Source of the DNA: Chloroflexota bacterium
Lineage (GTDB): Bacteria; Chloroflexota; Dehalococcoidia; E44-bin15
Assembly (NCBI GenBank): GCA_034189655.1
Contig: JAXHUE010000002.1
Location: 32,207 to 96,206, forward strand
DNA length: 64,000 bases
Reading direction: 5' to 3'
The translations under genes were made by a program, and so were the position numbers. Shown here one piece after another: positions 1 through 64,000 of this stretch; the first letter of the stretch is position 1, and every line of letters begins with the position of its first letter. The notes beneath the pieces are model-generated. The model saw only the letters and a program-made list of their open reading frames with translations. It searched no databases and had not been told where the DNA came from.

Positions 1-471
<471 letters not shown>

Positions 472-492
472 GCTATGCCCCCGGACTCCGCT

Positions 493-1029
493 CTAGTAAT
501 CGATACCCCTCCGCGCCTCGATGCCTCTCTGGAAGGGGTGTTTTACGTCTGTCATCGCTGTCACCAGGTCGGCCCTGTCGATGAGCCTGGGGTCGGCGTG
601 GCGGCCAGTGAGGATGAGCTCAACGTTCTGTGGCCTGTCCTCGATGAGCTGGATGACTGCCTCGATGTCGACTAGCCCCCACGAGGCGGCCAGGTTTATC
701 TCGTCGAGGACCACCACGTCGAAGTCGCCGCTATGGATGGCACGCCGGGCCGCCTCCAGTGCCTTTCTCGCCTCCTCCCGCTCCTCTGCCTTTATGTCCT
801 GCGGGTCGACGAAGTGCTCGTGGCCGTAGCTTTCGAAGCTGGCGTTGGGGAGCTGGGCGAGCGTCGTGCGCTCGCCGTACGGGTAGTCGCCCTTCATGAA
901 GTAGATGATGTGGGCCTTGAGCCCCTGTCCCAGTGCACGCAGCACCACTCCCAGTGCCGCCGAGGTCTTGCCCTTGCCGTTACCGGTGAATACCTCTACC
1001 AGTCCCCGGGCTAGCGGTTCTCTGTCCAT
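493..1029 (-). CDS. cobO: Cob(I)yrinic acid a,c-diamide / cob(I)alamin adenosyltransferase, CobA/CobO/BtuR type
   Basis: 178 aa with P-loop GNGKGKTSAA. Size and overall similarity fit the CobA/BtuR family. Lies immediately upstream of the mutase fragment. Confidence 0.85.
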   Translation of the reverse strand: MDREPLARGLVEVFTGNGKGKTSAALGVVLRALGQGLKAHIIYFMKGDYPYGERTTLAQLPNASFESYGHEHFVDPQDIKAEEREEARKALEAARRAIHSGDFDVVVLDEINLAASWGLVDIEAVIQLIEDRPQNVELILTGRHADPRLIDRADLVTAMTDVKHPFQRGIEARRGIDY

Positions 1030-1255
1030 GCCGATAGAGTAAAAAGCCGTCCTCTATTATCGATCACGAAAAAAGCTCATAGGGACGACAGGCCATCCTC
1101 ACTATTCACTGCACCTCAAGTCTAGCAATAGCGTGTGGGGTTGTCAATAATACTTTCGCATACATTGCGGCGGCTGAATGTACCTCGAACAGCTATCGTC
1201 GTAGTGGGGGGAATTTTTCTGCTCGCAGTGATATAATAGCCTCCGAGGAGGGAGC

Positions 1256-1777
1256 ATGAAGACCTTCAACAAGAGGGGAGACGGTGGGGAGACCAGCCTG
1301 CTCTACGGCGGCCGGGTGTCCAAGAGCGACCAGCGCTGTGAGGCCTACGGGACCATCGACGAGGCGGTCTCTGCGCTGGGGCTGGCGCGGGCGCTGGCGG
1401 GGAAGGAGCGGGTCCGGGATATCTGCCGTGGCGTGCAGGAGGAGCTCTTCGTGGTCGGTGCTGAGCTGGCCACCGCGGAAGACCAGTACCAGAAGCTGGT
1501 GTCACGCAAGGGCGTGGTCACCGATGAGATGGTGCAGCGGCTGGAGGCCGCCATAGATGGGCTGGAGGGCGAGATGGAGATGCCCAGGGTGTTCGTCATA
1601 CCGGGCGCATCGGCGGGGGGGGCGGCGCTGGACCTGGCACGCACCATAATAAGGAGGGTGGAGAGGAGGGTGGTGGAGCTTAGGGACGATGGCAAGGTGC
1701 CGAACGAGAGGGTTCTCCAGTACTTGAACAGGCTGGCCGACCTGGTATTCACACTGGCCCGCTACGAAGAGATGTAA
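1256..1777 (+). CDS. ATP:cob(I)alamin adenosyltransferase, PduO/MMAB type
   Basis: 173 aa. N-terminal motif KRGDGGETSLLYGGRVSK matches the PduO-type family signature. Upstream TATAAT-like box at about 1233 and RBS GGAGGG. Confidence 0.8.
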   Translation: MKTFNKRGDGGETSLLYGGRVSKSDQRCEAYGTIDEAVSALGLARALAGKERVRDICRGVQEELFVVGAELATAEDQYQKLVSRKGVVTDEMVQRLEAAIDGLEGEMEMPRVFVIPGASAGGAALDLARTIIRRVERRVVELRDDGKVPNERVLQYLNRLADLVFTLARYEEM

Positions 1778-1788
1778 GGAGGGACGGT

Positions 1789-2991
1789 TTGCTCGATTTC
1801 AGGTTCACCGAGGGGCAGGAGCTGCTGCGCAACAACGTGAGGAGGTTCGGGCGAGACAGGGTGGCCCCCATCCTCGACCAGATGGAGGAGGAGCGGGAGA
1901 TACCCGATGGTATCGTAAAAGGCCTCGCCGACATGGGGCTGGCCGCCATGTCGATTTCGGAGGCCTGGGGCGGCGGCGGCCTCGATGCCGTGGCCGCTGG
2001 CATCGCCGCCGAGGAGCTGGCCTATGCCGACAGCAGCTGCGCCATACCGGCCTTCTTTCTCATCCAGAACGCCTGGGGCTACGTGCTCGACAAGTACGGC
2101 ACGGCGCAGGCAAAGGGGGAGGTGTTTCCTGCGCTAAAGAGGGGGGACGCCTTCCTCGGCATCGCCACGACGGAGCCCGACATCGGCTCTGACCTCGCAG
2201 GGATGAAGACCACCATCGCCAGGGAGGGCGATGGCTATGTGATAAATGGCGAGAAGAGCTACATCAGCGGGGTGAGGGAGGTGCAGCGCTACGGCGGCGG
2301 CTACGTGGTGCTGGCCCGCATGGCCCCGGAGCTGGGCACCAGGGGGATGACACTGTTCTACCTGCCCGTGGACGGCACTCCTGGGATCGAGATACACTAC
2401 CTGGAGGAGCTGGGACGGGAGGGGGTGTCCTGGGGCGGCTTCTACATAGACGGCGTGCACATCCCGGGGCACTACCTGATCGGCGAGGAGAACCGCGGCT
2501 TCTACATCGTGCACGAGGGCTACGAGTTCGCCCGGGGGATGATAGCGCTGGTGTGCATCGGCGCCGCCACCAGGTCGCTGGAGAACGCCATGGGCTACAT
2601 GAGGGAGCGCCGCGCCTTCGGCCGCGCCATCGCCCACTACGAGGGGCTGCAGTTCGCCCTGGCCGAGGACTACAGCAGGGTCGAGGCGGCACGTCTCCTG
2701 GCCTACCGTGCCCTGTGGCTCTACGATAGGGAGCAGAAGGGGGAGGCCGTGTCCCGCTTCGAGGTGTCCAAGGCGGTGGCCATGGCCAAGATGCTGGCGC
2801 CGGTCTGGGCATTTGCCGCCATCAACGATGCCATGCAGTGGCAGGGGGCCTTCGGCTACTCCAGGAGGTGCCAGGAGCAGCGGGCGCTCAGGGGGGTGAG
2901 GTCGTTCACCCTCGCCGAGGGCTCTACGGAGGTGATGAAGCTCATCGTGGCCAGGGAGCTCTTGGGAAGGGAGTTTCTGGCGTACCGGTAG
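1789..2991 (+). CDS. Acyl-CoA dehydrogenase family protein
   Basis: 400 aa with typical ACAD N-terminal helical, middle beta and C-terminal helical regions (e.g. GIATTEPDIGSD). TTG start 12 nt after the previous stop, with a GGAGGG RBS. Confidence 0.8.
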   Translation: MLDFRFTEGQELLRNNVRRFGRDRVAPILDQMEEEREIPDGIVKGLADMGLAAMSISEAWGGGGLDAVAAGIAAEELAYADSSCAIPAFFLIQNAWGYVLDKYGTAQAKGEVFPALKRGDAFLGIATTEPDIGSDLAGMKTTIAREGDGYVINGEKSYISGVREVQRYGGGYVVLARMAPELGTRGMTLFYLPVDGTPGIEIHYLEELGREGVSWGGFYIDGVHIPGHYLIGEENRGFYIVHEGYEFARGMIALVCIGAATRSLENAMGYMRERRAFGRAIAHYEGLQFALAEDYSRVEAARLLAYRALWLYDREQKGEAVSRFEVSKAVAMAKMLAPVWAFAAINDAMQWQGAFGYSRRCQEQRALRGVRSFTLAEGSTEVMKLIVARELLGREFLAYR

Positions 2992-3600
2992 ATGATAGCG
3001 ATAATCGACTACGGCGCTGGCAACCTGCGCAGCGTGGCCAAGGCCATCGCCAGGCTGGGCTATGAGGCGAGGGTCACCAGCGACCCCGCCGACGTGCTCT
3101 CCGCCGACGTGGTCTTCCTGCCCGGCGTCGGCGCCGCCGGCGATACCATGGACAGCCTGGTCTCACTGGGCATGGTGGGGCCTTTGAGGAGCGTCATCGC
3201 GGCCGACCGCCCCTTCTTCGGCATATGCCTGGGGCTCCAGGTGCTGCTCACCTTCTCCGAGGAGGGCGGCGGCCAGGGGTGTCTCGACGTCATCCCGGGC
3301 CGGGTGAGGGGGCTCCCCCCGCGGGTGAGGGTGCCCCATATCGGGTGGAACCAGGTGGTGCAGCGGGTGTCCCATCCCCTGTTTGCCGGGATACCCGACG
3401 GGGCCAACTTCTACTTCCTCCACAGCTACTACGCCGATGTCGAGGACGGGGCGCTCGTCGCCGCCGAGACCGAGTACGGGATACGCTTTACCAGCGTGGT
3501 TGTCAGGGGAAACCTGGTGGCCACACAGTTTCACCCGGAGAAGAGCGGCACGGTGGGCCTTCGCCTGTTCGACAACTTCTTGAGGCACTATTTGGGATAG
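2992..3600 (+). CDS. hisH: Imidazole glycerol phosphate synthase, glutamine amidotransferase subunit HisH
   Basis: 202 aa. MIAIIDYGAGNLRSV...GICLGLQ...FHPEKS class I GATase motifs. Start ATG overlaps the upstream stop (TAGATG). Confidence 0.9.
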   Translation: MIAIIDYGAGNLRSVAKAIARLGYEARVTSDPADVLSADVVFLPGVGAAGDTMDSLVSLGMVGPLRSVIAADRPFFGICLGLQVLLTFSEEGGGQGCLDVIPGRVRGLPPRVRVPHIGWNQVVQRVSHPLFAGIPDGANFYFLHSYYADVEDGALVAAETEYGIRFTSVVVRGNLVATQFHPEKSGTVGLRLFDNFLRHYLG

Positions 3601-3605
3601 GGGAC

Positions 3606-4319
3606 ATGGAGGTCATTCCGGCAATAGACTTGAAGGGGGGGAGGTGTGTCCGCCTCTACCAGGGCGACTACAGCCAGGAGACGGTGTTCTCTGATGAGCC
3701 GGTGGAGGTGGCCCGGCGCTGGCAGGGCTTAGGTGCCCGCAGGCTCCACGTCGTCGACTTAGACGGCGCAGCCCGCGGCGAGGTGTGCCATGCCGCCATC
3801 GTCGCCGAGATAGCGCGGGCGGTCGATATCCCCCTCCAGCTCGGTGGCGGGCTGCGCCGCATCGAGGCCGTGGAGCAGGTGCTGGCGCTGGGGGTGGAGC
3901 GCGCCATCCTGGGCACGGCGGCCATCTGGGACCGTGACCTCGTCGCCGAGGCCTGCCGCCGCTTCGGGGGACGCATAGTGGTCAGCATCGATGCCCGCGA
4001 CGGCTATGTCTCTACCCACGGCTGGCAGGAGCGCTCCGAGGTAGAGGCCAGCGCCCTCGTGGAGCAGATGGTCGCCCTGGGCGTGGGGCGCCTGGTGTAC
4101 ACCGATATCTCGCGCGACGGCACCCTCACCGAGCCCAACTTCGGCGCTATCGCCGAGCTGGCGGCGCGGGCAGCGGTGCCCGTCATCGCCTCCGGGGGCA
4201 TCTCGTCGCTCGAGCACATACGCAGGCTGTCCCGGCTCGGCGTGGAGGGGGCTATAGTGGGCCGTGCCCTCTACAGCGGCGACCTCGACCTGGCGCAGGC
4301 CCTGGCCGCGGCTGCGTAG
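3606..4319 (+). CDS. hisA: ProFAR isomerase HisA
   Basis: MEVIPAIDLKGGRCVRL...VVDLDGA...ASGGISS. True start is the internal ATG at 3606; the ORF-track start at 3225 is a frame extension overlapping hisH. Confidence 0.9.
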   Translation: MEVIPAIDLKGGRCVRLYQGDYSQETVFSDEPVEVARRWQGLGARRLHVVDLDGAARGEVCHAAIVAEIARAVDIPLQLGGGLRRIEAVEQVLALGVERAILGTAAIWDRDLVAEACRRFGGRIVVSIDARDGYVSTHGWQERSEVEASALVEQMVALGVGRLVYTDISRDGTLTEPNFGAIAELAARAAVPVIASGGISSLEHIRRLSRLGVEGAIVGRALYSGDLDLAQALAAAA

Positions 4320-4387
4320 CGGGGCCGGTGCCTCGCGTGGGCGCTACATGAGCGACGGCACTTTCGGATTGAAGGAGTGAGTGGCCG

Positions 4388-5032
4388 ATGCACCCAGCCC
4401 TGGTCGCCGTTTTAAGCGTAGTAGGGGCGTGGCTCTTCTGTTTCCTGGTGGTGATGCGTATCGTGCGCAAGGCCCGCCCCGTGCCCATGGCCGCCTTTGC
4501 CGTCCCCGTGCTGGACAACCCTCTGCGCCGCCTCGTGCAGCGCCCGTCACGGACGCTTGAGCGCATGGGGATAGGCCGGGGGATGAGGGTGCTGGAGCTG
4601 GGGCCGGGCGCCGGCTTCTTCTCCGTGGAGGCGGCGCGCCGCGTGGGCGGCACGGGCATTCTGTGCAGCGTGGACATCGCACCCTCGCTCGTCGCCAGGC
4701 TCAAGGGCAAGGTGGCCAGGGAGGGCACGGGCAACTGGGCCGCCGTGGTGGGTGACGGCCAGCGCCTCCCGTTTGCCGACGCCAGCTTCGACCACGCCTT
4801 CCTGGTGACCGTCCTCGGCGAGATACCGGACAAGGAGGCGGCGCTGGGGGAGCTGCACCGGGTGCTCGCGCCGGGAGGGGTGCTCTCCGTGTGTGAGATG
4901 CTCCCCGACCCCGACTACTGCCTGGCCAGCACCACTATCGGCCTGTGCCGCGGGGCCGGGTTCGAGGTCGCCCGGAGGTGGGGCAACTTCTTCGTCTATA
5001 CCATAAACTTCAGGCGGGACGGGCAATGCTGA
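4388..5032 (+). CDS. Class I SAM-dependent methyltransferase with N-terminal transmembrane helix
   Basis: 214 aa. N-terminal hydrophobic helix, then [12 protein letters not shown] (motif I) and a D/E acidic motif typical of UbiE/COQ5-like methyltransferases. Inserted between hisA and hisF; overlaps the hisF start by 7 nt. Confidence 0.7.
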
Positions 5033-5829
5033 CCAAGCGCATAGTACCATGCCTGGATGTCACTGGGGGCAGGGTGGTGAAGGGGACGGGCTTCGTGCAC
5101 TTGAGAGATGCCGGCGACCCGGTGGAGCTCGCCGCCTTCTACGACAGCGAGGGCGCCGACGAGCTGGTATTCCTCGACATAACGGCGTCCTCGGACGCAC
5201 GCGAGATCATGGTGGACGTCGTGGAGCGGGTCTCGGACCAGGTGTTCATACCGCTCACCGTGGGCGGCGGGCTCAGGAGCGTTGAGGATATGCGCTCCAT
5301 ACTGGAGGCCGGGGCCGACAAGGTGTCGATAAACACCGCTGCCGTCTTGAACCCGGCGCTCATCGGGGAGGGGGCCGCCAGGTTCGGCCAGCAGTGCATG
5401 GTGGTGGCCATCGATACCGCGCGGGTGGAGGGGGTGGTGGAGGCGCAGTGCGCGGGGCCCCTCGCCGTCGGCCCGGGGACGGGGTGGCAGGTCTACACCC
5501 ACGGTGGCAGGAGACCCACGGGCATAGACGCCGTGGCGTGGGCACGCTACGCCGTGGAGATGGGGGCGGGCGAGCTCCTGGTGACAAGCATGGACGCCGA
5601 CGGCCACGAGGCGGGGTACGACCTGGGGCTGATACGCGCCGTGGTGGAGGCGGTAAACGTGCCGGTGATAGCGAGTGGCGGTGCCGGCACACTGGAGCAC
5701 CTCCACCAGGCCATCTGCGTCGGTGGGGCCGATGCCGTGCTCGCCGCGAGCATATTCCACTACGGCACCTATACCATTCGCCAGGCCAAGGAATACCTGG
5801 CCGGGCAGGGCATTGCAGTGAGACTATAG
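5026..5829 (+). CDS. hisF: Imidazole glycerol phosphate synthase cyclase subunit HisF
   Basis: [12 protein letters not shown]...[10 protein letters not shown]...GGGLRS...IASGGAG. True start ATG at 5026 (the ORF track extends to 4945). About 20-aa insertion relative to typical HisF. Confidence 0.9.
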
Positions 5830-5844
5830 GAGGACTGGCAGACC

Positions 5845-6162
5845 ATGCTCAAATTCGATGACAAGGGGCTCATCGCCGCCATCATCCAGGACGCTGAGAG
5901 CGGAGAGGTGCTCATGCTGGGGTACATGAACGAGGAGTCCCTCAAGAGGACGCGAGAGAGCGGCCAGGCCTGGTTCTACAGCCGCAGCCGCCAGGAGCTG
6001 TGGCACAAGGGTGCGACGTCGGGGAACTACCTAGACGTCTGCGCCATCTGGAAGGACTGCGACGCGGACGCACTGCTGGTGAAGGTGAGGCCCCACGGGC
6101 CTGTCTGCCATACCGGGAACAGGAGCTGCTTCTACCGCGAGCTGGACGGCCCCGAGGAGTAG
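5845..6162 (+). CDS. hisI: Phosphoribosyl-AMP cyclohydrolase HisI
   Basis: 105 aa. LIAAIIQD...CHTG...SCFY motifs. RBS GGAGGA upstream. Confidence 0.9.
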
Positions 6163-6206
6163 CCGAAGGCCGCGCCCGCTCGTGGCACCGTGCCGGTTCA
6201 TAGAGA

Positions 6207-6233
6207 GAAGGGCCGCCTCTGGGCGGCCCCTTC
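6207..6233. terminator. Bidirectional intrinsic terminator between hisI (+) and rpmE (-)
   Basis: GAAGGGCCGCC-tct-GGCGGCCCCTTC perfect GC-rich hairpin at the convergent junction, flanked by A/T on both sides. Confidence 0.6.
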
Positions 6234-6448
6234 TATGTCGCTGGCCCCTGTCTCTTCTCGTAGCGCCTCTTGAAGCGCTCCACCCTGCCCGCGGTGTCTA
6301 CGATGCGCCGCTCCCCGGTGAAGAAGGGGTGGCACTTGCTGCATATCTCGACCTTGAGCAACGGCTTGGTGGAGCGAGTGGTGAAGGTGTTGCCGCAGGC
6401 GCAGGTCACCTGCGCCTCGTCGTAGTGGGGGTGAATCTTTTCCTTCAT
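6233..6448 (-). CDS. rpmE: 50S ribosomal protein L31
   Basis: 71 aa. MKEKIHPHY...CACGN...[10 protein letters not shown] is the canonical zinc-ribbon-type L31. Confidence 0.95.
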
Positions 6449-6454
6449 ATCGCC

Positions 6455-6709
6455 TTATGCGCCGTAGACGCTTACCTTCTTTCTCTCTTTGGTTGCCGGC
6501 TCGAACCTGACCACGCCGTCGGTCAAGGCATAGAGTGTGTGGTCGCGCCCCACACCGACGTTGACCCCGGGGCGGATGCGGGTGCCCCGCTGCCGCACGA
6601 TGATGGTGCCGGCGTTCACGTGCTGCCCGTCGGAGCGTTTCACTCCCAGCCGCTTCGACTGGCTGTCTCTCCCCAGCTTGGTGCTTCCGCCACCCTTTTT
6701 ATGTGCCAT
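6455..6709 (-). CDS. rpmA: 50S ribosomal protein L27
   Basis: [62 protein letters not shown] is nearly identical to the L27 consensus. Real start is the ATG at 6709; the 184-aa track ORF is an upstream frame extension. Confidence 0.95.
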
Positions 6710-6759
6710 CTCCCTGTCCTGCCTCTTGTCCTGGAGTTGTGTGTGCCCCGGCCCGGGGC

Positions 6760-7092
6760 CTACATGTACATGTTCGCTATCAGCATGGGGACGAAGATCG
6801 TCACCGCGCTCACAGTGAGCCCCAGTATCACCAGGCAGCCCACTACGGCTGCGGCCGTGGCCAGGCCCCGGCTGGTGCCCCCCTCGGCGACGGTGTGGCG
6901 CCTGACCATGCCGCCGAATATGGAGAATATGGCGAAGGCGCCCGCTATGCCCCACAGTGCGAACGAGGCCACGCTGTGAGGCCACCAGAAGTGGAACATG
7001 AAGGTCCATATCGCGATGACGCTCGATGCGTATATGACGATATCGCCTGTGGTGTAGGCCCTCTCCCTGGTGTCTCCCGTCTCTGCGCTCAT
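6760..7092 (-). CDS. Small integral membrane protein (about 3 TM helices) encoded between rplU and rpmA
   Basis: 110 aa, strongly hydrophobic segments with aromatic-rich stretch FMFHFWWPH. No recognised family. Sits where Firmicutes carry the Prp (ysxB) protease. Confidence 0.5.
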
Positions 7093-7093
7093 G

Positions 7094-7405
7094 CTAGCTC
7101 ACGATCTCCTTGATGGCCAGCCTGGTGTAGGGCTGGCGGTGTCCCTTGCGGCGGCGGTAGCGCACCTTGGGCTTGTACTTGTACACCACCACCTTGGCCC
7201 CCTTGCCCGCGGCGACGACCTCGGCGATGACCTTGGCCCCGGCAACGGTGGGAGAGCCTACGGACACATTGTCCCCGTCGGCCACGAGCAGCACCTGGTC
7301 GAGCTCAACGGTGCTCCCTTCCTCTGCGGGGAGACGCTCGACGAAGACGGTATCTCCCGGAGATACCCGGTACTGCTTCCCTCCGGTTCGAACTATGGCG
7401 TAGAT
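7094..7405 (-). CDS. rplU: 50S ribosomal protein L21; start codon appears to be AUC
   Basis: Translation (I)YAIVRTGGKQYRVSPGDTVFVERL...KPKVRYRRRKGHRQPYTRLAIKEIVS aligns residue-for-residue with L21 (MYAIIKTGGKQ...). There is an in-frame TAG 4 codons upstream, no ATG/GTG/TTG at the aligned position, and AGGAGG 6 nt before ATC. Confidence 0.8.
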   Translation of the reverse strand: MYAIVRTGGKQYRVSPGDTVFVERLPAEEGSTVELDQVLLVADGDNVSVGSPTVAGAKVIAEVVAAGKGAKVVVYKYKPKVRYRRRKGHRQPYTRLAIKEIVS

Positions 7406-7436
7406 GCCCTTCCTCCTCTAGGTATTCCAAATAGCT

Positions 7437-7465
7437 ATTGTAGCAGCTACGCCCTGGGCTGTCAA
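7437..7465 (-). promoter_or_regulatory. Sigma-70-type promoter for the rplU operon (TTGACA-17-TACAAT on minus strand)
   Basis: rc of 7460-7465 is TTGACA and rc of 7437-7442 is TACAAT, with a 17-nt spacer. About 30 nt upstream of the rplU RBS. Confidence 0.6.
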
Positions 7466-7473
7466 CGTCGGGG

Positions 7474-8427
7474 CTACTGCTCCTCCTCCTGCAGCGCCTC
7501 GACCAGGGCCTCGATCTCGTCCACGGTGGCCGTGAGCGAGGCGAGGGCACACCGGCCCCCGCTCGATATCTCCACCCTCTCCAGGAGAGGCCCGGCCTCG
7601 GGTGGGAAGTCCTCGCTTAGAGGGATGAAGGTCTTGGCGGTGAGGAGCAGGGCGGCGAACGTGTTGGCCAGGGCAGAGGAGGTGAAGCACACCTTGACCT
7701 CTATGGTGACGTCCGGCCCCACCTTGTTGAGGCTGGCGCCCACCGCCTCCACGCTCTCCATCGTCTCTTCGTCAATGGGGATATCGTCGCCGGACACCTC
7801 GTCGATCGCCTGTGGCGGTATCTCTGCCGCCACCTTGACCCACACGTCGCCGAACGCAGTGTAGGTGTCGGCCACCGGGCCGCTTATCGGGGCCGCGTAG
7901 CCGACGGCGACATCGATGCCGTCGCGCACCGCCTCGTAGGTGCCGGCGATCACCATGGTGCTGCTCAAGAAGCAGAGGGCGCTCTCCCCGGTGGAGTCGG
8001 TGTATATCTGGTACCCCTGGTATTGGCCCGGGATCAGCTCCTCTCCGCTCTCCTGCTCGATGGCGTCGAGGAGTGCCCCCTGGTCGAACTGGCCTTCCAG
8101 GATGAAGGCCACGTAGTCCTCGACCTCACTGTCGGCGAACAGCACCATCTCGGTGAAGTCCCTGGGGTCGATGCCTGTCTCCGCCGTTACCTGTGCCAGC
8201 GCCTCGTCCACCGTCTGCGGCATGCCCGGGTCCTTCTCCGCCTGGTCGTAGGCCTCTATCAGGTCGGGGTCGGTGAGGATATCGTCTATCTGGATGCAGG
8301 CGATGGTGTTGGCCCGCTGCGGCAGGGGGTCGGTCACCGGCTCTGGAGCAGGGGGTGTGCACCCGGCCCCTACCACGGCGATGACCAGGGCGAGCGCGAT
8401 AGTGGCTGATACCGCCCTCTTCATCAT
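7474..8427 (-). CDS. Secreted/lipoprotein-like acidic protein of unknown function
   Basis: Signal peptide MMKRAVSATIALALVIAVVGAGC (lipobox-like GAGC), then a highly acidic soluble domain. Start placed at the ATG preceded by GGAGGTG. Confidence 0.6.
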   Translation of the reverse strand: MMKRAVSATIALALVIAVVGAGCTPPAPEPVTDPLPQRANTIACIQIDDILTDPDLIEAYDQAEKDPGMPQTVDEALAQVTAETGIDPRDFTEMVLFADSEVEDYVAFILEGQFDQGALLDAIEQESGEELIPGQYQGYQIYTDSTGESALCFLSSTMVIAGTYEAVRDGIDVAVGYAAPISGPVADTYTAFGDVWVKVAAEIPPQAIDEVSGDDIPIDEETMESVEAVGASLNKVGPDVTIEVKVCFTSSALANTFAALLLTAKTFIPLSEDFPPEAGPLLERVEISSGGRCALASLTATVDEIEALVEALQEEEQ

Positions 8428-8475
8428 GACGCACCTCCACACTAGTGGAGAATGATACCACCTCTTGCCTCATAA

Positions 8476-8503
8476 TGTCAAAGCGGCACGGCTCTGCTAT
8501 AAT
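8476..8503 (+). promoter_or_regulatory. Promoter for the radical SAM gene (TGTCAA-16-TATAAT)
   Basis: TATAAT at 8498-8503 with a -35-like TGTCAA. Followed by GAGGAGAGG RBS and the ATG at 8522. Confidence 0.5.
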
Positions 8504-8521
8504 GAAGTGCAGAGGAGAGGC

Positions 8522-10372
8522 ATGACAGAACTAGACCGCATACTACCCCGCGTGACCAGACCCGCCCGCTACACCGGCGGCGAGTGGAACAGCATCATCA
8601 AAGACTGGGAGACCACGGAGGTGAAGGTGGCCCTGTGCTACCCCGACGTGTACGAGATAGGCATGTCCAACCTGGGGCTGTCCGTGCTGTACGACCTGGT
8701 GAACAGGGAGCCCCATGCCCTCGCCGAGCGCGTGTTCGCCCCCTGGGTGGACATGGAGGCCGAGCTGCGGCAGGCCTCTGTGCCCCTGTTCAGCCTGGAG
8801 TCGCGACGCCCCATAGCCGACTTCGATATCATCGGCTTCTCCCTGGGCTATGAGCTCACCTATACCAACGTGCTCACGGTGCTCGATCTCTCCGGGATAC
8901 CGCTGTTCGCCGCCGAGCGGGACCGCTCTCATCCCCTGGTCATCGCCGGGGGGAGCTGTGCCCTAAACCCCGAGCCCATGGCGGAGTTCGTGGACATCTT
9001 CTGCCTCGGCGATGGCGAGGAGGTGCTCCTTGAGCTCATCGATGCCTACAGGCGGTGGCGCTCGGCGGGTGCGGGGCAGCGCGATGAGCTGCTGCGGGGG
9101 CTTGCCGCCATCCGCGGCGTCTATGTGCCCAGCCTCTACCGCACAGACCACGGCGGCGATGACACGCCCTGTACCGTCAGGCCGGCGGCGGACTGGGTGC
9201 CCGCGGTGGTGGAGCGGCGCATCGTGGAGGAGCTCACCCCCACCGTGACCAGGCCCATCGTCCCCTTCGTTGAGACGGTGCACGACCGTGCCGCCATCGA
9301 GATACAGAGGGGCTGCACCCGGGGCTGCCGCTTCTGCCAGGCGGGCACCATCTACCGTCCCCTGCGCGAGCGCCCCCTCGAAGAGGTGATGCAGGCCGCG
9401 GACGAGCTCCTGCACAGTAGCGGCTACAACGAGCTCTCCCTCGTCTCCTTAAGCACCAGCGACTACAGCGAGATCGATACCCTGGTGGGCAGGCTCACCG
9501 AGCGCTACCGGGATGACTGCGTGAAGCTCTCTCTGCCCAGCCTGCACCTGGGCAGCTTCTCGACGAGGCTGATGGACTCCTTCGCCGATGGCAAGAAAGG
9601 GGGCCTCACCTTTGCCCCGGAGGCGGGGAGTGAGAGGCTGCGCTGTGCCGTAAACAAGGTCGTGCCGGAGGAGGAGCTTCTAAAGACCCTCGACATGGCC
9701 CAGGAGCGCGGCTGGGGCAGTGTCAAGCTGTACTTCATGCTGGGCCTCCCCACGGAGACCGAGGGCGACGTGGAGGACATAGTGCGGCTGGTGCGCACCA
9801 TCCACCGCTCGCGGCGGAGGCAGGGGGGCAGGCCGCTGCGGGTGAAGGTGAGCGCCTCTCCCTTCGTGCCCAAGGCGCACACCCCCTTCCAGTGGGTGGC
9901 CCAGGATACGGAGGAGGTGCTCGGGGCAAAGGTCGCCGTCGTGAAGGCCGGGCTGAGGGGGGTGGGGGTGCACCTGTCGTGGCAGGACGCGAGGATGAGC
10001 CTGCTGGAGGGCGTGCTGGCGCGGGGCGACCGACGTCTCTCGCAGGTCATCTACCGGGCGTGGCAGATGGGCTCCCGCTTCGAGGCGTGGAGCGAGCACT
10101 TCGACTACGACCGGTGGCTCCGTGCCTTCGCCGAGTGCGGCCTGGATCCCTCATTCTACGCCCACCGCGAGCGGCCGCTCGACGAGGCGTTGCCCTGGGG
10201 CCACATCGACGTCGGCGTGAGCACGAGTCACTTGAAGAGGGAGTTCTTGAACACAAAAAACGGTGCAGTGACCGAGGACTGCCGCTACGGCCACTGCACC
10301 GCGTGTGGTCTTCAGCGCTGGCACGGAGGGTGCCAGCGGCTCTATCAGAACTCTTCCTCCTCCTCGTCGTAG
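8522..10372 (+). CDS. B12-binding-domain radical SAM protein (TIGR03960-like)
   Basis: N-terminal [23 protein letters not shown], radical SAM cysteine motif CTRGCRFC, about 616 aa. C-terminal tail NSSSSSS arises from a convergent overlap with the next gene. Confidence 0.8.
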
Positions 10373-12816
10373 TACTCAGCCGGCTGCTGCGGCTGTCGCG
10401 GCCCTGCCGGGCGGGTGAGGAGCACGATGAGCAGGATGAGGAGGGCGGCCCCCACTACCCCGATGATAACCCAGTACCACCACACCCACTCGAAGCCACC
10501 GGCTGCCTCTGACGCGAACACCGCCCAGCTACTGAGCTGATTGGTGGTGGCGCACACCGTCCCCGCCGAGGTGCTGACCGTCGAGGGCACTATCTCCCAC
10601 GACGAGGTGCTGGTGTTGTACCTTGCCAGCGTGAGCTTGGTGGCATCGCCGCCGGCGGCATTGACGTCGGCGGAGGTGTACCTCACGCAGATGGTGACAT
10701 CAGCACCCAGCGTCCCTGTGGCCGGCGAGGTGGTGATGGAGAAGTAGCTGTTGCCCACCTTGTAGCCCGTAGGGGCCACCGGTGTCGACGTTGAAGAGAT
10801 GGTCACCGTGGTGCTCTGGGTGAAGGCACCCGAGGGTATGGTCAAGGTGACCCTGCTGTCGCTGGTGGTCACTGTTCCGCCCGTCGTCCCCACGGTACCT
10901 GAGCCCTGGAAGGGCGGCGTCGTGGGCGTCGCTGTCGGCGAAGGGGTAGGCGACGGTGTCGGCGAAGGGGTAGGCGACGGTGTCGGCGATGCCGTCGGCG
11001 TTGGCGAAGGAGTGGTCGTCGGCGTCGGCGTCGGCGTGGGCGTCGCTACCGGTGTCACCGTGGGCGTCACCGTCGGGGTCACTGTCGGCACCGTGGTAGG
11101 TGTCGGTGTCGGTGTCGGCGTCAGCGGGAGCGTGAGGTTCACCTTGAACTCGAAGTCCTTCTCCGCGGTGGCCTCCTCGTTGCTCCCCTTGTCGAAGGAG
11201 GAAACGGTGATGCCGTAGAACTGGCCGTTTATAAACGAGGGCAGTGCCGGCGTGGTGGAGGTGGTCACCTTCCAGTCTTCTGAGAGCTCGTTGAAGGTGC
11301 CGTCGGTGGCGGTGGCGAAGATCCAGTCCCACCACGCTGTGCCAATGTTCCCCCACTCGTCAGTGCCCCAGCCGGCGCCGTTCCACACCGGGTCGACCCC
11401 GGTATCGAAGCCATCTGCGCCCAGGTCGTGCCATATGCGCACGATGACGGCGTCTATCTCACCGGAGGCGTCCCCGGCCACGCCCTGTATGCTGGTCAGG
11501 CTGTTGTACACTATGCTGGGGATGGCGTTTATGCTGGTGTCGGGCACCGTGTCATCGTAGGTGAAGGACTCGGTGTTGGAGAGCTCAGGCGTGTTCACGC
11601 CGTCGTCGGACCTCACCTGCACCTGGTAGGTATCGCCGTCCACCCAGGTGGGAAAGCCGTCTTTCATGTCACCGGGGTCACAGGTCCAGTCCTGCTGGTC
11701 GTCTCCCCACAAAGTACCAAGGGTGCAGATGGGGGCGTTGGCCCAGTCCAGGTCGCCCTCCCAGTTGTTGAGGTCAAGGTCCCAGTCATCGCCGTCCCAG
11801 TACATGTCGTTGGTCTGGTCGTATATCCTGATGCTGACGGTTGCCACCAGCTCACCGGTGCCTGGCCTGGAGGTGCCGCTGAACTGGTTTATGTAGGCGT
11901 AGTTGGGGCCGATGTACTCGGGGAGGGGGTCTACGTAGGCATCGGCCGTGGTGAGCTGCTTCCTGTAGGTGAAGGTCTTAACCTCATCGACGAAGTCCCT
12001 GTTGTCCGCCCCATCGGCGGTCTGGGCGTCAATGGAGTACATGTAGCCGTTGTACCAGTCGGGCAGGGGCGGGGTGGTGTTGGTGGCTATGCGCCACGAC
12101 GTGGTGCCCGCCGTCTTGATCCACACCTCGTCGGCCTGCCAGAAGCTCCCGTTCCAGCACAGGTCGTCACCGGCATCAAAGATGCCATCGGTTCCTCCAG
12201 CAGGTGAGTCCCACCATATCATGGTCCGCACCTGGTTGATGGTGCCTGGGGAGTTGTCGGCAGCGGTACCCTCGACCTCGGTGAGGGAGTAGATGGTGTC
12301 GGCGAAGGTGGTGGTGAAGCTCACGTCCGGCAGCTCATCGTCTAAGGTGAAGGTGCCGGAGGACGGGCTGTTGTCCACGTAGCCGTCATCGTCCACCGCC
12401 CTGGCGTACACCGTGTAGCCCTTGCCGTTGGTCAGGTCTGTCTGCAGCATCCCTGCACCGGTGGTGAAGTCCCAGTCCCACTGGTTGTCTCCCCAGTTGG
12501 GGCCGGGGGCTATATCGTTCCACAGGTCGGGGTCATTCACCCAGGCGGTGCCGCCATCGTCCCAGCGGTAGCCGTCGTGGTTGCGCACGATCTGTACCTG
12601 GACAAAGTCGATGGTGCGCGGCGCCTCGCAGATGGACGTGCCCGAGATCATGGGAACGTCGTTGGTGAAGGCGGGCAGTGGGTCCATGTAGGTGTTCGGC
12701 GGTGTCACCGCCTCTGCCGGCCCGGAGCGGGCCAATGGCAGCGCCACGGCCACCAGTGCGAATAGCATGACTACTGCAATCGTGACGCGCCACCAGGAAC
12801 CAGACATACTGTTCAT
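10345..12816 (-). CDS. Cell-surface protein: signal peptide, 4 W/D-rich ~130-aa repeats, Pro/Thr linker, C-terminal beta domain, TM anchor and acidic cytoplasmic tail ([10 protein letters not shown])
   Basis: 823 aa. N-terminal hydrophobic signal ([19 protein letters not shown]). Four repeats sharing [IV]R[IM][WY].D..W..G..W motifs. About 75-aa (PT/PS)n linker. C-terminal hydrophobic helix [24 protein letters not shown], then a charged tail. RBS AAAGGAGAGGAAAG before the ATG. Confidence 0.8.
10905..11135. repeat. Low-complexity tandem DNA repeats encoding the Pro/Thr/Ser linker of the surface protein
   Basis: 24-nt unit GTCGGCGAAGGGGTAGGCGACGGT repeated in tandem, plus (GTCGGC)n and (GGTGTC)n runs on the plus strand. 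Codes (SPTP)n/(TPTV)n on the minus strand. Confidence 0.7.
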
Positions 12817-13085
12817 CTTTCCTCTCCTTTCAGCCGTTTGAAGCCCTTCTGCTCACAAAGAGGGCCGAATGTCCGGTGCGCGAGATGGGCACGTCGACAC
12901 TCAGCTCCAGAATTGCTCCTCCAGCTTTGAGAGATTGGAGCCAATATAGGGGGCTTCATAGACCCAAATTCCATATTCTATCCTTTTACCACATACAAAG
13001 CTAAATGTCAACACCTTTGGGGAGGGAATCGCCCCATATTTTGTTCTATTTTGCGCAATTTTATCCGTGAGGCCGCCGCGCACTC

Positions 13086-13772
13086 CTACAGTTGGGCGAC
13101 GAAGGCAGCGATGGCCTGGTTCACCTCGTCGGGCTGCTCGGCGAACACCATGTGGGTCCCCCCCTCGATGACCACCGCCCTGGCCCCCGGTATGTGCTCG
13201 GCGAGGTAGTGGGTGTACTTGGGCGGCGTCATCACGTCCTCGGAGCCGCACAGGGCCAGGGTGGGCACCGTGAGCTCTCCCACCCGCTCCATGATGTCGA
13301 ACTTGTTGCAGCAGCGCATGTCGTTCAAGAAGGCCGCCGCGCCGTTCTCGTAGGCCCTCCTCTTGAGCACCTCGGTGAGCTCTGGGTCGAGGGTGGCGTA
13401 GCTCTGGGCGAAGAACTCCTCCAGGATGGAGGCGTCCTGTGTGGCCTGCTCCAGCATCTCCAGGTACATGGGGTGCACCCGCAGCCGGGCGCCGCCGCCG
13501 ACCAAGACCAGGCCCTTGACTGCCTGGGGATAGGCCAGGGCGTAGGTCTGGGCCACGGCGGTGCCCAGCGAGTGGCCCACCAGGCAGATTGCGCCGTAGC
13601 CCCTCTGGTCGACGTAGCCTTTGAGCCACTCCGCGTAGCCCTCGACGCTGTCGCGGAGCTCGCCCTCCGGGTGGCCGGGGAGGTCTATGGCGTCGCCGTC
13701 GGGGAAGCGCTGCACCTGGTAGCGCCAGGACTCGCGGCACCCGCCGGAGCCGTGGATGAAGATGAGCTTCAT
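13086..13772 (-). CDS. Alpha/beta-fold hydrolase
   Basis: 228 aa. MKLIFIHGSGG and nucleophile elbow GHSLG. The overlapping 279-aa ORF 12901-13740 is an alternate-frame artefact. Confidence 0.8.
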   Translation of the reverse strand: MKLIFIHGSGGCRESWRYQVQRFPDGDAIDLPGHPEGELRDSVEGYAEWLKGYVDQRGYGAICLVGHSLGTAVAQTYALAYPQAVKGLVLVGGGARLRVHPMYLEMLEQATQDASILEEFFAQSYATLDPELTEVLKRRAYENGAAAFLNDMRCCNKFDIMERVGELTVPTLALCGSEDVMTPPKYTHYLAEHIPGARAVVIEGGTHMVFAEQPDEVNQAIAAFVAQL

Positions 13773-13796
13773 ATCTGGTCTCCTCTCCTTGCTGCG

Positions 13797-14558
13797 CTAG
13801 GCCAGGGAGCCGCCATCGACGTATATGGTCTGGCCGGTGATGTAGCTTGAGGCGTCGGAGGCTAGGAACAGGGCCACCGCCATGATCTCCTCAGGCTCGG
13901 CGAGGCGGCCCAGCGGTATCCCCGACTCGATGGCCTTGCGCATATCGGGGTTGCTCCACATGGGCTCGCTGAACCCGGTCTTCACCATGCCCGGCCCGAT
14001 GGCGTTTACCCTGATGTTGTGGCGGGCCAGGTCAAGGGCCAGTATCTGGGTGAGCATGGCCACGCCGGACTTGGCAACGCCGTAGGCCCCCAGCATGGGG
14101 GCGGCCTTGACCACGGCGGCGGTGGTGATGTTGATGATGGTGCCGCGGTTCTTCTCCATCATCACCTTGCCCGCCGCCTGGGAGCAGAGGAAGTAGCCCT
14201 TCAAGTCTACGTTCAGCACCTTGTCCCAGCCGTCCTCCCTCAAGTCCATGAGGGGGCGCATGATGTTCATGGCGGCGTCGTTGACCAGGATATCGATGGT
14301 GCCGAAGCGCTCCACGGTGCGCGCCACCAGGTTGTCCACCTCGGCCTTTATGGCGATGTTGGTCTCCACCGCGAGGGCGCGGCGGCCCAGGGCCTCCACC
14401 TCTTTGACCACGCCCTCCAGTTCGGAGAGGGTGCGGCTGGCCACCACCACGTCGGCGCCGGCCTCGGCGAAGCCCAGTGCGATGGCCCTGCCGATGCCGC
14501 GGCTCCCTCCGGTTACGATGGCTACCTTTCCTTCCAGTGAGAGACTGGGAATGGCCAT
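13797..14558 (-). CDS. SDR-family oxidoreductase (FabG-like 3-oxoacyl reductase)
   Basis: 253 aa. TGGSRGIGRA Rossmann motif and YGVAKSG catalytic motif. RBS AAGGAGG. Confidence 0.85.
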   Translation of the reverse strand: MAIPSLSLEGKVAIVTGGSRGIGRAIALGFAEAGADVVVASRTLSELEGVVKEVEALGRRALAVETNIAIKAEVDNLVARTVERFGTIDILVNDAAMNIMRPLMDLREDGWDKVLNVDLKGYFLCSQAAGKVMMEKNRGTIINITTAAVVKAAPMLGAYGVAKSGVAMLTQILALDLARHNIRVNAIGPGMVKTGFSEPMWSNPDMRKAIESGIPLGRLAEPEEIMAVALFLASDASSYITGQTIYVDGGSLA

Positions 14559-14681
14559 GCTGACCTCCTTTTAAGATAAATTCGATATCAGATAACCTGG
14601 CCCCCGTTGGGGCTTATGACTCCTCCCACCATGAGGTACAAAGACTCTAATGGCGGTGCCTTTCCCGGCGGGAGGGCGCTG

Positions 14682-17096
14682 TCACGGTGCCGCGGTGGTC
14701 TCGTCGGCGAAGACGACGTCGAGCACCTCGTCGATCCTCTCGACGAAGACGAACTCGAGCTCGTCCTTCACCTGCTGGGGCACCTCCTCCAGGTCCTTCT
14801 CGTTGTCCCTGGGGAGGACCACCTTCTTGATGCCGGCGCGGTGGGCGGCGAGCACCTTGTCCCTGATGCCGCCCACGGGGAGCACCTTCCCGCGGAGGGT
14901 GATCTCTCCGGTCATGCCCACGTCCTTCCTCACCTGCCTCCCCGTGACCGCCGATACCAGGGCCACGGCCATGGTGACCCCTGCCGAGGGGCCGTCCTTG
15001 GGTATTGCCCCGGCGGGGACGTGGATGTGGACGTCGCTGGCCTGGTAGAAGCCCTTCGCCGGGCCCTTCGCCTCGGCGGCATCCTCCTTGGGGCGGCGCT
15101 TCTTGCCCAGGACGCGGCCCTCGTAGAAGCGGGCGTAGGTGAGGGCGGCCTTCGCCGACTCCTGCATCACGTCCCCCAGCTTGCCGGTGAGGATGAGGTT
15201 GCCCTTGCCCGGCACCAGCGTGGCCTCAATGAAGAGGACGTCGCCACCGGTGGGGGTCCAGGCCAGGCCTGTGGCCACCCCTATCTCGTCACCCTCCTCG
15301 GCGACCTCGTAGCGGAACCGCTTGGGGCCCAGGTAGCCGTGCAGGTCATCGGGGGATACCTGGGTGGTCTCGGCTGCCCCCTGGGCCACCTTCCTCGCCA
15401 CCTTGCGACACACGGAGCCGATCTCCCGCTCCAGGTTCCGGACGCCGGCCTCCCTGGTGTAGTCCCTGATGATGCCGAGGACGGTGTCGTCGCTGAACTG
15501 CACGTTCTGCGCCGCGAGGCCGTTCTCGTGGAGCTGCCGCGGGATCAAGTACTTCTGGGCGATGTGGAGCTTCTCCAGCTCGGTGTAGCCGGGGAGCTCG
15601 ATTATCTCCATCCTGTCCTTGAGCGCCGGCGGGATGGGGTCTACGATGTTGGCCGTGGTGATGAACATCACGTGGGACAGGTCGAAGGGGACGTCGAGGT
15701 AGTGGTCGGAGAAGGCGTGGTTCTGCTCCGGGTCCAGCACCTCGAGGAGGGCCGCTGCCGGGTCCCCGCGGAAGTCGGCACCGATCTTGTCCACCTCGTC
15801 GAGCATGAAGACCGGGTTGTTGGACTCGGCGCGGCGTATGCTCTGGATGATGCGGCCGGGCAGCGCCCCCACGTAGGTCCTGCGGTGGCCGCGGATCTCG
15901 GCCTCGTCCCTGATCCCGCCCAGGGAGAGGCGGACGAACTTGCGCCCCAGGGCGCGGGCGATGGAGTGCCCCACCGAGGTCTTGCCCGTCCCCGGTGGGC
16001 CGACGAAGCAGAGGATGGGCCCCTTCATCTCCGGGTTGAGCTTGCGCACGGCGAGGTACTCCAGTATGCGCTCCTTGACCTTGTCCAGGTCGTAGTGGTC
16101 TGTATCGAGCACCTCCTGCGCCTTGTCGATGTCGAGGCAGTCCTCGGTGCTCACCGCCCAGGGCAGGTTGATGAGCCAGTCGAGGTAGGTGCGCGATACG
16201 GTGTACTCGGCGGCGGCGGCGGGCATCTTGGCCAGGCGGTCGAGCTCGCGCTCTGCCTCCTTCTGCGCCTCGGGCGGAAGCTGGGCCTTGGCCAGGCCCT
16301 CCTTGAGCTCGTTGAGCTCCACGGTGCGCTCGTCGACCTCTCCCAGCTCCCTCTGGATGGCCTTGAGCTGCTCCCTCAAGTAGAACTCACGCTGGCTCTT
16401 GTCGATGTCCTCTTTCATCTGGGACTGTATCTTGCTGCCCAGCTCCAGTATGTCCAGCTCCCTGTTTATCAGGGTGGTGAGCCTCTTCACCCGCGCCAGG
16501 ACGTCCAGTTGCTCCAGTATCTCCTGGCGCTCCTCCAGCCCCATGTTGATGTGGGCGGCGACGAAGTCGGCGAGGGCGCCGGGGTCGGTCATGTTGACGG
16601 CGGCGATGCCCAGCTCCGAGGGCAGGTTGGGGGCAAGAGAGACCACCTTCTGGAAGAGGGCACTCACGTTCCGGGCGAGGGCCTCGAGCTCGGTGCTCTG
16701 CTCGGTTATGCTTTTCAGCACCTCCACCTTTCCCTTGAGGTAGGGCTCGCTCTGGGTGACCTCCTTGATGCGGACCCGCTCCAGCCCCTGCAGCAGGGCG
16801 CGCATGGAGCCATCGGGCATCTTGAACATCTTGGAGATGACGGCCGCGGTGCCCACGGTGTAGAGGTTCTCTGGGGTGGGCTCTTTCTCGTCGGCGGCGC
16901 GCTGGGCCAGTATGGCCACCATCTTGTCGCTGGCCATCGCGTCGTCGATGAGCTTGACCATCCGCTCGTTCTCCGTGGCGATGGGGACCATCATCGAGGG
17001 GTAGACCACGGCATCGCCGCTGGGCATTATGGGCAGCTCCTCGGGGATGGCGGCCCCCTCCGGGGGTATGGCGTCTTTCTCATTCACCGATACCAT
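14682..17096 (-). CDS. lon: ATP-dependent Lon protease
   Basis: 804 aa. LON N-domain, AAA+ Walker A GPPGTGKTS, and proteolytic domain with PKDGPSAG. The 844-aa plus-strand ORF opposite is antisense noise. Confidence 0.95.
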   Translation of the reverse strand: MVSVNEKDAIPPEGAAIPEELPIMPSGDAVVYPSMMVPIATENERMVKLIDDAMASDKMVAILAQRAADEKEPTPENLYTVGTAAVISKMFKMPDGSMRALLQGLERVRIKEVTQSEPYLKGKVEVLKSITEQSTELEALARNVSALFQKVVSLAPNLPSELGIAAVNMTDPGALADFVAAHINMGLEERQEILEQLDVLARVKRLTTLINRELDILELGSKIQSQMKEDIDKSQREFYLREQLKAIQRELGEVDERTVELNELKEGLAKAQLPPEAQKEAERELDRLAKMPAAAAEYTVSRTYLDWLINLPWAVSTEDCLDIDKAQEVLDTDHYDLDKVKERILEYLAVRKLNPEMKGPILCFVGPPGTGKTSVGHSIARALGRKFVRLSLGGIRDEAEIRGHRRTYVGALPGRIIQSIRRAESNNPVFMLDEVDKIGADFRGDPAAALLEVLDPEQNHAFSDHYLDVPFDLSHVMFITTANIVDPIPPALKDRMEIIELPGYTELEKLHIAQKYLIPRQLHENGLAAQNVQFSDDTVLGIIRDYTREAGVRNLEREIGSVCRKVARKVAQGAAETTQVSPDDLHGYLGPKRFRYEVAEEGDEIGVATGLAWTPTGGDVLFIEATLVPGKGNLILTGKLGDVMQESAKAALTYARFYEGRVLGKKRRPKEDAAEAKGPAKGFYQASDVHIHVPAGAIPKDGPSAGVTMAVALVSAVTGRQVRKDVGMTGEITLRGKVLPVGGIRDKVLAAHRAGIKKVVLPRDNEKDLEEVPQQVKDELEFVFVERIDEVLDVVFADETTAAP

Positions 17097-17103
17097 GGCT
17101 GTA

Positions 17104-17562
17104 TCACCTCTCGGCCTCGCTGTTGGGGGCCGTCGCCTTGATGGTCCGCCTCTGGACGGTCTTGGGGAGGCGGACCTGCAGGAGGCCCTCCCGGTACGAT
17201 GCCCTGGCCTCGTCCGCGGCCACCGCGGTGGGCAGCAGGAAGGCGCGCTCGAAGGCCCCCTTGTCGATCTCCATCTGGAGGTATGTCCTCTTGGGGTCCG
17301 CGGTGGGCTCTCTCCTCATCCCCTTGATGGCCAGCATGTTGCCCTCTACGGTGATGGTGATGTCCTCTTCGGCCACGCCGGCGATCTCGGCGATGAGCAC
17401 CACCTCGTCCGCGGTCTCGTAGATATCGATGTTGGGCTCCCACGCCCGCGGTGAGAAGCGCACCAGCGGCGGCTTGCGGGCTGACATGTTGTCCAGGAGC
17501 TGCTCCATCTCCCGGTACATGCTGTCGATGTGGACGTACCAGTCGCGGCGAAGCTGCATCAT
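17104..17562 (-). CDS. Hsp20/alpha-crystallin family small heat-shock protein
   Basis: Alpha-crystallin domain (WEPNIDIYETADEVVLIAEIAGV...LQVRLPK). Start chosen at the ATG preceded by GGGAGGA; the track ORF begins 12 codons earlier. 7-nt gap to lon. Confidence 0.8.
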   Translation of the reverse strand: MMQLRRDWYVHIDSMYREMEQLLDNMSARKPPLVRFSPRAWEPNIDIYETADEVVLIAEIAGVAEEDITITVEGNMLAIKGMRREPTADPKRTYLQMEIDKGAFERAFLLPTAVAADEARASYREGLLQVRLPKTVQRRTIKATAPNSEAER

Positions 17563-17614
17563 AGCTATCCTCCCGTCTGTGCTGCGTACCTGTGGCATCC
17601 TGGCCGTGGGGGCG

Positions 17615-18223
17615 TCATCCCACTCCCAGGGCCTCCATCATGCCCACTACCCCCTCGCGCACCATCTTTATGGCGATGGCGGCGAGCAGGAGGCTCATTA
17701 TCTTGGACAGGGCGTCCATACCCGACGCCCCGAGGAATCTCGCTATCCTGTTGGCCTGGGCGAAGATGAGCCAGGCGATGGCCATGTTGACGATGAAGGC
17801 ACCGAGGACGATGAGCGCGCTGTACTCCCCGCTTAAGAGCAGGAGGGTAGTGAGGACCGCAGGTCCGACGATGAGGGGGGTGCCCAGTGGCACCACGCCC
17901 ACCGTCTCGCGCGCGGCCGCGGTATCCACGTCCACCATCCTCCCCCGGATCAGCAGGCTTATCGAGAGGGCGAGCAGGATGAGACCGCCGGCGACCAGGA
18001 AGTCGGAGGCGCTTATCCCCAGGAGCCAGAAGACGGCCTTGCCGACGGCGATGAACCCCAGCCCCAGGGCCAGGGCGGTGAGCAGGGCGTAGCGCACGGT
18101 CTTGGCCCGCTGCGGGGCGCTCATGTGCCCGGTCATCGAGAGAAGGAAGGGCAGTGTCCCGATGGCGTCCATGGCCACGAACAGCGGGATGAAGCTCAGC
18201 AACAGGCCCTGGAGGATATCCAT
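17615..18223 (-). CDS. MarC-family (UPF0056) integral membrane protein
   Basis: 202 aa with about 6 TM helices and MarC-like sequence features. Confidence 0.7.
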   Translation of the reverse strand: MDILQGLLLSFIPLFVAMDAIGTLPFLLSMTGHMSAPQRAKTVRYALLTALALGLGFIAVGKAVFWLLGISASDFLVAGGLILLALSISLLIRGRMVDVDTAAARETVGVVPLGTPLIVGPAVLTTLLLLSGEYSALIVLGAFIVNMAIAWLIFAQANRIARFLGASGMDALSKIMSLLLAAIAIKMVREGVVGMMEALGVG

Positions 18224-18249
18224 GTCTCCCTATCCCCGGAGAGGGCCCC

Positions 18250-20682
18250 CTACTTGCCGGGCTTGCCCTCGATTAAGGCCATGGCCGCTACGGTATCGCC
18301 CTGGTCTGGTCGCATGAGGCATGCCCCCCTCCTGATCCTCCCCTGTATAGGGACGCTGTCCATCCCGATGCGGATGATGATCCCATTGGCCGAGAGCATG
18401 AGCAGGTCTCCGCCGATCTCGACGGAGCGGGCGGCCACCACCTCCCCGGTCTGGGTGTTGGTGACGAAGCTCTTGATCCCGGTGCCGCCGCGGGACTGGA
18501 GCTTGTAGTTGGCCAGCGCGGTGCATTTGCCGTAGCCGTTCGAGGTGATCAACAGGAGGTATGTGCCGGCGGAGACCACGTCCATGGCCACCACGTGGTC
18601 CTCTGGGGGGATCTGGATGGCCCTCACCCCACCGCTGGCCCGCGACGCGCTGCGCAGCGGGGTGTTGCTGAACCGTATGGCGTGGCCCTTTGCCGTCGCC
18701 ACGATGATGTGGTCGTCCGATCTCGTCACCTTTGCCGCCACCAGCTCGTCGTCCCGCTCCAGGTCCATGGCGATGAGCCCGCTGGACCTCACCGAGGCGA
18801 ACTCCTTTAGGGGGGTCTTCTTGACCTCGCCGCGGCGCGTGGCCATGACCATGTAGTCGCCGTGTGAGAAGTCGGGCACCGGGGTGACCACGGTCACCTG
18901 CTCCTTCTCGTCCAGCGGCAGCAGCTTGACCAGCGGCGTCCCCTTGGCGGTCCGGGACTGCTCGGGCGGCAGGCGGTAGCACTTGAGCGACAGCACCTTG
19001 CCCCGGCTGGTGAAGAAGAGGATGGTATCGTGGGTATCGGCGGTCACGATTAAGCGGGCCGCGCCCGTCTCCTGGGTGACCACGGTGGTGACGCCCCGGC
19101 CTCCCCGCTGCTGGAGGCGGTAGCTCTCGATGGGCATCCTCTTGATGTAGCCCCTGTCGGTGAGGGTGAGCACCACCCTCTGGTGGTGGATGAGGTCCTC
19201 GGCATCGAACTCCTTGGCCTCCTCCTCCACGATCTGCGTCCGCCGCGGGTCGCTGTAGCGCTCTTTGAGCCCCTCGGTCTCCTCCTTGATGATGTAGAGT
19301 ATCTTGCGCGGGTTGGCCAGGAGATCCTCGAGGTAGGCTATGGTCTTTAGGAGCTCGGCATACTCCTCGTTTATCTTCTTGCGCTCCAGGGCGGCGAGGC
19401 GCCTGAGCTGCATATCGAGGATGGCCTGGGCCTGGGCCTGGCTCAATCCGAAGCCCTGCATCAGGGCATCACGCGCTGCCTCGGCACTCTCTGAGCTGCG
19501 GATGGTGGCGATTATGCGGTCTAGGTCGTCCAGGGCGACCTTGAGCCCCTCCAGGATGTGGGCCCGCTGCGCGGCGCGTTTCAGCTCGAACCGGGAGCGC
19601 CGAACGATGACGTCGCGGCGGAACTCGATGAACTGCTGGAGGGCTGTCTTCAGGCTTATCACCCGGGGCTGGCCATCGATCAAGGCCAGCATGTTGACGA
19701 AGAAGGAGGACTGCATCGCGGTGTGCTTGTACAGGTTGTTCAGCACCTGCTCCGGCTGGGCCTCCTTCTTCAGGTCGATGACGATGCGCATCCCCTCGCG
19801 GTCGGACTCGTCGCGCAGCTCGGCGATGCCCTCGATGCGGCGCTCCTTGACCAGGCTGGCTATCCTCTCTACCAGCGCCGCCTTGTTTGTCTGGTAGGGG
19901 ACCTCGGTGACCACTATCTGCTGGCGGCCCTTGGCCGTGTCCACTATATCGGCCTTGCCTCGCACTACGATCTTGCCCCGGCCCGTGGTGTAGGCGCTCT
20001 TGATACCCTCTGTGCCGCAGATGATGCCTGCGGTGGGGAAGTCGGGGCCGTGCACCAGCTCTATGAGCTCGTCTATGGTGGCATCGGGGGTATCGATCAG
20101 GTGGATGATGGCATCGCAGAGCTCGCCCAGGTTGTGCGGTGGTATGTTGGTGGCCATGCCCACGGCGATACCTGAGGCGCCGTTTAGCAGGAGGTCTGGT
20201 ATCCTCGCCGGGAGGACGGTGGGCTCCTGGAGGGTGCCGTCGAAGTTGGGGGAGAAGTCCACCGTGTCCTTGTCGATATCGACCAGCATCTCGGCGGCGA
20301 TCGCGGAGAGGCGGGCCTCGGTGTAGCGCATCGCCGCCGGGGGGTCGTTGTCCACGCTGCCGAAGTTACCCTGCCCGTCGATGAGCGCATATCGCATGGA
20401 GAAGTCCTGGGCCATGCGTACCATGGCCTCGTAGACCGGGTCGTCGCCGTGGGGGTGGAACTTGCCCAGCACCTCGCCCACGATGCGGGCGCTCTTCTTG
20501 TGGGGGCTCTGGTGCCGGAGCCCCAGCTCCTCCATGACGTACAGTATCCGCCGCTGCACCGGTTTCAACCCGTCGCGGACATCGGGCAGGGCGCGAGATA
20601 CGATGACGCTCATGGCGTAGTCGAGGTATGAGCTCTTCATCTCCTCTTCTATGTCGACGGGTCTCACCGTTCCGATATTCAT
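18250..20682 (-). CDS. gyrA: DNA gyrase subunit A
   Basis: N-terminal [27 protein letters not shown] with active-site Tyr region and C-terminal beta-pinwheel repeats. Start at MNIGTV preceded by GGAGG; the track ORF starts 20 codons earlier. Confidence 0.95.
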
Positions 20683-20917
20683 CCCTCTTGAACCTCCGTG
20701 GTGTCTGGGCCTATAAAGGTGCTGGTGGCAAAAGGATATCACGCTTTCGCGTGCCCGTCAAAGGGTCTGCCGGGGGTTTTACGGGGCACCGGGCCTTCCA
20801 AGAGCGCCCCTCGTGGCACGGGCGTGAGCGGGGCATGGCATGGCACTGCTGCCACTGGGGTGACATAGGTCGGGGGGGTGCACACACGAGCGGGGGCGCG
20901 GCATCCGCGGCCTTCGC

Positions 20918-21814
20918 TCAGTCTACGTGGTCGGCGTCTTCGCTGTCCGAGTCCTCTTCGTGCTCAAGTATGGCGATGTCCTGGGTGACATGCCCCAGGT
21001 CTTCCTCCTCCCACTCCAGGGTGTAGTCCCTCTCCTCCTCTTCCTCCAGCTCGTACTTCAGTATGCTCTCTCGTACATAGGGGCGGAATCCGTCCGGGCC
21101 CTTGACCGGAAAAGAGGGGCGACCTGCCTGGCTGGGGTGCTGGAAGATCTCCTTGATGATTATCTTCACCTCGCTGTCCGCAGAGCTGATGACCGCTGCG
21201 GTATACCTGTTGCCGCCCCGTATCAGGTTGGAGAGGCGTACGCCGACGCGGGGCTCCACCTTTCCCAGGTACTCGCCGTGCTTGTTCTCCACGATGATGG
21301 ACTGGCCATCGATCTGGAGATACACCGGGTCGCCGGCGGCGATCTGTGCGCGCACGTGCCTGGGTGCCAGGTGGTAGAGGCTGGCCACACCTGCCTTGCC
21401 CATCTCCTCGATGAAGAGGTGGGGGCTGACCCGGTGGCGGCCTCCACGGGGCGAGGGCTGCGCCTCGTTCAGCAGGGAGAGCCGGCGCAGGTTCTTCTTG
21501 GCGATGCTGTTGCCGGGGTCGATGCCGAGGGCCTTGCTGTAGGCCTCATGGGCCTCGGCGTAGCGACCCAGCTCGGTGAGCGCCTTTCCCAGGCGGTTAT
21601 AGGCATCGATATCCTTGGGGAAGAACTCGATGATGCTCTGGTTGGCGGCGACAGCATCCTCCCAGCGGCCCTGCATCGCCATGTCGATGGCCTCCTTGGT
21701 GCGCTGTCGTCTCAGTCTGGCCTCGCCTGTCTGGTACTGCATCGGAGTGGCGGTGTCCTCTCGCATTAACTTGTCGTCGTCGCACCATTTTAACGGGATT
21801 TCCACAGTTGTCAA
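20918..21814 (-). CDS. TPR-repeat protein with uncharacterised C-terminal domain and acidic tail
   Basis: TPR-like AYNRLGKALTELGRYAEAHEAYSKALGIDPGN. C-terminal about 40 residues are roughly 50% D/E. Start uncertain; an internal ATG at MREDTAT has a TTGACA-17-TAAAAT promoter just upstream. Confidence 0.55.
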   Translation of the reverse strand: MTTVEIPLKWCDDDKLMREDTATPMQYQTGEARLRRQRTKEAIDMAMQGRWEDAVAANQSIIEFFPKDIDAYNRLGKALTELGRYAEAHEAYSKALGIDPGNSIAKKNLRRLSLLNEAQPSPRGGRHRVSPHLFIEEMGKAGVASLYHLAPRHVRAQIAAGDPVYLQIDGQSIIVENKHGEYLGKVEPRVGVRLSNLIRGGNRYTAAVISSADSEVKIIIKEIFQHPSQAGRPSFPVKGPDGFRPYVRESILKYELEEEEERDYTLEWEEEDLGHVTQDIAILEHEEDSDSEDADHVD

Positions 21815-21890
21815 GAGGTAAAAGTACCAACTTGCTATAGCGGAGTCGCCTCATGTCGGCGGGGCGCCATACGGTATGAATACGCCGATG

Positions 21891-23171
21891 TTACTGCTTG
21901 GTGAAGAGGAGTATCATCTCTGAGCGGAGTATGTAGCGGCAGTCCTGGAGCACAAGCCCTCGCCTCTCCAGGAGCTCTATCAGGCTGCGCCTGGTGTACC
22001 TGGTTATGTGCTCCTCGGCGTAGCCGCCGGGGGCGAAGAACCCGTAGAGGCGCTCGATGGTCGGCCACCAGATGCCGCCGTAGTCCGGCGTCCCGATGAC
22101 GAGCTGGCCACCCTGTGCCAGCACCCGGGAGAGCTCGTCGAAAGGCTCATCGCCCGGAGGCAGGTGCTCGATGACCTCGGAGCAGACCACGCAGTCGAAG
22201 GCGGCGTCGCGGAAGGGCAGGGCAAATATCGAGGCGTTCACCAGCGGCCGGCCCAGCTTTCTCACGTAGCGGAGCTTGGCGGCCTGTACGTCCACGCCGA
22301 TGCCGCTCTCCAGGCCACCCAGTATCCTGCTTGAGCCACAGCCCACGTCGAGGGTGGCGTGAGCGCCCCTGGCCATCTCGGTGACTATGCGGTAGCGACG
22401 GCGCTGCCAGTACCGCTGCAGGGGGATGATGCTATCGAAGGCGCGGTCGTCGTAGTCTGCCGAGAGCGTGGAGTTGCGCAGCCGCCACATGCGCATGAAG
22501 GTGCTCAAGTACGATATGCCGAAGCGGAGCAGGCTCACGTGGGAGGTCCCGCGCGTTCGCGGCAGGTAGTGGAAGGGGACCTCCTTGATGTGCCACCCCT
22601 GGGAGTGGCACTTTATCACCACCTCCTGGAGGATATCGAAGTCCGAGCTGGACAGCTCCAGGTCGCGCAGGGTGGCGGCGTGGTACAGTCGAAAGCCGCT
22701 TGAGAGGTCTTTCAAGGGGAGCGAGAGCCCGGAGGCGAAGAACATGTTGAGCGCCCTGCTCAAAAACCTCCTGGTGATGGGCATCCTGGCCGAGCCCTCC
22801 GTCACGTAGCGCGAGGCCACCACTATCTCGGCCTCCGCGCGTTCCCGCCACAGGTCGGGGATGAAGGAGGGGTCGTGCGAGAGGTCGCCGTCCAGGGTGA
22901 GGATGTAGTCGCCCTGGGCGATGCAGAAGCCCTCCTTGAGCGCCCCGCCGTAGCCCTTCTCCTTCTGCATGGTCACCTTGGCCTCGAGCGCCCTCGCTGT
23001 GGCTGCGGTGTCGTCTGTAGACCCACCGTCGACGACGATTATCTCGTACTCAGGCGATATCGGCGATATCACCTTGCGGAGCTTGGGGATGAGCTCGGCA
23101 ACGTTTCTCTCCTCGTTCAAGGCAGGTATGATGATGCTTAAGTTCACCACCGCCTCCACGGCAAGGATCAT
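21891..23171 (-). CDS. Fusion protein: family-2 glycosyltransferase (Dpm1-like) N-terminal domain plus class I SAM methyltransferase C-terminal domain
   Basis: N-terminus IIIPALNEE...IIVVDGGSTDDT...DGDLSHDP (GT2 DxD region). C-terminus LDVGCGSSR...CSEVIEHL (SAM motifs I and post-I). Confidence 0.75.
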   Translation of the reverse strand: MILAVEAVVNLSIIIPALNEERNVAELIPKLRKVISPISPEYEIIVVDGGSTDDTAATARALEAKVTMQKEKGYGGALKEGFCIAQGDYILTLDGDLSHDPSFIPDLWRERAEAEIVVASRYVTEGSARMPITRRFLSRALNMFFASGLSLPLKDLSSGFRLYHAATLRDLELSSSDFDILQEVVIKCHSQGWHIKEVPFHYLPRTRGTSHVSLLRFGISYLSTFMRMWRLRNSTLSADYDDRAFDSIIPLQRYWQRRRYRIVTEMARGAHATLDVGCGSSRILGGLESGIGVDVQAAKLRYVRKLGRPLVNASIFALPFRDAAFDCVVCSEVIEHLPPGDEPFDELSRVLAQGGQLVIGTPDYGGIWWPTIERLYGFFAPGGYAEEHITRYTRRSLIELLERRGLVLQDCRYILRSEMILLFTKQ

Positions 23172-23329
23172 GTGCCCGGCTACAGGGCCATCGCAGGGTT
23201 ATGATATTATAGCGCACACCCCTCTTCTGGTCTACCCCGAACCGGCGATGAGACTTTTGTCCTTTGACAGCCCCCCCTCCGTATGATAGAGTGTATGGCA
23301 GTGGAGCTACAACGACGTGGAGGAGAACG

Positions 23330-23548
23330 ATGAGAGACGAGGTAGAGGCCGTCCTGGCTGAGATAAGACCCAGCCTGGCCGCCGACGGCGGCGGGGTGGA
23401 GCTGGTGGAGGTGAACGACGGGGTGGTCTCGGTGCGGCTCACTGGAGCGTGTAGCGGGTGCCCTATGAGGCAGATGACTCTCTCTGGGGGCATCGAGCGC
23501 ATACTGAAGGAGAGGCTGCCTGAGGTCACGGAAGTGGTTGCCGTGTAG
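23330..23548 (+). CDS. NifU-like (Nfu) Fe-S cluster assembly domain protein
   Basis: GGGVELVEV...VRLTGACSGCPM CxxC motif of the Nfu/NifU C-terminal domain. Start at MRDEVEAV after RBS GGAGGAGAA. Confidence 0.75.
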   Translation: MRDEVEAVLAEIRPSLAADGGGVELVEVNDGVVSVRLTGACSGCPMRQMTLSGGIERILKERLPEVTEVVAV

Positions 23549-23634
23549 CCCTGTCCCGGCAGCGGCGGTGCGGTCATTCTCCAGGTCTCTATAGTGAGAG
23601 GGGCGCCGTCGTTGCCAAGTGGTGGCGATGTAGC

Positions 23635-23668
23635 AAGGGGGACTCATGTGAGTGCCCCCTTTCTCTAT
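23635..23668 (+). terminator. Intrinsic terminator after the nifU-like gene
   Basis: AAGGGGGACTCATGTGAGTGCCCCCT hairpin followed by TTCTCT. Confidence 0.5.
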
Positions 23669-23700
23669 GTGGCGAGGGTGTGCTCCACAGCGCAAGTGGC

Positions 23701-24924
23701 CTACGCGGCCTCTCTGTCCAGCTCGAAGGCGCGGTGGAGGGCCTGCACCGCGTCGGGCACCTGGCCCTCGTTGATGATGCAGGTGACCCTGATCTCCGAC
23801 GTGGTGATGAGCTCGATGTTGATGCCGGCATCGTACAGGGCGCGGAACATCCGCGCCGCGTAGCCGGGGGTGTTCTGCATCCCCGTGCCCACGATGCTCA
23901 CCTTTCCCAGCGCGGCGTCGGCAACGCAGCCGGCGGCCCCGATGGAGCTGGCCACGGGCTCGACCACGCGCATCGCCTTCTCGATGTCTCTCCTCGATAC
24001 CGTGAAGGTGAGGTCGGTGACGCGCTCCGCGCTCGCGTTCTGGACGATGGTGTCCACGCTGATGCTCTCCTGGGCCAGCGGCTCGAATATGGCGGAGGCG
24101 ATCCCCGGTTGGTCGGGGACGCCGCGTATGGTGATCTTGGCCACATCGAGGTCGTGGGCTATCCCTCGCACCTTGTTCCGCACTTCCATATATACGCCTC
24201 CATGGATAGTGGTCCCTGGGCTCTCGCTGAAGCTGGATGCCACCAGGATGGGGATGTGGTACAGCTCCCCCAGCTCCACGGAGCGGGGGTGGAGCACCTT
24301 GGCCCCGTAGGTGGCGAGCTCCAGCATCTCCTCGTAGCCGATGTCCTTGAGCTTGCGCGCCTGGGGCACGATGTGCGGGTCTGCGGTGTAGACCCCTTCC
24401 ACGTCGGTGTATATCTGGCACACCTCTGCCCCCATCCTCGCTGCCAGTGCCACCGCCGTGGTGTCGGAGCCGCCGCGGCCCAGGGTGGTGATGTCCATCT
24501 CTCTGGTGATGCCCTGGAAGCCGGCGACGATGACGATCTTGCCGCTGTCCAGCTCCCTGTGGATGCGCTTGGCATCGATGGCGAGGATGCGCGCCTTGCT
24601 GTAGACCGAGTCGGTCTGGATGCCGGCCTGGGCGCCGCTCAAGCTGATGGCGCGGTGGCCCAGGCCTTTGAGCGCCATGGCGAGCAGGGTGCTCGACACG
24701 ATCTCTCCGGTGGACATGAGGACGTCGAGCTCCCGCTCGTCGGGCTGGTCGCTTATCTGGTTGGCGAGACGGATGAGCTCGTCGGTGGTCTTTCCCATGG
24801 CGGAGACCACCACCACTACCTGGCTGCCCTGCTCCCTGGTCGCCGCGATGCGCCGGGCAATGCTCTTGATCCTCTCGGCGTCGGCCACTGAGCTCCCGCC
24901 GTACTTCTGCACTACTATTGCCAT
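23701..24924 (-). CDS. Aspartate kinase with C-terminal ACT domains
   Basis: MAIVVQKYGGSSV...VVVSAMG kinase N-terminus and two ACT domains. Start at 24924; the track ORF has a 75-codon spurious extension. Confidence 0.9.
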   Translation of the reverse strand: MAIVVQKYGGSSVADAERIKSIARRIAATREQGSQVVVVVSAMGKTTDELIRLANQISDQPDERELDVLMSTGEIVSSTLLAMALKGLGHRAISLSGAQAGIQTDSVYSKARILAIDAKRIHRELDSGKIVIVAGFQGITREMDITTLGRGGSDTTAVALAARMGAEVCQIYTDVEGVYTADPHIVPQARKLKDIGYEEMLELATYGAKVLHPRSVELGELYHIPILVASSFSESPGTTIHGGVYMEVRNKVRGIAHDLDVAKITIRGVPDQPGIASAIFEPLAQESISVDTIVQNASAERVTDLTFTVSRRDIEKAMRVVEPVASSIGAAGCVADAALGKVSIVGTGMQNTPGYAARMFRALYDAGINIELITTSEIRVTCIINEGQVPDAVQALHRAFELDREAA

Positions 24925-24932
24925 GGCGGTGT

Positions 24933-26123
24933 CTAAAACCCTCCTATCAGCCTGCCCATCACGGTGTGCCCTTCCTCTATGAAGACAGCGGTGCCCCCCG
25001 CCTCGCTCTCGTCGAAGCCTGTTGCCCCGCTGGCGGCGACGCCGGGCCCCCAGAGCACGAAGGGGACCGGGTCGGCGCTGTGGGCCTTGGTGGCGATGGG
25101 CGTGGGGTGGTCGGGGAGGGCCACGACACGCAGGGCCCGTCCCCTCCACGGCAGGAGCCTGGCCACCATCTCGCGGTCGACGCTCTCGATGGCCGCCACC
25201 TTGTCCTCGATGGAGCCGGCGTGCCCCGCCTCGTCGGTGGCCTCCACGTGAACCACCACCAGGTCGTACTCCTCGAGGGCACCGAGGGCACCCTCCATCT
25301 GCGCCGCGTAGTCGTTGTCGAGGCTGTCGGTGACACCGGCGATGTCCAGCATGTCCATCCCGGAGAGCCGGGCCAGGCCCCCCAGGAGGTCGACCCCTGA
25401 TGTCATGGCGGCCTTCACCCCGAACCTCTCCCTGAAGGAGGGGACGGCGGCTGTCTTGCTGCTGCCCCAGAAGAGCCAGATCATGGCGGCCGGCACCTGG
25501 CCGCGGGACTGCCGCGCCGCGTTCAGCGGGTGCCCCTCCAGCACCTCCTGGGAGCGCAGCATGAGGTGGCGCAGGAGCTCGCTGCCCTCGCCCCGGGGCA
25601 GGTGCTCAGCGATGGGCTCGCCGGCGATGTCGTGGGGGGGGCTGCACGTCGCCCGCAGGGTCTCGGGGTGCCCGCGTATCTTGCAGATACTTCTGAAGCT
25701 CACACCGGGATAGAACTGCACCTCTTCGCTGGCAAGCCCCTCTTGTATGGCCTCCATCAGCACGTGGGCGTCCTCGCTCTCGATGTGGCCGGTGCTGTAG
25801 TCCCACATCCTGCCGTCGCGGACGGCGACCAGGTTGCAGCGGAATAGCGCATCGCCGTCCTCTACGGGGATGCCCATGCTCAGCGCCTCGATGGCGCTGC
25901 GGCCCTGGTAGTAGACCCTGGGGTCGTAGCCCATGATGGACATGCAGGCGCAGGCGCTCGACGGCTCCATGCCCTGGGGCACGGTGCGCACCAGGCCCAC
26001 CATGCCCTCCCTGGCCAGGCAGTCCAGGTGAGGGGTATGGGCCAACTGGAGGCAGGTCTTGCCGCCCCGCTCCGGGATGGGCCAGCCCGCGGCCCCATCG
26101 ATGATGAGCACGCAGTACTTCAT
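24933..26123 (-). CDS. Cofactor-independent phosphoglycerate mutase, archaeal ApgM-type family (candidate non-orthologous homoserine kinase)
   Basis: MKYCVLIIDGAAGWPIPE...TPHLD, alkaline-phosphatase-superfamily metal site. 8-nt gap to aspartate kinase downstream. Confidence 0.75.
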   Translation of the reverse strand: MKYCVLIIDGAAGWPIPERGGKTCLQLAHTPHLDCLAREGMVGLVRTVPQGMEPSSACACMSIMGYDPRVYYQGRSAIEALSMGIPVEDGDALFRCNLVAVRDGRMWDYSTGHIESEDAHVLMEAIQEGLASEEVQFYPGVSFRSICKIRGHPETLRATCSPPHDIAGEPIAEHLPRGEGSELLRHLMLRSQEVLEGHPLNAARQSRGQVPAAMIWLFWGSSKTAAVPSFRERFGVKAAMTSGVDLLGGLARLSGMDMLDIAGVTDSLDNDYAAQMEGALGALEEYDLVVVHVEATDEAGHAGSIEDKVAAIESVDREMVARLLPWRGRALRVVALPDHPTPIATKAHSADPVPFVLWGPGVAASGATGFDESEAGGTAVFIEEGHTVMGRLIGGF

Positions 26124-26171
26124 GATTAGACAAGTATAGCAAGTGGCGAGGGGACAATTCAAGGAGGCTCC

Positions 26172-26200
26172 TTGCTAATGGCGGCGATGGGGGCTATAAT
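26172..26200 (+). promoter_or_regulatory. Near-consensus sigma-70 promoter for tRNA-Pro (TTGCTA-17-TATAAT)
   Basis: TTGCTA 26172-26177, spacer 17, TATAAT 26195-26200, 9 nt before the mature tRNA 5' end. Confidence 0.65.
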
Positions 26201-26209
26201 AGTGGACTG

Positions 26210-26284
26210 CGGGGCGTGGCGCAGTCCGGTTAGCGCGCAGCGTTCGGGACGCTGAGGTCGGTGGTTCAAATCCACTCGCCCCGA
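26210..26284 (+). tRNA. tRNA-Pro (anticodon CGG)
   Basis: Cloverleaf by hand: acceptor CGGGGCG/CGCCCCG, D-arm GCGC-AGUCCGGUUA-GCGC, anticodon arm CAGCG-UUCGGGA-CGCUG, T-arm GGUGG-UUCAAAU-CCACU, discriminator A, no encoded CCA. Confidence 0.85.
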
Positions 26285-26353
26285 TTCCCCTCTCACCCCT
26301 TGTGCCCGCACGGCAGAAAGCCCCCGCCGGTGGCCCATCGCGGCCGGAGGCCG

Positions 26354-27112
26354 CTACTCGTCCAGCTCCCGCTTGGCCTGCTCCCACAGCTCGTCCATCT
26401 GGGAAAGGGAGAGGTCGGCGAGCTGGATGCCGCGACGGGTGCATGCCTCCTCCATGTGGGAGAAGCGGCTGCGGAAGCGCTCGTTCGAGCCGCGGAGGGC
26501 CGTCTCCAGGTCGATATCGAGCTTTAGGGCGATGTTGGCCAGGGTGAAGAGCAGGTCGCCGAACTCGTGTGCCCGCTGCTGGTGGTCGCAGGCCCCTTTG
26601 AGCTCGGCCACCTCCTCGGCCAGCTTGTCGATGACCCCCTCGATGTCATCCCAGTCGAAGCCGACGCGGGCGACGCGGCGCTGAATCGCCTGGGCATAGG
26701 CCAGGGACGGCATATCCCTGGGTATCCCGCTCAACAGTGAGCCCTTGCCCTCCGCCCGCTTGGTGGCCTCCCAGCTCGCGATGACCTCCTGGGCATCGCG
26801 GGCGTGGGCATCGCCGAAGACGTGGGGGTGGCGGCGGATGAGCTTCTCGTTGACCCCGGCTATCACGTCGCCGATGGCGAACTCCCCCTCGTCGCTCGCC
26901 ATCTGGGCGTGGAGCACCACCTGCATGAGCAGGTCTCCCAGCTCCTCGCAGAGCATGGCCCCGCCCCCACGGTCGATTGCCTCGACGACCTCGTAGGCCT
27001 CCTCCAGGGTGTTGCCCTTTATCGTCTGGTGCGTCTGCTCCTGGTCCCAGGGGCAGCCGCCGGGGCCGCGCAGCCGGGCCATGATATCGACCAGGGTAGT
27101 GAAGCTGTCCAT
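26354..27112 (-). CDS. mazG: Nucleoside triphosphate pyrophosphohydrolase MazG
   Basis: Tandem MazG domains with EEAYEVVEAI and EE.GDLLF motifs. Real start is the ATG at 27112; the track ORF carries a 213-codon artefactual extension. Confidence 0.85.
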   Translation of the reverse strand: MDSFTTLVDIMARLRGPGGCPWDQEQTHQTIKGNTLEEAYEVVEAIDRGGGAMLCEELGDLLMQVVLHAQMASDEGEFAIGDVIAGVNEKLIRRHPHVFGDAHARDAQEVIASWEATKRAEGKGSLLSGIPRDMPSLAYAQAIQRRVARVGFDWDDIEGVIDKLAEEVAELKGACDHQQRAHEFGDLLFTLANIALKLDIDLETALRGSNERFRSRFSHMEEACTRRGIQLADLSLSQMDELWEQAKRELDE

Positions 27113-27184
27113 GCGCTCTCGGAATTCCACGTCGGCACCCCTCTCTGTTCTCACCCCTGGGATTATACCGGCCGGGCCCCTCGA

Positions 27185-27214
27185 TTGACAAGCCAGAGCC
27201 GCCACCGCTAGTAT
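27185..27214 (+). promoter_or_regulatory. Promoter TTGACA-18-TAGTAT positioned for a leaderless transcript of the following gene
   Basis: -10 box ends 6 nt before the ATG at 27221. No SD sequence is possible. Confidence 0.5.
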
Positions 27215-27220
27215 GGTGCC

Positions 27221-27931
27221 ATGCCAGGGAGGAGAGGGCTGCTCCGGGCCGTCGTCGCCGTCGCTGCCGCGGCCTTCGTGCTGTGCCTGCCCCTGTACCT
27301 GGTCACCGCCACCATCAGCGGGGCGGTGAACGAGGTGCGGCTCTACCAGTACGGCTTCGACAGGTATGGCGTGAGCGAGGACACCGGCATCGGTGACGAG
27401 GAGCTCCTGCGCGCGGCGCGGGAGCTCATAGCCTACTTCAACTCCGGCCAGGCAGCGGTGCAGGTCACGGTAGAGAACGCACACGGCGAGGAGGTCGAGC
27501 TCTTCGGGGAGCGCGAGGTGGCCCACCTGAAGGACGTGAAGGCCCTCATCAGGTTGAGCTACCGCATCGCCATAGGCACCCTGGCGTACATGGCGGTCGT
27601 CGTGGTCGCCGGCCTGCTGTTGTACCGCGAGAGGTTCTGGCCGCAGCTCGCCAGGCTGGGCCTGTGGGGGGGTGCGCTCACCATCGCCCTCTTGTGCGCC
27701 GTCGGCATCGCCGCCGCCGTGGACTTCCAGTGGCTCTTCATAGGCTTCCACCGGCTGTTCTTCAGCGGGGATACCTGGATACTGGCCCCCTCAGACTACC
27801 TGATACGGATGTTCCCCCCGCCCTTCTTCAACGATGCTGCCCTCTTCGTGGTGGGGGCCGTCGTCGTGGAGGCGTTGCTCGTCGGTGGTTTGGGTGGCCT
27901 CTTCTGGTTCAGGCGGAGGAAGGCGGGCTAG
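27221..27931 (+). CDS. Integral membrane protein, TIGR01906/DUF1461-like topology
   Basis: 236 aa. N-terminal TM, about 100-aa soluble region, then three C-terminal TM helices. Family assignment from memory of topology and size only. Confidence 0.5.
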   Translation: MPGRRGLLRAVVAVAAAAFVLCLPLYLVTATISGAVNEVRLYQYGFDRYGVSEDTGIGDEELLRAARELIAYFNSGQAAVQVTVENAHGEEVELFGEREVAHLKDVKALIRLSYRIAIGTLAYMAVVVVAGLLLYRERFWPQLARLGLWGGALTIALLCAVGIAAAVDFQWLFIGFHRLFFSGDTWILAPSDYLIRMFPPPFFNDAALFVVGAVVVEALLVGGLGGLFWFRRRKAG

Positions 27932-28170
27932 CTCGCCATGCCGCAGGAGGAGCAGCTCGAAGAGGTGCAGGAGCCGCAGGCACTCCCCGCACCGGCAATG
28001 GAGGAGGGCTCGCCCGATGAGCCTTTGGAGAAGGCGGAGAACAGGGAGAGGAGCTTGCGCGCCGGGGCCTGGCAGCGGGGGCAGCACGCCTCTTCGCCCG
28101 ATTCACTGAAGGGGCGGCGCAGCTCAAACGTGAGGTCGCAGGCAGGGCAGCTATACTCGTAGACCGGCAT
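27928..28170 (-). CDS. FmdB-family zinc-ribbon protein with Cys/Ser-rich C-terminal tail
   Basis: MPVYEYSCPACDLTFE...CPRC matches the FmdB signature. Start at the ATG at 28170 (the track begins 13 codons upstream). Confidence 0.7.
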   Translation of the reverse strand: MPVYEYSCPACDLTFELRRPFSESGEEACCPRCQAPARKLLSLFSAFSKGSSGEPSSIAGAGSACGSCTSSSCSSCGMAS

Positions 28171-28228
28171 CTTAACCCCTCGATTACCATTGTAGCCCGC
28201 ACCGGCCATGGCGTCAATATCGTCGGGG

Positions 28229-29761
28229 CTAGGCGCGCCACGCGACGCTGCCGCCGCAGATGGTCATCTCAACCCTGATGTCGGTGAGGGCCTCGCTGGG
28301 CACGGCCGTGGGGTCGGCGCTGAGCAGGGCCAGGTCGGCGAGGAGGCCCTCCCTGATGGTGCCCCGGCCCCCTTCCTCGAACAGGGCGTAGGCGGCGCTC
28401 TGGGTGTGCATGCGCAGCGCCTCCAGCGGGGAGATGCGCTCGTGGGGCAGCACCTCGTCGCCCGACGCCGCCCTCCTGGTAGTCGCCGCGTAGATGCCCT
28501 TCAGCGGGTCGACCGGCGCCACGGGACAGTCTGAGCCCGCGGCGGGCACCAGGCCGCTCCTGAGAAAGGAGCCGATGCGGTAGAGCCAGGGGAGCTGCTC
28601 TGGGGGCACTGTCTTCAAGTAGCGCTCTCCACTGAAATAGATGAAGGAGGGGTTGGTGACCACCACGGCGTGGATGCGCTTCAATCGCTCGAGGAGCGGC
28701 GGCGGGCACACCGAGCAGTGCTCCACGCGGTGGCGATGGCCGGCACGGGGGGCCTGTGCCAGTGCCCCCTCCAGTGCAGTGCCCGCCGCCGCGACGGCGC
28801 GCTCTTCCACGGCGTGAATGGCGAGCTGGTAGCCCGCCCGGTGCGCCGCCAGCACCAGGGCACAGAGCTCCTCCTGTCCGGGGAAGAGCGCGCCCGTGGT
28901 CTCATCGAGGACGACCTTGAGCGCGCCCAGGCGTATGTCGTCATCGCCGCGGCGGGGATGGAAGCCCTGCCGACGAAGCTCGTCCAGGGCGCGGGCGTCC
29001 ATCATCATCGATATGCGGGGCGCGAGAAGCCCCCTGGCCTTCAGGCCCTGCACCCCCTCCCACTCGCCGGGCCCACTGTGCACCGTGGCGTCCTGGAGGG
29101 AGGTCACCCCCACGGAGACCAGCCTCTCGTTGGCCTGGCGGATGCCCCCCTCGAGCTCGTCGCTAGAAAGGGGCGGAACCAGGCCATCGATGTAGTGGTT
29201 CATCTCGTAGAGGATGCCGTTGGGCTCCCCGGACTCGAGGTCTCGCTCTATCATGCCCCCAGGCGGCTCGGCTGACTCCATGGAGATGCCGACCAGGGAG
29301 AGCGCCATGCTGTTTAACACCGAGGCATGCCCTGAGCGGTGGGCCAGCCGCACCGGGTTGTGGGGGGCCGCCTCATCGAGGTCCCAGCGGGTGGGGTGAC
29401 GCCCCTCGGCGAGGTAGAACTCGTTGTAGCCTGTGGCCCGTATCCAGGTGCCGGGGGCCGCAGCGCGCGCCTGCGCCGCGATGGTGCGGACTATGTCGGC
29501 TATGGAGCCCACCGCCTGCGGCGAGCAGTCTACGCTGAGCAGGCTCGAGGCGAGGGCGAAGAGGTGGCAGTGGGCGTCGATGAAGCCGGGGACGAGGGCC
29601 TTGCCCTCGCAGTCGATCTGGGGCGCGGAGTACTCACTCCGCTCCTCGTTGGCGCCGACACGGATGATCCGCCCGCCTGCGACGGCGACGAGCTGGGCCC
29701 TCGGCCGGCGCCGGTCGAGGGTGAGGACATCGGCATTGTACAGGCAGAGGTCTGCCTTCAT
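28229..29761 (-). CDS. Amidohydrolase-family metal-dependent hydrolase
   Basis: [11 protein letters not shown] metal-binding motif and overall amidohydrolase-3 architecture. Start at MKADLCLY (ATG 29761), overlapping the mnmG stop in an ATGA. Confidence 0.8.
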
Positions 29762-31629
29762 GACGGGCACCGTGCCCTCTCCAGGTGCACCATGAGGATG
29801 GCGCAATCGGCGGGGGTGACCCCGTCGATGCGGGAGGCCTGGCCCAGTGTCTGCGGGCGCAGGGCGTTGAGCTTCTGCCGTGCCTCGTAGCGCAGGCTTG
29901 GTATGGCGTCGTAGTCGAAGCTGGGCGGGATGCGGCGCTCTTCGAGCCGGGCCATGCGCGCAAGCTGTGCCCTCTGCTTGCGGATGTAGCCTTCGTACTT
30001 GCACTCGATCTCTACCTGCTCTGCGGTCTCGGCGTCGATGCCGTCGCGGCCCAGCCCGCAGTCGACCAGGTCTCGGTAGCTAATGTCCTGGCGGCGCAGG
30101 TACTCGAGGGCGTTTACGCTGTGGCCTACCTCTGGCGGCTGGATGTAGCTCCCCGCCAGCCGCTCGAGCTCGGCGGCGATGGCGCATCGCATCGACTCCA
30201 CTCTGCGCTGGCGCTCCCCGTCGATTAAGCCCACCTCGTGACCGATGGCGCTCAGCCTCAGGTGGGCGTTGTCCTGGCGCAGGAGCAGGCGGTACTCGGC
30301 CCGCGACGTGAGCAGCCGGTAGGGCTCGGTGAGCTCACGGGTCACCAGGTCGTCGATCATCACCCCGATGTACCCCTGGTCGCGCCGTATCACTATGGGC
30401 GGCCTGCCCTGCGCCTTGAGCGCGGCGTTTATGCCGGCGATGAGCCCCTGCCCCGCCGCCTCCTCGTAGCCGGTGGTGCCGTTTACCTGCCCGGCGAGGA
30501 AGAGGCCGGGCACGGCCCTGCTCTCCAGTGTGGCCGATACCTGGCTGGGGGGCACGTAGTCGTACTCTATGGCGTAGCCCACCCGCACCATCTCCACCCG
30601 CTCCAGTGCCGGGATGGAGCGCAGCATCTGGAGCTGCACGTCCTCGGGGAGGCTGGTGTTGGCCCCCTGGACGTAGACCTCAGTGGTCTGCCATCCTTCT
30701 GGCTCCAGGAAGAGGGGGTGGTGCTCCTTGTGGGCGAACCTGACCACCTTGTCTTCAATCGAGGGACAGTAGCGCGGGCCCACCCCCTTGATGAGCCCGG
30801 TGAAGAGGGGGGCCCGGTCCAGGTTGTCCCGGATGACCTGGTGCGTCCGCTCGTTGGTGTATACCAGGTAGCACGGGAGCTGGGGCCGCCACGGCGACGG
30901 GGCCAGCGGGTAGACCGGGTTGGGCGGTGGGAGCTCCGGGTCGGCCTGCCGCTCCCCCCACGTGCTGAAGTACAAAGGGACCTCGCTCCCCGGCTGCACC
31001 ACTGTCTTTGAGAAGTCGATGGTGCGGGCATCGATGCGGGGCGGGGTCCCCGTCTTCAAGCGCCCCAGGACAAGGCCCAGCGAGCGCAGGCTCGCCGAGA
31101 GCCCCTCGGCGGGGAACTCCCCGGCGCGGCCCGCGGCATAGCACCTGTCCCCCACGATGACCCGCCCGCCAAGTGAGGTGCCGGTGGTGAGCACCACGCA
31201 CCTGCCCTCGTAGGTGTTGCCCAGCGAGGTCCTCACCTGGAGCGCCCCCCTCCCTGTGCCCACCTCGTCGACGAGGGCCTGCTTGATGTCGAGGGAGGCC
31301 TCGCGCTCCAGGGCGAGCCTCATGGCCAGGCCGTATCGTCTCTTGTCGGCCTGGGCGCGCAGCGCCTGGACGGCAGGCCCCTTGCCGGTATTGAGCATCC
31401 TTATCTGGATGAAGCTCTGGTCGATGTTCCGGGCCATCTCGCCGCCCAGGGCGTCGATCTCGCGCACCAGGTGGCCCTTGGCCGGGCCGCCGATAGATGG
31501 GTTGCAGGGCATGAGGGCCACGTTGTCCAGGTTCATGGTGAAGATGAGCGTCCGTGCCCCCATCCTCGCCGCGGCGAGCGCCGCCTCGCAGCCGGCATGG
31601 CCTGCGCCTATCACGATGACATCGTACAT
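29758..31629 (-). CDS. mnmG: tRNA uridine 5-carboxymethylaminomethyl modification enzyme MnmG (GidA)
   Basis: 623 aa. [20 protein letters not shown] motif and full-length conservation. Confidence 0.95.
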
Positions 31630-31792
31630 ACTGCCCGACCTCTCCCAGTTGTGGGCCCTGTATGCCTATTGTATCACCGCCGGTGGTCGCGGTCGATTGG
31701 GGGCGGCATATCGCTCTGTACCAGTGGGCTACATTTGAGTCGGGGGGTGGTGTGAGAGGTGGGCCCGTCATCGGGCTCGCGGCGAAGGGGGG

Positions 31793-33010
31793 CTAGCCCT
31801 GGCGGATGTACCTCCATACCTCCCTGGGGCTGGGGCTCTTGCCGTACATGAGCAGGAAGGTGCGGAACATCCTCGCGGCGAGCCACATGGCACCCAGTAT
31901 GGAGGCCACCAGGATGGCCAGGCTGAGCGCCAGCTCCCAGGCGGGGAACGAGGATATGCTGAGCTTCATTATCGCCGTCACCGGGGCGGTGATGGGGAAC
32001 AGGGCCAGCACGGTGAACACCACGTGGCCCGGGTTCTCGATGAAGAGGGGGATGACCATGATGGGTATGACCGCGGGCAGGGTGATGACCACGGTCCACT
32101 GGTTGCTCTCCCTGGCGTTTGAGCCCAGGGAGCCGATGGCGGCCATGAGGATGGCGAAGAGCAGGTAGCCCAGGACGAAGTAGACTATGCCCAGCACGAT
32201 GAGTCCAATGGGGATGGAGATGCCACTCAGCGGCGGCACAAAGGCCGAGGCCACCGCGGCGGTGACCACCGCCGCTGCCAGCCAGATGACTATCTGCATG
32301 AGCCCTGCCGAGCCCAGGCCCAGCACCTTCCCGGTTAAGAGCTGCCGCGTCGAGACCGAGGAGAGCAGTATCTCGATCAGGCGGTTCTCCTTCTCCTCGG
32401 CGACCCCCTGCAGCAGGTAGCCGGAGGTGGTGAACAGCGATATCATGAAGAGGATGCCGAAGATGTAGGGCATGCCAAAGGCGCTGAAGTAGTCTTCAGG
32501 GGGTATGGTCTCCCCGGTCTCCGGGTCCAGGCGGAAAGAGCTGTAGAGGATGGGCGTCTGCGCCCGCGCCAGGACGTCCTCGCTCACCTCGCCGGAGAGG
32601 AGGTTGGCCACCATGAAGTCCTCCATCGCCTCGATGGTGGCCCACGGCGGCTCCAGCTCCCGCGCCGTGGTGTACCTGGTGACCAGGCCGGTGGCCACGT
32701 AGTCTTCGGGGATGACGAAGAACTCGCGTATGTGCTCCTGCAACAGCGCCTGCCTGGCCTCCTGCGCGGTATCGTAGGGCACGAAGACGATGCCGTCCCG
32801 GTGGGTGTAGTCGTCGAAGATGCCGGTGCCGTCGACGTAGCCTATGTTCAGCTCCTCCGGCGGGGGGGTGACCACCCAGCTCGTCACCCCTATGTAGATG
32901 AGTATCCCCAGGAGTGCCAGCACGGGAAATGCCGCGGTGAGCAGTATGTAGGAGACCCTCCGTATGGTGGAGGTGAACTCGCTGCGCGCGATGATCCAGG
33001 TCTTCTTCAT
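31793..33010 (-). CDS. ABC-2 type transporter permease
   Basis: 405 aa. N-terminal TM, large extracytoplasmic loop, 5 C-terminal TM helices typical of ABC-2 exporters. 4-nt overlap with the upstream ATPase gene. Confidence 0.8.
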   Translation of the reverse strand: MKKTWIIARSEFTSTIRRVSYILLTAAFPVLALLGILIYIGVTSWVVTPPPEELNIGYVDGTGIFDDYTHRDGIVFVPYDTAQEARQALLQEHIREFFVIPEDYVATGLVTRYTTARELEPPWATIEAMEDFMVANLLSGEVSEDVLARAQTPILYSSFRLDPETGETIPPEDYFSAFGMPYIFGILFMISLFTTSGYLLQGVAEEKENRLIEILLSSVSTRQLLTGKVLGLGSAGLMQIVIWLAAAVVTAAVASAFVPPLSGISIPIGLIVLGIVYFVLGYLLFAILMAAIGSLGSNARESNQWTVVITLPAVIPIMVIPLFIENPGHVVFTVLALFPITAPVTAIMKLSISSFPAWELALSLAILVASILGAMWLAARMFRTFLLMYGKSPSPREVWRYIRQG

Positions 33011-34155
33011 CGCCCCTGCTCCACCACCTGGAGGAATATCTCGTTTAACGACGGGGTGGAGACCTGGAACCGGCTCACCCGGATGCCCCGCCCCATGAGC
33101 TGCTCAAGTATGGCCTGTGGCTCGGTATCGCCGTCGAGGAACAGCTCCACTGCCGCTCCCCGCTCCTTCCTCCCCACTATGCCCTCGATGTCGCCGATGG
33201 TGCCGTCGGCCTCCACCAGCACGGAGTTGTTGCGGTAGTGCCACTTGATCTCGGCCAGGTTGCCGTAGAGCACGACGCGGCCCCGGTCAATCATCAGGAT
33301 GCGGTCGCACATCTCCTCCACCTCGCTCATCATGTGGGTGCTCAAGATGATGGACTTGCCCTGCGCCTTCAAGTCGATGATGGTCTCCTTGATGAGCTGC
33401 CTGTTCACCGGGTCGAGGCCGGCGAAGGGCTCGTCGAGGACGATGAGGTCGGGGTCGTGCGCGATGGTCGCCAGGAACTGGATGAGCTGCCCCATGCCGC
33501 GGCTGAGCTCCTTTATCTTCTTGTCCCTGTGGGGGAGCATATCCACGTGCCCCAGGAGCTCCTCGGCCCGCTCCCTGGCGACGCGGGCATCTACGCTCTT
33601 TAAGCCGGCGAGGAACACCAGGGAGTCGGAGACCTTCATCTTCTGGTACAGCCCTCTCTCCTCCGGGAGGTAGCCGATCCTGTCCTTGGCCTCCGCGTCC
33701 AGGGGCCTGCCGAAGAGGCTGATCTCGCCCTGGTCCGGCCTGATGATGTCCATCAGCATCCTGATGGTGGTGGTCTTGCCCGCCCCGTTGGGCCCCACGA
33801 GGCCGAAGACCTCCCCGGCCATGAGGCGGAAGGAGACGTCGCTCACCACCTCCCTGCCGCCGAAGGACTTGTGGACGTCCGATACCACCACGGTCTCGCC
33901 CTTCTCGCCCTGGGGCTCACTCTGTGCCGGCGTGACGCTCACTCTGGGCACGGCAGGGCTGGGACGCGGGGCCTCTTGCTGGGGCTGGGCGTCTCCCTGT
34001 GCTGTCGTGCCGCCTGTCCCTTGCGCCGTCTCGTCGAGGTGCCGGCGCTCCTCATCCCGCTGCCTCGTGCCCCGCTGGCGATGTCTCAGCGCGATGCGGA
34101 CGATGATGACGGCAACGATGGCTACGGTGAGTACGATAAAGGTCGTGGTGTCCAT
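33007..34155 (-). CDS. ABC transporter ATP-binding protein with unusual N-terminal TM helix plus disordered linker
   Basis: Walker A GPNGAGKTT, signature LSRGMGQ, Walker B LIVLDEP. Preceded by MDTTTFIVLTVAIVAVIIVRIAL and about 60 residues of low complexity. True start could be downstream. Confidence 0.75.
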   Translation of the reverse strand: MDTTTFIVLTVAIVAVIIVRIALRHRQRGTRQRDEERRHLDETAQGTGGTTAQGDAQPQQEAPRPSPAVPRVSVTPAQSEPQGEKGETVVVSDVHKSFGGREVVSDVSFRLMAGEVFGLVGPNGAGKTTTIRMLMDIIRPDQGEISLFGRPLDAEAKDRIGYLPEERGLYQKMKVSDSLVFLAGLKSVDARVARERAEELLGHVDMLPHRDKKIKELSRGMGQLIQFLATIAHDPDLIVLDEPFAGLDPVNRQLIKETIIDLKAQGKSIILSTHMMSEVEEMCDRILMIDRGRVVLYGNLAEIKWHYRNNSVLVEADGTIGDIEGIVGRKERGAAVELFLDGDTEPQAILEQLMGRGIRVSRFQVSTPSLNEIFLQVVEQGR

Positions 34156-34219
34156 GTACCTAGCCCTTTGACGTTTAGGCCATTGTCACAGTATACTTCA
34201 GTGAGACGAGGGGGTCAAC

Positions 34220-34948
34220 GTGGACGTTGAAGAGCGAGCAGAGAGACTGGTTGCCTGGATACGTGAGCAGGTGGGCGGCGCCGGGCGCAGTGGGGTGGTC
34301 TTCGGCCTAAGCGGAGGCGTGGACTCCTCGGTGGTGGCGGTGCTGTGCACGCGTGCCTTCCCCAAGAGTACCCTCGCCGTCATCATACCCTGCTACAGCA
34401 GCGAGACCGATGTGGAGCACGCCCGCGCCGTGGCACAGCAGTTCGCCATCCCCCAGCGCACCATCGTCCTCGATGGGGCCTTCGATTGTCTCATGGCGGC
34501 CCTGCCCATGGCGGAGTACGACCCGGCCACCGGGCGTGCGGCCCAGTCCAACGTAAAGCCCAGGCTCCGGATGCTCACCCTGTACTACCTGGCGAACAGG
34601 CTGGGGTACCTGGTGGTGGGTACCGGCAACCGGAGCGAGCTCGCCGTCGGCTACTTCACCAAGTACGGCGATGGCGGCGTCGATATCCTGCCACTGGGGA
34701 ACATGGTGAAGGCCGAGGTGCGGGAGATGGCCCGCCACCTGGGCGTCCCGCGGGAGATCATCGAGAAGCCGCCGTCGGCCGGCCTGTGGGAGGGGCAGAC
34801 CGATGAAGAGGAAATGGGCGTTACCTACGAGGAGCTCGACCGCTACCTCGTGAGCGGGGAGGCCCGTCCCGAGGTCAGGCAGAGGATAGATGCCATGGCG
34901 GCGGGGTGTGCCCACAAGAAGGCCTTGCCCGCCCTCCCCCCCTTCTGA
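34220..34948 (+). CDS. nadE: NH3-dependent NAD+ synthetase
   Basis: GLSGGVDSS PP-loop motif, 242 aa. GTG start. Confidence 0.9.
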   Translation: MDVEERAERLVAWIREQVGGAGRSGVVFGLSGGVDSSVVAVLCTRAFPKSTLAVIIPCYSSETDVEHARAVAQQFAIPQRTIVLDGAFDCLMAALPMAEYDPATGRAAQSNVKPRLRMLTLYYLANRLGYLVVGTGNRSELAVGYFTKYGDGGVDILPLGNMVKAEVREMARHLGVPREIIEKPPSAGLWEGQTDEEEMGVTYEELDRYLVSGEARPEVRQRIDAMAAGCAHKKALPALPPF

Positions 34949-34967
34949 CGAATTGGCACAAATGTGT

Positions 34968-35006
34968 CACAAAGGCCTTGTGTTTCATAGGGCGGTGTGA
35001 TATGAT
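34968..35006 (+). promoter_or_regulatory. recA promoter (TTGTGT-17-TATGAT) overlapped by imperfect inverted repeat CACAAAGGCCTTGTG (possible operator)
   Basis: -35 at 34978-34983, -10 at 35001-35006. Inverted repeat 34968-34982 spans the -35 box. Confidence 0.4.
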
Positions 35007-35045
35007 TACCTGGCGATACTGATGTCTTGATACCCAGGGGGGGCG

Positions 35046-36077
35046 ATGTCCACAGAGCGGGAGAAGGCCCTGGAGCTGGCGATAGGGCAGATAGAGAAGC
35101 AGTTCGGCAAGGGCGCCATCATGAAGCTGGGAGAGGTGTCTGACAGGATGGCGGTGGACTGCATCCCCACCGGGGCCCTCGCACTCGACTTCGCCCTGGG
35201 GGTGGGCGGCATACCGCGGGGCAGGATCACCGAGGTCTTCGGGCCAGAGATGGCAGGGAAGTCCACCCTCGCGCTCCATATCATCGCTGAGGTCCAGGGC
35301 CGCGGTGGCACGGCGGCCTACATCGACGTGGAGCATGCCCTGGACCCGTCCTATGCCGCCAACTGTGGTGTCAAGGTAGATCAGCTCTTAATTTCCCAGC
35401 CTGATACCGGGGAGCAGGCACTGGAGATCGCTGAGGCCCTGGTGAGGAGCGGCGCCGTGGACGTGGTGGTCATAGATAGTGTTGCCGCCCTCGTTCCCAG
35501 GGCAGAGCTCGAGGGGGACATGGGGGATGCCCATGTCGGCCTCCAGGCGCGGCTCATGTCCCAGGCGCTGAGAAAGCTCACCGCTGCCATTCATCGGTCG
35601 CGCACCTCGGTGGTGTTCATCAACCAGCTGCGAGAGAAGGTCGGGGTCTTCTTCGGCAACCCCGAGGTCACCCCTGGTGGGAGGGCGCTCAAGTTCTACA
35701 GCTCGGTGCGCATAGACTTAAGGAGGGTGGAAGCCATCAAGGTGGGCTCGGAGACGGTGGGCAGCCGGGTGAGGGCCAGGGTGGTCAAGAACAAGGTGGC
35801 CCCTCCGTTCAAGAGCGCCGAGTTCGATATCATGTTCGACCGGGGGATCAGCAAGGAGGGCAATATCCTCGACCTGGGGGTGGAGTCCGGGGTGGTGAAG
35901 AAGAACGGTGCCTTCTACTCCTACGGTGAGACTCGCCTGGGACAGGGGCGAGAGAGCGCAAAGCACTTCCTCAGGGAGAATAGAGATATCGCAGAGGGGA
36001 TCGAGAGGGACATCCGGGCCACCGCGCTCGGCTACCAGGGCCCTGTCGATACCGCGGTGGAAGAGCTCGCGGAGTAG
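35046..36077 (+). CDS. recA: Recombinase RecA
   Basis: 343 aa. [12 protein letters not shown] Walker A and the full conserved RecA core. Confidence 0.97.
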
Positions 36078-36153
36078 AGAGCGGGCCCTCTGCGCCCTGG
36101 GCATAGACAAAGGCTGGGAGAATGGCATCCTGGCCTTTTTGTGTGTGGGTAAC

Positions 36154-36774
36154 ATGAGGGCAATAACGGGCATAGAGGTGCAGCGAGGGGGAGGTCGCCG
36201 GGCCCACGTCTTCCTGGATGGGGAGCCTGCCTTCAGCCTCGACGTGGCAGTGGCCACGGAGCAGGGCCTTGCCCTGGGGCAGGCGCTCTCCGACTCCCGC
36301 GTGGAGGAGATACTGCGGGCCGAGCGACACCACCGCTGCCGCCAGGCGGCGCTGCGACTCCTCGGCTATCGCCCCCGCAGCGAGAAGGAGATAAGGGACA
36401 GGCTGGTCCGCCGCTTCGATGGCGAGACCGTCGACGCCGTCGTGCGCGAGTTGGCGGGGCGGCAGGCCATAGACGATGAGGCCTTCGCCAGGTTCTGGCG
36501 GGACAACCGCGAATCGTTCGGCCCCCGCGGGCGCGGGCTGCTAAGGGCAGAGCTCCGGGCGAAGGGCGTTGCCGCCGATGTGGTGGACGAGGTCGTGCAG
36601 GCGGTGGACGAGGAGGAGGGGGCATACCGGGCGGCGCAGCGGAAGGCACGCACCCTGGAGCCGGACTATGAGGTGTTCAGGCGCAGGCTGGGGGACTTCC
36701 TCCGCCGCCGTGGCTACGGCTATGGTGTGGCCAGCCGTACAGTAGAGCGGCTGTGGCGGGAGCTGGGCCACTGA
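36154..36774 (+). CDS. recX: Recombination regulator RecX
   Basis: Three-helix-repeat RecX-like sequence. Start at the ATG at 36154 (the track ORF extends 82 codons upstream into recA). Confidence 0.8.
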   Translation: MRAITGIEVQRGGGRRAHVFLDGEPAFSLDVAVATEQGLALGQALSDSRVEEILRAERHHRCRQAALRLLGYRPRSEKEIRDRLVRRFDGETVDAVVRELAGRQAIDDEAFARFWRDNRESFGPRGRGLLRAELRAKGVAADVVDEVVQAVDEEEGAYRAAQRKARTLEPDYEVFRRRLGDFLRRRGYGYGVASRTVERLWRELGH

Positions 36775-36785
36775 AAATGCCTCGC

Positions 36786-36814
36786 TTGACATCGGGGTGG
36801 GGAAGGGGTAATAT
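36786..36814 (+). promoter_or_regulatory. Sigma-70 promoter for rny (TTGACA-17-TAATAT)
   Basis: Exact -35 hexamer, 17-nt spacer, TAATAT -10. 70 nt upstream of the GTG start with GGAGGTG RBS. Confidence 0.6.
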
Positions 36815-36883
36815 GGGACACTCTATGGAGGCCACACTATATGCGCTTTCAGTGCGCTTTAAATAAGTGGAGGTGAACAGGCT

Positions 36884-38410
36884 GTGGTATGGGAATGGAT
36901 AGTAGGCGTGGTGGTGGGACTGGTATTCGGGGGGTTGGTTACCTACCTGGCGCAGCGTATACTGACCACCCGTCGCATTAGGACTGCGCGCAAGGAGGCC
37001 GAGAACCTCCTTACAGAGGCCAGGACCAAGCACAAAGAGGTGCTGCTCGAGGCGAAGGAAGAGGCGATACGCATAAAGTCTCAGGCGGAGTCGGAGAACA
37101 GGGACCGTCGCGCCGAGCTCAATCGCATGGAGCGGCGCATATCCCAGCGGGAGGAGTCCCTCGACAAGAAGGGGGAGACGCTGGAGCGCCGTGAGCAGAA
37201 CCTGGTCAACAGAGAGAAGGAGGCGGACAACCTCCGTGGCCACCTCCAGGACTTGAAGCGAAAGCAGATACAGCAGCTCGAGCTCATCTCCGGCATGTCC
37301 AGCGCGGAGGCCAAGGAGTTCCTGATCAAGGAGATGGAGGATGAGGTGCGCGAGGACGCCTGTCGCCGCCTCCGGGAGATAGAGGCCCAGCTCAAGCAGG
37401 AGGCCGACGAGCGGGCCAGGGATATCCTGTCCCTTTCCATCCAGCGCTGTGCCACCGATGTGGTGTCGGAGACCACGGTGTCCGTGGTACCCCTTCCCAG
37501 CGACGAGATGAAGGGGCGCTTGATCGGCAGAGAGGGGCGAAATATCAGGGCGCTGGAGAGCGCCACCGGCGTTGACCTCATCATCGACGATACGCCGGAG
37601 GCGGTCACCGTCTCCGGCTTCGACCCGGTTCGCCGCGAGGTGGCGCGCCTGGCGCTGCAGAAGCTCATCCTCGACGGCAGGATACATCCCGCCCGCATCG
37701 AGGAGATGGTGGAGAAGGCCAGGAACGAGGTGGAGGCCACCATCCAGACCGAGGGGGAGCAGGCAGTGAACCAGGTGGGGGTGCCGGGCGTCCACCCCGA
37801 GCTGGTGAAGCTCCTGGGGCGTCTCAAGTACCGCGGGAGCTACGGGCAGAACGTGCTGCTCCACAGCATCGAGGTGGCCCACCTGGCAGGGCTTATCGCC
37901 TCGGAGCTGGGGGCGAGGGTCGACCTGGCCAAGAAGGCGGGACTACTCCACGACATCGGAAAGGCAGTGGACTTCCAGGTGGAGGGGCCTCATGCCCAGA
38001 TCGGTGCCAACATCGTGAGGGAGCTGGAGAAGTCCACCGAGGTGGTGAACGCCGTGGCCGAGCACCACGGGGAGACCGGCACCATGAGCACCCTTGGGTT
38101 CATAGTGGCCGCCGCCGATGCCATAAGCGCCTCCAGGCCTGGGGCGCGGCGGGAGTCCCTGGAGCAGTACTTAAAGCGCCTGGAGTCACTGGAGAGCCTG
38201 GCCAACAGCTTCCAGGGCGTCGAGAAGTCGTATGCCATACAGGCAGGCCGCGAGATACGCATCATGGTCAAGCCCCAGGAGATAGACGACCTCGATGCCA
38301 TGAGGCTTGCCCGTGATATCGTGAAGAAGATCGAGGAGACACTGGAGTACCCAGGACAGATAAAGGTGACCGTGATCAGGGAGACCAGGGTGGTAGACCA
38401 CGCCAGGTAG
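36884..38410 (+). CDS. rny: Ribonuclease Y
   Basis: N-terminal TM helix, coiled coil, KH domain ([11 protein letters not shown]), HD domain (LLHDIGK). 508 aa. Confidence 0.95.
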
Positions 38411-38425
38411 GTGCTGGGCAGAGCG

Positions 38426-39193
38426 GTGAGAATACTCATGCTGGGCGACGTGATCGGCAGGCCGGGGCGGAGGGCAGTGGCGGCCATGGTCCCGGTGTTG
38501 CGACGTGAATACCGGCTCGACATGGTCCTCGCCAACGGCGAGAACGCGGCCGGGGGCCTGGGCCTCACCATGGAGACGGCGGAGGAGTTCTTCGGCTGCG
38601 GCGTCGACGTCATCACCTCGGGAAACCACATATGGGACCGCAGGGAGATAGTCCCTTTCCTCGATGGCGATGTGGCCATCCTGCGCCCCTTGAACTACCC
38701 ACCGGGTGTGCCCGGACGGGGCTTCCTGGTCAGGGACGGGGTCATGGTGGTCAACCTGGTGGGGCGCACCTTCATGGGCAACTACGACTGCCCGTTCCGC
38801 GCCATGGACTCGCTTCTCGGCGAGCAGGAGGATATACCCCCGGTGATAATCGTCGACTTCCACGCCGAGGCCACGTCGGAGAAGGTGGCCATGGGGCGTT
38901 ATCTGGATGGCCGGGTCAGTGCCGTGCTGGGCACACATACCCATGTCGGCACCATCGATGCCAGGGTGCTCCCCGGCGGCACCGCCTTCGTGTCTGACGT
39001 CGGGATGACCGGCCCCATCGATTCGGTGATCGGTGACGATAGCGATGCCGTGCTGCGCCGCTTTCTGACGCAGCTTCCCCATCGCCTGTCGGTGGGAAAG
39101 GGGGCCCTGGCCTTAAATGCCGTCATGGTGGACGTAGACGAGGCGACGGGCAGGGCGAGGGGCATAACCAGAGTAGACCGGGAGATGGAGTGA
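38426..39193 (+). CDS. ymdB: TIGR00282-family metallophosphoesterase YmdB
   Basis: RILMLGDVIG...GNH...metallophosphoesterase motifs. Conserved rny-ymdB gene pair. GTG start. Confidence 0.85.
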   Translation: MRILMLGDVIGRPGRRAVAAMVPVLRREYRLDMVLANGENAAGGLGLTMETAEEFFGCGVDVITSGNHIWDRREIVPFLDGDVAILRPLNYPPGVPGRGFLVRDGVMVVNLVGRTFMGNYDCPFRAMDSLLGEQEDIPPVIIVDFHAEATSEKVAMGRYLDGRVSAVLGTHTHVGTIDARVLPGGTAFVSDVGMTGPIDSVIGDDSDAVLRRFLTQLPHRLSVGKGALALNAVMVDVDEATGRARGITRVDREME

Positions 39194-39199
39194 GGCCCT

Positions 39200-40045
39200 A
39201 TGGAAGTTGACCTCCACATGCACAGCACGGCCTCGGATGGCGCCTTGAGGCCGGCAGAACTGGTGGGCCTGGCGGCACAGCGGGGGCTCAAGATCATTGC
39301 CATCACCGACCACGACTCCGTGGACGGCATAGAGGAGGCCCTGGAGGCCGCGAAGCGCTACCCCTCTCTCACCGTGATACCTGGGGTAGAGATAAACACC
39401 GATATACCACACGGCGAGGTACACATACTGGGCTATTTCGTGGACTACCAGGACCAGGGACTGAGAGAGGCCCTGGTGCGCCTGCGCTCGGCGCGTGAGC
39501 TGAGGGCGCACAAGATGATAGACAAGCTGAACGACATGGGGCTGGGCGTGGACTGGGGCCGGGTCGAGGAGTTTGCCAGCGGCGGCTCTGTGGGCCGGCC
39601 GCACATAGCGCAGGCCATGCTGGAGCGGGGCCACATATCCTCGATGCAGGAGGCCTTCGAGAAGTACATCGGGCGCGAGGGGCCCGCCTATGCCGAGAGA
39701 GAGAAGCTCACCCCCGCGGAGGCCGTGGAGCTGGTGGTGAGGGCGAGGGGACTCCCTGTGCTGGCCCACCCCGCGGACATCGACGGCCTGGAGGGGCTGG
39801 TGCGACAACTCAAGGAGGTGGGGCTGGTGGGGATGGAGGTATACTACGATGGGTACAAGAGCGAGACCATCAGGGGGTTGCTGAGGATGGCGGACAGGCA
39901 TGGCCTCATTCCCAGTGGCGGCTCCGACTATCACGGGCTGCGCGATGACCGTGAGACACTGCCCGGCGGCGTGGACGTGCCCCTGTCCAGTGCCCAGCGG
40001 CTGATGGCACTGGCGAGACAGCGCTCATTGGAGGTAACGCCGTGA
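39200..40045 (+). CDS. PHP-domain metal-dependent phosphoesterase
   Basis: MEVDLHMHSTASDG...ITDHD PHP motifs. Confidence 0.85.
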   Translation: MEVDLHMHSTASDGALRPAELVGLAAQRGLKIIAITDHDSVDGIEEALEAAKRYPSLTVIPGVEINTDIPHGEVHILGYFVDYQDQGLREALVRLRSARELRAHKMIDKLNDMGLGVDWGRVEEFASGGSVGRPHIAQAMLERGHISSMQEAFEKYIGREGPAYAEREKLTPAEAVELVVRARGLPVLAHPADIDGLEGLVRQLKEVGLVGMEVYYDGYKSETIRGLLRMADRHGLIPSGGSDYHGLRDDRETLPGGVDVPLSSAQRLMALARQRSLEVTP

Positions 40046-40941
40046 TTGCGTGGCGCAGGCAGTCGGTGTTCTTCGTCGCCGGCGAGACAAGGCTGCATGG
40101 CGAGCTCCTTCTGCCCAAGGGCAAAGGGCCGTTCCCCGGCGTCGTCCTCTGTCACGGGCTGGGGACCGACCACCGTGCCATGAGGCCCACGGCGCAGCGG
40201 CTGGTGCGAGAGGGCATCGCCACGCTGGCCATCGACTTTCACGGCCATGGCTTGAGCGAGGGGGTGTTCGAAGGGGAGGGGGCACGCGACGTGAACGCTG
40301 CCCTCGATTATATGAGCAGCCACTCCATGGTGGACCCCGCGCACGTCGCGCTGGTGGGGCACAGCATGGGCTCGACGGCGGCGATCCAGGCCGCCACCGG
40401 CAGAGAGGACATCTGCGCCCTGGTCTCACTCTCCAGCCCGTCCGACATGGTCGAGCACTACGATAATGTTGACCAGATAGTGTCCAGGCTGTTGCACAGT
40501 GCCGAGCGAAGGAAGGACGGAATCATCGAGCTGCCTCGTGCCGGTCCCATGCCTGGGATGAGTGGTCTCCAGGGTGTCATATCGGTGCTCTGGATGTGGG
40601 TGCGCGGCTACCGGCTGCGCATCCACATGGTGAATGCGTTCACGCGCATGATGAGGCTCAAGCCGTCCAGGTCGCTTGAGAGGATGGGCGCCTTTCCCAA
40701 GCTGTTCGTTCACTGCGAGGGTGATAAGCTCGCCCCTTACCAGGGTGCCCTGAGCCTCTTCGAGAGGGCCAGGCCGCCCAAGGATATCCTGCTGCTGAAG
40801 GGGGGCACCCATGCCTCTCCGCTCATGCCGGGAAGGCTCAGGAAGAGATGGATAGGCTGGCTCGTCTCCGTCTTGAAGCGGGAAAGCGCTACGGGGGAGG
40901 TGAAACCAGTATCGGGGGATAGCCTATGTGGTGGCAGGTAG
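40042..40941 (+). CDS. Alpha/beta hydrolase (dienelactone-hydrolase-like)
   Basis: GHSMGS nucleophile elbow. GTG start overlapping the previous stop. Confidence 0.75.
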   Translation: MIAWRRQSVFFVAGETRLHGELLLPKGKGPFPGVVLCHGLGTDHRAMRPTAQRLVREGIATLAIDFHGHGLSEGVFEGEGARDVNAALDYMSSHSMVDPAHVALVGHSMGSTAAIQAATGREDICALVSLSSPSDMVEHYDNVDQIVSRLLHSAERRKDGIIELPRAGPMPGMSGLQGVISVLWMWVRGYRLRIHMVNAFTRMMRLKPSRSLERMGAFPKLFVHCEGDKLAPYQGALSLFERARPPKDILLLKGGTHASPLMPGRLRKRWIGWLVSVLKRESATGEVKPVSGDSLCGGR

Positions 40942-41618
40942 TTCTGCTGATCGTGGGTGCCTACGTCATCGGCTCGATACCTTCGGCATACATCGCCGGC
41001 CGCATACTGAGGGGCATAGATATACGCAAGCACGGCAGCGGGACCGTGAGCGGCACCAACGTGTGGCACTCGGTGTCCCGCTGGGCGATGTTCCCGGTGG
41101 GGATATTCGATATCTTAAAGGGCATGGCGCCGGTGGGCATCGCCTACCTGACGGGGATGACCCTGCTGGGAGACCCGATACTGGCGCAGGGGCTGGTGGG
41201 CCTGGCCGCCATCGCTGGCCACTCGTGGTCGGTCTTCATAGGCTTCAGTGGCGGGCGGGGCATCGCCACCATGATGGGCGTCCTCTTCGTCATCGCCCCG
41301 TGGGAGCTGCTGGTATTCATTGTGCTGTGGGTGCTCTGCATACTCCTCTTCAGGAACTCGCCGCTTGGCGCCATCATCGCCATCGCGTCTCTCCCTGTCG
41401 CCAGTTGGGCCATCGGGGAGCCCGTTGTGCTCACCTACATCCTCATTGCGGTGCTGTTCCTCATGATGGCGAAGAGGATAATGGCCAACCCCGGGGACCT
41501 CGTCACCGACTGGAAGCGGGTGGTGGTATACCGCCTGCTCCTCGACAGGGACATCCCCGATCGCACTGCCTGGATATATCGCGACCACGCCGACAACGAT
41601 AAGAACGCAGAGAAATGA
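40926..41618 (+). CDS. plsY: Glycerol-3-phosphate acyltransferase PlsY
   Basis: IGSIPSAYIAGR...GSGTVSGTNV...ILKG motifs and 5-6 TM helices. Confidence 0.85.
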   Translation: MWWQVVLLIVGAYVIGSIPSAYIAGRILRGIDIRKHGSGTVSGTNVWHSVSRWAMFPVGIFDILKGMAPVGIAYLTGMTLLGDPILAQGLVGLAAIAGHSWSVFIGFSGGRGIATMMGVLFVIAPWELLVFIVLWVLCILLFRNSPLGAIIAIASLPVASWAIGEPVVLTYILIAVLFLMMAKRIMANPGDLVTDWKRVVVYRLLLDRDIPDRTAWIYRDHADNDKNAEK

Positions 41619-42079
41619 GGTGCCCTGACCACCCCGGCGTCGAGACCAACCTCGCGTGTGGGCGGTGCGGTCGGCCCATATGTCCCCAGTGCATGGTGGA
41701 GACGCCAGTGGGGATGCGCTGCCCCACCTGTGCCCGGAAGAGGCGTCTGCCCACGTACGATGTCTCTCCCCGGCACTACCTGATAGCGTCGGGGGTGGGA
41801 CTGGTGGTTGCCGCGGCCTGCGGCATCATATGGGCCTTCATCCCCCTGGGTGGGTTCTTCTCGATACTCATCGCCCTGGCCGTCGGTCTGGCCATAGGAG
41901 AGGCCGTAAGCCGCTCGATAAACCGCAAGCGGGGCATCGGCCTCCAGGTAATCGGCGGCGCCGCCATGGTGGCGAGCTACGCCATCAGCAACCTGTACCA
42001 CATGGCGTACGCCGCCAGCCTCTACGGGCTTCTCGCCCTCGCCGCGGGCATCGTCGTCGTCGTCTTGAGGCTCCGCTAG
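41615..42079 (+). CDS. Membrane protein with N-terminal B-box-type zinc ribbon
   Basis: CPDHPGVETNLACGRCGRPICPQC...CPTC, followed by 3 TM helices. Confidence 0.6.
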   Translation: MRCPDHPGVETNLACGRCGRPICPQCMVETPVGMRCPTCARKRRLPTYDVSPRHYLIASGVGLVVAAACGIIWAFIPLGGFFSILIALAVGLAIGEAVSRSINRKRGIGLQVIGGAAMVASYAISNLYHMAYAASLYGLLALAAGIVVVVLRLR

Positions 42080-42130
42080 GGCGCGCCGCGACGGCAGTGC
42101 CCGGCCTCTCTTGCCGTGAGATGAGCGGCG

Positions 42131-42904
42131 CTACCTGCCCTTGAACTCCGGCTTTCGCTTCTCTATGAAGGCCCGCATCCCCTCCATGCGGTCCTCGCTG
42201 CTCAACAGGGTGGCGGCAGACTTGGACTCGTATTCCAGTGCCTCGAGGAGGCTCATCTGCATGCCCACGTTGACGCAGTACTTGAGCGCGCGCAGGGAGA
42301 GCGGCGGCCTCTCGGCGAGCTCGGCGGCCCATTTCTTGGCCTCTGCAATGAGCTCCTCCGGGGCCACCACCTTGTTCACCAGCCCGATGGTGTAGGCCTC
42401 CTCGGCGCCGATGCGGTTGCCGAAGTACAGGAACTCCTTGGCCCTGCCCGGCCCGATGAGGCGGGGCAGCCTCGCCGTGCCACCGCCGGCGGGGATGACG
42501 CCCAGCTTCACCTCGCCCAGCCCGAAGGTGGCGGCGGTGGACGCGATGCGGAAGTCGCAGCACAGTGCGAGCTCCAGGCCGCCGCCGTTGCAGGCCCCGT
42601 TTATGGCGGCTATCACCGGCTTTGACACGTCCTCCAGCTTGTTGAAGAAGGTATAGCGTCGGCCGATGGGGAGCGGCTTGGCCGTGGGGTCGGTGAGCTC
42701 CTTGATGTCGGCCCCGGCGCAGAAGCCCCTCCCGGCGCCGGTTAAGACCAGCACCCGCACCTCAGGATCGTCGAAGGCCTCGTCTACCAGCGCCTCCAGG
42801 TCGACGGCGAGCTGGTAGTTGATGGCGTTCAGGCGGTCCTCCCGGTTGAGGGTGACCATGCCGATGCCTTCTTCCTTCTGGTAGATCAGGGTTTGGTATG
42901 CCAT
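42131..42904 (-). CDS. Enoyl-CoA hydratase/isomerase (crotonase) family protein
   Basis: 257 aa. GAGRGFCAGADIKE oxyanion-hole motif. RBS AAGGAGG. Confidence 0.9.
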   Translation of the reverse strand: MAYQTLIYQKEEGIGMVTLNREDRLNAINYQLAVDLEALVDEAFDDPEVRVLVLTGAGRGFCAGADIKELTDPTAKPLPIGRRYTFFNKLEDVSKPVIAAINGACNGGGLELALCCDFRIASTAATFGLGEVKLGVIPAGGGTARLPRLIGPGRAKEFLYFGNRIGAEEAYTIGLVNKVVAPEELIAEAKKWAAELAERPPLSLRALKYCVNVGMQMSLLEALEYESKSAATLLSSEDRMEGMRAFIEKRKPEFKGR

Positions 42905-43207
42905 GCTCTAACCTCCTTTTATATCCAGGGTCTATCCCCTCTCCCCTCGCCTTCTGCCCCCGCGCCGGCGTGCCGGCGGCTGTAAATCTACAGGATTTCA
43001 CTGCCGAAGTCAATATAGCCACTCCCGCGGCCACCGGCCACCCGCCCGGATGCAGCCGCCCCGCTTGACAGACCACCGGCCTGGGATTAATCTAGTCCAT
43101 GTCCGAGATGGGGGGCAGGTCATGTGTGTGATTTAGAGAGGAGGTGCGCGCAACTGGTTACCACAACGTACTACGGAGACGTGCATATTCCAAGAAAGGA
43201 GAAGTAA

Positions 43208-44422
43208 GTGGCAGAACAGGTGCTATCAGATGTCAAAGTGCTGGACGTCACCCAGCACATCGCTGGCCCCTACTGCACCAAGCTGCTCGCTGACTATGGG
43301 GCGGAGGTGATCAAGGTGGAGAGGCCCGGTCAGGGAGACCCGGCGCGCCGGCTGGGCCCTTTCTACGGCGATGAGCCTCACCCTGAGAAGAGCGGGCTGT
43401 TCGCCTATCTCAACACCAACAAGAAGGGCATAACACTGAACTTGGAGAGCGAGTGGGGCAAGAGGCAGTTCAAAGAGTTGGTAAAAGATGTCGATATCCT
43501 GGTAGAGAATTTCCCTCCCCGCGTGATGCCGGGTCTGGGCCTGGACTACAGCGTCCTGGAGCAGATAAATCCCAGGCTGGTCATGACCTCTATCAGCGAC
43601 TTCGGCCAGAGCGGTCCCTACCGGGACTACAAGGCATCGGAGATAATCATATACGGCATGGGCGGTGCCATGTTCTGCAACGGCCTGCCCGAGGAGGCGC
43701 CGCTCAAGAAAGGGCTCACGGTCACCCTGTTCCAGGGTGGGGTCATGGCGGTGGTGGCCACTATGATGGCGTTCCTCCTCGCCAGGGAGAGTGGCAGCGG
43801 CCAGCACGTCGATGTCTCCCTCTACGAGACCCAGATGGGCACCATAGACCGCCGCATGAGCCAGCTCATCGTGTACCAGTACAACAAGGCGGTGACCTAT
43901 CGTGCTGACCCATCGGTGAGGAGGATGTTCCCCTTCGGCATATACCCCTGCGACGACGGCCACTTCGAGCTGGCGGCGGTGGGCAACCTGTGGCCCGCCG
44001 TGGGCAGGATGATGGACATGCCGGAGCTCATCGAGGACCCGCGGTTCTCCAACATCATAGCCCAGATGACGCCGGGGCACCGCGATCAGTTCGACGAGAT
44101 ATGGTACCCCTGGATAATAGAGCGCACCAAGAAGGAGATCGTCACCAAGGGTCAGGAGGGCGGAGCCCTCTGCGGCCCGCTGGCCACCATGGAGGAGGTG
44201 GTGAACGACCCTCACTTCAACGCCCGTAACTACTTCCGCGAGATAGAGCACCCCGTGATCGGGAAGGTCACCTACCCCGGCCCACCCATTAACAGCGGCT
44301 CGCTGCCCTGGGAGATCAGGAGCGCCGCCCCACTCCTAGGCCAGTACAACGAAGAGGTCTATGGCCGGCTGGGCTACTCCAGGGAGGACCTGGTCGCCTT
44401 AAAGGGCCAGGGGCTCATCTAG
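43208..44422 (+). CDS. Family III CoA-transferase (CaiB/BaiF), subunit 1 of a tandem pair
   Basis: 404 aa. N-terminal VLDVTQHIAGPYCTKLLADYGAEVIKVE and conserved Asp region typical of CoA_transf_3. Confidence 0.9.
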   Translation: MAEQVLSDVKVLDVTQHIAGPYCTKLLADYGAEVIKVERPGQGDPARRLGPFYGDEPHPEKSGLFAYLNTNKKGITLNLESEWGKRQFKELVKDVDILVENFPPRVMPGLGLDYSVLEQINPRLVMTSISDFGQSGPYRDYKASEIIIYGMGGAMFCNGLPEEAPLKKGLTVTLFQGGVMAVVATMMAFLLARESGSGQHVDVSLYETQMGTIDRRMSQLIVYQYNKAVTYRADPSVRRMFPFGIYPCDDGHFELAAVGNLWPAVGRMMDMPELIEDPRFSNIIAQMTPGHRDQFDEIWYPWIIERTKKEIVTKGQEGGALCGPLATMEEVVNDPHFNARNYFREIEHPVIGKVTYPGPPINSGSLPWEIRSAAPLLGQYNEEVYGRLGYSREDLVALKGQGLI

Positions 44423-44437
44423 GTAAGGAGGAAGGAA

Positions 44438-45742
44438 ATGGCTAAACTACCGCTGGAAGGCGTGAGGGTAGTGGAGGTCTGCCCCATATGGGCGGGCCCG
44501 TTCGCCTGCATGCTTTTAGCCGACTGGGGGGCCGAGGTCATCCGCGTGGAGTCCAGGTACCACTTCCCGGTGTATACCCGCGGCGTGCTCGCCCGTCCCC
44601 CGATACAGCTCGCAGAGCAGACACCGTCCGGCTATGCCGCCTACTGCCTCGAGGGGTACGACCCTCAAAAGGCGTTGAACCAGTTCGTGCTCTTCAATGC
44701 CCACGCCCGCAACAAGCTGGGGATGACCGTTGACTTGAGGCGGCCCGAGGGCAAGGACATATTCAAGAGGCTGGTCAAGGTGAGTGACATAGTCATAGAG
44801 AGCCAGTCCCCGCGGGTGATGGAGGAGCTGGAGCTCACCTACGACGCGCTCAAGGAGGTGAACCCCAGTCTCATCATGGTCTCGCTGCCCGCCTTCGGGC
44901 AGACCGGGCCCTACAAGTACTACCGGGCGCTGGGGGCCCACCAGGAGGGGTTCGTGGGCCATACCTACCTGCGGGGGTATGCCGACCGCGACCTCAGCAA
45001 CAACGTCACCCTGTACCAGACCGACGAGACCGGCGGGGCCACCTGCGCCTTCGCCGCCCTCATGGCCCTGCACAAGAGGCGGCGCACCGGCGAGGGCATG
45101 TACGTGGACATGAGCCAGTCCGAGGCCACCATCTCCATCCTGGCACAGGCGGTGATGGACTACACCATGAACGGCCGCGTCACGGAGCGGATGGGCAACC
45201 GCGACTACCACGGGGCCATCCAGGGCTGCTACCGCTGCTGGGGCCGGGACGACTGGGTCTGCATCACCATAAACAGCGAAGAGGAGTGGGATGGCTTCGT
45301 GCGCGCCCTGGGCGAGCCCCAGTGGGCCGCGGACGATAAGTTCTCCGACCACGTGCTGCGCCTGAAGAACCACGACGAGCTCGACCGCCACATCGAGGCG
45401 TGGACCCGCCAGCACGAAAAGTACGAGGTGATGCACCTGCTCCAGGCGGAGGGTGTGCCCGCGGGACCGGTGCTGGACGAGCGGGATGCCTACACCGACC
45501 CCCACATGAGGGAGCGGGGTTTCTTCCAGGAGCTCACCCAGGCCGACTGCGGCACCCACCTCTACCCGGGGCTGCCCTGGCGCATGAACAAGACCCCCAA
45601 CGAGGTCAAGAGGCCCCCGGTGCGCTTCGGGGAGCACAACGAGTACGTGTACAAGCAGGTCATCGGGGTGTCTGACGAAGAGTACCAGTTCCTGGAGAAG
45701 GAGGGCCACATCGGCACACACTACATCCCGGAGATGTTCTAG
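44438..45742 (+). CDS. Family III CoA-transferase (CaiB/BaiF), subunit 2 of a tandem pair
   Basis: 434 aa. VVEVCPIWAGPFACMLLADWGAEVIRVE. 15-nt spacer with RBS AAGGAGGAAGG after the previous gene. Confidence 0.9.
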   Translation: MAKLPLEGVRVVEVCPIWAGPFACMLLADWGAEVIRVESRYHFPVYTRGVLARPPIQLAEQTPSGYAAYCLEGYDPQKALNQFVLFNAHARNKLGMTVDLRRPEGKDIFKRLVKVSDIVIESQSPRVMEELELTYDALKEVNPSLIMVSLPAFGQTGPYKYYRALGAHQEGFVGHTYLRGYADRDLSNNVTLYQTDETGGATCAFAALMALHKRRRTGEGMYVDMSQSEATISILAQAVMDYTMNGRVTERMGNRDYHGAIQGCYRCWGRDDWVCITINSEEEWDGFVRALGEPQWAADDKFSDHVLRLKNHDELDRHIEAWTRQHEKYEVMHLLQAEGVPAGPVLDERDAYTDPHMRERGFFQELTQADCGTHLYPGLPWRMNKTPNEVKRPPVRFGEHNEYVYKQVIGVSDEEYQFLEKEGHIGTHYIPEMF

Positions 45743-45769
45743 CACCTCTCCAGGGACGGGTTGATAGCG

Positions 45770-45810
45770 AGGCCGCCATCGGTGCACAGGCTACCTGCCG
45801 ATGGCGGCCT
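45770..45810. terminator. Bidirectional terminator hairpin (13-bp perfect stem) between the CoA-transferase pair and the nitroreductase
   Basis: AGGCCGCCATCGG-15 nt loop-CCGATGGCGGCCT, followed by TTCC. Confidence 0.6.
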
Positions 45811-45841
45811 TTCCATGCCTGCCTGGGGCTTTAAGCCCTCT

Positions 45842-46510
45842 CTAGTCGAAGCCGTACCAGGTGGTGAACGCCTTCACGGGCTCGCGCGCGCTCACCAGCT
45901 TGTTCGCCGGGAAGTCCCAGTCGGGATAGCCGATGGCGATGGAGATGGTGAGCAGCTTGGAGCGGGGTATGCCGGTGTGCCTTCGCACCACGTCGGGGTA
46001 CATGACGCCCTGGGCGGCGATGCAGGTGCCCAGGCCGTAGCTCATCGCGACCAGGCATATGGTCTGGGTGAAACAGCCGATATCGAACTGGGTGCGCGCC
46101 ATGCCCACCGAGCTATCGGCGGAGATGATGAGCGCCGCCGGGGCATCGAAGAAGCGGAAGCCGCGCTGCGTCCACTCCGCACGCTTCTCTTTGTCCTCGC
46201 GGGAGATCCCCATGAGCCCGAAGAGCTGGATGGCCAGGTCTACCTGGCGCTGGCGGTAGACCCCTTCTAAAGGGGGAAGGGGGACGTCGGTATCGGGCAT
46301 GGTGCCCTGGGCTATCGCGGCCACGTTGTCCCGCTTGATGGCCTCCAGCACCTCGCCGGCGATGACCGCCACCTCCCAGGGCTGCGAGTTGAGCGCCGAG
46401 GGGGAGCGCGTGGAGATGTCCAGTATCTCCTGTAGCACCTCTCTGGGCACCGGGTCCGGCTTGAAGGCCCTCACGCTTATTCGCCCCTTTATCGCCTCTA
46501 TGACGTCCAT
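45842..46510 (-). CDS. Nitroreductase-family flavoprotein
   Basis: 222 aa. RISVRAF...SALNSQPW nitroreductase signature. Confidence 0.85.
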   Translation of the reverse strand: MDVIEAIKGRISVRAFKPDPVPREVLQEILDISTRSPSALNSQPWEVAVIAGEVLEAIKRDNVAAIAQGTMPDTDVPLPPLEGVYRQRQVDLAIQLFGLMGISREDKEKRAEWTQRGFRFFDAPAALIISADSSVGMARTQFDIGCFTQTICLVAMSYGLGTCIAAQGVMYPDVVRRHTGIPRSKLLTISIAIGYPDWDFPANKLVSAREPVKAFTTWYGFD

Positions 46511-46671
46511 GGCAGCACCTTTCCGAGCCCTTCATCGTCGGGCAAAAGATGTGCCCATGGTATCATCTCCGGGGAGGGCACGTCAACGCGGTGGTGGGGC
46601 GTGGGGGGGTGCTGGACAGTGCCCGGCCCGTGGCCTTATAGTGTCATCGATGCCAGACAAGGAGGGAGAGG

Positions 46672-47505
46672 ATGATCAGTGTTGCTGATGGGGTGTACGT
46701 GGAGACCTCGTTCCCCGGCGCCAACGTGGGCTGTGTAGTCACCGAGCAGGGGGTGGTAGTCATCGATACCCCCATGCTCCCTGAAGAGGCCGACACACTG
46801 CGCCGTGAGCTTGGGCGGCTGACCCAGAGGGAGGTCGCATACGTGGTCTACACCCACCAGCACTTCGACCACGTCATGGGCGCAGCCTACCTCACGCGGC
46901 GCGCCATCGCCTGCAGTGCCGCGGTGAGCGGCATTGCCCGCCTCAGGACCGGCCTTGAGAGCGAGCTCTCGCTCTTCTCGCCAGACCTCTATCGCGAGAG
47001 GAAGGAGATGTTCGATGGCCTGGACATCGTTCTCCCCCAGATAACATTCGACACCGAGCTGGGCATGCACATGGGCGATGCCGACCTCGCGCTGTCCTTC
47101 GTCGGCGGTCACTCCTCGGCCTCCATCATCATCCACGTGCCCCAGGCGCGGGTGCTGTTCGCCGGCGACAACGTGGTGACCGGGCAGCTCCCGGTTACCG
47201 CCAACGGCAGGTTCGGCCCGTGGATAGCGCTGCTTGAGCGCATCGAGGGGATGGAGCTGGACGTCATCGTCCCGGGACATGGTGAGGTGTGTGGAAAAGA
47301 CGGGGTGAGTGCCATACGCCGCTACTTCGAGGCGATGCGCGACCGGGTGCGGGAGATGGCTGGCGCCGGGGCGAGCAGGGAAGACGTGGCGCAGGGGATA
47401 GACCTGCGCGATTGCCTGCCTGTCCCCGTGAGCGAGGAGGCGACTGCGCAGGCCGCCTTCGACGCCGCTCGCATGTACGACCAGATGGCCAAGGGACTGC
47501 TGTAG
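46672..47505 (+). CDS. MBL-fold metallo-hydrolase
   Basis: YTHQHFDH (HxHxDH) motif. RBS AAGGAGGGAGAGG. Confidence 0.85.
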   Translation: MISVADGVYVETSFPGANVGCVVTEQGVVVIDTPMLPEEADTLRRELGRLTQREVAYVVYTHQHFDHVMGAAYLTRRAIACSAAVSGIARLRTGLESELSLFSPDLYRERKEMFDGLDIVLPQITFDTELGMHMGDADLALSFVGGHSSASIIIHVPQARVLFAGDNVVTGQLPVTANGRFGPWIALLERIEGMELDVIVPGHGEVCGKDGVSAIRRYFEAMRDRVREMAGAGASREDVAQGIDLRDCLPVPVSEEATAQAAFDAARMYDQMAKGLL

Positions 47506-47621
47506 GGTGCCCCCTGCTCTTCGTCCAGCCTGCGGCGGGTATTGACGTGGGTGGTGGCAGGGGATAAGATTAGCTACAGTATGCTCGAACGTTGCCCGCA
47601 GCAATTACGTACGTGCCCGCG

Positions 47622-50600
47622 ATGAGGTACTATCTTGGCATTGACGTCGGCTCGGTCGGCGCCAAGCTGGCCCTGGTCGACGAGGGATACTCCATAGTGA
47701 GGCTCGACGGCGAGAGGATAACCTCCAGCCCCACCGCTGCCGTCGCCTCGCTTATCTCCAGGCTGGGCCGCGATGTCGACCTCGGTGCAGTCGAGGCCGC
47801 CGGCTGCTCCGGCTCCGGGAGGGGAGTGATACCCGCGGACATGGGCTGGGCGGGGTACAGCAGCTCGCTCGCCGTCGCCTCCGGCCTCCTCCACCTCCAT
47901 CCCCAGGCCAGGACCGTCATCCAGATAGGCGGGCAGAGCTCCCTGGTGATAACGCTGGAGGACGGGCTCAAGAAGCCGTGGAAGGTGGCCTCGAACCCCC
48001 TCTGTGCCGCCGGCACCGGCAGGTTCCTGGAGCAGCAGGCCTATCGCCTGGACATCAGCATGGAGGACTTCTCCCGCCTGGCACAGGAGTACAAGGGCCA
48101 GGCGCCGCGGATAGCGGCCCGCTGCAGCGTGTTCGCCAAGACCGACCTCATCCATCTCCAGCAGAAGGGTGTGCCACTGGGGGCCATGCTCTGTGGCCTG
48201 TGCGACAGCATCGCCCGCGGCGTGGCCTCCTTGACCAGGGGCCCCCTGGAGGAGCCGATATATTTCGTAGGTGGGGTCGCCGCCAACGGCGCCATCGTGC
48301 AGGCCCTGGAGGAGGTGCTCTCGGCGAGGGGCGGCCACCGGGTGCAGGTGACCGTTCCCCGGGACTGCCGCCACGTAGAGGCCCTGGGCGCCGCCCTGCT
48401 GGCGCGGGGCTCGGGGAGGCGCTCCACCGTGGCCGCACTGCCCAGGTTGAGCGCCGGGCAGCGCTACTGGGAGCTGCCCCCGCTTGAGAGGCAGGACGGC
48501 CGGGAGGAGTGGCACCGGCCCGATCTATCGCCGCCGTTGGAGGGGTACCTGGGCGTCGATGTCGGCTCCACCAGCACTAAGGCCGTGGTCCTGGACCGCT
48601 CTGGGGGCGAGGTGCTGGCCAAGTGCTACCTCATGACGCAGGGGCGGCCCGTCGATGTCGTCAAGGAGGTGTGCCGCAACCTGCTCCGCGATGTGGGTGA
48701 GGGGGCACACATACTGGGGGTGGGCGTCACCGGCTCGGGCAGGTACCTGGTGGGCAGCTTCATCGGCGCCGACGTCATCAGGAACGAGATCACGGCACAG
48801 ACCAGGGCCGCCGCAGAGATCGACCCCGATGCCGATATCATCGAGATCGGCGGCCAGGACTCCAAGCTGGTCATCAAGAGGAACGGCGTCGTCGTCGACT
48901 ACCAGATGAACAAGGCGTGTGCCGCCGGCACCGGCAGCTTCATCGACGAGCTCGCCGAGCAGCTCGGCGTGTCGGTGAAGAACGGCGACTTCGCCCGGCT
49001 GGCCTTCGATGCCCCCTACACCATAGACCTGGGGTCGCGGTGCGCCGCCTTCATGGGACAGGCCGTGGCCGCGGCGCGGCAGGAGGGGGTCTCTATAGAG
49101 GTGATAGCGGCCAGCCTGGCCAACTCCATCGCCTCGAACTACCTCTCCAAGGTGGTGGGGATGAGGAGGCTGGGGGAGAGGGTGATACTCACCGGGGCGG
49201 TGTTCTATAACGACGCCGTGGTTTCCGCATTCACCCACGCGCTCGAGGGCAGGGAGACCGTCGTGCCCCGGCACAAGGAGGTGAGCGGTGCCATCGGTGC
49301 CGCCCTCCTCGCCAGGGAGGAGATGGTGGGGGGCGGCTCCCGGTTCAAGGGGTTCCGCGAGATAGTCGAGAGCGACTATACGCTGAAGACGTTTACCTGC
49401 AAGCGGTGCGAGAACAACTGCACCATAAGCCGGATGCAGATGCCCAACGAGCCGGCGACATACTACGGGAGCAGGTGCGACCGCTACGACGCCCGCTTCG
49501 ACCAGAAGAAGGTGGAGACCGCCTTTGACGAGCGGGAGAGGCTGCTCTTCGCCGGCGTGAGGGAGGCGACGGGCACCGGGCCCACCGTGGGCATCCCCAG
49601 GGCGCTCATCATATATGACTACGCCCCGCTCCTCATCGGCTTCTTGAGCGAGCTGGGGGCCAGGCCCGTCCTCTCGGGGCGGACCAACAAGCAGGTCATG
49701 GAGCAGGCCGTCGAGCTCAGCTACCCCGATAGCTGCTTCCCCGTGAAGCTGCTGCACGGGCACGTGGCCACCCTCGAAGAGGTCGACTACATCATGCACC
49801 CCTGCGCCATCAGGCTGGGCAGGAAGGAGGGGGATGAGAACCAGAAGTACTCCTGCCCGCTGGTGCAGGCGGCCCCCTTCATCGTGCGCCAGGCATTTGA
49901 CCTGGGGAAGAGGCTGCTGGTGCCTATCATCGACCTGAGCCGCGGCGACGACGATACCATAGAGAGCCTGGCCGACTGTGCCGTCGAGATGGGGTACCGC
50001 CGCCGAGAGGGCCGCCGGGCGGCCATCGCCGCCATGAGGCGACAGCGGGAGTTCGAGGCCAGCCTGGAAGAGCGGGGCAAGGCCCTCCTGGAGGAGCTCC
50101 ACCGCGGCGACAGGCTGGGCGTGGTGTTCCTGGCCCGCTCCTACATGTCGCAGGACTCAGGGGCCAACCTGGGCATCGCCGAGAAGCTGGCCCAGCTCGG
50201 CGTGGTGCCGATACCGCTCGACTTCCTCCCCCTGGCCCAGGTGGATGTCGGCGAGTACTCCGACCGCCCCTACTGGTACTACGAGGGCAAACACATCGCC
50301 GGTGCCGCCCTGGTCGCCCAGGACCCCCAGCTCTACGGGCTGGTGCTCACCAACTTCGGCTGCGGCCCCAACTCCTTCGTGCTCAACATCGTCGAGGACA
50401 TCATGGGGGGCAAGCCCCTGGGCCAGCTCGAGATAGACGAGGACGCCGCGGAGGCCGGCATCGTCACCCGCCTCGAGGCCTTCGTCGATACCATAAAGGG
50501 ATTTGCCTCCTCGGGCAGGTCGGAGCACGTCAGGGCGTGGGACCAGGGTGCCTATCGCTCGGCGCCCACGCTGGTGAACGCGAAGAAGCTGCTCTTGATA

Positions 50601-51770
50601 CCGCGGATGGCCCCCCACGCCGAGGTGCTGGGCGCGGCCATGGAGGCGTTCGGGGTGAGGGCCATGGTCATGCCCGAGTCCAGCGAGCAGTCCCTGCTCT
50701 ACAGCAACAAGGTCACCTCGGGGAGGGAGTGCCTGCCCTACCGCGTCACCCTGGGCGACTTCATCAGGTTCTTCAACGAGAATGGCGCAGACGGCATAGA
50801 CAGGGATGAGGTCGAGGGCTTCATGGCCAGCGCCTTCGGGCCGTGCCGCTTCGGCAAGTACGCCGTGGAGCAGAGGAGGGCCCTCGCCGAGATGGGGTAC
50901 AGCCTGCCCATGCGCACCACGGTATCCAACAATGCCTATCGGGACCTGGGCCTGGGCCCCGCCTTCGAGCGGCTGGCGTGGCGGGGGATCGTCGCCGTAG
51001 ACTACCTGGAGCGGCTCCTGTGGGGCACACGCCCCTACGAGCGGGTGCCGGGCCGTGCCGACGAGCTCTTCGGCGGCTACATGGCCAGGGTCGTTGGGTG
51101 TGTGCGCCGGCGGGAGGACATGGGCCCTGTCCTTAAGGAGGCCGCCAGGGAGTTCTGCGCGCTCAAGGACCCTGCGCTGCCCAGGAGGCCGCTGGTGGGA
51201 ATAAACGGCGAGATATTCCTGCGCGCCAACAAGTTCAGCAATAACGACCTGGTGGGGGAGTGCGAGCGTGCCGGCCTGGAGGTGGTGGTCTCCTCCATGG
51301 GGGAGTGGCTGCGCTACATCCAGCACCGCAACCTGGAGGACGGCTTACAAGACCACAAGGTGAAGAAGGTGGTCACAAGCTACATCAGGAACCTGATACT
51401 GGAGCGCGACGAGCGCTCTGTAGCCGTACACGTCGCGGGCTCCGTGGACGGCGAGGAGCCGTCCATCCACGAGATACTGTCACAGTGCAGCCGCTACCTC
51501 TCCCCGCGGTGCGGCAGCGAGGCAGTGCTCAGCATAGGGGTCGGCGTCGAGTGGATGGAGAGAGCGGACTTCGCCGGCGTCATATCGGTGATGCCGCACG
51601 GGTGCATGCCTGGCGGCATCGTAGCCGCCATGTCCGAGCGCCTGAGCGCCGCCTACCGCAAGCCGTGGATCACCCTCACCTACGACGGGTTCATGGAGAG
51701 CACCAACCCGGAGAGGGTCCACAACTTCGCTGAGGTGATACGGTTCTGCAGGGACGGGGCCTCTCTCTAG
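47622..51770 (+). CDS. Giant fused protein: two BadF/BadG/BcrA/BcrD (HgdC-like activase) ATPase domains plus C-terminal DUF2229/dehydratase-component-like domain
   Basis: About 1382 aa. Domain 1 YYLGIDVGSVGAKLALV...CAAGTGRF. Domain 2 YLGVDVGSTSTKAVVLD...CAAGTGSF (actin-fold ATPase motifs, duplicated). Cys cluster CKRCENNC...C, then an approximately 780-aa Cys-containing C-terminal region. Promoter TTGACG-17-TAAGAT at about 47538. Confidence 0.85.
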   Translation: MRYYLGIDVGSVGAKLALVDEGYSIVRLDGERITSSPTAAVASLISRLGRDVDLGAVEAAGCSGSGRGVIPADMGWAGYSSSLAVASGLLHLHPQARTVIQIGGQSSLVITLEDGLKKPWKVASNPLCAAGTGRFLEQQAYRLDISMEDFSRLAQEYKGQAPRIAARCSVFAKTDLIHLQQKGVPLGAMLCGLCDSIARGVASLTRGPLEEPIYFVGGVAANGAIVQALEEVLSARGGHRVQVTVPRDCRHVEALGAALLARGSGRRSTVAALPRLSAGQRYWELPPLERQDGREEWHRPDLSPPLEGYLGVDVGSTSTKAVVLDRSGGEVLAKCYLMTQGRPVDVVKEVCRNLLRDVGEGAHILGVGVTGSGRYLVGSFIGADVIRNEITAQTRAAAEIDPDADIIEIGGQDSKLVIKRNGVVVDYQMNKACAAGTGSFIDELAEQLGVSVKNGDFARLAFDAPYTIDLGSRCAAFMGQAVAAARQEGVSIEVIAASLANSIASNYLSKVVGMRRLGERVILTGAVFYNDAVVSAFTHALEGRETVVPRHKEVSGAIGAALLAREEMVGGGSRFKGFREIVESDYTLKTFTCKRCENNCTISRMQMPNEPATYYGSRCDRYDARFDQKKVETAFDERERLLFAGVREATGTGPTVGIPRALIIYDYAPLLIGFLSELGARPVLSGRTNKQVMEQAVELSYPDSCFPVKLLHGHVATLEEVDYIMHPCAIRLGRKEGDENQKYSCPLVQAAPFIVRQAFDLGKRLLVPIIDLSRGDDDTIESLADCAVEMGYRRREGRRAAIAAMRRQREFEASLEERGKALLEELHRGDRLGVVFLARSYMSQDSGANLGIAEKLAQLGVVPIPLDFLPLAQVDVGEYSDRPYWYYEGKHIAGAALVAQDPQLYGLVLTNFGCGPNSFVLNIVEDIMGGKPLGQLEIDEDAAEAGIVTRLEAFVDTIKGFASSGRSEHVRAWDQGAYRSAPTLVNAKKLLLIPRMAPHAEVLGAAMEAFGVRAMVMPESSEQSLLYSNKVTSGRECLPYRVTLGDFIRFFNENGADGIDRDEVEGFMASAFGPCRFGKYAVEQRRALAEMGYSLPMRTTVSNNAYRDLGLGPAFERLAWRGIVAVDYLERLLWGTRPYERVPGRADELFGGYMARVVGCVRRREDMGPVLKEAAREFCALKDPALPRRPLVGINGEIFLRANKFSNNDLVGECERAGLEVVVSSMGEWLRYIQHRNLEDGLQDHKVKKVVTSYIRNLILERDERSVAVHVAGSVDGEEPSIHEILSQCSRYLSPRCGSEAVLSIGVGVEWMERADFAGVISVMPHGCMPGGIVAAMSERLSAAYRKPWITLTYDGFMESTNPERVHNFAEVIRFCRDGASL

Positions 51771-51780
51771 CGCCGCGCGC

Positions 51781-53220
51781 CTACGTGTCCACGCGAACGC
51801 AGTTCCGGCCCTCCTCCTTGGCCCGGTAGAGGGCCTCGTCGGCGGTCTTGATGAGCTCGGTCTCGTTTCCGGTGTCCTCTCTGAGCGTGGACACGCCCAG
51901 GCTCACGGTGACCTGTACGGTGTTGCCTTCGCAGGGGAACGGGTGGCCCTCCACGATCTCGCGCAGCCTCTCGGCGATGTTGACTGCCTCGTCTGAGTCG
52001 GTGCCGGGCAGGAGTATGGCGAACTCCTCGCCGCCGTACCTGGCCACCGTGTCCTCTCTGCGCACGTAGTCCATCAGGACCTTCGACAGCTCCGCGAGCA
52101 CGGCATCTCCTTGAAGGTGACCGTAGGTATCGTTTATCCTCTTGAAGCGGTCGATGTCCACCATGATGCAGGAGAGGGGGCTGCTGTGTCGCCGGGCCCG
52201 CGAGAACTCTTCCTCGATGCGGGCATAGAAGTAGCGGTGGTTGAAGGCCCCGGTGAGCCCGTCGGTGATGGCCGACCTCCGTTCCAGTGCGTAGAGACGG
52301 GCATTGTCCAGGATGGAAGGAGTCCTGCTGACGAAGATCTCAAGCGTACCCTGGTCGTCGCTGCCCAGGGGGCTGCCACCGCCCTTGTCGATGGCGATGA
52401 TGCCGAGCATCCTGCCCTTGGTCTCCAGGGGCACTATCTCCAGGTGGCCATGCTCACCGCCCTGGACATCGGGGTGGAAGGTCTCGTCGAGCCCGATGAC
52501 CCTCACCGACAGGTTATCGGTGTCGACATCGATGTTGCGCCGGCGCAGCTCCTGGAGCAGGCTGGAGACGAAGGCAGAGGCCGCCACCTTTTCGGTGGAG
52601 CCGTGGAGCGTCAGGGTATCGGTGTGGATGACGAGGAGGCCTGCCATCTCGAAATCGAGGACGCGGCCCATGAGGCTGAGTATGGCCTCGGCGAGGGCGT
52701 TGTCGTCCTCGATACGTGCCACCTCGTCGAGGTCGTTGCGTATCGTCGCCTCCTTCAGCTTCTTGTCGAGGAGGGCACTCACCTTGGTCACCACCGCGGT
52801 GTCGTCGCCCCCGGCCTTCACGTCGACGTAGCGGGACTGCGGTGTTCCCGCGTTTCTGTCCAGGAGGGCCCTTATCTTGTCCATCAGCTCGCGGTGGTCG
52901 AAGGGCTTGGTGAGGTAATCGTCGGCGCCGGTCTTGGCCCCCCAGTACTGGTCGCCCTTGCCGGCGAGCGCGGTGAGCATAAGTATCGGTATGTGGGCCG
53001 TGCGCTCGTCGTTCTTTATCAGCCGGCATGCCTGGTAGCCGTCGAGGCCGGGCATTATCACATCCATGATGATGAGGTCTGGCACATGGTCAAAGGTCTG
53101 GTGTACTGCCTGGATGCCGTCGAAGGCGGTGATGACGTCGTAGCCGCTGGCCTCCAGCCTGCGCTGGATCAGCCTCACGTTCACCTCGCTGTCGTCGACG
53201 ACCAGTATCTTATCTGGCAT
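51781..53220 (-). CDS. Response regulator: REC domain, middle (GAF-like) domain and GGDEF diguanylate cyclase domain
   Basis: ILVVDDSEVN...DVIMPGLDG phospho-acceptor region, RYGGEEF active-site motif. 479 aa. Confidence 0.9.
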   Translation of the reverse strand: MPDKILVVDDSEVNVRLIQRRLEASGYDVITAFDGIQAVHQTFDHVPDLIIMDVIMPGLDGYQACRLIKNDERTAHIPILMLTALAGKGDQYWGAKTGADDYLTKPFDHRELMDKIRALLDRNAGTPQSRYVDVKAGGDDTAVVTKVSALLDKKLKEATIRNDLDEVARIEDDNALAEAILSLMGRVLDFEMAGLLVIHTDTLTLHGSTEKVAASAFVSSLLQELRRRNIDVDTDNLSVRVIGLDETFHPDVQGGEHGHLEIVPLETKGRMLGIIAIDKGGGSPLGSDDQGTLEIFVSRTPSILDNARLYALERRSAITDGLTGAFNHRYFYARIEEEFSRARRHSSPLSCIMVDIDRFKRINDTYGHLQGDAVLAELSKVLMDYVRREDTVARYGGEEFAILLPGTDSDEAVNIAERLREIVEGHPFPCEGNTVQVTVSLGVSTLREDTGNETELIKTADEALYRAKEEGRNCVRVDT

Positions 53221-53340
53221 ATGCTCTCCCCCTCGTCACTCTTGACCTGATGGGTCCATTTTACTTGACAGAACGATGACAATATTATACCATGCCGCTG
53301 TAGAATAATAACACAGGCGTCGTAAAAACCCCAAGAGACA

Positions 53341-53430
53341 CGAAAAAGGCAAACCCTGGGAAATCAGGGGACGCAAAGCTGCGAGTCTACGGCGAAAAAG
53401 GTGCTATGACGGTCGGGCTGCCGAAACTAA
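53341..53430 (+). promoter_or_regulatory. Candidate c-di-GMP-I (GEMM) riboswitch aptamer in the 5' leader of the hybrid kinase gene
   Basis: AAGGCAAACC-CUGG-GAAA-UCAG-GGGACGCAAAGCU matches the Vc2 aptamer core GGGCAAACC-AUUC-GAAA-GAGU-GGGACGCAAAGCC with identical spacing (complementary 4-bp stems around a GAAA tetraloop). The 3' half is a CGGCG...UGCCG-closed helix containing CUAUGA (tetraloop-receptor-like). I could not fold P1 by eye. Confidence 0.6.
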
Positions 53431-53437
53431 AACAGGT

Positions 53438-53480
53438 GAGCCCTCTCAGGGTAGTACTGGGGAGGGCTTCTCGCATTTTA
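53438..53480 (+). terminator. Intrinsic terminator-like hairpin (putative riboswitch expression platform) before the kinase start codon
   Basis: GAGCCCUC...GAGGGCUUC 7-bp stem followed by UCGCAUUUUA. 20 nt upstream of the ATG at 53501. Confidence 0.5.
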
Positions 53481-53500
53481 CTGCAGGGGGGTCGGTAATA

Positions 53501-56500
53501 ATGAAGAGAGGGGATGTGAGCAAGCAGGACCAGGGAGTTGAGGGCAGGAAGAGGGAGGCAAAGCGGGAGGAGGAGGTCCCGGAAGAGGGGCTTCTGGAGC
53601 GGGTTGAGAGCAGTGCCGAGGAGCTCGAGCGCTCGGAAGAGCGATACCGGGAACTTGTAGAGAACATAAACGACGGCTATCTGGTGGTGAGGGGGCGAAA
53701 GGTCGTTTTCGCCAACAGGCGGTGCGCCGACCTCCTGGGATACCCGGTGAGGCAGATCGTAGGGAAGAACTTCGCAGACCTCGTAGCCGAGGAGTCGCGT
53801 GAGGGGGCGGCAGAACTCTACAAGAGGAGCATGAGCGGGGAGCGACTGTCAGAGCGCCGTGAGGCCTTATTACGGCGAAAAGACGGTACAAAAGTACCGG
53901 TCGAAATGACCCTAAAGGACATCACCTATGATGGCAGGCCCGCTGTCTCTGCCATGTTCTGTGATATCACGGAGAGAAAGGGAGTGGAGCGTGAGCTGTG
54001 GCGGAGGACGTTTGAGCTCGGCGAGCGAGTCAAGGAGCTGAACTGCCTCTACAGCCTCTCCAATCTGGTGCAGCGGCGGGATATAGCGCTCGCTGAAGTA
54101 TTTCAGGGCGCGGTCGAGCTCGTCCCCCCGACATTGCAGTACCCTGATGTGGCGTGTGCCCGGCTGCTCATCGAGGGCCAGGAGTACAGGACGGGCAACT
54201 TCGTCGATACCGAATGGAGGATAAGCTGCGATGTCACTGTGCATGGCGAAGTCATAGGGAAACTGGACGTCTGTTACGCAGAAGAGGTACAGAAGAGCTA
54301 CGGGGGCGTATTCCTTCCAGAGGAGAGGGCACTGCTCCATGCCGTCTGCGGGCGGCTGGGTGAGACCATAGAGAGACGGCGGGCGGAGGGGGAGATTAGG
54401 GCCTCGAAGGAGAAGTACCGCCACCTGCTCGAGGAGATACACGATGGCTACCTGGTGGTACAGGGGGGAAGGGTGGTCTTCGCCAACACGCGCCTGGGGG
54501 AGATACTGGGCTACGGCCCTGAGGCGCTGGGGCGTCCCGTCAATGAGTTCATGCCAGAGTATCTACTGGGCCGGGCGACCGAGCTACGGGAGAGGGTGGT
54601 AAGCGGCGAGGACATATCAGAGCCCATGGAGACCACGGTGCTCACCAAGGACGGCGCCGAGCTGCCCATAGAGGTCAGTATTAAGACGACAGAGTACGAG
54701 GGGAAGCTGGCCATCGCTGTGCTGGTGAGGGACATCTCCGAGCGCAGGCGCGCCGAGGAGATGCGCAGGCGCGAGGAGGAGAAGTACCGCTACCTGTACG
54801 AGTATCAGCCTGCGGTGAACTTCATTATTGGCAATGATGGGACACTGGTGGACATCAATCAGGCGGGCCTGTCCACGTTTGGCTATACGAAGGATGAGCT
54901 CGTGGGCAGGGGTGTCCTCGACCATGTCGTCCCCGAGGAAAGGGAGCGCGTGGCACAGCAGATGGCCAGGGCATTCCAGGGTGAACACACGCCGGGGCTG
55001 GACGTGGATATCTACGCCAGTGACGGCTCGGTCCACACCATGTGGTTCTCACCGGGCCACGTGATCCCGGCGGATGGGGCGCAGCAGGCCATCATGCTCG
55101 CCACCGGTGTCGACGTCACCGAGCGTAAAATGGCGGAGGAGGAGCGCAGGCGCGCGGAGGAGAGGTACCGCCAGCTCCTGGAGGACATAGACGACGGCTA
55201 CTTCGTGGTCCAGGACGGAAAGATAGTCTTTGCCAACACCAGGTGCACCGAGATCCTGGGCTACGGGCCGGAGGCCATTGGGGAGTCTGTGGCCACCTTC
55301 GTGCCGCCGGGACAGGAGCATCACATAGCCGCCTTCGGGGAGGCCTTCTCCGGAGAGGGTGAGGTGGCGCTGCACGACGAGATGTCGGTGCTCACCAAGG
55401 ATGGCAGCGAGGTCCCGGTGGAGATACACGCCAGGAGGGCGCTGTACATGGGTCGGCCCGCCCTCACCGTCGTCATCAGGGACATCTCGGAGCGCGCGCG
55501 CGCGGAGCGGGAGCTCAAGGCATCGGAGCAGAGGTACAAGGCGCTCCTGGAGGACATAAACGACGGTTACTTCGTGGTCCAGGACGGCGTGATAGTGTTC
55601 GGCAACGGGCGGCTGGCCGAGATGTTCGGATATTCGCTCGATGAGGTGCTGGGCAGCCGGCTCGTCGACATTGCGCTGGACAGCGCAAAGGATATGGTGG
55701 CGCTCATGATGTTCGCCTTCGAGCAGGGAGGGGCCGTCCCGGAGCGCGTGGAGATTACCGGGACCGATCCCAGGGGGGGCGGCGATATCACCATAGAGAT
55801 AAGGATGAGCGTCATCGACTACCTGGGACGGCCGGCCATAAACGGCATCATCAGGGACATTACCGACCGCAAGCGCGTTGAGATGGCGCTTCAGGCGGAG
55901 AAGGCCTACTCCCAGTCGCTGGTGCACAGCCTGCCCGATATGCTGCTCACCATAGACCCTGAGGGCAAGATAAGCTATGCCAACGATGTGATGGTGGTCT
56001 TCACTGGCGTAGAGCTGGAGCAGCTCGTGGGGAGGCCCCTGGGGCAGGTACTGCAGGAGATAAATATCCTGGACGCCCGGACGGCCACCCTCGTTACCAG
56101 GCGCATGAAGAAACGGTTGAAGACAGGCCTGCCGGCGCGGGGCGTAGAGCTGGAGATGAGAAATGCCAGGGGTGAGTGGGTGAAAGGCCTGTACTCGACC
56201 TCTGTGATAAAGTCCCCCAGCGGCGAGATCCTGGGGCAGGTGGTGGTCATCAGTGACATCACCGACCGCGTGAAGGCAGAAGAGGAGCTCAAGCGGTCGG
56301 AGGAGAAGTACCGCAGGCTGGTGGAGGACATAAACGACGGCTACTTCGTGCTCCGCGATACCACCATCCTCTTTGCCAACGAGAGGATGGCGGAGATGAT
56401 GGGCTACGGCCTCGATGAGATCGTCGGGGAGGAGTTCCTCAGGTTCCTCGCACCAGAGGCGATAGAAGTGCCCACGCAGGTACACCAGAGGAGCATGGCC

Positions 56501-59443
56501 GGCGATGCCGTAGCCGGGCGCTACGAGACCGTGGTCGTCCGCAAGGACGGGTCCAGGATGGAGATAGACTTCAGCTTGAAAGACATTACCTTTGAAGGCA
56601 GGCCGGCGGTCTCCATCGTGGCCCGGGACATCACAGAGCGCAAGCGTGCGGAGAAGGAGCTCAAGGCATCCGAGGAGAAGTATAGGGAGCTAGTAGAGAA
56701 CATCAACGATGCCTATGCCGTGGTGCGGCGCGAGAACCTGGTGTACGTGAACAAGCGCTGTGAGGACATATTCGGCTATACGGCTGGCGAGATGGTGGGC
56801 CGGAGCTTCTTCGAGATGCTGGCGCCAGAGGTGGTAGAGCAGAACCTAAAGATACTGGCGGCGAGCCTCGACGGTGGCGACCTGCCCGACCACTACGAGA
56901 CCACTGCCATAACGAAGAGCGGCCAGAGGGTAGAGATAGACGTGAGCATACACCCTATCACGTACGAGGGGAGGCCTGCCTTCTCGGTGATGGCCCGGGA
57001 TGTGAGCGACCGCAAGCGGGCCGAGGATGAGCTCAAGCAGTCGGAGGACAAGTTCCGGCACCTGGTGAACGATATGCTCGACGGCTATGTCGTGTTGCAG
57101 GATGGCACCATCAGGTTCGTCAATGCGGCGCTGGCACAGATGAGTGGCTACTCGAGCGAGGAGCTGGTGGGCCGGAGATACGACGACCTGCTTGCCGTCG
57201 ATACCTCCCCGCTGGCCAAGGACATACGCCGCAGGGTTGCCGAGGGTGTGGAGGTCATGGAGCGGTTCCGGGGCGAGATCATAAGGGAGGACGGCACCGT
57301 GCTCCCCGTGGAGGCCGGTATCAAGGGCGTAGAGTATGAAGGACGTACCGCGGTGTCGGTCGTGGTGAGGGACATCACGGAGCGCAAGCGGGCAGAGGCC
57401 GAGATAGAGCGCCGCAACCGGGAGCTGGCCGTCTTGAACGAGGTGGCCCAGGTGGTGAGCCAGTCACTGGACATAGAGAAGATACTGAGCGACACCATGG
57501 ACCTGGTGATGGACTTCATGGAGACGGAGGCGGGCTGGATAGCGCTGGTGGACAGGGACAGCAACCGCTTTCTGCCGCTGGTGAAGAGGGGGGTGCCGCC
57601 GGAGATCCTCGCCATCATGCCAGACATCACCCCCGATATGGGGCTGGCCAGCCACGCCATCAGGACGGGCCAGCCGGTGGCACTCAACGACATTCGCCAG
57701 AATAGCATAGATGAGCTCGCTAAGCCGGCGCGTCCTCTCATGGGAAAGGTAGAGTTCAAGGCGCTGGCGCACGTGCCCATAGACTCAAAGGGAGATATAA
57801 TTGCCGTCATGACACTGGGCAGCCGCACCAAGCCGTCGTTCAGTGAAGGGGAGCTGGGCCTGCTCGGCTCCATCTGCCATGAGATCGGCGTCGCCATAGA
57901 GAATGCCCGCCTCTATGACGAGATAAGGGCGAAGGCCCAGGAGCTGGAGAAGGCCAACCGGCACAAGTCTGAGTTCATGGCCAGCATGTCCCACGAGCTG
58001 CGCACGCCGTTGAACTCCATCATCGGCTTCTCCGAGCTCATGCTCGATGGCATAACCGGAGACATAAACGATGAGCAGCAGCAGTGCCTGGAGGACATCT
58101 TGACCAGCGGTAAACAGCTCCTCATCCTCATCAACGGTGTCCTCGATATCTCGAAGATAGAGGCCGGCAAGCTGGAGGTCATGCCGGAGGTCTTCGACAT
58201 CGGGGAAGTGTTCGATGAAGCGCGGAGGACGATGTCGCCACTGGTGGAGGAGAAGGTGCAGACCCTCACCATGCACATCGAAGAGGGCATGCCCCCGATG
58301 TACGCCGATAAGGGGAAGATAAAGCAGGTGCTTTTGAACCTGCTCAGCAACGCCGTCCGCTACACCAATGACGGAGGCTCCATCGCGGCCGAGGCCAGGA
58401 GGGAGGGTGACCTCTGCCGCATATCGGTCGCCGATACCGGGATAGGCATCAGGGAAAAGGACCTGGAGAACGTCTTCCAGGCCTTCACGCAAGTAGGGGA
58501 ATCGCCGCTGAAGAAGGAGGGAGGTACCGGGCTGGGGCTTGCCATCGCCAAGCAGTTCGTAGAGATAAACGGCGGCATGATATGGGTCGAGAGCGAGTAC
58601 GGCAAGGGGAGCACCTTCATCTTTACCGTGCCCATCTATCGGGCGGATATGAAGCACAGTGAAGCGAAGAGGGAGGAGATGGTGCCCACCGCTGCCGAGG
58701 GTGGCGAGAGGTGCATCATGGTGGTGGACGACGACCGCGGGGCCAGGTCGCTCATGAGGCGCTGGCTGGAGGCAGAGGGGTATAGCGTGTGCGAGGTGTC
58801 GCAGGGCGCGGAAGCTGTGGAGACGGCCAAGAGAATTCGGCCCGCGGTGGTCACGCTGGATATAATGATGCCCGGCGAGGATGGGTGGACTGTGCTGCGA
58901 AGCCTAAAGACCACCAATGAGACGCAGGATATACCGGTAGTCATCGCATCCATGGTGGAGAACAGGGAGCTGGGCTTCGCGCTGGGGGCGGTGGACTATT
59001 TCGTGAAACCGGTGGAGAAGGAGCGCTTCCTTAAGAGGCTGACTGAGCTGGGCATAGGGAAGAGAGAGCGCGTGCTGGTGGTCGATGACGAGCCCAGAGA
59101 CGTACGCCTGACATCTGCCATCCTGGAATCGGAGGGGATGGAGGTGCTCAAGGCCTACGGGGGAAAGGATGGCCTGAAGCTTGCCAGGGAGAGACAGCCC
59201 AGCCTGATAGTGCTGGACCTCCTCATGCCCGACATGGACGGCTTCGAGGTGGTGCGGCACTTGCGGGAGGACGAGAGCACACAGGACATCCCCATAGCCA
59301 TCGTGACCATGAAGGAGCTCTCCGCCGAGGAAGAGGCAGAGCTTGCGAGCCAGGTGCAGTCCGTGATGCAAAAGGCTTCCTTCGATAGGAATGCCTTCAT
59401 CGCTGAGATAAGACGTATCGAGGGGCCACCGAGAGGGGGATAG
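53501..59443 (+). CDS. Hybrid sensor histidine kinase: about 10 tandem PAS domains, GAF, HisKA, HATPase_c and two C-terminal receiver domains
   Basis: 1980 aa. Repeated PAS linker motif ERKRAEEELKxSEEKYRxLVExINDGY. HisKA H-box SHELRTPLNSIIGFSEL. G-box GTGLGLAI. Two REC domains (VVDDD...D...K). Confidence 0.9.
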   Translation: MKRGDVSKQDQGVEGRKREAKREEEVPEEGLLERVESSAEELERSEERYRELVENINDGYLVVRGRKVVFANRRCADLLGYPVRQIVGKNFADLVAEESREGAAELYKRSMSGERLSERREALLRRKDGTKVPVEMTLKDITYDGRPAVSAMFCDITERKGVERELWRRTFELGERVKELNCLYSLSNLVQRRDIALAEVFQGAVELVPPTLQYPDVACARLLIEGQEYRTGNFVDTEWRISCDVTVHGEVIGKLDVCYAEEVQKSYGGVFLPEERALLHAVCGRLGETIERRRAEGEIRASKEKYRHLLEEIHDGYLVVQGGRVVFANTRLGEILGYGPEALGRPVNEFMPEYLLGRATELRERVVSGEDISEPMETTVLTKDGAELPIEVSIKTTEYEGKLAIAVLVRDISERRRAEEMRRREEEKYRYLYEYQPAVNFIIGNDGTLVDINQAGLSTFGYTKDELVGRGVLDHVVPEERERVAQQMARAFQGEHTPGLDVDIYASDGSVHTMWFSPGHVIPADGAQQAIMLATGVDVTERKMAEEERRRAEERYRQLLEDIDDGYFVVQDGKIVFANTRCTEILGYGPEAIGESVATFVPPGQEHHIAAFGEAFSGEGEVALHDEMSVLTKDGSEVPVEIHARRALYMGRPALTVVIRDISERARAERELKASEQRYKALLEDINDGYFVVQDGVIVFGNGRLAEMFGYSLDEVLGSRLVDIALDSAKDMVALMMFAFEQGGAVPERVEITGTDPRGGGDITIEIRMSVIDYLGRPAINGIIRDITDRKRVEMALQAEKAYSQSLVHSLPDMLLTIDPEGKISYANDVMVVFTGVELEQLVGRPLGQVLQEINILDARTATLVTRRMKKRLKTGLPARGVELEMRNARGEWVKGLYSTSVIKSPSGEILGQVVVISDITDRVKAEEELKRSEEKYRRLVEDINDGYFVLRDTTILFANERMAEMMGYGLDEIVGEEFLRFLAPEAIEVPTQVHQRSMAGDAVAGRYETVVVRKDGSRMEIDFSLKDITFEGRPAVSIVARDITERKRAEKELKASEEKYRELVENINDAYAVVRRENLVYVNKRCEDIFGYTAGEMVGRSFFEMLAPEVVEQNLKILAASLDGGDLPDHYETTAITKSGQRVEIDVSIHPITYEGRPAFSVMARDVSDRKRAEDELKQSEDKFRHLVNDMLDGYVVLQDGTIRFVNAALAQMSGYSSEELVGRRYDDLLAVDTSPLAKDIRRRVAEGVEVMERFRGEIIREDGTVLPVEAGIKGVEYEGRTAVSVVVRDITERKRAEAEIERRNRELAVLNEVAQVVSQSLDIEKILSDTMDLVMDFMETEAGWIALVDRDSNRFLPLVKRGVPPEILAIMPDITPDMGLASHAIRTGQPVALNDIRQNSIDELAKPARPLMGKVEFKALAHVPIDSKGDIIAVMTLGSRTKPSFSEGELGLLGSICHEIGVAIENARLYDEIRAKAQELEKANRHKSEFMASMSHELRTPLNSIIGFSELMLDGITGDINDEQQQCLEDILTSGKQLLILINGVLDISKIEAGKLEVMPEVFDIGEVFDEARRTMSPLVEEKVQTLTMHIEEGMPPMYADKGKIKQVLLNLLSNAVRYTNDGGSIAAEARREGDLCRISVADTGIGIREKDLENVFQAFTQVGESPLKKEGGTGLGLAIAKQFVEINGGMIWVESEYGKGSTFIFTVPIYRADMKHSEAKREEMVPTAAEGGERCIMVVDDDRGARSLMRRWLEAEGYSVCEVSQGAEAVETAKRIRPAVVTLDIMMPGEDGWTVLRSLKTTNETQDIPVVIASMVENRELGFALGAVDYFVKPVEKERFLKRLTELGIGKRERVLVVDDEPRDVRLTSAILESEGMEVLKAYGGKDGLKLARERQPSLIVLDLLMPDMDGFEVVRHLREDESTQDIPIAIVTMKELSAEEEAELASQVQSVMQKASFDRNAFIAEIRRIEGPPRGG
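53630..57420 (+). repeat. Array of about 9-10 diverged tandem direct repeats (about 375-390 nt each) encoding the PAS modules
   Basis: Recurrent DNA blocks such as GAGGAGAAGTACCGC...CTGGAGGACATAAACGACGGCTACTTCGTG at 55.15, 55.53, 56.29, 56.67 and 57.05 kb. Confidence 0.6.
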
Positions 59444-59448
59444 ACTTT

Positions 59449-59835
59449 GTGGTGGAGGGACACGGTGTGAAGAAGACTATTCTGGTGGTGGAGGATAACC
59501 CCAAGAACATGAGACTTATGAGGATGATCTTGAGTGCAAACGGCTATGACGTGCTGGAGGCAACCGACGGCGAGGAGGGGCTGAAGATGGCCCAGGAGGG
59601 GAGGCCTGATCTCATCGTACTTGATATTCAGCTCCCCAAGATGGAGGGCACCGAGGTCGCAAAGCGGCTCAGGGCCATGCCGGAGTTCGACGGCATTCCC
59701 CTGATAGCGCTCACCGCCTATGCCATGAAAGGCGACCAGGAACGGATACTGGAGGCCGGTTTCGATAGCTACATGTCGAAGCCGATAGACACCCGCGAGT
59801 TACCCTCTCTAGTAGCGCAGATGCTCTCGCGGTAG
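59449..59835 (+). CDS. Single-domain CheY-like response regulator
   Basis: ILVVEDNPKN...DLIVLDIQLP...K receiver motifs. 128 aa. GTG start 6 nt after the kinase stop. Confidence 0.85.
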   Translation: MVEGHGVKKTILVVEDNPKNMRLMRMILSANGYDVLEATDGEEGLKMAQEGRPDLIVLDIQLPKMEGTEVAKRLRAMPEFDGIPLIALTAYAMKGDQERILEAGFDSYMSKPIDTRELPSLVAQMLSR

Positions 59836-59869
59836 GCCAGGCAACCGTTGCCGTCGCGGTGCGGGGCCC

Positions 59870-61099
59870 TCATTCCAGCATATGCTCCAGTATGTAGCGG
59901 TCGATGTCCTCCTCTGGTATCCCCAGCAGGTCTCTCAGTATCTCATCGTTGTGCTCGCCGAGCATGGGTGCAGACTTGTGGGTACTGCCCGGCGTGCGCG
60001 ATAGCTTTATGGTGACGCTGTCGTAGGTGGTGCGGCCGGCCTCAGCGTGGTCGAGGCGGACGTAGTGCTCCCTGGCCTTGATGTGGGGGTCATGGACCAG
60101 CAGGTCTTGGGAGGTCTGCACCACGCCAGCGGCGACACCCCCCATCTGCATCAGCATCATCACCTCCTCTGCCGTCCTCTCCGCGGTCCACTCTGCCACC
60201 AGCCGGTCCAGCTCCTCCTCGTTGGCCTTGCGGCCCAGGTGGGTGGCGAACCGCTCTTCCCTGGTCCAGGATGGGTTGCCGATGACGTTGCAGAAGGCCT
60301 GCCACTCCCCGTCGCTTGCGACGGCGATGGCGCACCAGCGGTCGTCTCCCTTGCAGGGGTAGGTGGAGTGGGGGGCGGCGTGGGGCACGCGGTTGCCCTG
60401 GCGGGTCTGCACCCTCCCGTTTACGGTGTAGTCCAGGACGGCGCTGTCCAGCGTGGCCACGGTGGACTCGTACTGGGACACCTCGATGAGCTGTCCCTTG
60501 CCCGTCTTGCGCCGGTGGCGCAGCGCCGAGACCATGGCCAGTACGGTGTGGTACGGGTTGGGGGCATAGTCCGGGTAGTTCACACCGGTGCCGATGGGGA
60601 TGCGGTCGGGGTAGCCTGAGAGATAGGTGAACCCGGTGAGCGACTGGAGCGCCACCCCGAAGCCCACGTAGTCGCGGTGCGGCCCCCACAGCCCCCACAT
60701 CGGCATCCTGACCATGATGATATCGGGCTTTACCTTCGCCACCTCTTCATAGGAGAGTCCCCAGTCCTCCATCACGTGGGGGACGAAGTTCTCGATGACG
60801 ATGTCGCTCACCTTGATGAGCCGCCTGGCTACCTCCCGCGCCTCGGCGAAGTTCATGTTCAAGGCGATGCCCTTCTTCCCGCTGTTCAAGTTGTTGGCCC
60901 AGCCGCCCACGTTGACCCCGGCCTTATCGGGCACGGTGGGCGCGGCCAGCCGCAGCGCATCGATGTGGGCAACGGACTCTATCTTGATCACCTCGGCGCC
61001 GAACTCGGCGAGGACGCGGGTGGGGATGGTGCCCGCCGCGTACCAGGTGAAGTCACATACCCTGATCCCCTCGAAGGGAAGTCTTGTCTTCCGCTCCAT
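59870..61099 (-). CDS. Family III CoA-transferase (CaiB/BaiF), subunit 2 of second tandem pair
   Basis: IRVCDFTWYAAGTIPTRVLAEFGAEVIKIE. Start at MERKTRL (ATG 61099); the track ORF has a 43-codon extension. Confidence 0.85.
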   Translation of the reverse strand: MERKTRLPFEGIRVCDFTWYAAGTIPTRVLAEFGAEVIKIESVAHIDALRLAAPTVPDKAGVNVGGWANNLNSGKKGIALNMNFAEAREVARRLIKVSDIVIENFVPHVMEDWGLSYEEVAKVKPDIIMVRMPMWGLWGPHRDYVGFGVALQSLTGFTYLSGYPDRIPIGTGVNYPDYAPNPYHTVLAMVSALRHRRKTGKGQLIEVSQYESTVATLDSAVLDYTVNGRVQTRQGNRVPHAAPHSTYPCKGDDRWCAIAVASDGEWQAFCNVIGNPSWTREERFATHLGRKANEEELDRLVAEWTAERTAEEVMMLMQMGGVAAGVVQTSQDLLVHDPHIKAREHYVRLDHAEAGRTTYDSVTIKLSRTPGSTHKSAPMLGEHNDEILRDLLGIPEEDIDRYILEHMLE

Positions 61100-61110
61100 G
61101 ACGACCTCCT

Positions 61111-62397
61111 TTATATGATGCCCCGTGAGGTGAGCAGCTCGAGCTCCTGGCGAGAGAGGCCCAGCTCCTTGTGGTATACGTCCAGGTTGTGCTCGCCCAC
61201 CAGGGGTGGTCTCCCCTTTACCTGCCATGGGGTCTCTGAGAGCCTGTAGGGAGGCCCGGCGTACTTTATGGTCACGCCCAGCTCGGGGTGGTCCACCTCG
61301 ACGAAGTAGTCGCGGTCATTCAGGTGAGGGTCGTTGACCAGGCCCGCCGGGTCGCTCACCGGGGCGCATATGAAGTGCTGGCGCTGCCCCTCCTCGTAGA
61401 GCTCGGCCACGGGGTGTGCCGCCAGGAACCTCTTGAACACCTGGTCCAGGTGTTCCATGCGCATCATCCGCTCCAGGAAGGCGTCGGTGCCGATTAAGCT
61501 CATCATGGCGGTGCGGTCGCCCACAGACTTGATGAAGTCTTGCCACTCCTCGTTCATGAGGTCTTCGGCCATGCCCTTGGAGTCCATCCACTTCACCACG
61601 TTTTCCCAGTCGATGAGGAGCAGCCACAGCATGTAGCCGTCCTTGCACTGGTAGACGTCCCTCCCCGGGACGCGGATGCCCAGTCCCCCTACCGGCGTCC
61701 CGCCGAAGCCCCAGCGCTTCCTGATCTCATTGCGCAGGTCGTAGAACTGCATCGCCGTCTCCATGGCGATGGTGGTGCACTCCTGCCGCGAGATGTCGAT
61801 GGCCTGCCCCTCGCCGCTCACGTCCCGCTCGAAGAGGGCGATGGAGATGCCGGCGGCGCCGTGGAGGGAGCCCATGTAGTGTGACTGGTAGCCGTACGTG
61901 CGGTAGGGTGCCGCATCGGGAAAGCCCCCCAGGTACATGAGACCGCCCATGGCCACGACGACGATGTCCGGGGCCTTGAAGTCGCGGAAGGGGCCGCTCT
62001 GTCCGAAGCCGCTTACGGAGCAGAAGATGAGCCCCTGGTTTATCTCCTTCAAGACGTCGTATCCCAGGCCCATCTTCGCCATGTGCCCCGGGGGGAAGCT
62101 CTCCACCAGGACATCGGCGCCCTCCACCAGCCGCTTCAAGAGCGCGCGGCCGTCTGCGGTATCGAGGTTCAGCGTGATCCCGCGCTTGCTCCGGTTCAAG
62201 GCGAAGAAGTGAAGGCTCCGCTCCGGGCCGGGGATATCGTGCACGAATGGCCCCATGCCCCGTGATAGGTCACCGCCTGGGGGCTCCACCTTGATCACGT
62301 CGGCGCCCAGCTCGGCGAGGAGCTGGCTGGTGTAGGCGCCGACGTCATCGGCGAGGTCGAGCACCCTGATGTCGCCCAGAAGTGTCTCCTGTAGCAC
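61111..62397 (-). CDS. Family III CoA-transferase (CaiB/BaiF), subunit 1 of second tandem pair
   Basis: IRVLDLADDVGAYTSQLLAELGADVIKVE. 428 aa. 11-nt spacer to the downstream paralog. Confidence 0.9.
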   Translation of the reverse strand: MLQETLLGDIRVLDLADDVGAYTSQLLAELGADVIKVEPPGGDLSRGMGPFVHDIPGPERSLHFFALNRSKRGITLNLDTADGRALLKRLVEGADVLVESFPPGHMAKMGLGYDVLKEINQGLIFCSVSGFGQSGPFRDFKAPDIVVVAMGGLMYLGGFPDAAPYRTYGYQSHYMGSLHGAAGISIALFERDVSGEGQAIDISRQECTTIAMETAMQFYDLRNEIRKRWGFGGTPVGGLGIRVPGRDVYQCKDGYMLWLLLIDWENVVKWMDSKGMAEDLMNEEWQDFIKSVGDRTAMMSLIGTDAFLERMMRMEHLDQVFKRFLAAHPVAELYEEGQRQHFICAPVSDPAGLVNDPHLNDRDYFVEVDHPELGVTIKYAGPPYRLSETPWQVKGRPPLVGEHNLDVYHKELGLSRQELELLTSRGII

Positions 62398-62779
62398 TAT
62401 CGCACCTCCGTTATGTTGGAAAGGTTATAGCTGGGGCTACCCCACAGATGAGGCAGCCACTATCGGTGGCACACGGGATATGGAAGCTGATGAGGGTGTT
62501 TCTATACCTCCCTTTCTGTGCGTAGCGTTCTTTAGATGGGCAGCATATTCGGTCGAAGCCTGGCGGCAGGTACAGTGCGGGGAAGGGGAAGAAGGCATGC
62601 GCCGTTAGTATACCACGTATAGAGTGCTTGTCAAGATACCCGGGGGAGGGCCCTCCGGGGGTGCGTGGCTCCACAGGCGTTCGCTTCTGCGGTGGAGGAG
62701 ATGGCGGGGCGTGCTCTGTGGGCCGGTCCAGGGTGTAGGTAGAGCAGCGGTCGAAATACCTCCTTCCGGCTATCACAAC

Positions 62780-62808
62780 TTGACATTTTGCGAATAAAAA
62801 ACTAGACT
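62780..62808 (+). promoter_or_regulatory. Promoter TTGACA-17-TAGACT for the GAF-LuxR regulator
   Basis: Consensus -35, 17-nt spacer, -10-like TAGACT 24 nt before the ATG. Confidence 0.45.
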
Positions 62809-62832
62809 GTAGATGTCGGCTGGAGTGGGAAG

Positions 62833-63900
62833 ATGACAGTATCAGGCAACATTCCCCGCGGCCGGGAGGTCGTACTCCAAGGTGGCGAGAGGTTCGGCCT
62901 GCCACTCCTTGAGGTGGGCAGGGCTCTCGTGTCGCTGGCCGATGTTCAAAGCCTGCTCATGCTCACCATAGCGAAGGCCGTAGAGGGCATAGAATCGGCT
63001 GACGCTGGACTGATCTGCCTCTACGATAACACACAGGGCAAGCTTATGGTGAAGGCCGCCTTCGGCTACGGCCAGGAGGTCTGGAATATATCGGCCAACC
63101 CGGAGAGGGGCGGCGCTCCAGGGATGGTGTATAAGACTCGCCGCAGCAGGATATGGTCGTCGCCCGAAGAGGTCAGCGGGCTGATAGCCAGCCTGGACAC
63201 CTGGGACCAGCAGCACCTCACAAGGGCGCGGAGGAGGCTCCCGCGTCCCACCAGCGTGGTGTGCAGCCCTCTTATGGCCAAGGACAGGTTCATCGGGTGT
63301 ATTCACCTGGAACACTACACCAACCCTGCCCCGTTTTCCATGTGCGACCTCGCACTGCTGCACTCGTTCGCAGAGCAGGTATCACTTGCCGTAGAAAACG
63401 CCATGCTCTTCAAGGAAATGCAGCGCAAAGAGACGACGTGGTCCGAGCTGCTCTACTGGCTGCTCATCGCCCGGGAGTACGAGCGAAGGCGTATCATGTC
63501 GGTGCTGGAGGACGATGTCAACCAGGTGCTGGAGGTCCTGGACGCAGAGCTGGAGGTCCCGGAGAGTGAGCTGAAAGGCCTGGCCGGGCAGCACCAGGGC
63601 ATGAGGGCGATGCGGGACAACCTGTATAAGATAGTGGACGAGATGCATAGCCTGTCACCGAGCACGAGGGTTGTGCCTCTGGGTGGAGAGGAGGAGAGCT
63701 ACGATGGTCTCACCTCAAGGGAGAAGCAGATAATCCGGCTGGTGGCGGAGGGGAGGACCAACAAAGAGATCGCCGACCTTCTGTGCATAAGTATAAGGAC
63801 CGTGCAGTCCCACCGCGCCAACATAATGGAAAAGCTCGAGATGCATGACCGCACTGAACTGGTGCGCTATGCCATTCGTAAGGGCCTTGTCACCCCTTAG
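62833..63900 (+). CDS. GAF-domain plus LuxR-type HTH transcriptional regulator
   Basis: N-terminal GAF-like region. C-terminal LTSREKQIIRLVAEGRTNKEIADLLCISIRTVQSHRANIMEKL is the LuxR/FixJ HTH signature. Confidence 0.85.
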   Translation: MTVSGNIPRGREVVLQGGERFGLPLLEVGRALVSLADVQSLLMLTIAKAVEGIESADAGLICLYDNTQGKLMVKAAFGYGQEVWNISANPERGGAPGMVYKTRRSRIWSSPEEVSGLIASLDTWDQQHLTRARRRLPRPTSVVCSPLMAKDRFIGCIHLEHYTNPAPFSMCDLALLHSFAEQVSLAVENAMLFKEMQRKETTWSELLYWLLIAREYERRRIMSVLEDDVNQVLEVLDAELEVPESELKGLAGQHQGMRAMRDNLYKIVDEMHSLSPSTRVVPLGGEEESYDGLTSREKQIIRLVAEGRTNKEIADLLCISIRTVQSHRANIMEKLEMHDRTELVRYAIRKGLVTP

Positions 63901-64000
63901 TTTACCTCAACATACATAAGACCCCTTCGATACAGGCCGTTCGGCCACGTCTCACGAAAAAATACCGTCTCCGCTGGATAGACTTTCCCTAATTTCTCTG

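Follow-up and report, generated by a model that had tools for sequence, protein, structure and literature searches.

Among the radical enzymes of the benzoyl-CoA reductase/2-hydroxyacyl-CoA dehydratase (BCR/HAD) family, the PlsA/PlsR-Ger branch is known to turn ester into ether membrane lipids. PlsA/PlsR is a genetically characterised plasmalogen synthase, described from C. perfringens and, as a single gene, from E. faecalis, L. cremoris and B. longum subsp. suis (PMC12838417, PMC9702350), and plasmalogens are formed in E. coli from plsA/plsR or from a single-gene plsA (PMC12838417). The glycerol ester reductase Ger has been characterised from T. maritima and D. alkenivorans, whose ger genes yield 1-O-alkyl glycerol ethers under anaerobic conditions only; a "BBD" core, i.e., two tandem BcrAD_BadFG domains followed by a DUF2229 module, is conserved in every alkyl-ether producer (PMC13159169). 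The criterion applied in that study is a match to T. maritima Ger with E<=1e-50 and a query coverage of 30% or more (PMC13159169). Ger and PlsA are, according to the authors of a Black Sea survey, indistinguishable by sequence (PMC11868695). The Chloroflexi are among the phyla listed with Ger homologues (PMC13159169) and a 2026 preprint names Chloroflexota BBD proteins as Ger homologues (10.64898/2026.06.23.733905); they are absent from the main Ger-bearing phyla listed in the Black Sea survey (PMC11868695). Aerophobota, Planctomycetota and deltaproteobacteria/Desulfobacterota have also been reported to carry homologues (PMC11868695, PMC13159169). Our literature searches found neither plasmalogen data for Chloroflexota nor lipid analyses of any Dehalococcoidia with the gene described below.

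We have analysed a stretch of 64,000 nucleotides from a Chloroflexota bacterium (hereafter the window; positions are counted from its first letter) that encodes a large fused protein of this kind. Judged by its sequence, it belongs, as a new and divergent member, to an architecture already known, and on balance we favour the view that the gene encodes a single-polypeptide representative of the PlsA/PlsR-Ger branch in Dehalococcoidia. An ether-lipid function is likely but unproven, because identity between this clade and others does not exceed 40%.

Results and Discussion

Gene and Domain Architecture

The features discussed are collected in Table 1. The gene is complete, with 1382 codons plus a stop ending at 51770. 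Possible starts are TTG 47592, GTG 47613 and ATG 47622; the last gives the N-terminus MRYYLGIDVGS, which fits the orthologue consensus MxYSLGxDIGS, so that the start at 47622 and the length of 1382 aa given by the initial annotation are the best choice. The promoter-like match falls inside the 116-nt gap 5' of the gene and is compatible with the gene having its own promoter; promoter rules are not established for Chloroflexota, and we do not take the match as evidence of function.

Table 1. Features of the gene and its surroundings in the window.
Feature	Position	Strand	Basis or remark
CoA_transf_3 pair, upstream	43208-45742	+	Pfam
Nitroreductase	45842-46510	-	Between upstream CoA-transferase pair and ORF
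Metallo-beta-lactamase gene	46672-47505		Between upstream CoA-transferase pair and ORF
Promoter-like match TTGACG-17-TAAGAT	47542-47570	+	Consensus match only
Complete gene, predicted fused PlsA+PlsR/Ger-type BCR/HAD-family enzyme	47622-51770	+	Pfam, orthologues, PlsA/PlsR collinearity
Act1 (activator domain 1, aa 1-265), ASKHA/HgdC-like ATPase, C128 and C168	47622-48416	+	phmmer, Cys alignment
Act2 (activator domain 2, aa 309-568), HgdC-like ATPase, C433 and C474, canonical GGQD	48546-49325	+	Pfam, phmmer
Four-Cys motif C593-x2-C596-x3-C600-x18-C619, putative metal or Fe-S site	49398-49478	+	Conservation
Red1 (predicted catalytic module 1, aa ~640-975), contains DUF2229, invariant C705, C745 and C914	49539-50546	+	
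Red2 (predicted catalytic module 2, aa ~985-1382), PlsR-equivalent, no Pfam match	50574-51767	+	
CoA_transf_3 pair, downstream	59870-62397	-	Pfam

Two activase-type ATPase domains and a DUF2229-like region had been read from the sequence, and Pfam bears this out with two BcrAD_BadFG matches (PF01869, E 1.2e-70) and DUF2229 (PF09989) at aa 655-868 (E 9.6e-51), i.e., the BBD core (PMC13159169). There is one GIDVGS/GVDVGS and one CAAGTG in each ATPase domain. HGD-D (PF06050), which the initial annotation had listed for the same search, gave no significant match in the protein (one fragment, E 0.2). Act1 matches HadI (4eht, 2e-22) and HgdC (1hux, 2.2e-22) by phmmer, as does Act2 (6e-26 and 2e-24, respectively; best Pfam stretch aa 310-564), and both domains are also matched by MbdQ and MbdP. 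The HgdC residues Cys127/Cys166, the ligands that bridge the [4Fe-4S] cluster in the published HgdC structure, align with C128/C168 and with C433/C474, in keeping with the single-chain BCR/HAD-type machine proposed at the outset.

Conservation was assessed in 90 diverse sequences, namely the window protein, PlsA+PlsR and 88 representatives of clusters at <=50% identity. Fourteen Cys are common to this family set (C128, C168, C433, C474, C593, C596, C600, C619, C705, C745, C914, C1037, C1075 and C1328), all of them invariant except for one kept in 89/90. The GGQD motif of Act2 is invariant (90/90); in Act1 this phosphate-2 motif is degenerate, with GGQSS in its place. The CxxCxxxC cluster noticed earlier is joined by C619 in a four-Cys site between Act2 and the DUF2229-containing module, retained in 120/120 orthologues, in C. 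perfringens PlsA and in 89-90 of the 90 family sequences, and predicted with low confidence (pLDDT 55-64) as short beta-hairpins.

Conserved Cys are likewise present in the C-terminal ~780 aa, first described as a Cys-containing region. Red2, a module of ~400 aa, contains three of the family-invariant Cys (C1037, C1075 and C1328) and two that are clade-specific (C1214 and C1297). Predicted models of the C-terminal part have, at that length, only the catalytic subunits of BCR/HAD enzymes as matches, the closest folds being the CoA-ester enzymes BzdN/O, HadB/C and MbdN/O. The structural likeness to dehydratase/reductase components, on which the first reading had been made to depend, is thus found, and in these models the last 800 aa fold into two complete HadB/C-like modules with three invariant Cys apiece.

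The only curated models matching the protein are activator models (TIGR00241), NCBIfam having no PlsA/PlsR/Ger model, and the names given by the NCBI and JGI sources ("acyl-CoA dehydratase activase") follow the same line. They would make it a mere device for injecting electrons, at the cost of ATP, into a dehydratase or reductase encoded by another gene, its C-terminal half serving in docking or regulation. We find this very hard to believe of a protein with two such C-terminal modules, whose Cys stand at family-conserved positions, the more so as an HGD-D-type partner gene adjoins the orthologue in 0/85 loci and, in E. coli, a homologue encoded by a single gene is enough for the product to be formed (PMC12838417, PMC13159169).

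Authenticity and Distribution

More than 7800 database homologues (E<=1e-10) share the architecture, the best 120 being full length with 65-74% identity, and hence the ORF is real, far beyond chance. The window has 65% GC and its opposite strand is rich in long spurious ORFs, a setting in which one might suspect a spurious long GC-rich ORF or a misassembled fusion of activator and dehydratase genes. The probability of such an artefact is practically nil, as the gene is uninterrupted and 99% identical in an independently assembled ENA scaffold, with differences (20 nt, 5 aa) that are mostly synonymous (13 of the 20 nt at third codon positions), the same collinear gene is found in 80 species-level Dehalococcoidia genomes (of 290 genome matches, the 80 best show 62-74% identity), and mean identity is even over the junction, aa 551-650 (0.57-0.69). 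The assembly chimera that the initial annotation had named as a possible refutation was rejected on the strength of this scaffold and these genomes. Beyond the Dehalococcoidia, identity to the next clusters is no more than 35-40%, the nearest ones outside Chloroflexota being from Aerophobetes, Planctomycetota, Fibrobacterota and Deltaproteobacteria, and by this measure the clade is isolated within the family.

Genomic Context

Much had been made of the position of the ORF between two pairs of CoA-transferases, described as an unusually informative context. Two pairs do flank it; however, neither adjoins the ORF, and the downstream one is 8 kb distant and in opposite orientation, past a PleD-like diguanylate cyclase and a 1980-aa PAS histidine kinase. 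The value placed on this context did not survive comparison. No conserved neighbour family was found over 85 orthologous loci, the commonest occurring in 7/62 loci upstream and 10/81 downstream, and the neighbours include PadR, IspH, RecF-like proteins, PLP enzymes and surface proteins. In the co-occurrence check proposed for CaiB/BaiF-type pairs, CoA-transferases showed no enrichment around the gene, with 4/264 ORFs (1.5%) within two genes vs. 7/541 (1.3%) beyond (OR 1.17, p 0.76; 85 loci). CoA_transf_3 was found within five ORFs of the gene in 4/85 loci, and within two ORFs in only two. Where CoA-transferase pairs do adjoin the gene, those of different genomes are different, non-orthologous paralogues, with 38-49% identity to each other as against 72-74% for the big protein. 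CoA-transferases are not a conserved partner and this context is not informative.

A point against the lipid reading is that genes of acyl-CoA metabolism, including enoyl-CoA hydratase and CoA-transferase pairs, recur beside the gene in sub-clades.

The same ketyl-radical machinery might act on a soluble thioester or another carbonyl compound, as a self-activating 2-hydroxyacyl-CoA dehydratase, an enoyl/aryl-CoA reductase or similar, within the catabolism of fatty acids or organic acids, which dominates these genomes. In essence the gene was first read in this way, and we regard the reading as possible, if rather unlikely. The nearest folds belong, as said, to CoA-ester enzymes; one locus (L005) has a same-strand CoA-transferase pair 36 nt upstream of the gene, thiolase and DUF35 genes abut the gene in two (L007 and L020), an acyl-CoA dehydrogenase and SDR pair lies divergently upstream in 8/85, and in another (L087) the gene is part of a beta-oxidation-like cluster. 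In addition, the clade is only 24-26% identical to the validated PlsAR, and a Ruminococcus BBD protein has been read in a metagenome study, by inference only, as an aromatic acyl-CoA reductase (PMC11362221). Against it speak the missing enrichment of CoA-transferases, the different paralogues that make up the adjacent pairs and the scarcity of any one neighbour family, and also the fact that all tested proteins of the fused architecture act on glycerolipid esters (PMC12838417, PMC13159169).

As to the ether-lipid reading that we prefer, the validated plsAR of C. perfringens is also without lipid-gene neighbours, so that their absence here is no argument against a lipid function. The gene may well work alone, with no need of a dedicated neighbour, which by analogy fits the sufficiency of single-gene plsA and ger in E. 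coli. Strong conservation without an operon partner is what one would expect of a self-sufficient housekeeping-type enzyme.

Proposed Mechanism

Fused proteins of this kind had been called biochemically uncharacterised, which is outdated in view of the genetics of PlsA/PlsR and Ger and holds in so far as no purified-enzyme study of any family member was found in the literature searched; the steps of the mechanism past domain homology are, in consequence, all inferred. The two fused HgdC-like ATPase domains would form an intramolecular pseudo-dimer holding one [4Fe-4S] cluster on C128/C168 and C433/C474. Reduced ferredoxin or flavodoxin would load one electron, and ATP hydrolysis, by the example of HgdC and BCR, would drive a conformational change that lowers the potential, probably mainly in Act2, since it is the only domain with an intact GGQD. 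The electron would then pass, possibly via the four-Cys site C593/596/600/619, to putative 3-Cys clusters on the HadB/HadC-like Red1 and Red2, modules for which predicted fold and Cys conservation are at hand, and there an ester carbonyl would be converted into a ketyl radical. By homology with the validated enzymes, the substrate would most likely be the sn-1 acyl ester of a membrane glycerophospholipid and the product a 1-alk-1'-enyl (plasmalogen) or a 1-O-alkyl ether; the sequence does not tell which.

Comparison with Known Systems

With HadBC/HadI and HgdAB/HgdC the protein shares the fold of the activator and the pair of Cys in each ATPase domain, but those systems consist of four separate gene products and here there is one chain. 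It also differs from the 2-hydroxyacyl-CoA dehydratases in its lack of a significant HGD-D match, in the additional 4-Cys motif, in having no conserved CoA-transferase or dehydrogenase partner and in sequence identity, which is 11-12% in structural alignments. In class I benzoyl-CoA reductases (BzdNOPQ, MbdNOPQ, BcrABCD) two different ATPase subunits heterodimerise, reminiscent of the non-identical Act1 and Act2; however, these too are separate subunits, and no aromatic pathway genes were found within the window or among the 85 loci. The NCBIfam BCR equivalogs remain far under cut-off (TIGR02259, 116 bits vs. 578; TIGR03192, 98 vs. 380; TIGR02261, 97 vs. 313). DCCP/DCCP-R (PDB 7yyl) is made up of a separate homodimeric reductase and a catalytic protein, unlike this single chain with its three invariant Cys per module.

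Ger (T. maritima Tmari_0479/AGL49404; D. alkenivorans SHJ90043) is, by its published description, a single polypeptide of ~1400 aa with the BBD core, like the protein described here (PMC13159169). Its Pfam strings, BBDHDDH and BBDHDHDH, differ in including small HGD-D and DUF2229 fragments, which in the window protein are absent or non-significant.

For PlsA/PlsR, the C. perfringens locus (CPE1194-1195) was located via a published cloning primer. In BLASTP, PlsA aligns over aa 1-972 with aa 1-958 of the window protein (E 3e-96, 26% identity) and PlsR with aa 991-1335 (E 2e-7, 19%), for an overall identity of 24%. Both values are below the 41-55% range of proven isofunctional enzymes (PlsA 48-55%, PlsR 41-42%; PMC12838417), which weakens the case for an identical function but leaves membership of the family untouched. 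There are differences of detail, GGQSS in Act1 vs. GGED in C. perfringens, and a partial DUF2229 match in PlsR vs. none in the PlsR-equivalent module. However, the order of the parts (Act1, Act2, CxxCxxxC...C, DUF2229 module, second module) is common to both, the two are collinear over the whole length of the window protein with all 14 family Cys in common, and the fused single-gene form is also that of E. faecalis PlsA (EF1327; PMC12838417).

Gene model and conservation

The 1382-aa protein is encoded by a single unbroken plus-strand ORF of the window (Table). Three starts are available, TTG 47592, GTG 47613 and ATG 47622, and since the last one gives the N-terminus of the orthologue consensus (MRYYLGIDVGS), the coordinates and length proposed in the initial annotation are kept as the best choice. 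More than 7800 database proteins matched this protein at E<=1e-10. The top 120 carry names of Dehalococcoidia or Chloroflexota MAG proteins and match over the full length with 65-74% identity; they range from 1328 to 1409 aa, and almost all have at least 1372. When genomes were scanned with the family alignment (one genome per species), relatives appeared in 290 of them, the best 80 being all Dehalococcoidia or Chloroflexota MAGs with 62-72% identity over the C-terminal 814 aa.

An assembly chimera at the domain junction (49.3-49.6 kb) had been considered as a source of this architecture. However, an independently assembled ENA scaffold with 99% DNA identity to the window carries the same gene with 20 nt and 5 aa differences (13 of the 20 in third codon positions), and conservation among orthologues does not fall at the junction. 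Together with the 80 genomes, these comparative data refute an artefact, to which we give practically no credit. Along the same scaffold (L001), ca. 100 extra bases are found between 55-bp overlapping ends at two junctions, probably unmerged scaffold joins of the ENA assembly and not biology.

Domain architecture and predicted fold

Pfam recognized BcrAD_BadFG (PF01869) twice (E 1.2e-70), in the regions here called Act1 (aa 1-265) and Act2 (aa 309-568), and DUF2229 (PF09989, aa 655-868, E 9.6e-51) within Red1 (aa ~640-975). NCBIfam gave the generic activator model TIGR00241, also twice, and nothing else. Directly C-terminal of the second ATPase domain lies C593-x2-C596-x3-C600. The two ATPase domains, the DUF2229 region and the CxxCxxxC cluster, all noticed from the sequence alone, are thus confirmed, but the HGD-D domain (PF06050) also suggested for the search was limited to a 50-residue fragment at E 0.2, and no Pfam family was recognized in the last 400 residues (Red2, aa ~985-1382) with a threshold as lenient as E<=10.

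Act1 and Act2 both match HadI (4eht), HgdC (1hux), MbdQ/MbdP (9gai) and DCCP-R (7yyl). Residues Cys127 and Cys166 of HgdC, which we take from its published structure to be the holders of the [4Fe-4S] between the two protomers, are aligned with C128 and C168 in Act1 and with C433 and C474 in Act2. Judging from this alignment, the fused pair can enclose one cluster as a pseudo-dimer within the same chain.

The model of the C-terminal half matched catalytic subunits of the benzoyl-CoA reductase / 2-hydroxyacyl-CoA dehydratase (BCR/HAD) family: BzdN (8s02_B, 13.5), DCCP (7yyl_C, 13.3), HadC (3o3m_B, 13.2), MbdN (9g87_B, 12.2), BzdO (8s02_A, 11.2), HadB (3o3m_A, 11.1) and MbdO (9g87_A, 10.1). The aligned span was ~240-265 residues per match, versus ~100-120 for generic flavodoxin-like matches. 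Red2 alone (403 residues without Pfam match), modelled separately with a pLDDT of 86.5, led to the same list (HadC 12.7, DCCP 12.4, MbdN 12.4, BzdN 12.1, HadB 10.8). The similarity to dehydratase and reductase components that had been predicted for this region is therefore borne out by the models, and the C-terminal half appears to consist of two BCR/HAD catalytic-subunit-like modules. For Red2 the predicted fold is shown by its own model, while Red1 appears to be such a module from its DUF2229, its homology to the plasmalogen synthase PlsA and its equivalent Cys motifs. The relatedness of Red1 to Red2 is indicated by these motifs (C-[FLY]-P, G-C-x-P) and by the homology to PlsR, with the fold seen for Red2 only and a non-significant hhalign comparison (120 orthologues, a shallow alignment with Neff 1.8; probability 0.7%, E 0.086).

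Membership in the PlsA/PlsR-Ger family

Proteins of this design have been described before. [quoted passage not shown] The initial annotation had called this architecture biochemically uncharacterised, which holds in the sense that we found no in vitro study of any PlsA/PlsR-Ger family member in the literature searched, but the expression of plsA/plsR and Ger had already assigned it. The sufficiency of a single gene in these homologues, as well as the presence of two complete catalytic-like modules, contradicts the alternative that the window protein is an activase only, which we find very improbable.

The C. perfringens plsA-plsR locus was retrieved from metagenome contigs via a published cloning primer (the one for E. 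faecalis plsA, ATGGTTATGAGAGCAGGGAT, had no match in the genome contigs). The window protein is collinear over aa 1-958 with C. perfringens PlsA (26% identity, E 3e-96) and then aligns over aa 991-1335 with PlsR (19% identity, E 2e-7). They have in common the 4-Cys motif, C705/C745/C914 in Red1 and C1037/C1075/C1328 in Red2. These ten, plus the four activator cysteines, are invariant (one of them in 89/90) in a set of 90 sequences made of 88 cluster representatives (<=50% identity), the window protein and PlsA+PlsR. This collinearity and the 14 shared cysteines make membership in the PlsA/PlsR-Ger family well supported; the window protein is a divergent member of a known family and its architecture is not new.

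Besides the family-wide 14 there are three other conserved cysteines. C194 is Cys in 76/90 family sequences, C. perfringens having Phe there; 120/120 Dehalococcoidia orthologues keep C1214 and C1297, where other sequences have hydrophobic residues. This last pair may provide Red2 with a disulfide or metal site particular to the clade.

Genomic context

Two pairs of family III CoA-transferases flank the gene, and this had been regarded as an unusually informative context. The upstream pair is parted from it by a nitroreductase and a metallo-beta-lactamase (MBL) gene, the first of which, being on the minus strand, breaks any operon of the pair with the big gene. Two plus-strand ORFs (45761-46270 and 46299-46688) were discarded as genes, having no family match and being overlapped by the nitroreductase. 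On the other side, a diguanylate cyclase and a PAS histidine kinase stand before the downstream pair; the long kinase ORF was left uncalled by the ENA gene caller in the ENA scaffold and is followed by two small receiver genes.

Eight orthologue contexts inspected one by one were mutually different. Among them, a CoA-transferase pair was tight and co-directional in P0007 and divergent in P0002, P0004 had thiolase with DUF35, P0009 and P0099 had a divergent acyl-CoA dehydrogenase, and in P0019 and P0050 there was a cluster of glycosyltransferase and methyltransferase genes. Clustering of all ORFs from 85 orthologous loci revealed no conserved neighbour: the most frequent were a divergent acyl-CoA dehydrogenase upstream (7/62 loci) and a PadR regulator downstream (10/81), the remaining recurrent ones being IspH, RecF-like ATPase, PLP enzyme, nitroreductase, MBL, methylmalonyl-CoA mutase and surface protein. 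CoA-transferases were not enriched near the gene in these loci (4/264 ORFs at <=2 genes versus 7/541 farther; odds ratio 1.17, p 0.76), and between genomes the adjacent pairs are only 38-49% identical, against 72-74% for the big protein. The association is thus a background of paralogue-rich genomes and not a conserved functional link, and it loses the weight it had been given.

Several other features of these loci deserve mention. The transferases come as adjacent pairs of two subtypes, with ~30% identity within a pair and the cross-genome values referring to the same subtype, which suggests that heteromeric CaiB/BaiF-type transferases have multiplied into a large set of paralogues in these Dehalococcoidia. 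A nitroreductase-family gene is found at +1 in 6 loci and an MBL-fold gene at +2 in 8, in different sub-clades; in the window both are upstream, in another arrangement. In one Dehalococcoidales MAG (L042), a further partial match to the big protein is found 5 kb downstream from the orthologue and could be an activator encoded on its own or another member of the family. Finally, an alpha/beta hydrolase gene and, after it, PlsY precede the big gene. We rejected a linkage to PlsY: the distance is 6 kb, L056 is the single other locus with a PlsY close to the orthologue, and the proximity in the window is probably a coincidence. The validated plsAR locus of C. perfringens has a radical SAM gene upstream, a two-component system downstream and no adjoining lipid genes, so the absence of lipid neighbours at the window gene is uninformative.

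Coordinates of the features discussed (window positions unless a locus is named)
Feature	Location	Strand	Remarks
PlsY (glycerol-3-phosphate acyltransferase)	40926-41618	+	PF02660, E 8e-39
Upstream CoA-transferase pair (family III)	43208-45742	+	
Nitroreductase	45842-46510	-	PF00881, E 2.4e-27
Metallo-beta-lactamase (MBL) gene	46672-47505		between upstream CoA-transferase pair and big gene
1382-aa gene (big gene)	47622-51770	+	stop at 51770
Act1 counterpart of phosphate-2 motif	47928-47942		aa 103-107
C194	48201-48203		
Act2 phosphate-2 motif	48849-48863		aa 410-414
C1214	51261-51263		
C1297	51510-51512		
PleD-like diguanylate cyclase	51781-53220	-	receiver-GAF-GGDEF; convergent with sensor kinase
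Hybrid sensor kinase, 1980 aa	53501-59443	+	nine PAS, GAF, HisKA/HATPase, two receivers
Downstream CoA-transferase pair (family III)	59870-62397	-	8 kb from big gene
ENA scaffold junctions	L001 2036-2135; L001 20790-20889		window 39750-39804; window 58347-58401
C. perfringens plsA-plsR	L012 6694-10892		
CoA-transferase pairs elsewhere	L005 300-2733; L006 1959-4860; L041 4446-7078		
Recurring nitroreductase / MBL examples	L045 4272-5009; L070 12943-13719; window 45842-47505	-; +;	
Second, partial match	L042 17493-18458	+	

Predicted function

Within the family, the Dehalococcoidia clade is isolated (<=40% identity to other clusters, 24% to the validated PlsAR) and very strongly conserved. Its cluster representatives have 58% and 47% identity to the C-terminal half of the window protein, the next clusters (Aerophobetes, Planctomycetota, Fibrobacterota and one deltaproteobacterial MAG) 35-40%, and any representative 24-28% to C. 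perfringens PlsAR. Among proven plasmalogen synthases, pairwise identity is 41-55% (PMC12838417), a range that the window protein falls far short of. The validated reference compared directly with the clade was C. perfringens PlsA/PlsR, Ger being known here by its description; among the thermophile-like cluster representatives (chosen by amino-acid composition) no cluster was named Thermotoga or Desulfatibacillum. According to the Ger authors, alkyl and alkenyl ether formation are not separable by sequence (PMC11868695). Chloroflexi have been listed among the phyla with Ger homologues (PMC13159169), and a 2026 preprint calls Chloroflexota proteins of this type Ger homologues (10.64898/2026.06.23.733905). 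Since the architecture was known and these homologues had been pointed out by others, the interest of the finding is modest.

From homology, we lean towards ester-to-ether lipid conversion as the function of the window protein. That the same machinery would use an acyl-CoA or another soluble carbonyl, as was first proposed, draws on the acyl-CoA neighbours recurrent in sub-clades and on the low identity to PlsAR, but the big gene has neither a conserved partner nor an enrichment around it and every tested family member acts on lipids; we consider it rather unlikely. Slightly less likely again is that the clade as a whole reduces or dehydrates a non-lipid carbonyl (for example acyl-CoA or an ester of sedimentary organic matter) by ATP-driven ketyl-radical chemistry in one self-contained enzyme. 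It retains some plausibility because the tie of the clade to lipids is one of homology and acyl-CoA genes recur beside the gene in several sub-clades, and, if true, this fused architecture would gain its first role outside lipids.

Under the lipid reading, one bridging [4Fe-4S] in Act1/Act2 would take an electron from ferredoxin or flavodoxin, and ATP hydrolysis would inject it at low potential, possibly through the 4-Cys site, into the 3-Cys clusters of Red1 and Red2. Next, a ketyl radical would form by reduction of the ester carbonyl at sn-1 of a glycerophospholipid. Loss of water would give a vinyl ether (PlsA-type), and a further reduction might turn this into an alkyl ether (Ger-type), along the scheme summarised in PMC8788747.

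Annotation and comparison with known systems

Neither Pfam nor NCBIfam has a PlsA, PlsR or Ger model. NCBIfam r20 labelled C. perfringens PlsA only as "acyl-CoA dehydratase activase" and gave nothing relevant for PlsR, and such genes are hence still named in a way that invites a CoA-centred reading, common to the initial annotation and at least one metagenome paper. The latter interpreted a Ruminococcus gene of the same domain order, together with the HGD-D-like gene beside it, as an aromatic acyl-CoA reductase (PMC11362221); the arrangement of the two resembles that of plsA-plsR. This gap may be propagating mis-assignments.

Should our assignment be correct, a conserved enzyme converting ester into ether lipids would be present in anaerobic Dehalococcoidia. 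They are among the most abundant bacteria of anoxic marine and aquifer sediments, where bacterial alkyl and alkenyl glycerol ethers are used as biomarkers although their producers are poorly constrained; Dehalococcoidia would then be candidate sources of these ethers in anoxic sediments.

The family also offers, in one natural polypeptide, what the BCR/HAD system builds from an "archerase" and a catalytic core. It is therefore attractive for first experiments, in vitro and structural, on ATP-coupled electron injection within a single molecule. The phosphate-2 motif of Act2 (GGQD) is kept in 90/90 family sequences, whereas its Act1 counterpart is GGQSS in the Dehalococcoidia clade and has the Asp in 37/90. 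Perhaps one ATP site alone is catalytic and the Act1 half has degenerated and does no catalysis, an asymmetry that hints at an ATP-per-electron stoichiometry unlike that of the homodimeric HgdC.

Follow-up and report, generated by a model that had tools for sequence, protein, structure and literature searches.

Does the leader RNA at this locus let c-di-GMP control the synthesis of a sensor kinase, and does the diguanylate cyclase gene on the other side of that leader close the control into a loop? The locus lies in a 64-kb stretch of DNA (the window) from an uncultured, Dehalococcoidia-like member of the Chloroflexota. A first-pass annotation had described a cyclase gene, a riboswitch, a hybrid kinase gene and a receiver gene, and all four elements were found where it had placed them (Table 1). 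We consider it probable that the locus as a whole is best explained as a c-di-GMP-responsive leader followed by a two-gene signaling operon encoding the hybrid kinase and a single-domain receiver. Transcription from a sigma-70-like promoter near 53293 would produce a leader of about 200 nt, and the operon would encode a cytoplasmic hybrid histidine kinase integrating many inputs (nine PAS domains, a mini-GAF and a GAF) together with its dedicated receiver. The parts are all of known type; the observation holds up, but as a new instance of such signaling it is rather unremarkable.

Table 1. Features of the locus, in window coordinates.
Feature	Position	Strand	Evidence
REC–GAF-like–GGDEF diguanylate cyclase, 479 aa	51781-53220	-	open reading frame; Pfam Response_reg E 3.6e-26, GGDEF E 2.5e-50
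Sigma-70-like promoter TTGACA-17-TACCAT for the riboswitch–kinase transcript	53265-53293	+	10/12 matches
c-di-GMP-I-clan aptamer	53339-53426	+	Rfam RF03167 69.1 bits (gathering threshold 59), E 2.9e-14; GAAA tetraloop 53360-53363
Candidate anti-hairpin (anti-terminator) pairing: aptamer 3' strand GGGCUGCC (53415-53422) with GGU-G-AGCCC (53435-53444)	53415-53444	+	MFE folds
Stable, terminator-like hairpin AGCCCUCUC / GGGAGGGCU, then UCUCGCAUUUU	53439-53468	+	in all folds
Ribosome-binding site GGGGGG	53486-53491	+	9 nt before ATG 53501; read from sequence
Soluble hybrid histidine kinase, 1980 aa: PAS1, mini-GAF, PAS2-PAS9, GAF, HisKA, HATPase_c, REC, REC	53501-59443	+	open reading frame; Pfam, NCBIfam
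Sensor array, aa 45-1304, nine PAS units of ~124 aa	53633-57412	+	
Compact GAF-like domain (mini-GAF), aa 165-300, between PAS1 and PAS2	53993-54400	+	motifs ERxKELxC, FLxEE
Canonical GAF, aa 1323-1467	57467-57901	+	Pfam GAF_2 E 2.3e-18, GAF E 3.1e-13
Transmitter core, HisKA + HATPase_c	57965-58636	+	Pfam E 1.2e-19, E 3.6e-27
Two C-terminal receiver domains	58712-59383	+	Pfam Response_reg, 2 stretches, E 2.1e-42
Stand-alone receiver, 122 aa (128 aa if GTG 59449)	59467-59835	+	open reading frame 59449-59835; Pfam Response_reg E 7e-29

The kinase, its receiver and the neighboring cyclase

Annotation with Pfam recovered the kinase, cyclase and receiver domains. The PAS repeats, the GAF domain and the two receiver domains of the kinase were as the first-pass annotation had listed them, with the exception that its ten PAS domains were reduced to nine, the number found by both Pfam and TIGR00229. 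The supposed tenth (aa 165-300) matched no PAS, Pfam or NCBIfam family and was predicted to adopt a small GAF fold (AF2 pLDDT 92.6), its top Foldseek matches being GAF domains at TM 0.6-0.73. This mini-GAF was carried by 25 among the 120 kinase relatives listed, and 11,305 cluster representatives of it were found. No transmembrane segment was found in the kinase (maximum KD 1.31).

Seven of the nine PAS units belonged to one subfamily (31-48% pairwise identity), with PAS3 and PAS6 being divergent. The low self-similarity of the array at the DNA level (no more than 79%, over stretches of up to 177 nt) indicated that the units arose by old duplications. An assembly artefact was rejected on the same ground and because an independent metagenome scaffold, interrupted by two N-gaps, matched at 99.5% identity on either side of them. 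It was also rejected because most substitutions in the kinase relative to the 99.5%-identical strain were synonymous (28 synonymous and 12 non-synonymous differences); the kinase reading frame appears to be under purifying selection. The number of PAS domains, which had been called extraordinary, proved to be nothing of the kind: there were 6,514 relatives of the kinase at E<=1e-30, many of them 2,000-3,400 aa long, and kinases with so many PAS domains are common. The closest relatives shared at most 39% identity, in the C-terminal core only. A search of 185,579 species genomes for an orthologue identified none closer than 37%, and the kinase had no close orthologue.

The kinase motifs were intact, comprising the H-box SHELRTP (His1498), the N box, G1 (DTGIG) and G2 (GGTGLGL). 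Both fused receiver domains had the DD...D...T/S...K signature, with acceptor aspartates in TLDIMMPG (aa 1787) and VLDLLMPD (aa 1906). With its H-box histidine, ATP-binding boxes and fused receiver bearing an aspartate, the protein qualifies as a hybrid histidine kinase. No Hpt domain was found in the kinase or in the scanned open reading frames at 38-64 kb, and thus a classical phosphorelay (HK-REC-Hpt-REC) is not encoded here. An Hpt gene was adjacent to one related kinase (L024).

The gene that follows the kinase encodes a receiver-only protein, as had been proposed, and its D, T and K signature residues were intact. The 6-nt gap originally given between the two genes is likely too short. 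A GGAGGG Shine-Dalgarno (SD) sequence at 59454-59459 precedes GTG 59467, and the 122-aa form was also called on the sister scaffold; the start is most likely GTG 59467, about 23 nt after the kinase stop codon. Compared with the receivers encoded behind two related kinases (L022 and L023), it showed 43% identity.

The order of riboswitch, multi-PAS kinase and receiver recurred in one unrelated metagenome contig, L023, in which the same aptamer lies 80 nt before a gene for a 2,455-aa multi-PAS-GAF hybrid kinase, itself followed by a 128-aa receiver. The cores of the two kinases were about 46% identical. Scans of the DNA of three other loci of related kinases (L022, L145 and L147) found no riboswitch, and at a fourth (L146), where the kinase lies inside an operon, none was found directly upstream. 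Among the scanned related kinase loci, a riboswitch was directly upstream of the kinase only in the window and in L023 (n=2 leaders). A kinase was the first gene behind none of 58 sampled sibling leaders. The cassette is common to at least two uncultured lineages.

The divergent gene, described previously as a REC-GGDEF regulator with an intact RYGGEEF motif, was recovered as such, and between its two domains there was a weak GAF-like match (GAF_3, E 1e-4 to 8e-4). Its phospho-acceptor aspartate lies in IIMDVIMPG (aa 53), its GGEEF at aa 396-400 and its guanine-specifying aspartate in RINDTYGHLQGD. In PleD the RxxD inhibitory site sits five residues before GG(D/E)EF. The cyclase has the same spacing, with RRED at aa 387-390 (RRED-TVARY-GGEEF). 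An aspartate rather than a serine at the base-recognition position is, with GGEEF, reported to be specific to diguanylate cyclases (PMC6456294). From these residues, the cyclase looks catalytically competent, GTP-specific and product-inhibited. Its score against the NCBIfam PleD equivalog NF007135 was 311 bits, below the cut-off of 474.

Is this cyclase a target of the kinase? The slender evidence for a link consists of the adjacency of the two genes, the 38% identity between the receiver domain of the cyclase and the stand-alone receiver, and one other locus (L018), in which a homologous REC-GGDEF gene shares an operon with a kinase whose core is 45% identical. On this basis the kinase may possibly have the cyclase as a second substrate, a proposal we hold only tentatively. 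We think it rather likely, instead, that the REC-GGDEF gene is a mere neighbor. The kinase would then signal only to the receivers it carries and to the co-transcribed stand-alone one, or else to some regulator encoded far away, and the riboswitch would read the global c-di-GMP pool made by other cyclases. Homologues of the cyclase (REC–GAF–GGDEF, 35-41% identity) occurred in varied contexts, namely after a different PAS kinase, inside a che operon and alone. Synteny of a REC-GGDEF gene with the cassette was not found, as there was no GGDEF neighbor at L023 or L022, and the conserved unit is the pair of kinase and stand-alone receiver. Against the cyclase being merely adjacent are the L018 arrangement, the 280-nt divergent control region common to both genes, and the lack of any other kinase gene near the cyclase in the annotated 38-64 kb.

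The sign of the switch and the feedback idea

Two sigma-70-like sites were found in the 500-nt region versus 0.2 expected, such promoters being enriched across the window as a whole (31 versus about 9.5 expected). The features behind the aptamer that bear on the sign of control are a hairpin and a candidate pairing that would compete with it (Table 1). A homologous hairpin with changed base pairs was present in the L023 leader. The competing pairing appeared in the MFE folds of window transcripts truncated at 53448 and 53459, and truncated folds of the L023 leader showed such pairing too. Canonical U-tailed terminators were present at the same offset in six sibling leaders (L058, L084, L049, L085, L068 and L026), with the leader of L058 also having a 12-bp anti-terminator. 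Over 25 sibling leaders, the duplex z averaged -0.87.

The conserved hairpin after the aptamer and the alternative pairing with the aptamer 3' strand weakly favor an OFF switch, a reading to which we give little better than even chances. Binding of c-di-GMP would lock the aptamer 3' strand, the hairpin at 53439-53468 would form, and transcription would be stopped or attenuated. When no ligand is bound, the aptamer 3' strand would pair with the 5' arm of the hairpin and allow read-through.

The opposite sign, in which bound c-di-GMP raises expression of the kinase and receiver, has perhaps one chance in a few. Riboswitches of the c-di-GMP-I type are known in both signs. The U-tract of the window hairpin is weak (its tail reads UCUCGCAUUUU), that of L023 is missing, and the hairpin was not called in a terminator scan. 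It formed whether the MFE was computed freely or with the aptamer constrained, revealing no clear thermodynamic switch. With no proper U-tract and with its stability under either condition, the hairpin may not be a ligand-dependent terminator at all. The anti-hairpin duplex (-13.8 kcal/mol) had a shuffle z of only -0.8, which is not significant alone. Several observations speak against an ON switch. The hairpin is self-contained, whereas an ON design needs aptamer sequence to be reused as an arm; the SD is G-rich like the 3' arm of the hairpin, so that an alternative sequestering it is not apparent; and in those siblings whose leaders carry canonical terminators, the architecture is of the OFF type. 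Were the switch nevertheless ON, and were the kinase to activate the neighboring cyclase, positive feedback or bistability would be the outcome.

Two other structures in the leader were considered and set aside. Sequestration of the SD by the C-rich arm of the hairpin was discounted as the SD was unmasked in both states. AGGGGGG also precedes the ATG of the L023 kinase. One compensatory change relative to L023 had hinted at a pseudoknot in which the loop of the hairpin (GGUAGU) pairs with GCUGCC of the aptamer; it was not adopted because forcing it cost about 9 kcal/mol (-44.5 versus -53.4) and only two sequences could be compared.

If the OFF reading is correct and the kinase does phosphorylate the cyclase, the c-di-GMP produced would act back through the riboswitch and form a negative feedback loop on c-di-GMP. 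In its full form, the idea is of self-contained feedback at the RNA level: the kinase, with nine PAS and two GAF-type domains, would phosphorylate the receiver and the divergent cyclase, and c-di-GMP would shut down kinase synthesis. We regard this circuit as doubtful, and the feedback idea in general as plausible but unsupported. The riboswitch would respond to c-di-GMP from whichever diguanylate cyclases the cell has, and therefore a loop need not close through the REC-GGDEF gene of the window. If the circuit were real, a second messenger would determine how much of the sensor acting upstream of it is made; the locus is a compact one in which such a loop could be tested. The switch here and in one unrelated contig (L023) would control the two-component sensor itself. 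The second messenger would then act upstream of phosphorylation signaling, which reverses the usual order from kinase to cyclase.

The ligand of the aptamer

The riboswitch proposed by the first-pass annotation was confirmed as an aptamer inside the 5' leader of the kinase. Its match, with an E-value covering the whole 64-kb window searched against 4,227 Rfam families, was far above chance level. A further family from its clan (CL00126: RF01051 / RF03167) also exceeded its own threshold at the site. P1 as modeled is only 2-3 bp long. The GAAA tetraloop closes a 6-bp stem, and GUCUA...UAUGAC of the other arm appeared receptor-like by eye.

The best-scoring model, RF03167, represents a GGC variant. 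The variant of Weinberg et al. (2017) is said to take its name from a G at the position equivalent to A47, and the printed consensus of RF03167 has a conserved G at model position 37. The window aptamer reads GACGCAAAGC where the model has GACGCGAAGC, with an A replacing that conserved G. The ligand contacts of Vc2 are G20, A47 and C92 (PMC5888326, PMC11218506), and their equivalents, taken from the model alignment and the sequence, are G53348, A53375 and C53421. The A47 equivalent was also an A in L023 and in 84/84 sibling aptamers from metagenomes, retrieved with a search pattern that permitted a G there. The Rfam label of A-carrying siblings was RF01051 in some cases (84-86 bits) and RF03167 in others (63-78 bits), which indicates that the RF03167 label reflects score competition between related models. 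The genes downstream of the siblings were typical c-di-GMP targets, including those for subtilases, Ig/fn3 surface proteins, pilins, FlgM, MCP, GGDEF and HD-GYP-type proteins.

As an A and not a G is at the variant-defining position, the pocket would be the canonical one with G20, A47 and C92, and the aptamer is predicted to be a class-I (GEMM-I) aptamer with c-di-GMP as its ligand. That it is truly of the orphan c-di-GMP-I-GGC class, with another ligand to which the neighboring cyclase is irrelevant, is very improbable despite the top score of RF03167, given the A in the window and every sibling, the division of same-A siblings between both labels, the classic c-di-GMP targets behind them, and the G at position 20, where cGAMP-binding aptamers have an A. 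As a practical caution, the c-di-GMP-I-GGC label falls on many canonical-A47 aptamers and, alone, is no sign of an unknown ligand.

Comparison with known systems

The aptamer shares with class I riboswitches (GEMM-I, RF01051; Vc2 of Vibrio cholerae, Bc1 of Bacillus thuringiensis) the three helices, the GAAA tetraloop, the G20/A47/C92 contacts and a hairpin after the aptamer. Bc1 reportedly represses through intrinsic terminators (PMC11218506). The window differs in having a hybrid histidine kinase as its first downstream gene, a hairpin poor in its U-tract, and an uncultured Dehalococcoidia-like Chloroflexota host; a limited text search of the literature found little on c-di-GMP riboswitches in Chloroflexi. 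The RF03167 GGC variant provided the best covariance model, and has in common with the window a short CACG/CGAAG-type P1 and the AAAGGCAAACC junction, but the A in place of its defining G at position 47 points to the canonical binding pocket.

The dinucleotide made by GacA of Geobacter, a Hypr REC-GGDEF enzyme, is read by GEMM-I-type riboswitches, with GEMM-Ib riboswitches responding to cGAMP (PMC6456294). The window likewise has a receiver-fused GGDEF enzyme alongside a GEMM-I-type riboswitch. In contrast to GacA, its enzyme has the canonical aspartate (GHLQGD) with GGEEF and a GAF-like insert between REC and GGDEF, and position 20 of its aptamer is a G and not an A.

The DivJ/PleC–DivK–PleD system of Caulobacter combines a histidine kinase and a single-domain receiver with a diguanylate cyclase that is fused to a receiver; it has no riboswitch, and PleD is REC-REC-GGDEF. 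Its list of parts matches that of the window locus. However, the window proteins fell below the cut-offs of both the PleD equivalog and the DivK-like model (70.7, cut-off 160), and the window cyclase is REC–GAF-like–GGDEF.

The giant multi-PAS kinases annotated as "PAS domain S-box", which occur in Chloroflexota, methanogens and other organisms, are laid out in the same way: GAF domains are scattered through a long tandem PAS array, and the protein ends in HisKA-HATPase-REC. Many also have the mini-GAF. What sets the kinases of the window and L023 apart from these, among the related loci scanned, is the riboswitch directly upstream.

Genes and domains of the signalling region

An ORF scan of the window identified three long ORFs in the signalling region, listed below with the leader elements. 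Pfam analyses confirmed the GAF and two receiver domains that the first-pass annotation had assigned to the hybrid kinase, as well as the receiver-only ORF it had placed after the kinase. The stand-alone receiver most probably starts at GTG 59467, as this codon is 7 nt past a GGAGGG motif and a 122-aa product was called on a sister scaffold. The middle part of the cyclase gave a weak GAF-like match in Pfam (GAF_3, E about 1e-4). GyrA from the same window shared 72% identity with its counterparts in Dehalococcoidia MAGs, indicating that the host is an uncultured Chloroflexota. The module sits inside an acyl-CoA metabolism island (42131-51770 and 59870-62397) with four family-III CoA-transferases, an enoyl-CoA hydratase and a 1,392-aa fused BadF/BcrA-type activase with DUF2229; a GAF–LuxR regulator gene is at 62833-63900.

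Features of the signalling region (window positions)
Feature	Position	Strand	Details
REC–GAF-like–GGDEF gene	51781-53220	-	479 aa; Pfam receiver E 3.6e-26, GGDEF E 2.5e-50
Sigma-70-like promoter	53265-53293	+	TTGACA-17-TACCAT; promoter scan
c-di-GMP-I-clan aptamer	53339-53426	+	Rfam 69.1 bits, gathering score 59; E 2.9e-14 (whole window)
Stable hairpin	53439-53468	+	AGCCCUCUC/GGGAGGGCU; begins 13 nt past aptamer
Hybrid kinase	53501-59443	+	1980 aa; PAS repeats, GAF, HisKA, HATPase_c, two receiver domains (Pfam)
Compact GAF-like sensor domain	53993-54400		Kinase aa 165-300; about 130 aa
Receiver-only gene	59449-59835	+	Receiver domain E 7e-29

The kinase has an SHELRTP H-box and N, G1 and G2 boxes, and the acceptor Asp is retained in both fused receivers. 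Hydropathy over the protein revealed no hydrophobic membrane-spanning segment (maximum KD 1.31), which indicated that it is cytoplasmic. No Hpt domain was found by domain scan in the kinase or neighbouring genes, so a classical His-Asp-His-Asp relay is not evident.

Ten PAS domains had been claimed for the kinase, but both Pfam and TIGR00229 found nine, which when delimited by hand are about 124 aa each. Seven of these units have the motif INDGY(F/L)VV in common, with pairwise identities of 31-48%; the other two, PAS3 and PAS6, are divergent. Nucleotide identity between repeats did not exceed 79%, over stretches of no more than 177 nt, which ruled out an assembly artefact and indicated that the array is old. 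Nor did the number of PAS domains prove extraordinary, as had been proposed: 6,514 proteins reached E<=1e-30, many of them 2,000-3,400 aa, and kinases this large are not rare.

The interval between PAS1 and PAS2 was considered as a PAS domain and rejected, as neither Pfam nor NCBIfam gave it any match up to E<=10 and it models as GAF-type. Its AlphaFold model was confident (pLDDT 92.6), with GAF domains 3p01, 4g3k and 8jrc as best structural matches (TM 0.6-0.73), and the domain was full-length in 25 of 120 listed kinase relatives. The domain appears to define a large family, not yet described, found in multi-PAS signalling proteins. Motifs of the domain are ERxKELxC, IPPAWQ(F/Y)PE and FLxEE, and a profile search matched 11,305 cluster representatives, 4,668 of them at E<=1e-30; single proteins have as many as 5 copies.

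A metagenome scaffold, L017, was 99.5% identical to the window, with two 100-N gaps within the kinase gene. Between the two strains the kinase ORF had 28 synonymous and 12 non-synonymous changes, which points to a real gene that is subject to selection. The gaps (L017 4741-4840 and 7834-7933) correspond to window positions of about 58561-58816 and 55288-55567, and gene callers on L017 break the kinase into fragments and spurious antisense ORFs. As a consequence, the full-length kinase sequence is missing from protein databases.

The aptamer and its predicted ligand

The proposal that a riboswitch precedes the kinase was borne out, as a c-di-GMP-I-clan aptamer scored above the Rfam gathering score. 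The best-scoring family was RF03167, the "GGC" variant, and at this site another family from that clan likewise exceeded its own threshold. The variant was reportedly proposed as a possible sensor of another ligand. Its consensus has a conserved G directly 3' of the first-arm closing pair (GACGCGAAGC); the window aptamer has A53375 at this position (GACGCAAAGC). Together with G53348, the residue 5' of that pair, and C53421, in the junction before P1, this A corresponds to G20, A47 and C92 of the Vibrio cholerae Vc2 aptamer, its three ligand contacts (PMC5888326, PMC11218506).

All 84 readable sibling aptamers from a metagenome scan, with a pattern allowing A or G, had A at the variant position. 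Rfam assigned some of these to RF01051, the canonical family (84-86 bits), and others to RF03167 (63-78 bits). These assignments, along with the second clan family, indicated that the GGC label does not identify the nucleotide. With the G20, A47 and C92 equivalents present and the label uninformative, we classify the element as a class-I aptamer with a canonical pocket and c-di-GMP as its predicted ligand. RF03167 was also the label of 7 of 10 checked siblings, as well as of the window, L023 and L146 elements, despite a canonical A47. Such assignments often arise through clan competition, and so the family label alone over-calls the variant.

The genes downstream of 58 sampled siblings were typical c-di-GMP targets, including subtilases, fn3/Ig surface proteins, pilins, FlgM, an MCP, a GGDEF protein and an HD-GYP-type protein; none of the 58 leaders had a histidine kinase as first gene. 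Tandem aptamer pairs of this clade, about 230 nt apart, were observed in L031 (9192-9504) and L062 (10208-10471, minus strand), both ahead of the same 597-aa ORF, and in L072 (5834-6146), ahead of a 640-aa ORF. Sigma-70-like promoters with near-consensus TTGACA/TATAAT hexamers were about threefold enriched window-wide (31 versus about 9.5 expected).

The leader hairpin and probable direction of switching

Directly 3' of the leader hairpin is UCUCGCAUUUU, followed by an SD, GGGGGG, 9 nt ahead of the kinase ATG. The homologous hairpin of metagenome contig L023, GAGCACCCUUCGG/CCGAGGGGUGCUC, has changed base pairs and an identical SD. Folding of transcripts ending before the hairpin 3' arm paired the aptamer 3' strand with the hairpin 5' part, as GGGCUGCC with GGU-G-AGCCC in the window (8 bp and a bulge) and GGUUGCC with GGCAAUC in L023. 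Neither folded state masked the SD, so the hairpin most plausibly acts on transcription. In sibling leaders L058, L084, L049, L085, L068 and L026, a canonical terminator with a U-tail occupies the equivalent offset. L058, which has almost the same aptamer as L023, also carries a 12-bp anti-terminator built on this plan.

We give an OFF switch an even chance or slightly better: c-di-GMP binding to the aptamer would let the hairpin form and transcription would stop. The hairpin stayed stable under either folding constraint, has a poor U-tract and was not called by the terminator scan. Hairpin-plus-U-tract terminators were only weakly enriched window-wide (31 versus about 18.6 expected), so the weak tail does not settle the matter. 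The window anti-hairpin duplex was no better than shuffles (z -0.8); the mean z over 25 leaders (-0.87) suggests a clade-wide anti-hairpin tendency. An ON switch is rather unlikely, and other or no regulation by the leader takes up the remaining probability.

Conservation, the cyclase and known systems

No kinase orthologue was identified in 185,579 species genomes (best match 37%). The L023 locus has the same aptamer (67 bits) 80 nt ahead of a 2,455-aa multi-PAS-GAF hybrid kinase, followed by a 128-aa receiver, a REC-ParA/MinD-type ATPase and an MshEN-T2SSE ATPase. MshEN is a c-di-GMP-binding module, and the gene order hints that this cassette may control a pilus or secretion machine. This operon, which runs on from the cassette into the REC-ParA/MinD-type and T2SSE/PilB-like (MshEN) ATPases, lies at L023 5830-16537. 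A further contig, L022, encodes a kinase and a 122-aa receiver. The window transmitter core is ~46% identical to the L023 and L022 cores, and its stand-alone receiver 43% identical to theirs, indicating that the conserved unit is the kinase core with fused receivers plus the stand-alone receiver. The PAS array differs from locus to locus, and the riboswitch occurs at some loci only: scans of the L022, L145 and L147 loci found none, and L146 has one only ahead of a neighbouring FHA and REC-kinase operon. This L146 aptamer (890-976, minus strand; 63.2 bits, same class), with an FHA-domain gene and a REC-HisKA-HATPase kinase downstream, is a further c-di-GMP riboswitch ahead of two-component genes; its operon adjoins a cluster with a 2,549-aa multi-PAS kinase.

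The divergent REC–GAF-like–GGDEF protein is a credible product-inhibited diguanylate cyclase, since its receiver acceptor Asp and GGEEF active site are intact, its I-site (RRED) is at PleD spacing, and it has the Asp in GHLQGD. Asp at this site is the canonical GTP-specific state, as opposed to Ser in cGAMP-making Hypr enzymes (PMC6456294). Cyclase homologues (35-41% identity) are widespread in unrelated contexts: behind a PAS kinase (L018), within a che operon (L019) or solitary (L020). No GGDEF neighbour was found at the L023 or L022 cassettes. The annotated part of the window has no other kinase gene near the cyclase, the cyclase REC is 38-41% identical to stand-alone receivers versus 31% to kinase REC1, and the L018 kinase, which shares an operon with a REC-GGDEF homologue, shows 45% identity to the window kinase in its core. 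The lack of a nearby rival kinase, the REC similarity and the L018 operon weakly favour a kinase–cyclase partnership. That c-di-GMP feeds back through this locus is an attractive hypothesis, one we judge rather improbable; the finding itself is sound but modest.

All the parts are of known kinds: a class-I c-di-GMP riboswitch, a multi-PAS hybrid histidine kinase, a single-domain receiver and a response-regulator diguanylate cyclase. The parts list is like that of the Caulobacter kinase–DivK–PleD system, although the window proteins are below the PleD and DivK model cut-offs. The locus also resembles the Geobacter REC-GGDEF/GEMM-I circuit, but the Geobacter type has Ser and A20 whereas the window has Asp and G20. 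What is unusual is the predicted riboswitch target, a two-component sensor operon, an arrangement seen both in the window and in L023.

Follow-up and report, generated by a model that had tools for sequence, protein, structure and literature searches.

A canonical class I c-di-GMP aptamer in the leader of a PAS hybrid histidine kinase operon in an uncultured Chloroflexota bacterium, with a candidate attenuator downstream

The leader of a very large hybrid histidine kinase gene in an uncultured Chloroflexota bacterium almost certainly contains, as judged from covariance-model alignments, a c-di-GMP-sensing class I (GEMM-I) aptamer at 53339-53426. Positions are those of the window, i.e. the whole 64-kb stretch of DNA that was analysed, and the features discussed are collected in Table 1. 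We consider a canonical aptamer in the leader of a two-gene kinase operon, in conjunction with a proposed attenuation mechanism, to be the joint best explanation of the locus, with a probability of roughly 0.8; the individual parts of this explanation differ in strength and are graded separately below. GEMM-I is among the commonest riboswitch classes, and the element described here is a real, ordinary instance of this well-known class that leaves the knowledge of the class unchanged. What it adds is that the kinase and response regulator operon of an uncultured member of the Chloroflexota is placed in the c-di-GMP regulon.

Table 1. Positions of the aptamer, its functional nucleotides, the downstream RNA structures and the surrounding genes
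Feature	Position	Strand	Basis or remark
PleD-like REC-GGDEF diguanylate cyclase, 479 aa	51781-53220	-	Divergent from the kinase; NCBI record MDY6906799.1, 'diguanylate cyclase [Chloroflexota bacterium]'
Candidate promoter region of the kinase leader	53265-53306	+	Sigma-70-like matches
c-di-GMP-I (GEMM-I) aptamer, complete (predicted)	53339-53426	+	Rfam and our own covariance model
P1, 5' strand (CG)	53341-53342	+	Pairs with 53422-53423; position covaries among 116 aptamers
G53348, equivalent to Vc2 G20	53348	+	Alignments; column G in 111/116, A in 5/116
First hairpin	53349-53374	+	Covariance-model alignments, covariation
A53375, equivalent to Vc2 A47; position is G in the GGC variant	53375	+	Column A in 116/116
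P2 hairpin	53377-53419	+	Alignments; covariation
Alternative 'anti-terminator' helix (predicted)	53400-53458	+	53400-53422 with 53435-53458; dG -20.2 kcal/mol
C53421, equivalent to Vc2 C92	53421	+	Alignments; column C in 110/116
Hairpin H3, GC-rich, about 10-12 bp, candidate attenuator/terminator stem	53438-53469	+	dG -19.5 kcal/mol, z -2.9
UUUU run	53476-53479	+	About 6-7 nt past H3; can pair with AAAA 53429-32, extending H3
Kinase translation signals	53486-53503	+	Shine-Dalgarno (SD)-like GGGGGG 53486-91; ATG start 53501-03
Hybrid histidine kinase, 1980 aa	53501-59443	+	About 9 PAS, GAF, HisKA, HATPase_c, 2 REC (Pfam); NCBI record MDY6906800.1, 'PAS domain S-box protein [Chloroflexota bacterium]'
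Single-domain response regulator (REC)	59449-59835	+	Starts 5 nt past the kinase stop

The preliminary description of this DNA had proposed a GEMM-I aptamer on the basis of a 35-nt core, AAGGCAAACCCUGGGAAAUCAGGGGACGCAAAGCU, at 53346-53380, and had suggested searches with the Rfam families of both c-di-GMP riboswitch classes. These searches, together with the ligand contacts described below, bear the proposal out. When the whole window was scanned against Rfam, a single riboswitch match was obtained, which covers the full model of RF03167 with 69.1 bits (E 2.9e-14; gathering score 59), and on the full element a second member of the same clan lies above its own cut-off and is masked by clan competition. 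On the core alone (53345-53421), RF01051 scores 61.6 bits (E 1.5e-12), above its gathering score of 35. The scan, which comprised all 4227 Rfam families, returned no match to c-di-GMP-II (RF01786) anywhere in the window. We also built a covariance model of our own, R1, on 14 unrelated aptamers taken from metagenomes, the window being left out; this model matches the window with 84.3 bits (E 5e-18) and without gaps, and its sole match in the 64 kb is the same 88 nt. By R1, the window aptamer ranks 30th of 116 metagenome aptamers. All 23 of its 23 modelled pairs are standard, and, wherever a column is conserved in 90% or more of the 116 aptamers, it has the consensus nucleotide. Neither the Rfam scan nor R1 detected a second, tandem aptamer in the window. 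The 3' end of the aptamer lies 75 nt ahead of the kinase ATG on the same strand and promoter-like sites lie upstream, in agreement with its earlier placement in the leader of the kinase, which is about 200 nt long.

In the Vc2 aptamer of Vibrio cholerae, the ligand is contacted by G20, A47 and C92 (PMC4744006, PMC5888326), and G20 contacts one of the two guanines of c-di-GMP (PMC5888326, PMC4744006). All three nucleotides have their counterpart here (Table 1); the sequence around position 47 reads ACGCAAAGC, and C53421, in the role of C92, would pair in Watson-Crick fashion with the second guanine of c-di-GMP. In addition, C53372 corresponds to C44, in a column conserved in all 116 aptamers, and the bulged G53412 to G83, in a column conserved in 109 of 116; with both nucleotides present, they are predicted to form the inter-helical tertiary pair C44-G83. 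The hallmarks of the class, i.e. an AAA linker between the hairpins ('virtually always AAA'), a GAAA loop with its receptor and a first hairpin in two parts (PMC1950547), can likewise be located. The linker is A53375-A53377. The first hairpin consists of a 2-bp GC/GC helix (53349-50/53373-74), an AAA/GAC internal loop and a stem capped by GAAA (53360-63) that had been described as having 4 bp and in fact has 6 (53354-59/53364-69). P1 comprises only 2 bp (C53341-G53423 and G53342-C53422). P2 is made up of 53377-80/53416-19, 53382-84/53413-15, 53385-87/53408-10 and, distally, 53392-94/53402-04, all of them standard pairs. In the covariance-model alignment, its closing helix is AGCU (53377-80)/GGCU (53416-19) and not the CGGCG/UGCCG helix proposed initially: CGGCG (53390-94) lies in the tetraloop receptor and P2b, while UGCCG (53419-23) spans the last base of P2, the junction with C92 and the 3' strand of P1. 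The tetraloop receptor, for which a receptor-like CUAUGA had been noted, is formed by CUACG (53387-91) with CUAUG (53404-08). A receptor of the CUAC form is found in 35 of 121 sampled aptamers, versus 66 with CUAA, and we therefore regard it as a normal variant. Because the full binding signature is present (G20/A47/C92, C44/G83, the docked GAAA loop and the AAA linker), the window aptamer should bind c-di-GMP as Vc2 does.

The likeness to Vc2, which belongs to RF01051, extends to the two-hairpin fold with its GGCAAACC...GAAA...GGGACGCAAAGC core, the same three ligand contacts, the C44/G83 bridge, the GAAA loop with a receptor in P2 and the location in a 5' UTR (PMC4744006, PMC1950547). However, the host phylum here is the Chloroflexota, P1 is merely 2 bp long compared with Vc2 and RF01051, the downstream gene encodes a giant hybrid kinase, and the receptor is CUAC, not the CUAA of the archetype. 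Position 91, which is an A in Vc2, is a G here, as in the family consensus.

Comparison with relatives supports the fold as well as the sequence. Class I aptamers were gathered from metagenomes by means of a pattern in which position 47 was left open. In the resulting alignment of 116 aptamers, which was fitted to the model and hence is biased toward it, while the class itself is independently established, 95.8% of cells hold standard pairs versus 24-43% when the partner columns are slid; moreover, double changes number 522, and the observed values were not attained in any of 500 shuffles. This covariation supports P1 (helix 1), the first hairpin (helices 2-3) and P2 (helices 4-6). Position 47 is A in all 116 aptamers, including 16 tandem partners that were outside the selection made by the search pattern.

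Closer relatives of the locus were obtained only at the level of strains. Using a 90% protein cluster, and near-identical strains in ENA assemblies of TANS21-1 samples, we found five strain variants that are 0.4-1.4% diverged; in these, the aptamer and H3 are invariant and six sites vary elsewhere in 340 nt. The sole SNP in the expression platform is G53483A, which is present in L210 and L211. With a divergence of at most 1.4%, the strain set is uninformative for covariation. Searches for orthologous loci on genome contigs with the cyclase gave only generic matches to the GGDEF domain (at most 50% identity over the domain); when 80 cyclase-matched loci were scanned with our own model, aptamers were present in two Bacillota loci only, where they precede GGDEF genes in the sense orientation, and synteny was not shared. 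Similarly, the N-terminus of the kinase matched only generic multi-PAS proteins (at most 47% identity over 27% of the query), and a BLAST comparison of the leader with 120 metagenome loci matched the aptamer and nothing of the platform. Thus, the cyclase, kinase, metagenome and strain searches returned no diverged orthologue of the leader.

Pfam confirms the 1980-aa PAS hybrid kinase and the divergent REC-GGDEF cyclase that had been described from the open reading frames. In the kinase, PAS_9 is found in nine stretches that are followed by GAF, HisKA, HATPase and two REC domains, and the ATG at 53501 is the identical start call in two independent assemblies. The kinase gene and the stand-alone REC gene behind it probably form one two-gene operon. 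In the cyclase, the phospho-acceptor D53, the RxxD I-site (RRED) and the GGEEF motif are all intact; from these motifs and the resemblance to PleD, the protein is probably active and controlled by phosphorylation. The adjacency of the two divergent genes suggests a link between kinase and cyclase, and from this adjacency we speculate that they are part of a feedback loop. Upstream of the aptamer, three promoter-like sites are found versus 0.4 expected in shuffled sequence. The best sigma-70-like match is TTGACA (53265-70)-17 nt-TACCAT (53288-93), which agrees with the consensus at 10 of 12 positions. The TAGAAT previously taken as the -10 element is indeed at 53301-06, where it is an alternative candidate -10, although the best match lies elsewhere.

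Between the aptamer and the kinase start codon, the expression platform contains a stable hairpin, H3, and a helix that competes with it. A stem-loop followed by a U-tract had been proposed for 53438-53480. The hairpin holds up; the adjoining U-tract does not. The tail after H3 reads UUCUCGCAUUUU, with only three U in its first 8 nt, the U-run does not abut the stem, and a consensus terminator scan did not call H3 with its tail. By comparison, three clear terminators elsewhere in the window, i.e. those that follow recA and the gene ending at 10345 and the one at 6209-6231, have U-runs adjoining the stem. These three were picked with our own hairpin-plus-T scan of the window, which served only this purpose and is useless as a statistic because it gives fewer matches than shuffled sequence. 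Around H3, AAAA (53429-32) and UUUU (53476-79) are arranged as in L-shaped terminators. We also considered that H3 might be a repeated REP-like element and rejected this idea, as the hairpin is unique in the window.

The 5' side of the alternative helix consists of the 3' half of P2, the junction and the 3' strand of P1, and the helix is mutually exclusive with the folded aptamer and with H3. P2 alone has a predicted energy of -10.2 kcal/mol. In minimum-energy folds, the alternative helix is found, in part or in full, solely for transcripts ending at 53444-53464, and H3 wins once its 3' arm has been made. The duplex energy of the alternative helix beats 98.4% of shuffles (p 0.017) but only about 90% of genomic 26-mers (p 0.10). 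In every full-length ensemble, H3 has an advantage of 4-7 kcal/mol over the alternative helix, and, owing to the free toehold at 53444-49, H3 may form with or without ligand. For every long transcript, the kinase SD is predicted to be unpaired both with the aptamer folded and without it, and equilibrium ensembles in which the aptamer was or was not enforced showed no ligand-dependent change in SD exposure. We therefore downgraded a thermodynamic translational switch, and a kinetic, i.e. transcriptional, switch is left as the sole option.

Based on these predicted structures, we tentatively suggest, at odds somewhat short of even, that the leader functions as an OFF attenuator in which c-di-GMP promotes formation of H3 and thereby lowers kinase synthesis. 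In this model, in the absence of ligand, 53400-53422 would pair with 53435-53458 as the transcript emerges from RNA polymerase. This alternative helix would block H3, and transcription would read through into the kinase gene. By contrast, with c-di-GMP bound, P1 and P2 would be locked, H3 would form and attenuation would occur near the U-run at 53476-79. As a consequence, less kinase would be made at high c-di-GMP. The kinase could plausibly phosphorylate the neighboring PleD-like cyclase; if it does, a negative feedback loop would be closed by the RNA, a speculation prompted by the adjacency of the genes.

This arrangement has a parallel in the Firmicutes aptamers Cd1 and Bc1, in which a separate hairpin lies behind the aptamer and its 5' strand offers the 3' strand of P2 an alternative partner; however, the U-tract here is weak and about 6-7 nt off the stem. 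Cd1 of C. difficile is an OFF switch. The ON-type design, in which the terminator overlaps P2 and which was described for 78 of 322 GEMMs (PMC1950547), is not the arrangement found here. We regard as doubtful the more far-reaching reading that the riboswitch, the 9-PAS kinase, the REC protein and the cyclase constitute a closed circuit whose platform would be unusual, namely a terminator in which the U-tract is displaced, or else a relay of four helices that leads to the ribosome-binding site. In such a circuit, c-di-GMP made as a result of phosphorylation of the cyclase by the kinase would act via the RNA on kinase synthesis. If true, this would mean that a two-component pathway is subject to feedback at the RNA level, in a phylum in which c-di-GMP signalling has hardly been studied.

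A translational ON switch operating by a relay of helices is, on the folding predictions, an unlikely alternative to the OFF attenuator, even though it accounts for the poor U-tract and gives every helix a role. In this relay, the ligand-locked P2 would allow H3 to form and to sequester the G-rich strand 53459-69, whereas without ligand the alternative helix would free the G-rich strand, the SD would be sequestered by the pairing CUUCUCGCA(53465-75):UGC.GGGGGGUC(53482-93), and translation would be off. The minimum-energy fold of 53330-53500 (-52.9 kcal/mol) does contain both the alternative helix and the SD-sequestering helix, the latter has an energy of -12.3 kcal/mol and is stable for its composition (z -3.2), and the SD is paired to about 98% in a transcript that stops at 53500 and on which the alternative helix is imposed. 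However, the effect is gone as soon as the transcript reaches 53520 or beyond, where every state leaves the SD unpaired to 90% or more and a competing helix, CAUUUUACUG(53474-83):CGGUAAUAAUG(53493-503), takes over. Moreover, G53483A in the two strain variants breaks one pair in both the SD helix and the competing helix without compensation, and the G-rich and C-rich runs in this region favor chance complementarity.

It is also conceivable, but rather improbable, that the aptamer binds its ligand next to a constitutive H3 and has little or no regulatory effect, or works in a different way, for instance through Rho access or RNA stability. That H3 is thermodynamically dominant in all states and followed by a poor U-tract agrees with this reading, and there is a precedent among validated GEMM-I RNAs, some of which bind the ligand without regulating; an example is Bc1 of B. 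thuringiensis, which binds c-di-GMP while downstream expression is unchanged and thus illustrates that predictions of regulation can be unreliable (PMC11218506). Against it, the aptamer has all of its conserved positions intact and is invariant among the strains, and working switches are usually marked by an equally stable helix of this kind, which overlaps the aptamer as well as H3. As an overall estimate, we place little output, or an output of some other kind, between improbable and simply unlikely. The OFF attenuator is the mechanism that we put forward as the most likely.

The nature of the ligand could be questioned because the top Rfam family on the full element is not RF01051 but RF03167, 'c-di-GMP-I-GGC', in which case the ligand specificity would be altered or unknown. 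'GGC' reportedly denotes positions 20/47/92 (Weinberg et al. 2017, PNAS). The consensus lines of the two families, ACGCGAAgC for RF03167 and ACGCAAAgC for RF01051, reveal a sole conserved difference in the core. A GGC variant is expected to have G at position 47 (ACGCGAAGC), and A53375 does not match this expectation. In addition, the RF03167 consensus is without the P2 tetraloop receptor, which the window retains, and on the core 53345-53421 RF01051 is the best family. The RF03167 score, although above gathering and the best of the clan on the full element, is not diagnostic: in 20 metagenome loci, RF03167 outscores RF01051 for 15 of 24 aptamers with A47, and its top rank in the window is therefore cross-talk between models. 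This cross-talk is driven by the modelled P1 and the 5' flank, i.e. the short P1 of the RF03167 model and the flank cacgaaAAAGGC, both of which the window shares. That related models recognize the same RNAs has been described (PMC9943018). Accordingly, the window aptamer is not a member of c-di-GMP-I-GGC, a reading to which we attach only a very small probability. More generally, because canonical A47 aptamers also receive the RF03167 label, surveys by best bit score over-count GGC variants; position 47 itself must be inspected, and a best match to RF03167 is not evidence of a GGC variant.

The G20A change is said to lead to cGAMP binding (Kellenberger 2015, Nelson 2015). Sensing of c-AMP-GMP (3',3'-cGAMP) as by the GEMM-Ib riboswitch of Geobacter, which shares the fold and the Rfam family and would fit the 5 of 116 relatives with A at position 20, is highly improbable for the window aptamer, as G20A confers cGAMP binding (PMC7288161) while the window has G53348 at this position and its neighbor is a GGDEF cyclase with an intact GGEEF motif. 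The canonical c-di-GMP aptamer is therefore retained as the reading of 53339-53426.

Finally, we asked which genes follow aptamers of this class. Among the genes downstream of 96 metagenome aptamers, of which the first 400 aa were surveyed, those for surface or secreted proteins predominate, and a PAS domain occurs once, in a PAS-GAF-GGDEF-HD-GYP protein. Gene families including PAS domain, histidine kinase and GGDEF proteins were listed as GEMM-regulated in 2007 (PMC1950547). Thus, with PAS in 1 of 96 genes of the sample but already in the 2007 table, a kinase target is uncommon yet not new. The host of the kinase operon is a Chloroflexota MAG, and its 109-kb contig (NCBI proteins MDY69067xx) also bears recA.

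In the Rfam clan competition run on 20 metagenome loci, 15 of the 24 class I c-di-GMP aptamers were assigned to RF03167, the GGC variant family, with scores above the gathering score (in L096, L102, L104, L107, L109, L110, L111, L118, L123, L128, L143, L146, L149, L152 and L154). Position 47 (Vc2 numbering) is the canonical A throughout the aligned aptamers, and the RF03167 threshold does not tell variant from canonical RNAs.

At position 20, five aptamers in the metagenome loci carry A for G, i.e. the c-AMP-GMP-type signature (A20 in the table below). All five share a contig with a G20 aptamer and, for four of them, a G20 partner lies on the same strand at most ~200 nt away. These A20/G20 pairs may be two-ligand tandem arrangements. 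Many metagenome contigs contain two class I aptamers, mostly on the same strand and ~100-300 nt apart, while the members of some pairs are 1-3 kb apart (e.g. L098, L157, L101 and L111); the two-aptamer contigs are L098, L095, L157, L181, L136, L142, L135, L101, L111, L176 and L198. Tandem GEMMs were described in 2007, and the metagenome aptamer pairs are consistent with this (PMC1950547).

Among 96 sampled genes downstream of aptamers, the sole PAS protein is a 974-aa PAS-GAF-GGDEF-HD-GYP protein in L171, the ORF of which begins 29 nt downstream of the 3' end of a class I aptamer. Class I aptamers were also observed in two Bacillota MAG loci, i.e. L004 and L007 (Syntrophothermus sp. and an unclassified Bacillota). 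Because both are in sense orientation and ~1.1 kb upstream of a matched GGDEF domain, they are probably in the leader of the matched GGDEF gene. Other RNAs matched in metagenome loci are a NiCo riboswitch ~200 nt from an opposite-strand c-di-GMP-I aptamer, a group II intron D1-D4 fragment and a pemK RNA.

Across five strain variants, the leader of the hybrid kinase gene in the window has a single polymorphism 3' of the aptamer, G to A at 53483 (L210 and L211). This substitution disrupts one predicted pair in each of the two candidate SD/AUG helices without compensation. Four further variable sites are clustered at 53221-53261, adjoining the start of the divergent cyclase gene. The annotation of ENA scaffold_409 (L001) has a 176-aa gene on the strand opposite the kinase, which in this scaffold is interrupted by a stretch of N starting at about 55288; the antisense ORF is probably a gene-calling artefact.

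The signalling genes are flanked by three family III CoA-transferase genes. A 1392-aa protein with two BcrAD_BadFG ATPase stretches and DUF2229 resembles the activases that serve CoA-dependent dehydratases or reductases and, together with the three CoA-transferase genes, makes up an acyl-CoA metabolism neighbourhood. The window also encodes a 355-aa LuxR-type regulator, in which the domain match covers the C-terminal HTH only and the N-terminal 280 aa are uncharacterised. Finally, a perfect palindromic hairpin (GGGGCCGCCUCUGGGCGGCCCC) looks like a bidirectional terminator because it has U-rich tails on either strand.

Coordinates of aptamers, other RNAs, genes and terminators in the window and in the fetched loci (L-numbers)
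Feature	Coordinates	Strand	Remark
A20 aptamer	L166:2266-2382	-	
A20 aptamer	L093:3097-3188	+	
A20 aptamer	L124:1517-1604	+	
A20 aptamer	L096:5286-5374	+	
A20 aptamer	L169:7415-7519	-	
Class I aptamer	L171:4131-4221	-	
PAS protein ORF	L171:1182-4103	-	
Class I aptamer	L004:2772-2845	+	
Class I aptamer	L007:2816-2891	+	
NiCo riboswitch	L118:1716-1810	+	RF02683, 64 bits
Group II intron D1-D4	L107:1538-1596	-	36 bits (Rfam)
pemK RNA	L086:4107-4185	+	57 bits (Rfam)
Palindromic hairpin	about 6209-6231		
Second strong terminator	about 10259-10301	-	after gene ending at 10345
tRNA-Pro	26210-26284	+	anticodon CGG; sole tRNA of window
recA	35046-36077	+	MDY6906785.1
Textbook terminator	36109-36148		after recA; AAAGGCUGGGAG...CCUGGCCUUUUUGUGUG
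CoA-transferase	44438-45742	+	
1392-aa protein	47592-51770	+	
Antisense ORF	53912-54442	-	
CoA-transferase	59870-61228	-	
CoA-transferase	61111-62397	-	
LuxR-type regulator	62833-63900	+
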